This document shows, one piece after another, positions 1 through 41,443 of a stretch of 41,443 bases of DNA; position 1 is the stretch's first letter, and every line of letters starts with the position of its first letter. The position numbers were made by a program, and so were the translations under genes. Below the pieces are notes generated by a model. The model saw nothing but the letters and a program-made list of their open reading frames with translations. It made no database searches and was not told the DNA's origin. The DNA is from Catajapyx aquilonaris (taxonomy: Eukaryota): assembly GCA_000934665.2 (NCBI GenBank), contig JYFJ02003449.1:1-41443 (forward strand). The letters are read 5' to 3'.

Positions 1-789
1 CATGGCTGGCTTACCTGATTACTGCCTGACTTGCGTCTGATCTGCGTCTGCTGCTTCTCTGATTTTCTCTATGACTCGGACCTGCTTTTTATAGTGCTCG
101 GTTTGGGGTGGGGTCCGGTATTTTCACAACTGTATTAATCTGATTCTTGCATCCCGAAATGAGTGTGTCATATTGATGCTGTAAGTTTCTTATCCCTTCC
201 ACCGCGCTTGGACTCTAATGGCTCTTTTTTGTATAGATTACTGGCGCCAGGGAGTCTACTGCTTTATAGATTCCGTGCTGCCTAGCTCATTCTCTAGGTT
301 AATTTAGACGCGTGTTTTCAATAAACTGTAATAATTTTAGGGTTATTAAGTGTGTAATTAAATGCCACCTAATATCGTAATTAAGTCCTTGTTATGCCGT
401 AGGCGGCATGACAAGTCGCTACTGTAATAAATGCTCAAGTAATAAGATAATTAATTAATTAATTATCTCATTTTTTAAAAAAATAAATAAATAAATAATA
501 AAAAAAACACACATTTTGTTCAGTTAACGTTGGGGGTGGGGTGGCCTTGCCTGCCCTCCCCTCCAACGTCACAGGTGCTTGGCGCAGTATAGCCATTGCT
601 GCTGTTGCGCCATTAAACCATTAATCAATCAATCAACCCAGCCAGATTTCTTCTGCAGCACGGAGGTGAGCGGTATGTGTGACTCGAGGCATGTGTGACC
701 AAATGCGTCGGCCACATAAACCAATGCGTGTCTCTTCGGAAGAGCTCACAACACCAAAGTCGTAATAATGAGACACAACAGGCCGCACT

Positions 790-1790
790 TTCCTTAGGAG
801 ATGTTTGGTTGTTTCGATTGCCCTTTCCTCCTGGCCGTTCGACTGGGACACCTTAGATAAAAGGAATTGCAGGTGTAATTAGCCAAAGAGGCCTTACCAC
901 CTGTGGGCAACAAACCAACAATGTCCGGCTCCCAGATCCATACAGTCTGGGGCCGGGGCATACGAAACGTTCCAAGTCAATATTGTCCCAAGGAAGAACC
1001 GGAGCCGAAGCCCCAGGCCCCCGGAACCAGCATTAGCCCAAGCCCCCCTGGGCCAGCGCCCAGGGGGACCATACCTCCTACCCACGCACACCAACAGCCC
1101 AAGAAAACAACCACGAACAATATTATGACTAATCACGGAAAATAAAGAAACGAGAACCCTCTCAGACCCCACAACCGCCCCTCAACCGCAAAAGACAGAC
1201 AACCTCCCGCCCCCCAACAACTAATGTTCCAACAAAATGTCCTCAACCCTCCTATGCTCTCCCGCCAACTCCAATCGCAGCCGACGACATCAATCATGGA
1301 TCGAGGACAGAAACTTGTCAGCCGCCAAACAAAAACGACTAAGTGACGCCCAGTGAAACTGAACCAGGTCGGTCAGTTTACACGGCCAATCCAGCCCCCC
1401 CTTCACCATCGCCTGCATCAGAAGACGGTCGCGGGCCTCAACGATCTCACCCAAATCGCAGTCCCACAACAAGTGGGCCGGAGTCTGTTGACCGCCTCCA
1501 CATTCACATTCCCCAGAAAGGTCCCGCGACCGTCTCCGCCCCAGCAACTGGAACCTCGCAAAATACACATTAAATGGGCCGTGGCCAGAAACTGGGACAA
1601 GAGGAGACTGGTGTGTACAGGTTGGAAATACCACTGTTTTGCAAAAGCTACATATTCCGAACTATTAAAGGGTGGAGCCCCATCCGTCACTACTGTTTGT
1701 GGAATCCCCAGCATGGCAAAGAGTTTCTTCAGCTCTGGGATGAGTGTGGTGGCCCTCAGATTCGGCACTTCCACGACATCCACAAAATAA
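790..1790 (-). pseudogene. Ty3/Gypsy integrase core fragment, split by the insertion at 851-1590
   Basis: LKKLFAMLGIPQTVVTDGAPPFNSSEY...PVHTS (1600-1790) continues as SQSNGQEERAIETTKHLLRK (below 851), the D..E region of LTR integrases. Confidence 0.85.
851..1590 (-). mobile_element. 5'-truncated R1/I-group non-LTR retrotransposon (C-terminal CCHC region plus 3' UTR) with 9-bp TSD
   Basis: SGHGPFNVYFARF...CECG...QTPAHLLWDC zinc knuckle, stop at 1290. ACTGGGACA direct repeat at 842-850 and 1591-1599. Confidence 0.85.
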
Positions 1791-2231
1791 TTTACTCCCG
1801 TCAGAAGTCAAAACGCGTTATATGCACTTTTGGTCAATGTTCAGCCTAACTTTATCATCCTAATCCCAAAAATCAGGCTTCGCTCCAGTTAAAGTTTATT
1901 TAAATTGCATTAGGACTAGCAACTTGTACAATAATAATAATGACAATAATACTAATAATAATACACTACTACTGATATTTGACCTATGGTGTGGGACTTT
2001 TGGGACACTGGTAGATACACTAACCATAACACGTTATGTGACATTCCAAATCTAAAATTTATCTCAGTGAAGAATAGACCACATTGTTAGATTTTCTTTT
2101 GCAGTTTAGAAGTAATGTACCTCTATTACATGCCAGTGCAGTGGGAAATTAGTCAATATTAGCACATTGAGCTAGAAATTATTGTAGTTATCCAGACACA
2201 CAAAAGCTAGGGTTATGGGATACACCAATAC

Positions 2232-2441
2232 CTTGTAAAGAGAAACGGTTGATGTTACCAAATTTTTCAACCAGATCACCAAGGTGGTTTCCCAGAATGT
2301 GGATGTATGGAGTGATGCTCTGTCGATCATATTGCTCCTGGCGGTTTCGTAGTTGCAAATAATTTTGAACCCATGACTTCCAGCAGAATCAATTTCTTTG
2401 GCATTTCCGGATGAAAATTTATCTAAGAGCGCATCCAAGTC
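2232..2441 (-). pseudogene. Exon of a RAG1/Transib/Chapaev-like DDE transposase (one frameshift)
   Basis: An unlisted frame reads KSWVQNYLQL...SITPYIHILGNHLGDLVEKFGNINRFSLQG. Bounded by a cag acceptor and a gt donor. Confidence 0.65.
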
Positions 2442-2719
2442 CTGGGAAGAGAGCAGAGCGTTCATAATTTAACTTGAAGCAAAAAAAAAGAAAGTCTTGT
2501 GGGTGTCAGGGTGCTTACCTATAACCTCAGCTTTCACTGCTGAGGCCGATGCACCGGCCACATTCCAGATAGTAATATCCAAAACTCGCACATTCCCTGC
2601 AGTGATGGAAGGTTCCCCTACACCTCATTCCCTTGGCATGGTCATCCTGTCCGGGCTGGGCAGTGGCGATGACAGAACCTCGTGGCTTTTATGAAAACCT
2701 AGCAACAACAAGCCAACAC

Positions 2720-2850
2720 ATATAGGATATCTTGTTGCAGCACATGCAGCGAGGCTTTTTTGTGTCAGTTGGACATTTTTTAAGCCAACCACGAAATTGC
2801 TCTTCCGACTCCCACTCTGGTCGGTAGCTGCTCACGGACTGTGCTTGTGC
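2720..2850 (-). pseudogene. Zinc-finger fragment of the type at the N-terminus of hAT-like transposases
   Basis: YRPEWE...FRGWL...KPRCMCC motif; the distal ligands are missing. Confidence 0.5.
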
Positions 2851-3053
2851 TAGCAGTTCTTTTTCTTGAGTGGCGAGGTGGAGTGCTGCCCTCTTCACTG
2901 TCTTCAGTATCGCTACCTTGAATGTACATATATATTATTTGCGTGAATGAACCACAATATTGTAATGCTATGCAGAATGAAACAAACTACAAATTACCTG
3001 CATCGCATAAACACGGCCGACATTGTGACTCTCACCCAGTCAGGCACAGGCAG

Positions 3054-3617
3054 TCAGTCACCCTTGTGGCCGGAGCCCGATTCGCGATTCCTTCTTTCCC
3101 TCCACGGCCACCGACCGCCGAGTTGACAAAATGTCCGGACCAACAGGGGGGCCAGGACCACAGTGAAGTGCAACTTCAAGACTAGTTTGAACATCGGGCT
3201 CAGGCAGGAGTGGTATCCACCGCTGACCCCAGTAGGGCCGGGCCGAAGACCCTGCGGCGCACCCGGAACATCATCCAGCAGGCCTCCCCGGCTCACGTCG
3301 AACGCCGGCGCCCCGCTCAACGTGATCCTCTTTCGATGTCCGGCAGGGATGCTCCGAATGTTTCGAGTGACCTCATTCGCAACTACATAGGAATCTAGGT
3401 ATACTATGGCACTTGTGCCCACCCTATTAAATTCCACTGGATTACGGGGCTGGCAGAGGGCAGATTGCAGACAACTCAGCAGCTTGTCCTTCTCCTGACC
3501 CATCGCATCATGGAAGGTGACTTCGTACCACCTATTAGGCGGACGTTCCTGCACCACGGAGCCCGCTTCTGTAGGTGGTTCCTCCTTCAATGCGGCGGCG
3601 CTCCCCTTGGCTGCCAT
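3054..3617 (-). CDS. ORF containing an NXF1/TAP-type RRM (domain about 3318-3533); probably a fragment
   Basis: RWYEVTF...EKDKLLSCLQS...PRNPVEF...TSAIVYLD...A...KRITL aligns without gaps to the NXF1 RRM as I recall it (WFKITI...DKAWLLSMIQS...PFTPIEF...TRAQFFVE...RRISI). Confidence 0.6.
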   Translation of the reverse strand: MAAKGSAAALKEEPPTEAGSVVQERPPNRWYEVTFHDAMGQEKDKLLSCLQSALCQPRNPVEFNRVGTSAIVYLDSYVVANEVTRNIRSIPAGHRKRITLSGAPAFDVSRGGLLDDVPGAPQGLRPGPTGVSGGYHSCLSPMFKLVLKLHFTVVLAPLLVRTFCQLGGRWPWRERRNRESGSGHKGD

Positions 3618-3664
3618 CAGGGCCTTCCGTTGTTTATCTCGGCCTTAGATACGGTGGCAATGCC

Positions 3665-4141
3665 TTACAACAGCCGAGTAGCAGGCGCGAAGTCTTCGCT
3701 GATACCAAAAGGCGTGGCACGCAAGTTCCTCGCATTGGACTTCCGGTGGGCCCTTTCAATCTCGATCGATGCCGGGTCCAAATTCAACTTGTGGGCCCGG
3801 AAAAATTGTCTGGCCTTGTCCTCAGCCTCGGTCCACGTTTCGGTTTCCGCATCAGTTATTCCGAACATAACCAAGTTGTTGCGTCTCGTGTGATTTTCAA
3901 GGGATACCAGTTGCCCCTCCAGCTCGAGCAGCCTGCGGTTCATGGTTTGCTGAATCGACGCCACCGTCTCGATCGAGGCTTGAATCCCGGCGACCTTTTC
4001 TCCCCATTTCTCCTCCATCTTAGCCAAAGCACTATCGAGTTTGCTTGCAATCTTGTTCTCAAGGCTCAGTCCTAAGTTATTCAGCATCTGCTGCATGGAC
4101 TCTGGACTCACCATCTTGACTATGGCTAGCTTTAACACCAC
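3665..4141 (-). pseudogene. LINE ORF1 (L1-type coiled coil plus RRM, CR1/L2-like), internally deleted
   Basis: Coiled coil followed by LENHTRRNNLVMFGI...IERAHR, joined almost directly to ISEDF. Confidence 0.85.
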
Positions 4142-4958
4142 GCGGAGAGGTACACTATACCACCAGACCCTATCAAATCGGCACTGTCAAATCGTGTCCT
4201 GCAAGAGCTCAAGGTTCAGACGTCCTGCCAGAGTGAGAGCGGCGCGTGGTGTGTGCCTTGGCAGGTATTAAACTGAACATGAGTAAGAGCATGTCTGTAC
4301 AGCTCAAAAGCCAGCAGCTGCCTGGGTGAGAAGGTAATAAATGTCAACTGTTTGATTTTTGTACTATATCTACAAACTTAAAAGTAGTGTCAGATTCGTG
4401 ACTTACACGACAAACAATGACGATATTTTAAAGGTGCTTATCTGTATTATGCTGAACCAGTAATTGCACTGCGAAGATAAGCATAAGATATACTCATACA
4501 GTTCCTATGTGTTGTAAGTGTTGTAAATCACAGTTTACCGCATTCAAAACACTAACTCACTCGCTTAAATAAGATGTTTTTAGGGCGCAGCAGAGTCAGG
4601 TAATATTCCACACCAGCGCCATGTTAGAAGACAGTATTGCCAACGGGACAGGATTACTGTACTCAAACAACTCCGTGAGTTCTAGTTCAAGACAGGTTAT
4701 TCCAGTATAAGGAAAGGGACGTAAGGATAGTTCATGGGATCGGGAGGAGGGAGTGACCCGGGGTCCCCCCCCGACATGGGGAGAGGCCCACTGGCCTCGA
4801 GCATGTTCACAGTTCGGGCTTGTAAAGTGTTACTCTCAAAACCGTAGCGAATGCTGGAAAACCGGACATGGTTTACTAATACGTCACTAGTGTTCTATTG
4901 CATGATGGGAAAAGTTGTCAAGGAGAGGCTTGAAGTAGATTATTTATGTGTATGATAT

Positions 4959-5249
4959 TGAGAAGGATGACAGGATGGATTTATGGGATACAAGAATGGG
5001 TGAATAGTTGATGGGAAAAATGACGAAGGTCACATGGGTCTTGTAGTGCCACTGTCTAGCTTCCTGCACTAAAACATTAAACCTTTGCTGTTGTGCTTCT
5101 ACAACACCCTACAAAAGAGTACTCGTTCTCTAGGAGCAAATATTTTCCCTTTTCTGATGTCGTCTTATATTTGCTCTTGGCGATGATTTCGATTGGGGTT
5201 TCCATGGAGTCTGAAATTGTAATGTTCAGGGTGTTCTTCAATGCTTCAT
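4959..5249. repeat. Direct repeat copy 1 (~290 bp)
   Basis: Near-identical to 6172-6459, with scattered substitutions and small indels. Confidence 0.9.
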
Positions 5250-5469
5250 AAATGGATCCCAAAGATCATCGGTGGCTCCCAACTGGTACCTACTGTACTT
5301 GACAATGGGACGGTATTATGCAATAATGCATCAACCCACATGAGAACAGTTTTGAGAAAAGGGGCTTTGAAGGTCATACCTGTGATATTAATTCAGTGTT
5401 CTTTTCGGTCATTTATGGCAGAAGCATGCCGATTTCACCTGCGTCATTTTAACTGAATGAAGTAGGATG

Positions 5470-6160
5470 GCCAGGACCATTGGACGTCCGAGAAAGCTGG
5501 TGATCTCTCCCTCGGACAGGTGAGGCACCGGCTGCCGCAACCCCCCCCCCCCCCCCNCCCCCCCCCTTCCAAGGCTGAAGATGGTGGGCCTGGGACCCAC
5601 AGGCGATCTACCGGAGAGGTGCAGGGTGATGGTCCTTCCGGGCGTTGACCCCAATGGAGATCCTGGCCGCTCCCCGCGCGACCAAGTCCATCCGCTGCTG
5701 GAGTTCCTCCGGGCTGCCACCCAACAGCGTAATGTCATCCGCAAAGGCGAGAACATGGTGTTCGCCCTCACCTGGCTGGATCTCCCACATGACAGGGTCA
5801 ATGGCCAGGTTGAAAGGAACGCTGGACATTGGGTCGCCCTGCCGGATGCCGCAGTCGGTCCCGATGGTGGAGGTAGGCCCCTCAGCAGTAAGGATGATGG
5901 TGGTGGTACCGCCCCGGTGCAAATCCACGGCGACTTAGGTGAGGATGTCCCCCACTCCCGCCGCTCTCAGGGAAGCCTCGATTGCACCGTGCGGCACCGA
6001 GGTGTAGGCTGCAGAGAGGTCCATCCAGCCAATGCAGATGTCTTCCTTCCCGTCCAGGGCCTTGCCCATGGCCTCCTGGAGCACAAAGTTGTGCTCAAGG
6101 ACACCATCGTAAGGGTGGAATCCCTTTTGCCCCAGGTGAAGGGCCTGGTAACTCTCTGAT
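5470..6160 (-). pseudogene. Reverse transcriptase fragment of an RLE-type (NeSL/Utopia/R2-group) non-LTR element
   Basis: QKGFHPYDGVLEHNFVL, WMDLSAAYTSVPH, GIRQGDPMS, LAFADD. Disrupted near 5935. Confidence 0.85.
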
Positions 6161-6171
6161 AATGAGGATAA

Positions 6172-6459
6172 TGAGAAGGATGACATGATGGATTTATGGG
6201 ATTCAAGAACGGGTGAATAGTTGATGGGAAAAATGACGAAGGTCACATGTGTCTTGTAGTGCCACTGTCTAGCTTCCTGCAATAAAACATTAAACCTTTG
6301 CTGTTGTGCTTCTACAACACCCTACAAGAGTACTCGTTCTCTAGGAGCAAATATTTTCCCTTCCCTGATGTCGTCTTATATTTGCTCTTGGCGATGATTT
6401 CGATTGGGGTTTCCATGGCGTCTGTAATCGTAATGTTCAGGATGCTCACAATGCTTCAT
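6172..6459. repeat. Direct repeat copy 2 (~290 bp)
   Basis: Near-identical to 4959-5249. Confidence 0.9.
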
Positions 6460-7059
6460 CGATGACAAAGCTTCTGCGACTGCAGACACTTTTAAGCTGC
6501 GGCAATGTCCTACACTTCGACACTTTTGCCTCACATTCAACTATGGTTAGTGATAAATCTTCTTTTATTGAGGAAAGTTCTCCCTCCATGATGTGAACAA
6601 CCCCTAAACTTCACTGAATTTAAGGGCAAGCCTCTCGAGCAATTATGATATGCAGGCACTCATGAGGAATGCACTTGGCACTGACATTTCCCACACTGTC
6701 CTTCCTGAAAACTTTCCTGACCACCCGCACTCCACTTTTCATCTTCAAAGGAAAGTTCACCTTCCTACTGTCCCCAAGTGAACTGTACACAATAAACCAC
6801 TTCTCGGGAAGAGGTGGGTCTTCGAAGTATTTTTCTTCTAGCCCAGGCATTATAAGCAAATTTTAAGGCGCACCTTGAAATAAATAAGGTAGTATTGATT
6901 TTTGGCACAAATGTACCTTGGTAGGCTACCATAGGAGCTACCTCACAAAAGTCCCCGCCTCTGAGGCGTCGTCGGCGTCGTAGTTTTTTTTGTGCAACAA
7001 GTGCGTAAGTCACAAAATCACAGGAATACCTGCCTTACGCTTTCTATCGTTATCTGACC

Positions 7060-7460
7060 TGTTTCTCCATGGGCATTTCTGTGCATGGCGCCATAAGTCG
7101 GATTTCATAAAAAAGCCCCGACAGGATGGACAAGGCCCATACTTTGAGAGGTCTTCTTAATGTCCAGTACTTGGGCGCCGGACAGGAATGAGCGTGCCTG
7201 AGTGCCTTTTCAAGACGATTTGATTGTGGTGAAAATCCCGCGTTCGTGTCACCTTGTCCAATAAGTGTTTTCTCTTGCGACTGCCTTAAGGCAGTGCAAG
7301 GATATGGGCCACTTCAATTTCTTGGTCATGAACCACCTCTAAATGACCTGAAATTTTCGAAACCAGTTTTCCGCAGTAGGAACACGAGTGCCTCTTATCC
7401 CACACCCCTTTCCCACGGGCATTCTTTTTGGATGTCGAAATGGTCACGGTGTGTAGGGAA
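7060..7460 (-). pseudogene. N-terminal C2H2-like region of a metazoan tyrosine-recombinase-like transposon protein
   Basis: KRHSCSYCGKLVSKISGHLEVVHDQEIEVAHILALP, then after disablements YGPCPSCRGFFMKSDLWRHAQKC. Appears to be the same family type as 17604-18640. Confidence 0.6.
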
Positions 7461-7908
7461 TGAACAGATGACTCTTCACGAATTTCATTAACCTGGTGCG
7501 TCTTCGATGAATCATCCGTTGAGGATTCACTGGGCGAACGGTATTCAATGCCACTGTCTGAAAGGTCTTCATCTGCGGAAGTTCCCTTGTCAGAACTCTC
7601 ATCTCCCTGATGCAATGGTTTTTTTAGCCTACAAATTGATGAGATTATTATAATTATATTCGGTTTCTGCTGGGTATCATACAAAACCTGGCAAACTGTA
7701 GTTCTAAAAATAATCATAAACTCTCGTGCCGTTGTCATCCGGAATGTAGTACGGATCTCTGTAATGTCTAAGCGAAACCGTAGCCACGGGGGTGACAGGT
7801 CCGCCAGATGACACGGGGCCAAGGCCGCGCCCTGCTCCAACAGCTGCAGGTGGCGCTGTCTCACCTCGTAGGCTGCGCCCGCCGACAGCAGTGGGTGGAT
7901 AGGGATCT

Positions 7909-8186
7909 ATTATTGGTTACAATATTCGTGGTTGTTTCTTGGGCTGTTGGTGTGCGTGGGTAGGAGGTTTGGTCCCCCTGGGCGCTGGCCCAGGGGGGCT
8001 TGGGCTAATGCTGGTTCCGGGGGTCTGGGGCTTCGGCTCCGGTTCTTCCTTGGGACAATATTGACTGTTCCAAGTCAATATGCCCCGGCCCCAGACTGTA
8101 TGGATCTGGGAGCCGGACATTGTTGGATTGTTGCCCACAGGTGGTAAGGCCTCTTTGGCTAATTACACCTGCAATTCTTTTATCTA
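7909..8186 (+). mobile_element. Second, shorter copy of the R1-like 3' UTR
   Basis: Reverse complement of about 854-1133. Same 3' end (...CTTTTATCTA), different 5' truncation. Confidence 0.85.
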
Positions 8187-9900
8187 GGGCCACCTCCATC
8201 GCCTCCCTTTGGGCCGCCGACCGGCACGCGACCCGGTAGCCAGTTCCGTCCATCGCGATGGCCCGAAAGCCGCCTTCCAGGACCTGGCTGGGCAACGCGG
8301 TCCGCAGCGCCTCCGTCGCATCCACCACAGTCGCGGCTTCCGCTATGGAGACGGTGCAAACGTGCCCCTGGCTGGGAGTTGGGAGCTCTGGGAAGGCCTC
8401 CTCCAGGGAGGGGACCTGCGCCAGCGCGCGCTCCTCGTATGGGGGTGGCGGCGTCGATGGGTCCGCCGCCACCTTCAGCAGGGGGCCCCTACTCGGTGCC
8501 GCCTTCTTCGCCTTCTTGGGGGGGCCAGCCCCGGCGGCCACCACGNAACCGCGGCGTACGAGGACCCTGGCGCATCGGGCACTCGCCCGCCGCATCCGCC
8601 CTCGCCCGCCGCATCCGCCCTCGCCCGCCACAAGTGCAGCCTTGGTCCCGCCGGCCGCCTTCGCCTTCTCCGACAGGAGCCGACGCGCCTTCTCTCTCTC
8701 GAGGGCCACCTCCGCCTTGGCCCGCTCGGCCTCCGCCTTGGCCACCCTCGTTTCTCCGGCCCCGAGCTCCTGCGCCCGTTCCAGCCGTTCGTTACGGCAG
8801 GCCAGCAGCGTGCCCAGCTCCCTGATCCGGGCCACCGCCGCCCGCACGTCGACCTGGTCCCCCTTCGTCACGGAGATCTTGCTCGCGCTCTCCCTGGATA
8901 CCGCAGCGAGGATGATCTCCAAGCTTTGGTTCTAACCCAAGAGAGTCGCGGCAAGATCCCGCCCCTCCTTGTCAGCCCCGGGGGACCCTGCGCCCCCCTG
9001 GGTATCGGGTGATACCGCCCGCATTGGCGAGTGGCCCGCAGGCCCCGCTCCCCGACCGCGGCTCTTCGACCGGGTCCCGTGTCCGGCCGTCTGGGCCTTC
9101 GTGTCCGCTCTCCGTGGTCGTCGCGCCTCACTCTCGGACCCAGTCTCACTCCCGTCCGACGACACGCACGACTCACCGTCCGCATCGCCCCCCAACGGGG
9201 GTCCCGCGGCACCCGCTGCGGTCTGCTCCGCTGCGTCCTCCGAACCACTGGACACGTCACTGTCACCTCAACCACGGCACCTTTGGCGGCACTCCGTACT
9301 GGACACCGTCGCTCGCACACCACCGAATCAGCGTTCTTGTCGCCCTCCTCACCCTCGGTGGCGTCGAGCAGCCGCTTCTCCTCCCGCAACTGCAACCGCA
9401 GCGCCCTGGCCGCCTCCAGCTCGGCGTCCGCTTCCTCGGCTGCCTTCATGGCCCTCTTCACCTTCGCCGCCCGCTTCCTGAGGCTAAACTCATAGTCTGA
9501 CTCTTCGTTCTTTTGGCGCATGGTGAACTCCTGCAACGACAGTATGTAAGTATTTTTGCTCCAAAATTGGCCCTTGCAGGACCGCGCACAGGCCTCCGAT
9601 CTCCTTACTGCCCGTGGAGAACTCCCTAGTCTGTCAAGAGCGCGGGGCCACTCAAAATGACCCGGCAGATCCCAGACGGGGATCTGGTACCGGCACACAC
9701 CTGCGCGCTGTCACTACAGTACAATGGGCCACTGCTGAAAGGGAACCATTCCCAGTGCGCGAGACACCCAGCAAGGGTACCCTAAGGGTGCCCGGCGCAC
9801 TTTCGAGAGTAGCCGCGACAAGCACGGAACCAGCTCCCCACCCGGATGTTCCCTAGGAAACCCGGACCCCGTCTAAGCTCAGAACGAGGTCCAAGAAACC
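8187..9900 (-). pseudogene. GC-rich LINE 5' region and gag-like ORF1 (R1-like), frameshifted
   Basis: Overlapping charged and coiled-coil ORFs (8005-8922, 8932-9255, 8868-9698). No zinc knuckle survives, so the family call is tentative. Confidence 0.55.
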
Positions 9901-11289
9901 CGCTTCGTGATAGATGAGAATGATAATAATGAAGTGAAAACAGCATATCATATAATTGATGTGTGTGATAAAATAATATGCTCAAGACAATAATTCATAA
10001 CTTCCTCTGTCTGTGACAGAATTGTGCCTATAACATTACCATTAAAATGTATCAACATGTAGTCAGATTACAATTTTTATCTTGATGTACCTTTGGATCA
10101 CTTTAGAAACACAATTACTTCTATAAAAAAAAAAAGTGCTTACTTACAACTTTTGGAGAGCACTGTTGGCATCCAGTTCAATTTGGGCAGTGCTGGGCTG
10201 CTGGCCCCTTTCTGAATCACTTCAGTCATTGAACTTCTGGACTTGTCTGCTCTACCGCGCATTCTCAGGCGAGCCACCTTTCTTCTAAGCGACACTCGAT
10301 GCATGAACACACTCTGAAGAAGGAGAAAGAGGAGGGGAATGATGGCGAAGATCAACATTACTTCCTGAACAACAAGTGTTTCGTTGAAACATAGCCATGC
10401 ACACTTGTCATTTGTAATCTTGGTACCTCGCTTTGGGGTGTCCCAAAGAAGGTCCGGGTATTTCAGCTTCATGAAAGCTGCCGAAGCGGTCTTCAAACTA
10501 CACCACTAGATCAAGTTTGTTAGTGATGTTTGACTTCAACTTTGCCAGAAGGTCTTGGATATCTGCGATCGTGGCCATCTTTCCGCCTTCTGCTGAGCCC
10601 GGTAGTGGGGGAACTGCAAGTGGCCATGTGTCCTCGGCTCGACTGCTGTCAGTATTATTTTCTCAATACAAACAAAATATTTTGCCTAATATCTCCCGCC
10701 CATTTACTTGATGTGTATGACACACACCGGATGAGCAAATAAAAACAATGCGGGTCCATGCTCCTGTATAGACGGATAGTGATAAAAATACCTCAAAATT
10801 ATCGCTCGACAAGAACTTACTTCCTGGACATGACAACTGCATGTGTACCTGACATCAAGAGCTAATGGTGACATCCACCCCCAGTCTGCCAACTGTAATG
10901 AAGCTGGGCTGAGCAAGGGCTCCCCAGATATGTATCCAGTGAGTGGGAGCCCAGCCAAAAAAGTTGAGTTAAAGCAGGTTAAAGTTAGCCCCCCTTTTGC
11001 CAGGAGTGGTTTCGCTCCTCCTCCCTTTGTGCCAAGGGGATGAAGGAAGCTACTTATTGTTTCAGCAGATAGGAAGAGGAAGATGGGCGTAGGTGGTCGT
11101 CCATTCTAACTACGTGGTTCTGGCCAATGGAGTTCGTGTACCAATACTCGGGCTAGGTGAGTCACAATACATGACAGCTTCATGTAAAATATGAAGAGCA
11201 TTATTATATATTACAAGAAACACAGAGCATGTCAACAGATATCAATTATATTTCCACGCCAATAAATTTGGGCTCACACAATGAGTTAA

Positions 11290-12200
11290 ACAGATTGCAC
11301 GGGATTCAGGGGACTCCGACCAGCCTCCGACTCTGTCGTCGTCTCGGGTTTCAAACGCAATGTAGGGTACTCCTTTGTAGCATTCATTACCAGTATGTTG
11401 CACAATCCCACAACAACAACGTGGTACCATGTGATATCTCCTAATTTACCTTCGTTAACCAATCGCCAAAACACTTTGGAGTCTTTCTTTTGACTTAGTA
11501 AATCTATTCTGCTCAAATTGTAGGCCTTAGCCTTTGCTTTTTTTAAATTTTAAAAGCACGATTGGCTCGTGTATAACTAACAAGGTTCTCATCAGTGGGG
11601 AACTTCTGTCATTCCGTTTACACAATGTTAGATGCTTAGTTTCCTGCACCTCTACGTCGTACCATGGGGCTCTGTGAGCCCTCACATGATTTGAATTGAG
11701 GGTTTTAACCACTATTAACAGACCCTCTTCTTTCAACAGCTCCGTTAGTTTAGATGAAGCCTGAGCAGTCCTCATATCGAGAAAAATTTGACTATCGGTC
11801 AATACAAGGTCATCTTGTTCCAATAGGGACCATGTATCAATTACATTTGCGAGATGATCTAGGGGAGAGTCTATCTTGATTAGTTTGAATCGGTCGGGGG
11901 AGTGAGATGTAGGCTCAAGAAAGTCATCCCCGGGGGTTAGTATAGTAAGCAGTACCGGCAAATGATCCGAACCTAACATACCTCGAAATCTATCGCCATC
12001 CATATACAGGGCAGCGTTTAAAACACTCCCTATATCGCTCACTGATCTGCCCAGGTGAGACGCAAAAGTGAACTCACCCTGAATGTCCGACCTTGTAGTA
12101 CCATTTATCACAACCTGGGCATTTTCGTTACAGAAGTCCCAGGACTGCTTGCCTGTAGTGTTCAAAATCTTATCTCTTGAGTTGCGAGTAACTGAGCCCT
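11290..12200 (-). pseudogene. LINE ORF2 fragment (end of APE endonuclease plus linker)
   Basis: VINGTTRSDIQGEFTF...GSDHLPV, PWYD, KDSKVFWRLVNEGK. Homologous to 29535-30920 (LDHLA.(V/L)IDTWSLL). Confidence 0.85.
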
Positions 12201-12350
12201 CACTGTTTTTTCTGGATTCAGAATCACTCGCCTTGCCACAGTCTCCCTTGCTCGGTGCTGATGAGGGACTCGGGAACAGTTGATGCAACCGCTCCCACAC
12301 CCGCTCCCTCGCTTCTTCTCTCTGGGGATCAGCCTGGAACAGTGCCGGTG

Positions 12351-12750
12351 CACTCTAAAATAATTTGAGTTAAATTAAATCAAATTGAGTTAATTTTAAC
12401 TCAACTCAAACCTTAAGAAGGGATATCCTCAAATTTGAGTACATTGTACGCAATGGCTAGAGTAAAATTTTCAGCCCTCAGAAATGTGTAAATATCTTCC
12501 TCTCCATTTTGAGTACTTTTCAACACTTCATTGACTAACATGAGCATCTGTTTACTTAACAACTGAGTAAATGTTTCCACTCCCTTTTGAGTACTTCTGA
12601 ACACTTCATCGAGTAACAGCAGCAGATGTTTAGTACACTTATGGGTACAATTTCCAACTCCATTTTGAGTAATATTCTACACGGGAATGAGTAATATCAG
12701 CATGGGTTTATTCTTCATGTATACATTTCTCAACTCCATGTTGAGACATT
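12351..12750. mobile_element. CMC-EnSpm/CACTA-like terminus with subterminal repeats
   Basis: CACTCTAAAA at 12351 and dense TTGAGT/ACTCAA motifs. A ~78-bp unit recurs at 12502, 12580, 12658 and 12734. Confidence 0.7.
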
Positions 12751-12861
12751 TTCCGCATGTTATGGAGTTCTTTCAAATCTCCTTTGATTACACAAAAAAT
12801 ATGAGCCCTCTCCCATCTTAATCTTAATCGAAATAAACAAAACTTAATGCACCTGTACGTT

Positions 12862-12998
12862 AAACCCCTGCAACTTGACAGGAACCCTGCTGGTCACATG
12901 AATCAAATCAGCCAATCATAGTTGCCAGGAAATGCTGTTCTTTATTGGCTGGTTTGAGTCATGTAACAAGCAGTGGTCCAGTTAAGTTGCAGGGCTTT
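12862..12998. mobile_element. MITE-like fold-back element
   Basis: Imperfect ~55-bp inverted arms AAACCCCTGCAACTT...AAGTTGCAGGGCTTT. Ends overlap TTAA and TTCA. Confidence 0.75.
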
Positions 12999-13032
12999 CA
13001 ACTATACACCATATTGAGGGCATTTTTCTGCT

Positions 13033-13568
13033 TCACAGGCACTGCAGGGTAGTGTGAAGTGCTTCAATTGATGCTCGCTGTGGCCTTTCATCATTTACTT
13101 TGTACATAAATACTTGTAAAAAAGTGTGGAATTTTTCATGCTGTTTTGCATAGGTAACATTGAAAACATAATGAACCTCGAACAAGATGTCAACTGCCCT
13201 AATTATGTCATAGTTTCCACAGTCCATAACTTGATTATCAAGAACACAAAATCTTACAATTTCATTGACACTGCCAATACCAATTAAATAGGGCTGCATG
13301 TTGCTTTTTGTTTTTTCTGCTGAAACTTCACTGATGTTCTCACCAACCTGAAAGAGTCATTGATATGTGTATTCACAACATTGTCCTACATATTGCAGTC
13401 AATTACTCATTCACTGCAATGATCTTCAACAATCCTTCTGCGAAAACTGTACTTTCTTGTTCCTGAGTATCCTGACTTGTTGCAGGTTCATCAAAGTTCA
13501 GGGCCCTCCGTCTTCCTCGCCTATTGTGCAGTAGCTCTGCCAATGCCAAAATTGCTTTCATCGAATCT
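13033..13568 (-). pseudogene. 3' exons of a SAMD3-like/EnSpm-associated accessory gene
   Basis: QPYLIGIG...IIRAVDILFEVHYVFNVTYAK...FHTFLQ motif, with an upstream spliced exon. Lies just inside the CACT terminus. Confidence 0.65.
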
Positions 13569-13819
13569 ATTTGGGGGAATATAATGTACATATTAGTTTT
13601 TTTTGTGACTAACAACACAAATCTCATAGTACACCTAACAGGATTCACAAAAGACTCATTTCATGAGTGACTCACCATTGTTAATGGACTCCAAGAACAG
13701 TCCATATTTCACATTCACCGTCATAAAGTATTCAACCATGACCCGGAGGGGAAAATCTTTGCAAGAGAATGAACTCTTACCTTTTACACAAATTATGTCC
13801 GCTATCCTTCTCAAACTTC

Positions 13820-14580
13820 CACCGATGCAGTGGACAGTTCCAGCGCCGTCTTCTGTGGTTGTGTCAACCAAATGCCACATCCAGGGAGAATTTCAACCTG
13901 TCACGGTACAATTATGTACATTTTGGATTACCAGATAAGAGACGGATAATAATTAAAAGATAGAGATTATGGTTCATTCAGTTAGTGAGCTGAGACTTGT
14001 TTCTGTAGCATAAAAGTGAATTCCGTAAAGGTGCTGGAGTGCGGCAAGTAGTTTCCAGTGCACACCTAGTACCAAAATATTGGAAGTAGGACAGCAAACA
14101 TGTGATTTCTTCTGATTGATGCGAACTTTTCATTACTTAGTATTATTCACAAGTGCATAAGTATGTACTGTACTGTATAAAAGCAGAAAGTACCATTCAT
14201 GCAGAGATACCGTACCTTATTCGATGCGGGCGCAGTTGCATCTCTGGAATGTAGGCCTACTGACATAGACTGATTCTAAAAACATTTAAAAACATAAATT
14301 ATTACACGTTACTGTTCCAATAACAGTGAAAATAAAAACCATACCAAGTCGGAGCATGGTGCCAAACGCCGACTCATTTCGGCCATGAAAATGATAGCTT
14401 CAGGAGGTGCTGCGAAGGTTACAAACAAAATTTAAGCTCATGCAAAATGTCACAGAAAACACTTAAATTTGTACAACATACATAATTCCCATTACCTTGT
14501 TTGAAAAAATTTAGTTCCTCCTGCAGGCTGGCAATGATTTTATTTTTTTCCTGGACGATCTTGCGCATTTCAATTTTTTA
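13820..14580 (-). pseudogene. Four-exon fragment: coiled coil plus probable start of a BEN domain
   Basis: Phase-consistent GT-AG exons (ending at 14496; 14409-14345; 14275-14216; starting at 13897) give ...LQEELNFFKQAPPEAIIF...VEILPGCGIWLT. Confidence 0.5.
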
Positions 14581-16260
14581 GCATTAGTCACACCCAGAAA
14601 GGTGGCCGAAGTCTTCTGGACTTTGTCACCCAAATCGACACCGACAAGGAGCGACACAAAACACAGAGGGTTCATTCAATACCTCATTTAATAGCTGTTA
14701 GGAATATTTACATTCAGTATCAGTAAAGGATGCGCAAAGGTGAGGTGAGAGGTAGAGGTGGGACGACCAGTTCTCCCGGCATATTCTCCCGGGGGGAAAA
14801 GGTCTAGAGTGAAAAGTGCAGCGGACTTAAATAGGCCGGAAAACCCTCATAGCATTGTGGGTAGAATAGGATCATGTCACAAGAGGTAGGAATGAAGAAG
14901 AGGGATGATACAATCGTGATGGTTCTACATGCATAAAAAAAACCAACGGTCACATACCCCCGAACCAAGCACGAAAAGAAGAAAGCAAATATAAACTGGG
15001 GGTAATAAAGAAAAAAACACATCCCATGTCATACACGAGGACTAGAATAGACGGCCCGGCAAAGTCCACAGACGGCCAAAAAATATGAAAACAGTACAAA
15101 AGAAAAAGTCCTCGTCAAAAGAAAAAAACAACACATAACTGTTCCAAACGTAACAAGCACTTTCAGCGCTAATGTCAGAGCAGGTTCACAACGGGAGAGG
15201 AGGAGGACATAGAATTCTTAGGACATATAATGTCCAGGGGAACTCCTCTTCTTTATCTTGCTGGAGCGGCGACGACGGTCACGGCGTCGGCGGGGGGTTG
15301 GCAGCTCCACCTCCTCGGACACTTGAAATGGCTCGCAGAGCGGACGCAGACCAGGAAAATGTTCCTCCGAGAAAACAGTGCCATTCAGAAACATCAGTTG
15401 AAAATCCAAATGGCCATGAAGGGCCACCAAGAAGTCAGCTGCCAAGACCACGGGTAATACTGACGTCCGGACCACCAGAACGTGTGAAGGAATGTTGAAA
15501 ACTGCATATAAATTAAGTAGATAAACGGTTTTGACTTTTTTTTTTGTAAGGAACACAACTTAATAGCAGGAAATGTCAAAACCATCTAACAGATTATGTT
15601 ACTGAATTGCTTCAACCAGATCTTGAGTGATGAACTTTAACCCTCCTACATGCTATCGCTGTACGCAAGACATGGAATGACAATGTAATAAATTGTACTC
15701 CTATATTTTGACAACATCTTCTCTACACTTTTATTGTCTGAATTATTAAGCACATGACTGTATGGCAGAAAACATCAGTACACACCCATCCTGATGGAGG
15801 GTTAACAATTTTATATGGGAATACATTCAACTTGAGATCTCCTGGCTATGCAGCAGGTCCAAGGCATCTTCATTCTCCGCCATGTCATTCCAAAAGTGCC
15901 TCCTTGATTTCGGAATCAACGGCACAAGCTTCGCGATTATACGCCTTTTTTTTCTCAGCCCGGACGTCACGTGGTGATTTCTGTGGTGCAGGCAAGTAAA
16001 ACCGGGCATTCCGAAGAATCGCGTCCTTGCGATGGAGTTCAGTGTAATGATCCTGGCTGAAACTGGTCATGTAGAACAAACTAAATGTGTATCTTTGGAA
16101 CTTCACCTCACATACGTCACTGAGTTTTGGGAGTGTCTCATTCCCTAATGATCTCCTTTTGCACATGGAGGTCTCATGGGATGTTTCTCGCGTGCAAGTC
16201 GTAGTTTATCTGCAGGATTCCTCGAAGCTCTTTTCTTGTCAGTTGTTGCATAATTGCTGT

Positions 16261-16333
16261 TGCCGGCCCCCGGATTCGAACCCAGGACATCCCGATTAGC
16301 AGTCGGACGCCCTATCCACTATGCCAACCTGCT
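16261..16333 (-). mobile_element. tRNA-derived SINE head or tRNA pseudogene
   Basis: A box TGGCATAGTGG, B box GGTTCGAATCC, anticodon arm TCCGA-CTGCTAA-TCGGG. The acceptor stem is mismatched. Confidence 0.75.
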
Positions 16334-16573
16334 TCGGTATTACGGTCCTGCAGCTTGATTTTCCATAAGTCACATATAGGGCTGGGATGTCATTGTCTAC
16401 ACGGCAAAAAAGAGGAGCGGTTATGACCCTGGGCATCCAAACCTTTCTTGTCGTCTATGTCACTTCTAGTTTTCAAACCAGCAACTATACTATCTAACTT
16501 ATACGTTATACCAAAACTCACTTCCCCCATGGAGCCCTCCAGCGCCCACCTAATGTTCATACGTGGTTCATAC

Positions 16574-17510
16574 CTTCGTGATGATCTCCACAAATTCTGT
16601 GTTATGCACATCCGAAATTGTCGGATGCACATCGTCCACAGAAGGCTGGGCAATTATCTCAAACATGCAATCTGAAAAGAAATTCGGTGACTTTCCTCCA
16701 AAGACGATGGAGAGTGCCATCAGGCGACCTGCACAGAAGTAGGCCCTACTTCTCCGAGCTGTAAGATATGCAACACAAAATTCACAAGTGAAGTGGAAGC
16801 ATGAAATTAAAAACATGCAGACATTTACAGAAATGATCTGACCACCGGAATATGAAGAAACATGCTAATTTAAGTTGTGTGGGGAGTCCATTACGCTATT
16901 TAGGTATTACCTCCTGAAACATTTCAGTTCCCCAACACTGAGGTGATTGAAAGTACTGTAGTATCACAACGTCTATTTTGCAACGCCAATATTTACAATG
17001 TCATAAAATATTAATATTACCTTCGCTCGACAGAGCAATGACTTTGGCATCGTATGGCCCCTCAAGCAGGTGGCAGCCTTGCAGGTACTCCATAGCCAGC
17101 AGGAAAAATTCCCTTTTGGGTCCACCCTCGTCTACAGCGCCCTCTGATCTGCCATCAGCACAAAAAAACTGGACGCTGATCCTACTTGTCTCGTCAAAAT
17201 TGCTCCTCTTCAATGCCCTCATTGTTGAGCCCCACACATCACTCCTTTGCACATTAACGTATGTGCAGGGTGCTGCCTCCACTATCTTCTCCTGAAGTGT
17301 CTCCAGGATTGTCGCTACATTAATAGGACCAGCGCCAGAGGGCCCAGAGCTGAAAAATAATGCGTTTGCCTGTTTACTGGCCTACAAATTATCATAATCT
17401 TGTTATGTAATATATTTTACTCTGTGGACCAATAACTGGACACTCCATCTCCTGTGCCTTACCAAGTTATGGTGTGTGTAATACCAGGTTTTGTGTTAAG
17501 TTCTTCGTCT
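16574..17510 (-). pseudogene. G2E3-like HECT E3 ligase N-lobe exons (partial)
   Basis: ISVQF...SEGAVDEGGPKREFF and YFCAGRLMALSIVFGG..PNFF. Phase-compatible exons 17510-17463, 17349-17021 and 16758-16574. Confidence 0.8.
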
Positions 17511-17603
17511 CTACAAGCCATTATGGCAAATACAACACTAACATGTTATCATTAAATAGGCCTGCTATCAATTTTTTGAAATAGTTGAGAAGCTTTCTTG
17601 TAC

Positions 17604-18640
17604 CTGTGTTGACAGTGGCCTTGCCATCATCATTTGACCCCAGGTCTTCAAGCCCTGTCCCTTTCAGTCCATCGAGATTTCCGCATCGAAGGTCATCAAC
17701 AACTTACTGACCTTGGCCAGCTCAACTGTCGAAGCATGCAGGCGGTAGTCATCGCGGTGAACCTTTATGTTGTGGCCTAGATGGTTGGCCAACCACTCGA
17801 TTTATACCTCCTGCAGATTCAACAGTTGGCATCCTGGTGCAATCAAGCGATCTGGCTTGATGATGCCAGGTACCTGGGAAACTACATTTCGCAGTGCATC
17901 GTGTCCACGGATAGATTGTTCGGACTTCACCCGGGCAAACACAAACGGGTACTCTGTGGGTACACCCACCTTCTTGCAGAACTGTATGAGGAATTGCACA
18001 CCTTCTGTAACCTCGGGTGAACAACACCGGCACGGTTCTACCTCGTTTCCCTGGCACCTGGATTTGTTTCAGTCTTTTGCACAGTTGCTTTTCTAATGTT
18101 GATGGAGAAGCAGTGAAGAGATCATTATCAGCATGCCAGTCTGCAACTCCCGTCACGGCACTCAGGGGCATCCTAGCTGCTTCTCCACCCCTGCTCTTGT
18201 TGAACGTTATAACTCTTGCCAGCGTCAGCTCCGCCAAATTTCTCCACGTTTGGGCAGTCGGAGACTCCTGTAGGGCACGTTGTCTGTTGGGCATCTCATT
18301 CTGTATGTAAGATGCTAATGTCTTCACATCTTCAGTGGGTGGCAACAATTCTGGCTTGTTCTCCTTCCTCCTGTGTAGTACTCGCAACGCATGTGTTGAG
18401 ACACGGGTCGCCCATTCCAATTCAAGCAGGTTCAAGAAGTCATCTGCCTCCTCCTTCATTGCCTCATTCCTTTGTCGCAGCGCTTTTCCACGCAAAATAT
18501 TTACACACTTTTTTATACTGTGGCCGAGCTTCAAAGCCAACGACGGCGCAGGCATGCCACTGCTGGAGCTGCCACGTTCACTCACCTTTTTGACCCCGTC
18601 AACCACCTCATCGAATTTATCTGGCGTAAGAAAGAAAAAA
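17604..18640 (-). pseudogene. Tyrosine-recombinase-like protein (Crypton-like), disabled
   Basis: PSLALKLGHSIKK, FNKSRGGE (R), GKRGRTVPVL (K), WLANHLGHNIKVHRDDYRL (H, Y). Has a frameshift and a stop, and the HxxR-equivalent segment appears deleted. Confidence 0.8.
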
Positions 18641-18647
18641 AAAAACC

Positions 18648-19686
18648 CTGATCGACATCAGTTCTCTCCGGATAATTTTGTTGCAGTTCTATCCTATTGG
18701 AATCCGAAACGACGGTCATTGATGTTTACACTTATTAAACCAGCAGTTGATGCGTCTGCTGGAGCTTCATGGAGGAAGGATGGTTCACGTCAAGAGGCTG
18801 GAGTTGGATAATTGGGAATTCGTCAAACCAGAAGATGATCAGATCGTAGATGTGCTTCATGCTGTGGCTCCAGGCGTCGTGTCTCTGCACCTGGCACACA
18901 TGACGATCAAGAGAGAAGAAACACTCAAACGGATGCTCCTGATGTACAGCAGGCAACTGACGCACATCTCACTTTTCTCCTGCGTACCTCCACCTGGCAG
19001 CCTCCATGCCTTGGACATCATGTGTGACGCTCCACACCTCACCAGTTTGGACCTGTCTTGCAATGAAGCAAGTCCAAGGTTGCCCAATCCAGGATTAGTT
19101 GAGCACAGTTGGCCAAACCTGAATGAGGTCTGCATCAGTCCTCCAGCAAATGATTCAGATGAAGAACTCCGTCTGCTGTCCTCAGTTGCTGGCCACCAAA
19201 TCAAGAAGCTGAAAGTTAGATGGTTTAACACATTGCAGCCGTATCTGACCGTGGCACAATTTCCACAGGTTGAATATCTCGTGTTCATGTTTTCATTCCG
19301 CTTCTCAGACAACAGCCCTTGATGGACTCGGTTCCCTTGAAAACCTCCGCCACCTGACACTTACTTGGCCACACTTCCTGAACCAGTCGGTCCCCACTAA
19401 ATTGTTCTCCTGGCCAAACATGACTAGAGGACTGGAATCATTGAAGCTGATATTTGCAGACAACTTTGACGACGCATGCCTCGTGTCCGTGCAGAAATGC
19501 GCCTCTCTGTCCAAGCTGACCTTTGTTGGCTGCCCCAAGATCACCCATGATGGCCTCAATCATTTGATCCAACTGCTGCCCAGACTCAAGTCTCTTCAGG
19601 TCGAGAGGTGCACCAGTGTTGACAGGAGCCTGGCCATTGCTCAGTTCAAAACGTCTCGTCCTGATGTGGCCTTGACTGTAAAGTAA
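18648..19686 (+). pseudogene. Intronless RNI-like/FBXL-type leucine-rich-repeat gene fragment
   Basis: Repeats LTSLDLSCN, LRHLTL, LESLKL, LSKLTFVGCPKITHDGL, LKSLQVERC. Frameshift near 19310. AATAAA at 19753. No F-box seen. Confidence 0.75.
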
Positions 19687-20479
19687 TTCCCCGTTTGCCA
19701 GTTTGACCGCGAGCCATTGACAAGACCCATGCAATGTATGAGCTTGCAATTGAATAAAAGGATGGAAAATCTATTGAGCAAATTCTTCTTGGAAATGGTC
19801 CCATGCAATTGTTTTCACAGCTTCAAGCTGACAACCGTGCGATTTGCAAGAGAGTAAGCAGCCCTCATATGCTGAGCTGAAGACTACCTCCTCCTCCTAA
19901 TCAGCCTTTCCAAGGGCACTTGTTTACACTAGTTTTACAAGCCCATGTCGCACACTGCAGATGTTCACTGCATCATTGGATCATTGCAAAACACCACATA
20001 TAACAGATGCCATGCATTATAATATATTTCTTTTATTACGTATGTACCCGTCTCTTGGTCTCTATGATTCCAGTTTACAAGCATTGAATTTCGACTCTTT
20101 TTATAGGCTCGTCTTTGTATATGTGGGCCCCAGCCCCCAGATGCAAGTAAATTAATTAATTAAAAATGACTTTGATTATAACAGGTCGAACATTATTGGT
20201 GGTGTAGCTAGTGGTTATAAGAATTTAGTGCAAAAGATAATTATGGTGATTATGTCTGTGACAATTAACTATTAAAAGGTTCCACATTTTAACCTGAAGC
20301 ATTGAAAGAAAAGTTAACTTGTTAAAATTATCAATACTTCCAATATGAATTTCTTTGATGTTTTGCTGTGTAACAAATATGTGTAGGCCTATAAATGATT
20401 TTCCAAACAAAATGTGCACAGCAGTAAGTATGTTGTTTACGTATGAACATGATGACACAACTCACCAGCAGCAAATGAC

Positions 20480-20938
20480 TTCATCTTTCCAATGGCATGT
20501 GAAATTGTCCCTGGAGTGCTTGCCATCTCTTTGGACAAAGTCCCACCTGCAGTACTACCACTGCTGGTACTGGCAGTTGCCAACGGTGCCGACGATGTGG
20601 ATGGAGTTGGGTCATCTATTTCTGTCGAAATAATGATATTATTAGTTAATGCTGGATTGCTGGCTGCCAACCTCAAGCACACCATTACAAAATTAAATCT
20701 GAGAAAATAAAGAGCTACTTTTGCAAATGAGCCATCACATATTTGGTGATTTGCTTAATTTTAAGATAATAGGGGATCATTATCCTTGCAAGGAGTAATG
20801 CAGGATTGTTTCAACAAATCTCACAACATAAAGTAATTTAACTGCAATAAAACAAAAAAGAACACTCTCTCTGGACAGAGGATGAGATGGACCACACCAT
20901 CTACCCCTTAGGCCCTTTGTCACTTACTGAATCAGGAC

Positions 20939-20992
<54 letters not shown>

Positions 20993-21297
20993 GCAGACAG
21001 ACCGACAGTATTGTGCACTTCATCTCCACTTCTGCTATTTCAGGAAGTGGTCCTGTAAACATTGATCCATTTTTTAAAAGGTGTTCATATCATACCTCCT
21101 TCAGTGGAAGTGCTCAGGGAATCTTGCAGTTCGTGAGGGTGACGACGCTGAAGATGTGCCCTCAAGTTGGTGGTATTTCCACTGGTTTTTATCACATCAT
21201 TGCAAATGCTGCACTTCGCTGTTTGGCCCGTTAATTTTGAAAAGAATTTCCATAAATTGCTTTTCTTTCCCTTGCTGCAAAAGAAGACCATATTCAA
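20480..21297 (-). pseudogene. hAT/ZBED transposase N-terminus (BED finger), spliced fragment
   Basis: SNLWKFF...AKCSIC...SGNTTNLRAHLQRRHP. Confidence 0.8.
20941..20992. repeat. (TAT)n microsatellite
   Basis: Perfect trinucleotide run. Confidence 0.98.
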
Positions 21298-21488
21298 GAT
21301 TAACTTTGAAAAATCTATACTACAGTGCTTCCCAATAATTTTCAGAAAATGGTGTCAAAAAATTGGAAACCACGAGTGACCCAAGGTCATATGACGTCAC
21401 ACTGGTCACAGTAAACCTAACTAAGAGAATCCCCCCTTGCCCTTGCCTCTACTCACGCTCTGTAAGTCTGTAATCTCTGTATCTCTAG

Positions 21489-21771
21489 CTCTTGCCTCTT
21501 GTCCAGCGGGCTTTTTCTCCCACTTGCTCTGCGGATTGGCGCCACGGCGCCAACCCGCAGAGCAAGTGGTCGAGAGGCTGCTCCGGACTCCGGAAAACTG
21601 ATGAGAGAAAAGGTCGGTCCAGAGCAAACAGCGAAGCCCAAGCTGCCCAAGCGCAGAGCAAGTGGGAGAAAAAGCCCGCTGGACAAGAGGCAAGAGTGGC
21701 GCTTCGCTGTTTGCTCTGGACCGACCTTTTCTCTCATCAGTTTTCCGGAGTCCGGAGCAGCCTCTCGACCA
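21489..21771. repeat. Interleaved perfect inverted repeats A-B-A'-B' plus a junction hairpin
   Basis: A 21489-21533 / A' 21652-21696 (45 bp). B 21567-21637 / B' 21701-21771 (71 bp). 24-bp hairpin at 21520-21569. Confidence 0.95.
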
Positions 21772-22233
21772 GGGGCAGGGTACAGGGGGTCCTCCTTCTT
21801 TGACTCTGTACTGGACTACTGGAGAACAGGAGAAGTGGAGGCTGACTGAGTGGCTGTGGCTGACTGCTTCTAGCATCTAGCTTGTCACCTTGTCTAGGTT
21901 TCCTCCCCTTTTTGCCTCCACTATCCACTTCTGTCATTATCTTTTGTCCAGCATCCAGGTGCCAGTCACCCCTCCTTGACTCATGTACTTCATCTGGTTC
22001 ACGCTGTGACTCACTGGCCCACCTGGATCTTACTCATGCCTTATGATCTTCTTTCTCACCTGCACTTGGCCTGGTGACTCACCCAGCTGATATAGCAAAT
22101 TAGCAACCATATGTCTCCCATCACATACAGTGATTACAGTCATACACTTAATGTTAGTCTTAGTCATCTCTCGCGACCCCAAATATACATTTTGCAGAGA
22201 CGATTTCAAGATCGCGATCGGTATGAATATGCC

Positions 22234-22287
<54 letters not shown>
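22234..22287. repeat. (ATA)n microsatellite
   Basis: Perfect trinucleotide run. Confidence 0.98.
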
Positions 22288-22288
<1 letters not shown>

Positions 22289-22420
22289 GAGGAACGAGGG
22301 CCGCCCGGAAAGTAACTTCAATTTTTAAAAGAGAAAGACAACAATGCACTTCCCAAATTTTTATTATACAAATGTAAAAGCTTCCACTATACTTTTTCCA
22401 ACATAGTTTAATTCCTTCGA
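22288..22420. mobile_element. Tc1/mariner-like terminal fragment
   Basis: TA|CGAGG...CGAGGGCCGCCCGGAAAGT resembles mariner TIRs. No partner end found. Confidence 0.45.
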
Positions 22421-23109
22421 AATTGCGACATTTGTCGTAGAGTTACACTACTACTTACATAAGAGTTTGTATAGGTACCGCTGTTATAGAAGTTCACCAC
22501 CATCAACATGACACTACTTGTTCAATCCAAAGGTTTATTGTGATAGATTACTGAAGTGAAGCATGGCCATGATTCAAAAGCAACATCGCGGCCATATATT
22601 TGGTCGCGACAATAGCAGCAATTATCATGACAGTAGTACAGTAGATTATATTTTGTTTTTATTTGTTTTATGCAATTTATGAAGTGAGATAATGTTTTAC
22701 ATATTGTTACGCCTGATTCGCATAGGTTGATTGCAATTTTTAGGGGCTACATGAGAATGCCGCCTCGTAATCTTACATCCCTTTCCTGAAATAGATCATT
22801 GGTTTCATTGCCATCTGCTTGAACAGACCAGAATAACCAAATCACATAAAAATAAGGTGGAGGTTAAATAAATCCCTCCAAGCATAATTTTCAGGCCATC
22901 ATTCAGAACTTCAGAAGGCATGCATGATCGCCAGAATGTCCCGAGAGACTGGCTTAACTATACTCTACTCTTATACCGTGTCCTTTATTATACAGCACGA
23001 AGCAGAAATATCTCGAGCATGATGTCAAATGTCTCACTCTAGAAGTACAGTATTTGCATATACAATATTTTAAAGAATAATTTCCCCGCCTTTAAATTAA
23101 GAGCAAAAA

Positions 23110-23245
23110 AATATCGGCACGAAATATCGGAAAATTGAAGTATCGATATAGCGATAGATCGATATTCAAAAGTTCCGATATATATCATATCGGAGCCTCA
23201 AAATATCGATATATATCGATACACCGATACGATATCCCATCTCTA
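23110..23245. mobile_element. hAT-like element end
   Basis: Dense ATCGATA/ATATCG subterminal motifs ending in CCCATCTCTA (reverse complement of TAGAGATGGG). Confidence 0.7.
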
Positions 23246-26200
23246 CTTGAGCCTCAGTTCGCTCCAGGTGGTCCATTATGGTGGCGTGGTCCTCTCCTTC
23301 CTTCCGGCCACCATCTTGTGGGGTGTTCCGCCTTCTTGGGTCCGGGTCGGCCATCTTGGTAGCTTCTCATCAGACGCGTGAATGGTGGGAGGATTCTACA
23401 GTGAATTTTTCCGGGGTGACTGGATCACCCAAACCTATGCAAGCCACATCGGCTCCCACTAATTTTGCAACCTGCGATCTCTCTTTGTGTCAAAAAAAAA
23501 CAACTACTCAATAACCCCAAATTTTCCCCACTAAACTGGCCGTTAAACTGCCTGCCCACCCATGGGACCCCTTTCACTGCTTCTACCCACCCGTAGCTAT
23601 TCAAAACTCAAAACTTGAAGCTACATTTATCTCACCAAAATTGCACACACATTTTGAAAAACAAGCAGCTGATTGGACAATTAACACTTATCCTTCCGCT
23701 ATGTATGACACAGCAAAAATTTGGGCCCCAAGCCCCAACTCCACTACTCCTCCTTTCAAGAAGAAAAGCCTCTCCCAAGGTCCCACTTTTTCTGACGTCA
23801 CTTGACCTTAACCAAGCTCGAACCATAAGCCACCCACGTGAGGGAAGGAGACCCCCGGGAGGAGACTACAATCTACTTGGTGTTAGACAAAGACTCTTGA
23901 TGAAAGACTCTTGATGATGATGCATCTTTTAACAAAACAACTGTAGGGAATTTCCCCGCTCATTCTGCATGACGCAATATTGCACCACATTGCATCATGA
24001 TAGCACACTGAACAATGCAATTTCACCGTTGCTCAAATAAAAGTAATTAAAAAAAATCATGACTCAAAAATGGACATTGACATCCACTCCCCACTACCGT
24101 TTTAAAGAATTAAGCTGAAGTACAGCTTAAATCTTTGACACAATTGTCAAAAACCCATCCAAAAGTTACAGAACTTAACCACCTAATTGAACAATCACAA
24201 ATTGTCTCACTTCACATTTGCAGTTTACACAAGGAAAACCTTGAGGGCGTGTCGGGTTTCTGGCCACGAACACAAAAAAAAAAACAAAGGGAATTTCTTG
24301 GTGGCTCTTCCCTAGCCTAAATTGTTAAATCAGTTGTCCACAGCAGCACGCTACTGGAGTAAAACAAATCCCACCCGTTGTGACTCACCAGCCGATTAAT
24401 CCAAATTCCCCATGGTAGAACGGATACCAAAATTTTGGCACCCAATTCATCAACAAATTTATCCCCCACTCCAGATCCTCGCGTAATCCAAAACTTCTGA
24501 GATTACGGGAGTCTGTGGAGCGACGGCTAATGAGCCTGCCTACTGAGGCTAAAATTCACTATTAATTTCAACTATGGCCAGCAACTGTGCTTGCAGACCA
24601 ACAATTACCAACTCCCGTTGCCGCACAGAGCAACCTGGATCCATTAGCAAAGCCTATTTGTGACAAGTGTGTCATTGGCAAGTCTCAGCATACATCAATG
24701 CGCAGTTTCAGAGGATTCAATGTACTCCATATACTGAGACCGCCAAATTACATTACCCCAACAATTGTACATCATCACCTTGAAACAAAGCAGGTGTAAG
24801 TAACCAATCCAAAGAACTGCAATGACTCCAATGTAAACCAGGATAACTCCACTACTTGAGGATCATGAACAGTCGGCCACTGGACACCACCTCGGTACCC
24901 AACCGACCCCGAACAAGTCACCTCGGAAACCCTGTCACATGTTACCAAAAACAATCCAAAGGTGACATTGGAACACACAATATCACTTGACCAGTGAAAT
25001 CTCCCTAGAGTTCATTCACCTCACCACACAGCTCTTGATAGCGACTAGTGCCGCTCACTAGACTGTGATCATAGGCTTTTGCACTAGTGACATGGTCACC
25101 TTCCTATAGCGCCGAGGCACTTTCACTTTTTCTCCATGTACAATTACACAGTGCGACCAAGACTTGTCCATTGTTTAACTTTCACAGTATCCCAAACTAT
25201 TTTAGCAGACTTATCTAAAATTCTGTTCAACAAGAACTTATATTAGTGATTGCAGCGACTGCAGAATTAGAGCAAGAACGATGCATAACAAAGACATCAA
25301 AAATGTCAGGACTAAAGCAATTGAGTGACTACACTCAACTTCACGAACGACTGAGTTGTTGCAAAAATTAAGCATATGCAAGGATTAGAGAAAGGGAGCC
25401 AAAATGCCCCCCCCCCCCTTTTTCTTTAAAAGGTGTACATACCCACCCATGGTAGAATGATAAAAGTATTAAAGTATAACTGCAATGAACTAAATAAAGT
25501 TCCCCAGTCGGCCCAAAAGGACTTACTCCAGGGAAAGGCAAAAAAAAAAGGATGTGAGGAGGGCCACCCCAGTCGGCCCAAAAAGGACTTACTCCAAGGT
25601 GGATCACTCACTGCAAAATGCAAGCGCTTCGAAAGTACCACGAGGTAAACCACTGATACCCAGATCGCCTAATGGTGGGACACCAGGGGAGGACCCAGGA
25701 CGGAAGGTGCGAGCACGTGTAGTCAAAAACGGGGGGATAGCTAGGGCAGGGCCCCTGAGCTTTCCCATCCAGCCGGACCACACCACTTCTACTGGCTCAC
25801 ACCGGAAGAGGGTAGGCCAACTTCCTATACCCCAGTCAAAATACTGGTATCGATGCAAGTGTTCACCGCATGCTGACAGCAAGGTCCACTCCACAGTTTG
25901 CGTACGGCTTCCTGCTGACAGCACACAACACCACCTGCAGGCTGTTTTATGCGGACTGCACATTCTCATCATTTTGACTGACACTAGTTTGGCTGCAACT
26001 TGATCCCATTTGGTGAATTACTGCAGCACGACTGGATCACCGGAAAATTGTTTATGGGAGGAGTTACCATTGTTCACCACACTTGGACATCACCTCCAAG
26101 GCAGAACAGGACACCGTCTTCTCTGCTGTTGTACTCAGAGCATTGTTGTCGCAGAAACAGCTGCAACAGCGACGTCGCAAGATGTTCCCGCCTGAAGATC

Positions 26201-26449
26201 CTTGAAGGCTCCCCAGAAGGATAACTGCATCATGGTGTGGAGGTCCCACTACAGGAAACACTCCGCTGCAGAGAGCCGCCCAATTGTTGGCAGGTCACCA
26301 GGTGTGCGCCCATTGTTGGCAACACACCGTTGAGTGTGCGTCTCCTCGTTAATGGGTAGGCTGGCACCTTCACTCCTGGTTGCTGTGACCACAATGTTTC
26401 GAAACTGGAGGCAGAACTTCACCCACCAGCAGAAGGTCACACTGTTTGC

Positions 26450-27310
26450 ACCGCCATCTCCTCGAGAGCGTGAATGAGAGGGATGTAGATTTCTATTTCT
26501 ACGAACCTTATAACAGCATCGTGTCTTTCGACCCAGCGTGTTTGGCACAGAGGCATCAGAGATGAGTGTCGGGATGAAGGCATATCTCGAGAGATGGTCT
26601 TTTTAAGAACATCAGTTCTCTGTGGCGAATACCTAAAGAAGGCGGCAACGGAACCGATGCTTCCCATGCAGTTCCGGACAGTAGGGATTTTGCATGAGTC
26701 CGTTAGAGCCAGGTTCAATGAATGGGCTGCACAGTGGACGTAAAGCGCCATAGGATGCTGCTCTCGGATGATTGCCTGCACTCCATTCCGATGACCACTC
26801 ATTGAAGCCGCGCCATCATACCCTTGACCGATGATGCACTCCACGTCTAAACCTTTTTTCCTTAAAGTTTTCATGATCAGGTCAGCTATTCCTCGTCCAG
26901 AGACGTCGTGAGCAGGGACGAACTCGAGAAAATCCTCTCGGAGGATGTGTTCCTGTATGTCAATGTATCTGATGCACAGAGACATCTGCTCAATTTTTGC
27001 TGTGTCAGTGGTTTCATCTGGCAATACGGCAAAACATCCACCTGCATTGATCTTCTTTACCAGTTGTTCTTGGATGACACATCCGCTGATTGTAATATGT
27101 TCATTTTGGATCCCCGGACTTGTATATTGGGCGTTCAGCGAGGCCTTTTCTAGATACTCCTTCAGCGTCACATCTCCAGACTTCATCCTAAATCTCAGGA
27201 GACCTCTAAAGTTACCGTCATTTTCTAATGGTTCGCGCATCGTGATAGGACCTGAATCATTTTTTCCTCTCAGAGGAATTTCTTGTCGACCACAGAATAG
27301 TGGGAGAATG
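26450..27310 (-). pseudogene. hAT transposase fragment (THAP12/ZMYM1-like, Tip100 group)
   Basis: CGRQEIPLRG, GNFRGLL, YTSPGIQNE, DETTD, GQGYDGAASMSG, HCAAHSLNL, TRWVERH. Both ends truncated. Confidence 0.93.
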
Positions 27311-27992
27311 TGGGAGGTTTTGGAAAAAAAATTACCCATGATTTGGCACCTTTTGGAATAGGAAACATTTTTCAATGTTTCATTTAGGCATGATGTGGGA
27401 CTTTTAGACACCGAACATTTTTGGTACTAAGATATGTGAACGACACGGTAGATGGCGCAAAAATCTCAATTCAAAATTGATGTGGGAGGTTTTAGAAATA
27501 GACTATTCACATCTTGGTGAAATGCCATTGAGCTTTGATATAGGTTCATGCAATAAAGGAAATAAGGTAGACAGAAAATTATTTAGCTTACCCATATATT
27601 TTGCCGCACGAGGCTGTACTTGCTACCTGTTTTAGCAGTGTCCTACTGCAGACGTGGATATGCAGCGTCCATTGACTTCCCTAGCCTGTAATACTTGACT
27701 CTATTAACATTTTTGCTCTCACCCAATATCAGATTGTTGTTGCTGTGAAACCCATAAGCCCAAATTAATCATAAATATAATTTGTACTAAATTCCTTTAT
27801 TTTCTTTCCCATTGTTGGCTACTTACTCCAAAAAAAAAAAAATGATTTCGTCCTTTAGTTGCTTACTCAGGGAAGCATGTGTTTTTGCTGTTATATCATC
27901 CCCTTCAAGGAGTGGTTTCACCATCTCTGAGAACTGGGGAAGCTCTTCATTGTGGGACCATATGTAGGCCTCCCTCTCAAGCGTCTCTTGAG

Positions 27993-28115
27993 CAGTGATG
28001 GGAAAGATCACAAAAAAATGATCTAGGTCAGATCCTAGATCCTTCAGCAATTTTCTATCTTGATATCACCTCAGATCCTTCATATCCAGATGATCTAGAT
28101 CTAGATCAGATCACA
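27993..28115. mobile_element. hAT-like element end
   Basis: CAGTGATGGG terminus followed by repeated GATC/AGATC motifs. Confidence 0.6.
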
Positions 28116-28542
28116 CTTTTGGAAGCATGGGATGTAAATGAGCAGTCACATTCAGTTGAAATAGTTTTGATGTTCTGCTACATAACATCAATATTACACT
28201 ACCTTCGCTATAAAATATATTCCAACATATTCTAGCAAATTGTTCGCATATATTGGAAGTAATGCATCAGCAATAACTTGCTGAGTACATACAAGATACA
28301 ACTATATGCAAGTATGTATCACCCAAGTGTTTAATTCTGCTACCATTATCTAACATTAGTACTAACATGCTATACTAATGCTATACTCTATAATTATTAA
28401 TTATGTAACCTGCAATTGGAATACAGGCATAATAATGTAAATATACTGACATACTGACGATACTGTAGGCCCTACATCTTGCCTATTCACCTATGCCATA
28501 ACTTTGAAATGTAAACTCTGAATAATTGAAATATTTACTTAA

Positions 28543-28620
28543 CACTTAATCGCCAACATGAATCTGCCATACATTGGCTACGACGTGGGGTCTTTCAGGA
28601 CCCCACGCGGTTTTCATTTT
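28543..28620. mobile_element. piggyBac-like end
   Basis: TTAA|CACTT followed by the palindrome CGTGGGGTC-N6-GACCCCACG (28584-28607). Confidence 0.5.
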
Positions 28621-29534
28621 TTAACAAATTTGCCTTAATAGAACTAAAGCCATTCTTCCTCGCTAGATTCGGCCTGTATTCTCATCTGTATGTGTAAAAA
28701 AAAATCGATCTCCTATGACCATTTGTTGAGACATAAGGGACAGGGGCGGGCTGCCCAAAACCGCCCGTGACAAACACCCCGGACACCAGCTAAGTGACCA
28801 GGGGGAACGACCACCAACCCCCCGGCACAACTCAGCGCACAGTAAAAGCAAATTGACAAGAACAAAAAAAAATTAAAAGAAAGAAAGCAAACAAAATTAA
28901 ATAAAAAAACCCATCACCAGAAGACCCCAAAATAAAAATGAACCTCGTGCTACAAAATGGCGGAAAGAAGTATACAAAACCCGGTGCATCCAGCCTGGCC
29001 TGCACAGACACCCCCAAAAGCCCAAACAAGAAAGCCAAAACAAAAAAAAGGGGGGGGGGGAACTTGCAACAATTAACACAAAGGCTACAGTAGCAAGTCC
29101 TCTTCGTCGACGTCGTCCACCGCATCCATGGGTACACCCACTCCCGCAGCCCCTTCGCCACCAACCGCCGCAGCAGCAGCAGCAGCAGGTCCGCGGTGTC
29201 GAGCAACCTCGGCCTGGAGGGCAGCCAAGAGCCCACGCAGCCCCTGGACTTCCTCCCGCAGGGCGGCGTTGTCCGGGGCCACCGGCCCGCCCACAGCCGC
29301 CACCATCGCCCCGGGCGGGGCGAAGACTTGTTTGGCGCCCTCTAGTCGGTGCTCCGGGGTCCTGGCCCAATCCCATGGTGGAGTAGGAAGGGGCCGGTTG
29401 GGCCCAATCGCGGGCACCAGGCTGGCCTCCAGCTCCCTCGGCGGGCCCGGGCGGAAACGCAGCGGCCACGGCTGCCACGGGTGGTCCACATGGTGGACGT
29501 GGCCCCCCGGCGAACCCCTGTCCACTTCCGGGGC

Positions 29535-30920
29535 GAAAACAGGGGCAGGATACTGGGTTCCAACGACATATAAGTGTCAATGTCCGCAATGAATAAATTA
29601 AAAAGTACTGGGGACAGCGGTTCGCCCTGCATGACGCCGCGACTCACCTTTAGCTCGCCAGGATCTCCATTTTGAGGGATCAGGCGGACCTTAGAGTATA
29701 TATTTATCAAAATATTAATGAAGTGGTCCGGGAGTCCCGTTTTCTGCAAGTGGCTCCATAGATCATTATACTGAACAGAATCGAACGCTTTTGACAGATC
29801 CAGAAATAGTGCGAATAATTTTCCTTTTGGTTTCGTGAATTGGTGTTGTATAAGTGTATTTAGCAGGAATATCTGATACAAGCATCCTCTTCCGCGTCTA
29901 AAAGCCGCTTGAGTTTCGGGAAATACTTTTCTGGCCTCCGCCCACTGTGACAACCGGTTAACCAGGACGGAGGTGTATAACTTAAATATATTATTAAACA
30001 GGGTTATAGGTCGGTAGTTCTCCGGATTTAATGGATCCCCCTTTTTGAAAATTGGAATAACCGTGGCAACAGGCCAAGAGGACGGTATTAGTGTCGCGTT
30101 TAGGCAAAAATTTGTCTGAGCTAGTAAATAGTCAAAAACCACTGTTGCTTTAATTTTCAATATGTTATTTGATATGTTGTCAGGCCCAACTGATTTATTC
30201 CTATTCAGATTCCCGATTGCCTTTGCAAGTTCGTCTTGCGTAATTAATTGTAACAGCACAGTGTCGTCCTTAGACATGCATATAGTTAAGGTCATTAATC
30301 CAGTTGAGGCATTACATTGATTACTGTAAAGGCCTGTGAGATGGTGCCACCATACGTTTGGCGGCAACTGCGTTGACAGCTGACCTTTTTTCCCTTCATT
30401 TATCAAGCGCCAAAAAATCCTGGCGTCCTTCGTTTGGCTCAAGGTTGCCATTCTAGTTCTGTTATAAGCTGAGCACTTGGCCTTTTTAAGGTTTTTGTAT
30501 GCTCGGTTTGCCTCCCTGTAACTGACTAACTCCGATTGCGCGGAGGATCTCCGCCATTCGCTCAGTTTTTGCAAAACTACCTTCTTGGCTCCTGCTACTT
30601 CCGCATCGTGCCAAAGAGCTTTGCGCTTTCTGGCATGCGCGGGTTTTTCAGGTCTATGGGGGTAAAGAAGCCCTTCCTCTATGAGAAGATCTGTGACCAA
30701 CTTTGCAAGCAACAGGGACCCTGTATCCATAGATAATTGACTTTCTTCGGATGAGGACCCTTCTTCACAAGATAAAAGTGACCAAGTGTCTATCAATGGC
30801 GCTAAGTGATCCAGGTGTGTGTCAATACGTGCTAACCTAAGGCAAGTGTCTCCCAGCTGATAGCAATGGGGAGTTTCTAAAGGCGATAATGAAGTGTACA
30901 ATGCAACTGGAAAGTGGTCC
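29535..30920 (-). pseudogene. LINE ORF2 fragment (linker plus N-terminal RT), truncated at both ends
   Basis: KSVGPDNI, PIFKKGD...NYRPITL, QAAFRRGR, FLDLSKAFDSV, GVMQGEPLSPVLF. Ends before YADD and starts abruptly at DHFPV. Confidence 0.93.
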
Positions 30921-31697
30921 AGTAGTGGGTGAGTAGCTCCTCCTTGGACATCCTGTCTGAACTGCAGGCTGAACTGCAGGCTGAACACTTCCGGTTTGCG
31001 GTGGAGACTTCATGGGGCCACCTGTTTCCGCTCTATTGTTCTCCGATCACCTGTTTCCGGTGTAGGGGGCCACCTAATCCAACAGCTGTCAATCAATCAA
31101 CGTGTGTCGGCGTCAATCAAACGTTACCAACGTATGTATGTGTGAGGCTATTTTTTCTATTATTCTATAACTGTTTGACAGCTATCTCATTACCTAACGT
31201 GTCACTACACAACTACCTGCTTCTCAATGTTGCCAATCTCTAGGGAGCCAACTAATCCATCACCATGATGATAGCTATCAATCATACATCACCAACGTGT
31301 GTATATATGTATATGACGTCACCCAACGTACGCCTACGTACGCCTACGCACGCTTACGCACGTCAATCACACGTCACCAACGTATGTATGTATGAGACTA
31401 TTTTTTTTCGTGAGAATCAATGTTACCAACTGGAATACATATATCCACCTAATCATGCTCTTGAGACCAACAGCCTCCCCTGTCGATCATGAGGAGTCAT
31501 CTAACGGTGGCCCTGGTAAACCAAACAATTATGCACAAGAAGGTGTAGAGCACTCCATCTAGCGGTAGATACTAGAACGACACCATCTCGCAGCAGCTCG
31601 ACCTTGATCACTTGTTAGCTAAAAAACAACCTCACCTGTTATGAATCCATAACTATTCCCAAATATGCCACCTGGAGGTCATCCAATCTAAAATATG

Positions 31698-31786
31698 TTA
31701 TTTGAGGTCATACAATGAGACGAGAATTGCTAGTTTTTTAAAATTCTTCTTTAAGTCTTGTACAAGACTGGACACCTGCAAATGAG

Positions 31787-31857
<71 letters not shown>

Positions 31858-32090
31858 AACTTGTTAGAAATCGTCAACAACATGTTGCAGCTGTTGTTGT
31901 TGCTGTTGTTGTTGCAACAGTTGTTGATGATGTGTAACGATCGTCTAACTAATGTTGCCTCTCTACGTTCACACCTCTCAACCGCTCGATGGTAAATCCC
32001 ATAAATCAAAAAAAAAAGGAGTATTGCAGTTGATGTAACAGTCATAGCCAGAATAATATCTATCCACTCACACTTGACTGTTGGGACCAT
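31698..32090 (-). CDS. Small putative membrane protein (possible Polinton accessory ORF)
   Basis: ATG ORF with hydrophobic IILAMTVTSTAILLFFLIYGIY followed by a charged stretch. The poly-Leu comes from (TAA)n at 31787-31855. Confidence 0.4.
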
Positions 32091-32506
32091 CTATAATTTA
32101 AAAATTGTTCAGATACAGAATATCGTTCACACATGCAAATACGCACCTCTATAATGTTCAATCCTAACGTCACAAATGAATCTCTTACCAGCAATTATAG
32201 CTGATTGTGAATAAATCATTTCCGGCTAACACTCTTCAGTTGCAAATCCCACGTTCATTTTTCGCATAGACATTTTTTTTTTCATATGACGGAAAAAAAA
32301 AGCTTGCACTGTCCAGCAAACGTTATTTATTGCACAAATAATGTTCATAATTAATCAAGATTAATGTGTATGTGTGGGACAAGATGTAAACTACATCAAA
32401 CGGAATAATTTAATTCCACGATTATTTACGCGCATTACATGCTGCATATTTACAAGACAGGTGCAAAATGCCATGTCAGCTCTAGGCTTGGCTCAAATAA
32501 GATTCA

Positions 32507-32909
32507 TAATTAACTATCAACGATGATTACGGAGGTCGCGGTATCGCTGCGGCTGCATGAATCTATCTCGTAAACGGACTGTTTAAAAAAATTCACAGAT
32601 CCTTGAGTTGATCATTTATAGTGATTATTCTAATTAGGTATGGTGTGGAATGAGACGATCTATTTAAATATCACATTTACATAAGGACCCGTATCATAGT
32701 TAATTAACTATCAACGATGATTACGGAGGTCGCGGTACCGCTGCGGCTGCATGAATCTATCTCGTAAACGGACTGTTTTAAAAAATTCACAGATCATTGA
32801 GTTGATCATTTATAGTGATTATTCTAATTAGACATGGTGCGGAATGAGACGAGCTATTTAAATATCACATTTACATCAGGTTCAATGTCACAGATAATTA
32901 ACTATCAAC
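32507..32909. repeat. 194-bp tandem repeat, two copies plus the start of a third
   Basis: TAATTAACTATCAAC recurs at 32507, 32701 and 32895. The two full units are nearly identical. Confidence 0.95.
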
Positions 32910-33658
32910 CAATATGTGACAGCCTCTTCTTGGTACTGATCCTGCTCAATCTGTTCATGCCTCCGAAAATATGTACACTATAGATGCCATCACGTATGAT
33001 CAACTTAAGTGTGCTATAGAGGTCAATCACCCCACGTTAAATGTGTTGTGAAAGTTCAAGCAGGATTTCACATCCAGTGCGAATGGTGGCGAAAGGTGTT
33101 TATCAAGTTGAAAAGGACAAACCAGTGTTAAATGTCCTGGATTTTTCGACATATAAGCGTGAAGATTTGGCGCCAGAAGCATGATATCCAACAACATACT
33201 GGTGAGTTGAGTTTTATCCTCTGTATATTTGGTTAGTGGTTTTTCTATATGTAAAATTATTGTGTTCAAGGTAACAAGAGCTCATGTTTCCTTTTGATTG
33301 CGTAACAGTTGTTTTTACACACCATTATTATTAAGTGTAAAAAAAATGACAAGTTGGTGGAGTTTTATGTTATTTAATTGTGATCACTCATAATTTGTGA
33401 GTTGGGACATTAAGTTACATCAACTGCTCATTTTAAATATTTTATTTTTTCCCCAGAGTTAAAGTTGAGTGATTTCATCGGAGCTTGTGTGTTTTTTTTT
33501 CCTGAACCATGCTGCGAAGTTATGTCTACCCTACCCAGAAAGAAAAAAAATAACTTCCACCGCAATTGTAAGTACACATTTGATTTTTTTAAATACTTTA
33601 CTTTTTTTTACAACCAACCACTATAAAAAAAAGTTGACGGTGCTATAATTTTTATAAT

Positions 33659-34711
33659 ATGCATAGACTCCGAGCCAATAGCACGCATGCTTTGCATCGA
33701 TATCAACCGTACAATGAAAAATCCTTATTATTTTCTAAGGGACAATACGATGCGAGACGGAAAAGAATTTCGAATGTTGCCGATCCCATAGCTGAAGGAG
33801 ATGTGGTGACAAGAGGATTTTTACAAGCTAGCCGCTCTAAACGTGACGTGCTGCAAATAGGTGATCAAAATTTTATTGATTTCAAAGGAAAAATAATTAG
33901 ACAGATAGGGGAACCCTTAAATGGTAGTGACGCTGTAACATTAAATTATTTATCTGAAAATGTGATTCAAACCTCAGCAGAGCAATTTATTAATATTATG
34001 AAAGGGAAAGTTTTGCGAAATATAGCCACAGCTATAGAGCCAATGGATGCAATTAATAAGAATTACTTGGAAAATATTACTCTAAAAAATGGTAAGCCAC
34101 TTATAATGCTAAATTCATCGGTAGATTGTGAAGGTTGTAAACTGCAAAATATTACAAAAGCTGTCGATAATGGTGACGCAGTTTCAAAGGAATTTTTGGA
34201 GGAATTTGAAACGAGAATGGGCAATCCTCTTGTCATTCCAAAAACTGGTCCAATAAATGCTGCTGAACGTAGAATTACAGATATAGCGGACGCAAATTTT
34301 AGCACAGATGCAATAAATCAGAGATATTTCAGACAACACGCTTTACATCTTAAGGAGGATAATGGGGAAAAAGTTGTAGACTGTAAAAATCACAGGATCA
34401 TGCGTGTGTCAAACCCGAAAGATGACAATGATGCAGTGAATAAAAAATATTTAGAGCAGGTAATTTCTTCAGTTTCGAGTTTGACGACAGAAGGATATTT
34501 CACAGCTAAATTTGCACAGATTCGAGATGTTGGCCCACCTCTGGCTAAGGACCATGCAGCTACTATGGGTTATGTGGACGGCGAGATAACTCAATTAATT
34601 TTAGCCATAAAATATATAATTGAGTCATCGTTGGAGAGATTTATAATAAAAAAGGATCAGGCTGAACTGAAAATGCTTTTATTGACTAAATTGAACTATC
34701 GTGAGGTGTAA
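33659..34711 (+). CDS. Fibre/spike-like repeat protein (350 aa)
   Basis: Seven repeats of the form D...RI.NV..P....DAV.K.YL, resembling phage tail-fibre and trimeric adhesin neck motifs. TATAAA near 33622; AATAAA after the stop. Confidence 0.8.
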   Translation: MHRLRANSTHALHRYQPYNEKSLLFSKGQYDARRKRISNVADPIAEGDVVTRGFLQASRSKRDVLQIGDQNFIDFKGKIIRQIGEPLNGSDAVTLNYLSENVIQTSAEQFINIMKGKVLRNIATAIEPMDAINKNYLENITLKNGKPLIMLNSSVDCEGCKLQNITKAVDNGDAVSKEFLEEFETRMGNPLVIPKTGPINAAERRITDIADANFSTDAINQRYFRQHALHLKEDNGEKVVDCKNHRIMRVSNPKDDNDAVNKKYLEQVISSVSSLTTEGYFTAKFAQIRDVGPPLAKDHAATMGYVDGEITQLILAIKYIIESSLERFIIKKDQAELKMLLLTKLNYREV

Positions 34712-34756
34712 CAAATAAATAAATAAATAAACAATTTTTCTCAAAAACATTTTTTT

Positions 34757-35170
34757 TTATTCATAACGTTCAAGGACAGTATTAAAAGAATCCCCGCTTG
34801 ATAAATCTGACAACATTAAGATACACAGATGCCCACAAACAGGCAAATCGCATCTCTGTAAACGCACAGAATTATAAAATAAATTGTGGGTGTGCAAATA
34901 GTTCATAAGTTCAACAGGTGATCTTAAATTTCCATAAGGATCGAAAAAAAATCCCATATTATTTCTTAAGTTGTAACACACCCAATGGGTCCCATAGCCT
35001 TTTGTAGAATCTAAATTAACTATCCCACACTCATTCGGTTGGGGCCCTGATTTAGGTAAATTATCTCGCATGAAAACGCCCCGAAAATTTGGAATTCGAA
35101 GCCATTTAACTAGCCTAATCAAATCTTGATCACTTAACGACGATACCGTCTCCGTCCTGCCCCGACACAT
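34757..35170 (-). CDS. Adenain-like cysteine protease (Polinton PRO)
   Basis: IPNFRGVFMRDNLP, GIVNLD...GTHWVC, FFDPYG, LQ...VCGHLC, with H, D, Q and C intact. The first ATG is at 35170. Confidence 0.93.
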   Translation of the reverse strand: MCRGRTETVSSLSDQDLIRLVKWLRIPNFRGVFMRDNLPKSGPQPNECGIVNLDSTKGYGTHWVCYNLRNNMGFFFDPYGNLRSPVELMNYLHTHNLFYNSVRLQRCDLPVCGHLCILMLSDLSSGDSFNTVLERYE

Positions 35171-35387
35171 TTTGGATTGTACGGCTTCAAGTAGAGACCT
35201 GCTCCCAATTTTCTCTGTAAGGCTGCTAATATCTCTGTCTGATGCGTCATCTCCTGAGTACGCTTTCGCTGATTTTTTGCCGTTATTATAGTATTCGCAA
35301 TTGACGCTGCCGCCCCGCAAGAGCGGGAAGTAGGAACAAAAAACCCCCCGAGCGCTTTTTTTTTACACGTGTCCGACGACGCTTCAT
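35134..35387 (-). pseudogene. Adenovirus protein X-like core protein gene, one frameshift
   Basis: MKRRRTRVKKKRSGGFLFLLPALAG / AAASIANTIITAKNQRK...KLGAGLYLKPY...GRRRYRR*. One extra G at ~35315 gives 84 aa. Confidence 0.8.
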
Positions 35388-35857
35388 AATTAATGATGTG
35401 AAATCTTCAAGCGTTGCCCGTATTTATACTGTTAATTCTGTCAACTGGGACCCGCCCCAATTAGTCTGAAAATGACGATTATAAAGGATTAGGTAGTGCA
35501 GGCGGCAATCTGCCGGTGTAACTTTGTTTAATTTCAAATCTAGCATCATTGGCGAGTTATTGGTAGTCAACTCGTCATTTTGATATTTACAATCCAAAAC
35601 AATTAATGTAGATTCATTTATAAAGCGCTCGAGCGATAAATACGTAGGCATATCATCCCGTTCGTAATACGAGCTTTTAAAATTCTTGTACATGTTATAC
35701 AAATTGACCAGTGAGTGCTCGCCATTATGAATGTTTAACTCTTTATTTGGATACCTAACATTATTAATCCAAACGCATACGTCACGAATATCCAAGTGAT
35801 CAAAGTTTGAAGTATTTTTAAGCCACTTATTTTCACGACCCTGCTGCATTCCTATAA

Positions 35858-36708
35858 CACTGGTCTACAAGGTTTTTGTAGCAAAGATCACTGATAGTGT
35901 TCCTAATAGAACCTTTTACGCTGAATTCAAATATGTAATTAGAATCTTTCCATCACGCATAGTTTTTTTTCTACGACTGTTTTTATGTTTTTATGGGATT
36001 AATGAAAAACTTTGTTAAGGCAATGGACCGCACTGGTGATGGATTTTCCTACTTGAAGGAACAATTCCCTAAGATAAGTGATGCCAAGATTAAGGAAGGG
36101 ATTTTTGTGGGTCCTCAAATAAGGCAGTTGATGAGGGATACAAGATTTGAGGAGCACTTAAACAGCGTAGAAAAGGCAGCATGGAATTCCTTTGAAAGTG
36201 TCACCAAAAACTTCTTGGGGAATTCAAAGGCTGAAAATTACCGTGAATTAGTATGCGAACTCTTGGACTCCTACAAAGCTATGGGATGCAACATGTCCCT
36301 TAAGATCCATTTCCTGAACTCCCACCTGGACTTTTTCCCGGAGAATCTTGGTGATGTCAGCGATGAACAAGGAGAGCGTTTCCATCAAGACATCGCCAGC
36401 ATGGGAAAGCGGTACCAAGGAAAATGGAATCCAAATATGTTGGCAGACTACTGCTGGACACTCAAGGGAGATATCCCACAAGCAAAATACAGCACATGGT
36501 CATCAATGGCTTCTTTTTAATGGGTAATGTATATGTAACTTATATACCAGCTTCATATGACTCCTTCAAATTTAAATTGTGTGTTACGTAAAAACCCTGC
36601 GTGATAGAAAGAAACTAATTACATATTTGAATTCAGCGGAAAATTTACTATTAGAATCACATATTATTTCCCGTGCTACACAAAAAAGGTTTTCTTTGTA
36701 GACCAGTG
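35858..36708 (+). mobile_element. Internally deleted Chapaev3-type (CMC) DNA transposon
   Basis: TIR CACTGGTCTACAA...TTGTAGACCAGTG, 3-bp TAA TSD (35855-57 and 36709-11), longer imperfect subterminal inverted repeats. Confidence 0.88.
35993..36520 (+). pseudogene. C-terminal part of a Chapaev3-type transposase
   Basis: GLMKNFVKAM, KIKEGIFVGPQIR, MSLKIHFLNSHLDFFP, VSDEQGERFHQDI, MLADYCW. Confidence 0.88.
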
Positions 36709-37528
36709 TAATAATAAAACGGGGTGAATTTATTTTAAGCCCTGGGATGGAAATATTGAAAGAGTGGCTCGTTAAATTAGGTGCTAGAGGTAATGAGCCT
36801 GATCTCCAATCTCTGTAAGAAATTGATATTGGTGCTTCCGTGTTAATTAATGACAAATATTTCTGATAAGTGTCCAATGACAGATCACAATGTGGAACGA
36901 AAACTGAGATTTTGTTATAAACGACACTAAGATCTCTGAGTCGTTTTTGCACCTGCATCAGCGCCATCTGTGGTAATAACAAACACGTCGGATGATGAAT
37001 TCCCACGAGTTAATTTTAATTGAACCGACCATCCGTCACCCTTTCACATCTTCAAAAAATCCGGAGAGTAATTTTAACGGTATAATAAAACTGAATTTTC
37101 CTTCATTTGTAATTCTATGTTCTTCAGTTTTTGCATTCGACCACTGTAAGTTGTAATCATCCATATTCTGGTCAATTGAACTCGCAAGAGTTTTCATAAG
37201 AACTGCATGTCCTGGATTCTGTAAATACGACACCTCAGTGCCAAAAATACTAGCACTAAACTTTGCAAAGTCAAAAAGAACGAAATTGTTCACCGGTTTT
37301 ACATTATCAGCTAGAGACCAAATGTGGTCACCTTTTTTTATTTGACCTTCAATTAAATAGTACCATCCTTCCATCTTGAAAAATTGGTCAAGGGGAGGAA
37401 TATTGTGCACAATTTCAGTTAATGGATAATTCAGATCGCTATTTTGAGGTAAAAATTCTGTGTACTGTAATCTATTTAAAATGTCTGGCTGATCACCAAC
37501 TAAGGAAGAGAGTATTGCGTCACCTTGT

Positions 37529-38218
37529 TTACTCAGCATCTTGTATATGAATTCTGAGACAAATGATATCGTTCCCGTTATTTATAGGCTGACCATCTTC
37601 GTCGCTAATTAAAAATTCTAATTTATCTAAAAAAGTCGTGTCTAGTGGTAAATATATTGGGTGTGGTATGTCTGAGATAATACTAAAATGAGGTGGTACA
37701 GAGGGAATGAAACTATGTAATAAACTGGTGTCATGTTGATTGGTGTATCCTTGTCGAACAGCTGAACAATGTATCTGAATCGAGTTTATCCCCATAATTC
37801 TAACAAGGTTTTTCGCATTTTCCCACCCAGATCCTCTGATATCAGCCTGAGTGAATCCTAAAAGTTTACCAATTGTATTACTTGGCCTGTTAAAATGTAA
37901 AATTAATTTAGTGTCTTTAACTTTAATTTTAGCTCGCCCTGTTAAGTCGTCGATTTTAATTTCTACCGATCTTCCTGGTAAAATATCTTGTATAACTTTA
38001 ATCAGATCATTAACTTCATAATGACCAGCTGGAATGTATTTCACCGACTCGTTTGTGTCATAGGTGAATGCAATGGCCCAATTCCTATTATTAACATTAT
38101 GAAAGTTATGATAGGTATTGTACGATATTAATGCCATCTTACTATTCTCAGATAATGATATAGGTGGATAAAATGAGACGTTGATTGCGGGTGCATACCC
38201 TGTAACTTCCAGCAACAT
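37529..38218 (-). CDS. Minor capsid protein (penton, single jelly roll)
   Basis: FYPPISL...TYHNFHNV, IPAGHYEV, TIGKLLGF, INSIQIHCSAV, LHSFIPSVPPHFSI, IYLPL, DEDGQPIN...LRIHI. Intact; overlaps the capsid start by 11 nt. Confidence 0.92.
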   Translation of the reverse strand: MLLEVTGYAPAINVSFYPPISLSENSKMALISYNTYHNFHNVNNRNWAIAFTYDTNESVKYIPAGHYEVNDLIKVIQDILPGRSVEIKIDDLTGRAKIKVKDTKLILHFNRPSNTIGKLLGFTQADIRGSGWENAKNLVRIMGINSIQIHCSAVRQGYTNQHDTSLLHSFIPSVPPHFSIISDIPHPIYLPLDTTFLDKLEFLISDEDGQPINNGNDIICLRIHIQDAE

Positions 38219-38252
38219 ATTTAAAATGTCAGCCGATGTTCAAGTAGAGCAT

Positions 38253-38589
38253 TTATATTAACTGTAACAGTCGGTTATATTGTTTGAGAGAAATATACTT
38301 TTTTAATTCGTCCGCGATTGCAACTAGTTCATTTCGGTGTGAACTGTTACCAGCTTTGGAGGATTCCAACAGGGTTTGAAATCGTATTAATAAATCATCC
38401 GCTGAATTATACGGGAGAAAGTCAACTTCGTTCACTCGTTTTATTCGCCCCCCAAAATATCCTCCCTCACCTGTTGTTTCCGGTATCGGGTCCAATAAGG
38501 GCACACGACGTGCCCAGAGTGCACTGACAATATTATTCCATTTATACGAAACACTCGCTTTGGGTCGTCCAGCGTATCTATTATCATCA
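38253..38589 (-). pseudogene. 3' part of a conserved Maverick ORF found upstream of penton, 5'-truncated
   Basis: DDLLIRFQTLLESSKAGNSSHRNELVAIADEL resembles the ELxxRLxLLxxSxxAGN...NE motif. The frame stays open upstream (KASVSYKWNNIV) to the junction. Confidence 0.75.
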
Positions 38590-38660
38590 TCTAATACATA
38601 TTTCTCGACGTATGTCTGTCTGTCTGTCCGCTATGCAAATCCGTACGGAGGCCTCGACAT
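38590..38660 (+). mobile_element. Helitron-like 5' end that truncates the Polinton
   Basis: A|TCTAATACATATTTCTC...TGTCTGTCTGTCTGTCCGCTATGC. No 3' hairpin-CTAG found nearby. Confidence 0.5.
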
Positions 38661-39172
38661 ACTCCCGAGGGGATTGATTAGGGGTAGTTTTTTACCGGGA
38701 GTAACATAAGCACATTGGAATTGACCTCCGAGGTCATCCTTAGCCCCAGGAGGCGAAAAGGACTTTGGAACACTCTTCTAATAATGAGCAATTGGCTGTA
38801 AACATCACCTGTCTTGGGTTACCGCGGCAACCACTGAATGCCCAAGTCCCTGAATCGCCCCCCCCCCCTCACTGCCTCCCCCACTCCTGTCCCATGCACC
38901 CACCCTCCCCCACCATCCCCGTTCCGTAGTAATCAACATTTAACTTTCAATATTTCATTACATTACAAACACAACAAAAAAACACGTTCCCACGGCAACG
39001 ACGTTCCATCGCGGTCAGCAAGAAGTTCCATAATCTAAAGGCAATGGATTTCTTAGAGTGAACTGCTGGGCCCATGGCCCCGCCCCCAAACCTTCCGTGG
39101 TCGCTCAGAACTCTCCCGCCGGACTCCCGCTCTACCCGGACCAAAAGTGTATAGTGTCCAAGTGAAGATTTC

Positions 39173-39392
39173 CCCGCTACAAAACCGACTGCAAGTCACT
39201 TGCGGGACCCCTCAACCTGCCTGCAACTTACGGCTGCAAGTCTGCAATCTGCAGGCCGACTTGCAGCCTGCAAGGGTGTTCGTTTTCGCTCCCTCCCGCA
39301 AACCGCAGGTAACCCAGGTAACGTAAACACTTTGGCGGCTGCAACTTTCCAGGCGGGCGTTCATTTTGCAGCCCTTTTGCAACCTGGCAAGG
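39173..39392. mobile_element. EnSpm-like terminal fragment
   Basis: CCCGCTACAAAA followed by many CTGCAA/TTGCAG motifs in both orientations. Confidence 0.45.
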
Positions 39393-39399
39393 GCAAATC

Positions 39400-40035
39400 T
39401 CTTGCACATTTCAGGCAGGTACAGGGAGACACCAAATCAGGAGGTCTCAAATGCTCTGATGATATGATCGGCTTGAAAACGTCTTCTTCTTCTTTGTAAC
39501 CAAATTCTAGTGGGTCCAGTGGTGGTTTTCCTTGCAGCACATTTGTCCATATGTAGCACTGAAGGTATGCACGCTTAATATGATGCAACATTGTTGATGA
39601 AGGTGGACACAGTTGAGAGAAATTAATTTCCTTTGTGGTATTGTTGCCATCGAACTCCATCACAATTTCTTTTAGAAGAACCGAGTACTTTTGCAATAAA
39701 CAGTTCAGAATTTTTAATCATGTCTTCATCAAGAGGAAAAGCCCCAAAATTACTGAGCAGTTTCCCAGAAGAAATGGCTATTTTAAGCGCCATAGATTTT
39801 GTTACTACCTTGCTCGTTGTATCGGAACCAGTTAAACAATGGGCTGCTGGTAGAACTGATAGCAGAACGTCATCCATGTTTTCCCTCATTTTGTGAAGTG
39901 GTATGTATTTCACAGATGCTCGTGTTTCTTTGATTATCCACAGTTCCTTAAGGCCACCTTTTAGAAAACTATTTTTGAAGGGGTATAGCGCAGAGACCAT
40001 AACATCTGTATCAGCTGAAGCTATTGTGACCGTAC
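39400..40035 (-). pseudogene. Academ-type transposase C-terminus (XPG/PIN-like domain plus start of a Cys-rich finger)
   Basis: SADTDVMV, KELWI, LPAAHCLTGSDTTSK, CPPSSTMLHHIKRAYLQCYIW, DPLEFGY, CTCLKC. Frameshifted. Confidence 0.75.
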
Positions 40036-40820
40036 GTTGCGAGTGGGTACACCAATGAAGGACGTTGTTACGACTAGAGTATATATTCAGGTTATGACGT
40101 GTACAGAACACGGAATGAGGGTGGAGGAAAAAGGTGATGACCAGAGCGACTGGTCCCGGATTGAGGTCAGACCGGGTTTTTATAGTCCAGGTTTGCGATG
40201 CATGATGGGAGTGATGGGTGTAGGGTGGATTAAACCGGAAAAGAAAGATCGAACAAAAGATATCCAAGGATATACAAAAAGTGAAATTGGGTAAGATGTG
40301 GCATTGGTTGACATAGCCATCAGTAGGAAATAAATTTGCTGCCAATGCTGTCACATACCTCCCACCGAAGCTGCCACGTAATGACAAATTTAAACATGTA
40401 GTGGACGAAAAAATAAGAAGGCAGCAAAGTAAATGAACAGAATGAGGGGGGTTGTATATAAACATAAGCAAGTAAGTAATAATGCAGCGTTAAACGGGTC
40501 TTCTTCCGGCTAGCACACAGTCAAGTATGGCCCGACAAACCATCAAAATAAAAAATCATTAAGCCCGGCCAATGGGGCAGCATCACGTGTGTGAGAGAAA
40601 AAAAAATGAAAAGAAAGCTGCTTGGGTACCGCAGCACATGTGGCATAGTTACATGAGGACAAAACAGTCGGGTGCTTCTTCGTCTTCAGACGAGCTGATG
40701 GTCACTACGTCTTCTTTTGGAGGTGGCACCTGTCCTGGTCCAGGCTGATCCCGATGATCATGGGGGTCGGCTGCAGGCGACACCGTCTGTTCAAGGATCC
40801 GAAGGGGGGGGGGGGGGNGC

Positions 40821-41366
40821 TCAAAATAATCCCGAGGAGTTGGGTCGGAAGCTGGGGCACAACCCTCTCAGCCATACTGCTGGTTTCAGGCGGTTAAAGT
40901 GGACCTGCCTTGTCTTCATGTCACGGTCTCTTATGCGGTAGGTTGTGTCGCCAAGGCGGCTCCCCACCTGATATGGACCAGTCCAAGGTTTTTGGAACTT
41001 CTTGTGGACACCTCTTCTTAACCACACCCAGGAGTCGTCCGGGTAGGGCGCTCCGTGAACGTGCTTGTCGTACTGCGACTTCTGTCTCTGTCGGGCGGCG
41101 TCTAACCTGGTGCGTGCAGTATTGAACATACTATGTATCTCCTGAGACATCCGTTTGACGTGATCGGAAGAGGACTCTGCAACGTTGGAGCGGCCCAGAA
41201 GGAGAAGGTCTTCTGGCATGCGGGCCTCTCTTCCGAATGTCATGCGATACGGGGTATGCTTTGTGGATGCATGCATGTTATTTCGGTATGCGAGGAGAGA
41301 ATACGGCAGAAGGTCATCCCAATCGTCTGGGTGGGATGCAGCCAGTCCTCTGAGAATCTGTATCAT
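40821..41366 (-). pseudogene. Ty3/Gypsy integrase C-terminal half with GPY/F module
   Basis: WDDLLPYSLLAYR...STKHTPYRMTFGRE, KPWTGPYQV, VHFNRLKP. Confidence 0.92.
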
Positions 41367-41443
41367 CAGTGAATCAAGTATTGTCCCGCCATGCGGGTTA
41401 CAGTCTGGCCAGGATAACTTTGACCTCGCTCGTTAACCATCGA

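Follow-up and report, generated by a model that had tools for sequence, protein, structure and literature searches.

Mavericks are often found in endogenous form, mostly as dead copies, and therefore the locus described here leaves the general picture of these elements unchanged. The virion genes of the locus are of the class found in insect Mavericks (e.g. Sf Maverick 1 and 2) and in the Alpha (Mayetiola-class) adintoviruses. In the passages of the cited papers used here and below, the gene order of Sf Maverick is given as CAP(PLA2), PRO, ORF6 and ORF7 (PMC5803895), that of vertebrate Mavericks as minor capsid, PW, major capsid and protease, with the integrase heading the module (PMC8097293), and that of the late operon of adomaviruses as Cah, Penton, Macc and Hexon, followed by Adenain (PMC13696692). 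Most copies of the vertebrate Mavericks are degraded fossils, 96% being defective (PMC8097293), and HHpred detects PF21738 in the adomavirus hexon (PMC13696692, Table 2).

The window analysed is a stretch of 41,443 nucleotides from Catajapyx aquilonaris, in which the region from 33659 to about 38570 is very probably a dead, 5'-truncated endogenous virus of the Maverick/Polinton type (adintovirus-like), known here from its virion genes alone. What survives of the element is the particle-building module only: six genes, five of them packed tightly on the minus strand and one converging on these from the plus strand, at the positions given in an earlier reading made without database searches (hereafter the sequence-only reading). 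Matches to jelly-roll and adenain folds, obtained with the predicted penton and protease models, support the identification of a Polinton/Maverick (adintovirus-like) morphogenetic module in that reading. The reading had also placed 30921-33600 within the element; tblastn with the relatives' proteins found no similarity there, and nothing links this part to the virus. Inside 33884-38549 lie 114 of the 115 segments found by tblastn with the relatives' ORFs, the remaining one (40876-40968, E 2e-4, 31 aa) falling in a retrotransposon integrase region.

The order penton, capsid, pX, protease in the window differs from the order PLA2X, protease, penton, capsid of Sf Maverick (PMC5803895) and of most of the relatives' contigs, three of which (L012, L008 and L049, with protease, penton and capsid) match the Sf Maverick order in the passages used. 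The small adenain of about 135-145 aa is common to the window, the insect Mavericks and the Alpha adintoviruses, and the pX-like domain of the window is like the one described for the C-terminal end of the Alpha adintovirus PLA2X (PMC8502044, passages used). The window differs from both groups in that its pX-like gene stands alone, without PLA2, in that a fibre-repeat gene is present, and in its penton, which has an identity of only 22-34% and sits on a long branch. One named relative of the same family as the window penton is 'ORF 6 [Spodoptera frugiperda]' (P0241), probably from the Maverick of that species, the link being one of name and organism only. Vertebrate Mavericks (Barreat and Katzourakis 2021) likewise have the protease and both capsid genes, minor and major, on the same strand but, unlike the window, a PW gene between the two capsid genes; in the text of that paper that was searched the words 'fibre' and 'fiber' have 0 occurrences (PMC8097293). 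The departures from the gene order of vertebrate Mavericks and of Sf Maverick count against the Maverick/Polinton identification.

The penton (minor capsid, vertex) gene (37529-38218, minus strand, 229 aa) is open and overlaps the start of the capsid gene by 11 nt. A search of 1.84 billion representative proteins returned 880 relatives at E<=1e-3, the closest with 33% identity, so that near-identity to a catalogued Polinton family is not seen, and in the tree the penton lies on a very long branch outside all sampled groups. Both observations fit the divergent lineage proposed in the sequence-only reading. Judged from these comparisons, the lineage appears new and divergent, though of a known kind, and the databases searched contain nothing closely related to it; it adds a divergent virion-module lineage, its penton being at most 33% identical to any of the proteins searched. 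The predicted model (pLDDT 94.5) matched the mavirus penton in the PDB (E 3.2e-9) and also adenovirus penton base and Sputnik, in agreement with the single-jelly-roll penton of Polintons/Mavericks. Among the matches in BFVD were the penton of a MELD virus, LO5 of adomaviruses and minor capsid proteins of giant viruses. TMq reached 0.72-0.81 for Tetraselmis virus S1, LO5 and giant-virus proteins, whereas the three adintovirus entries of BFVD were found at ranks 41, 42 and 46 (TMq 0.42-0.47). As modelled, the penton is structurally closer to compact pentons than to these three adintovirus entries.

That affinity is what would be expected if the locus were the endogenised fragment of another type of virus (adomavirus-like or another 'MELD', with a different replicase) that shares the adintovirus-class virion module and is not a Polinton/Maverick, a reading we consider improbable. 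It is favoured by a penton fold that matches adomavirus LO5 (TMq 0.72-0.75) and a Tetraselmis virus protein better than adintovirus entries, by a window without replicase or integrase, and by the exchange of virion modules among replicon classes (PMC11071296, passages used). Yet A32 ATPase and PLA2 are encoded in the readable surroundings of the relatives, as is an rve-chromodomain integrase in one contig, the presence of at least two diverged copies in one genome suits an integrating element, and the adomavirus Macc lies between penton and hexon, whereas the pX/Macc-like gene of the window follows the capsid gene (PMC13696692, passages used). Adomaviruses resemble the window in their compact penton fold and their adenain protease, but they are circular, 9-20 kb in size and equipped with a superfamily 3 helicase, a description that the window does not fit; no such helicase was found in the window ORFs or in the relatives' loci.

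The context of the relatives was read from 8 loci with 48 scanned ORFs. In all 8 the penton gene adjoins a PF21738 capsid gene (the relatives' capsids match this family at E values down to 5e-165), and the loci hold A32 ATPase (5/8), PLA2 (3/8) and rve-chromodomain integrase (1/8, L020), a setting that supports the assignment to Polintons/Mavericks made before. Two metagenome contigs, L020 and L038, share the order capsid, pX-like gene, protease with the window. Together with the window they are also the 3 of 13 aligned sequences in which the protease carries the motif ECGIVNLDS and is extended by a helix at its C-terminus. L020 further resembles the window in having a fibre-repeat ORF, which in L020 lies beside the penton, and it contains the A32 ATPase, PLA2 and integrase genes as well; it differs in that its penton lies on the strand opposite the capsid gene. 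L038 is unlike the window in having a matrixin gene. The protease identity of these two contigs to the window is 40-44%, the capsid identity lower still.

The double-jelly-roll major capsid gene (35424-37539, minus strand, PF21738 DJR-like_dom) is in four pieces: 37539-37036, about 37035-36928 (in the third frame), about 36927-36709 and 35857-35424. PF21738 matched capsid pieces at E 2.3e-4 (profile positions 4-85), 5.6e-6 (116-210) and 7e-19 (190-314), and with a custom 418-position profile built from the capsid proteins of 8 relatives the pieces cover positions 64-173, 203-277 and 276-414; the third-frame middle piece is open and gave no match to this 8-relative profile. The double-jelly-roll capsid of Polintons/Mavericks is thus present, though its gene is broken. 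Between the last two pieces, on the plus strand, lies a TIR transposon of 851 bp (35858-36708) with a TTA target-site duplication, read from the sequence at 35855-35857 and 36709-36711, a terminal inverted repeat (I1) of 71 nt that is 85% complementary, and an ORF of 175 aa (35993-36520) that matched no Pfam family. The frame of the capsid gene is thus broken twice, at about 37037 and at about 36927, and the transposon interrupts the gene as well; the pX-like gene has a frame break of its own, and the element as a whole is truncated. The earlier description of the capsid lesions as few and of the virion module as nearly reconstructable understates this damage.

The pX/Macc-like gene for a small basic-hydrophobic core protein (35134-35387, minus strand, ATG at 35387) is split over two frames by the break near 35312. 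The frame 35286-35423 contains the N-terminal basic and GGFL..LP part and the frame 35134-35406 the conserved C-terminal part, the latter with 17 matches in the relatives' ORFs (best E 3.4e-9). In L020 the ORF between capsid and protease (920-1399), which is not among the best 12 of these 17 matches, showed a weak match to Adeno_PX (E 0.0065, below the Pfam cut-off).

The adenain-like cysteine protease gene (34757-35170, minus strand, 137 aa from its ATG) is open. Searched as a single sequence, the protein gave E 0.018 for Pfam Peptidase_C5 (below the cut-off) and E 0.024 for PDB entry 1avp, the latter falling to 6.3e-5 with a 13-sequence profile; among the relatives' ORFs there are 30 matches with 40-50% identity (best E 2.2e-35). 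H62, D77, Q105 and C112 are invariant in 13/13 aligned sequences and align to the corresponding motifs of 1avp; from the roles known for adenain we take them to be the catalytic His, Glu/Asp and Cys and the oxyanion Gln. The predicted model (pLDDT 89) has adenovirus proteinase as its top 6 PDB fold matches (E 3.9e-7 to 1.2e-5), so that the protease agrees in catalytic residues and fold with peptidase family C5 (adenain) and with the adenain-like protease of Polintons/Mavericks.

The third open gene, encoding a fibre-like protein of 350 aa (33659-34711, plus strand), converges on the protease gene; penton, protease and fibre-like genes had all been called open before, and they are. In the translation of the fibre-like ORF a motif of the phage tail-fibre type can be read about seven times, and the ORF matched PF03906 Phage_T7_tail (E 1.6e-15) and 16 PHROG families, 11 of which are tail fibre, tail or tail spike. 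It also gave a weak repeat-level match to L020:3450-4154, which adjoins the L020 penton gene, and the Atlas cluster closest to it, with a score of 0.91, is a viral one (Preplasmiviricota), which serves as a lead only. A gene of phage-type fibre repeats is tied here to an animal-type Maverick module, which bears on the way in which such viruses might become attached to cells. Adenoviruses resemble the window in penton and protease folds and in having a fibre gene within the virion module, but the window penton is half the size and the fibre consists of phage tail-fibre-type repeats (PF03906), not of the adenovirus shaft repeat; no sequence similarity to adenovirus penton, fibre and adenain was found beyond the protease motifs.

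Between the fibre and protease stops lies the tail-to-tail gap of 45 bp reported in the sequence-only reading (34712-34756). Its claim of AATAAA on both strands within the gap held for the plus strand, where four overlapping copies sit in an (AAAT)-like run, and in part for the minus strand, where the single copy (34761-34756) overlaps the protease stop codon and lies only partly inside. The presence of the hexamer is weak evidence, because it occurs 13 (+) and 8 (-) times across 33600-38650.

At the other end of the module, the 'conserved ORF' of the earlier reading (38253-38630, minus strand) is the C-terminal remnant of an ORF2-like protein. The frame has no ATG, its translation contains no M, and tblastn similarity extends over 38298-38549; a profile of five relatives' ORF2-like ORFs found this ORF as its sole match in the window (E 1.1e-5), at positions 184-253 of 258. 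We regard it as a 5'-truncated remnant because the ATG is absent and only this part of the profile was matched. The truncation zone is at 38570-38589, a sibling contig diverging at 38570 and a high-copy repeat starting at 38589, so that one end of the element has been lost. In the relatives the ORF2-like gene adjoins that of the packaging ATPase, and the region lost upstream of the remnant would have included the genes that the relatives lead one to expect, for ATPase, integrase and polymerase, and with them the putative replication module. In line with the earlier statement that these three are absent, pPolB, A32 ATPase and rve families matched none of the 109 stop-to-stop ORFs (>=85 aa) of the whole window; the window contains a single piece of integrase, at 40821-41432, which belongs to the retrotransposon type (Integrase_p58_C). 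No polymerase was found among the 8 relatives' loci, the contigs of which did not reach one. TIRs of the element and a 6-bp target duplication, which together with pPolB and the rve integrase define a Polinton, do not lie within the window either, and this counts against the identification. This copy cannot make particles or replicate, since its capsid and pX genes are broken and the upstream genes are gone.

The existence of siblings, which according to the sequence-only reading might be intact, is supported by one copy. It is a 5481-nt contig of the same organism, present in 4/4 runs of one sample from which the assembly may derive, and it differs from the window at 216 of 3379 aligned positions (6.4%). 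It spans from the protease into the 3' part of the fibre gene (34338-34711), continues 2091 nt beyond 38570, where the window copy is truncated, and omits 854 bases that correspond exactly to the transposon plus one copy of the duplication (3 letters fit either side). The earlier view of the insertion as fairly young is not supported; the divergence, the later transposon insertion and the truncation suggest a moderately old copy. Two diverged copies, one with a datable transposon insertion, offer a handle on the date of the invasion and on continuing activity of the lineage.

The sibling also bears on whether the viral DNA was misjoined to host repeats by assembly or is a contaminant, which is hardly credible. 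It is true that none of the contig matches listed bridges the capsid-transposon junctions and that all 4 runs with matching contigs are from one sample, maybe the assembly source. However, the gap in the sibling equals the transposon and the 3-bp duplication to the base, as a true insertion predicts, other contigs are identical to the window at 33603-33895 and 34069-34367, and genomic fossils typically show frame breaks and truncation by a high-copy repeat of the host. Very improbable, too, is domestication, in which the penton, protease and fibre genes would have been kept open for a host function while the rest decays. The three ORFs (229, 137 and 350 aa) are indeed open beside broken neighbours, and among the length differences listed relative to the sibling none falls inside penton or protease. 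The sibling nevertheless shows that these genes belong to a repeated unit and not to one conserved locus of the host, in the absence of a capsid neither its vertex protein nor a maturation protease is of evident use, and part of the 6.4% divergence may predate viral inactivity, which could leave ORFs open without host selection.

In an active relative, by analogy with known families, the penton would occupy the twelve vertices of the particle, the pX-like protein would be a membrane-active core protein and the adenain protease would cleave precursors during maturation, while the fibre of phage tail-fibre-type repeats may project from the vertices and bind the host cell. It is conceivable, though we hold it to be rather unlikely, that the locus represents an undescribed clade of animal Maverick/adintovirus-like viruses that combines the gene order penton, capsid, stand-alone pX, protease with an adenovirus-style vertex fibre of phage tail-fibre repeats and has members still active in this host. 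If so, the sibling without the transposon would not be another fossil but a relative of recent date, perhaps even a live one.

The surrounding genome is rich in transposons, and a Tap-RNA_bind ORF is among the ORFs found in the window, both of which point to a genome of animal type. Of the two ends that had been given to the element before, the left one (30921-31009) is within the stop-to-stop frame that holds a LINE reverse transcriptase and the right one (38589) coincides with the start of the high-copy repeat.

The reading frames between 33659 and 38630 are the fossil remains, in genomic DNA, of a Maverick/Polinton-type virus whose virion module is of the Alpha-adintovirus/insect-Maverick class. 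The sequence-only reading had identified it as Polinton/Maverick-type, rightly so, as the predicted folds match jelly-roll pentons and adenain; it was too optimistic in taking the module for young and almost complete. The element is truncated, and three of its six genes are broken. The six reading frames are set close together, five on the minus strand and one on the plus strand. In transcription order the minus-strand frames are an ORF2-like frame (38253-38630), the penton ORF (37529-38218, 229 aa), the capsid gene (35424-37539, with its ATG at 37539 and an 11-nt overlap between its start and the end of the penton ORF), a pX-like small gene (from an ATG at 35387 down to 35134) and the protease ORF (34757-35170, 137 aa). 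A gap of 45 bp separates the end of the fibre-like ORF (33659-34711, plus strand, 350 aa) from that of the protease gene. AATAAA signals had been described on both strands in this 45-bp gap; four indeed lie there on the plus strand, in an (AAAT)-like run, while the lone minus-strand copy overlaps the protease stop codon. The hexamer is frequent across 33600-38650 (13 copies on the plus and 8 on the minus strand), so its occurrence in the gap is a weak signal.

The penton matched no Pfam or PHROG family and the word-index protein search with it was empty. When 1.84 billion representatives were searched in full with HMMER, the penton had 880 relatives at E<=1e-3 and 295 at E<=1e-10, with none at E<=1e-30; the closest showed 33% identity (E 2.5e-29), and one 167-aa fragment up to 43%. 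A scan of viral_contigs with single proteins (the window penton and the protein P0002) gave no relative. The AlphaFold model of the penton, made with an alignment of 57 relatives as input, reached a mean pLDDT of 94.5, and its matches among PDB folds (the mavirus penton at E 3.2e-9, many adenovirus penton bases and the Sputnik penton) speak in favour of the jelly-roll fold. The best BFVD matches included a protein of Tetraselmis viridis virus S1 (E 3.8e-17, TMq 0.75), a 'putative penton' of a MELD virus and adomavirus LO5 proteins (TMq 0.72-0.75), with giant-virus minor capsid and DUF5901 proteins also among the best. The three adintovirus entries of BFVD rank much lower than these (ranks 41, 42 and 46, TMq 0.42-0.47), so the window protein is a compact penton. 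Placed among 52 pentons by a quick maximum-likelihood method, it fell outside every supported group of the tree (best identity there 32%); its end branch measures 3.42 changes per column (median 0.51), and the placement of so long a branch is unsure.

The adenain fold was likewise borne out. By itself the protease ORF matched Peptidase_C5 below the Pfam cut-off (E 0.018) and adenain 1avp at E 0.024, and it matched nothing among the PHROGs. It did match 30 ORFs of its relatives (best E 2.2e-35, 40-50% identity). H62, D77, Q105 and C112 are invariant among 13 aligned sequences, and the profile built from this alignment matched 1avp at E 6.3e-5 with the H, D, Q and C motifs aligned. The six best PDB folds for the protease model (pLDDT 89) are all adenovirus proteinase (E 3.9e-7 to 1.2e-5, TMq 0.64-0.68), followed by other clan CE proteases.

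The pX-like gene is broken by a frame change near 35312, as seen in an alignment with six relatives: its N-terminus, which is basic and then reads GGFL..LP, lies in frame 35286-35423 and the conserved remainder in frame 35134-35406. The second frame matched 17 ORFs of relatives (best E 3.4e-9); a counterpart in one relative's locus (L020:920-1399), which is not one of the 12 best of these matches, hits Adeno_PX weakly (E 0.0065). In several relatives, for instance locus L014, the pX-like domain forms the C-terminus of a PLA2-bearing protein, the arrangement of the PLA2X gene in Alpha adintoviruses (PMC8502044). Unlike the fused domain of PLA2X described there, the pX-like gene of the window stands alone.

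Three capsid frames matched PF21738, a double jelly roll-like domain, at its positions 4-85 (E 2.3e-4), 116-210 (E 5.6e-6) and 190-314 (E 7e-19), and on a 418-position profile of the capsid proteins of eight relatives the pieces cover 64-173, 203-277 and 276-414. Identity between the capsid pieces of the window and those of relatives is about 22-35%; a word-index search for longer proteins with the last piece found nothing, nor did the comparison of the capsid piece with PHROGs. The gene has three breaks, namely two frame breaks near 37037 and 36927, with a stretch of about 37 codons open in a third frame between them, and an 851-bp insertion. Searched alone, the short third-frame piece did not match the relatives' capsid profile. 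The insertion (35858-36708) has inverted ends of 71 nt that are 85% complementary, with TTA on either side. The flanking pieces abut in the profile (277 and 276), so the insertion removed no capsid sequence. It carries an ORF of 175 aa (35993-36520, plus strand) that belongs to no Pfam family. Contig depth over the element exceeds that of its flanks, which argues for many copies, and we consider it to be probably a multi-copy non-autonomous transposon. The 3-bp TTA duplication would presumably fit the PIF/Harbinger type.

A search with a profile of the penton alignment retrieved 299 proteins, and nearly all of the 120 listed are nameless; five come from JGI as 'hypothetical', and a single one bears the name 'ORF 6 [Spodoptera frugiperda]' (P0241). 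Only one of the ten top penton representatives carries a name, a Diabrotica protein of 1072 aa. In a paper on Sf-RVN cells (PMC5803895), Sf Maverick 1 and 2 are given the ORFs POLB, ATP, ORF2, INT, CAP (PLA2), PRO, ORF6, ORF7 and ORF8, and by its name and organism P0241 is likely the ORF6 of such a published Sf Maverick. Six penton relatives located 48 loci in metagenome contigs and one more in IMG/VR. The 12 longest loci contain 175 ORFs; the Pfam scan covered 48 ORFs from eight of these loci, leaving out L042, L043, L047 and L048, which appeared degraded. The penton gene adjoins a PF21738 capsid gene (347-447 aa, or 193 aa at a contig end) in all eight scanned loci, with A32 ATPase present in five and PLA2 in three of them. 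In locus L020, protease, pX-like and capsid genes on the minus strand precede the penton gene (plus strand) and a fibre-repeat ORF; next come the ORF2-like, A32 ATPase and PLA2 genes and then an integrase of rve type that bears a chromodomain. L038 has capsid, an ORF of 162 aa and protease, in this order. Both loci thus share the window's order of capsid, small ORF and protease, whereas the order of Sf Maverick is protease, penton, capsid, as in L012, L008 and L049. Within the 13-sequence alignment, a C-terminal extension of the protease occurs in the window, L020 and L038 only. Beside the virion module, L012 encodes a protein with a BIR (inhibitor of apoptosis) domain (4625-5470) and L038 a matrixin metalloprotease (3-842).

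Of the traits of this fossil, two are more interesting: the gene order of the module and the presence of a fibre-repeat gene. The fibre-like ORF matched PF03906 (T7 tail fibre N-terminal domain, E 1.6e-15) and 16 PHROG families, 11 of which are tail fibre, tail or tail spike; these matches run through a motif of which the translation, as read by eye, shows about seven copies. Its matches to PDB sequences are weak and at the level of the repeat (best E 0.06). The nearest Atlas cluster is viral (Preplasmiviricota, 0.91), which serves as a lead only. An ORF with the same repeat adjoins the L020 penton (BLASTP E 6e-7 for the pair), and a sibling contig from the same organism extends from the protease into the 3' part of the fibre gene. 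Together with the 45-bp tail-to-tail spacing these observations tie the fibre gene to the element.

At the other end of the module, the ORF2-like frame has no ATG. It is the single window ORF matched by a profile of five relatives' ORFs (E 1.1e-5), and only at positions 184-253 of 258, so that only the C-terminal part remains of a gene that has lost its start; against PHROGs it gave nothing. The corresponding ORFs of relatives adjoin A32 ATPase and appear to be the 'ORF2' of the Sf Mavericks. The reported absence of pPolB, ATPase and integrase from the window was confirmed, none of its 109 ORFs of at least 85 aa matching polymerase, rve or A32 families. When relatives' ORFs were compared with the window by tblastn, 114 of 115 segments fell within 33884-38549; the remaining one (40876-40968, 31 aa, E 2e-4) lies in the region of a retrotransposon integrase, the C-terminus of which was found by Pfam at 40821-41432. 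Nothing joins 30921-33600 to the element, this stretch having tandem and simple repeats and the end of a LINE frame at its left edge.

Parts of the stretch were found in four DNA runs of one sample, with no RNA run among those listed. Compared over 33600-38650, each run has the sibling contig of 5481 nt, which matches 34338-35854 and 36709-38570 and differs from the window in 6.4% of the aligned positions (216 of 3379). There is thus at least one more related copy, in agreement with the siblings expected from the sequence-only reading. The sibling contig skips 854 bases, with three letters fitting either side, a skip that corresponds exactly to the 851-bp element together with one TTA of the duplication; the transposon thus entered the window copy after the copies had diverged. 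Length differences occur at, or a few bases from, each frame break of the window. Past 38570 the sibling contig continues for 2091 nt with sequence unlike the window, and from 38589 summed contig depth rises to >3700, versus about 140-250 alongside. This depth indicates that a high-copy repeat begins at 38589 and bounds the element, and the window copy is hence truncated at about 38570-38589. The depth of the sibling contig (139-255, versus 27-47 for window-identical contigs, i.e. 4 to 7 times) hints at several copies collapsed in it, contig depth being a poor measure.

Since the searched collections hold the proteins of NCBI nr and UniRef, no catalogued protein is close to those of the window and, judged by sequence against catalogued proteins, the lineage is likely new.

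The window looks like transposon-rich DNA of animal type, suggesting an animal host. Pfam identified a LINE-type reverse transcriptase (29342-31009, minus strand), a second RVT_1 piece (5611-5934), and zf-BED and DUF4371 pieces (21088-21354 and 26440-27426, minus strand) that are probably hAT-like transposon remains. Adjoining minus-strand ORFs of 99-118 aa and 280-288 aa at 39361-40489 (the 280-aa ORF at 39623-40465), which matched neither a Pfam family nor the relatives' loci, probably represent another mobile element. At 8000-10000 the G+C content reaches 0.60-0.68 and long open frames, with no Pfam family among them, occur on both strands in several frames. An ORF at 3057-3644 (minus strand) matched Tap-RNA_bind (E 5.5e-5, 23.4 bits versus a Pfam cut-off of 24 bits) and may be an exon, or else a retro-copy, of a gene for a nuclear RNA export factor. 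The region from the LINE to the fibre gene contains a 194-nt unit twice in tandem (32507-32894, 92% identity) and a long trinucleotide run (31740-31870), which would translate, depending on the frame, into poly-Ile, poly-Leu or poly-Asn.
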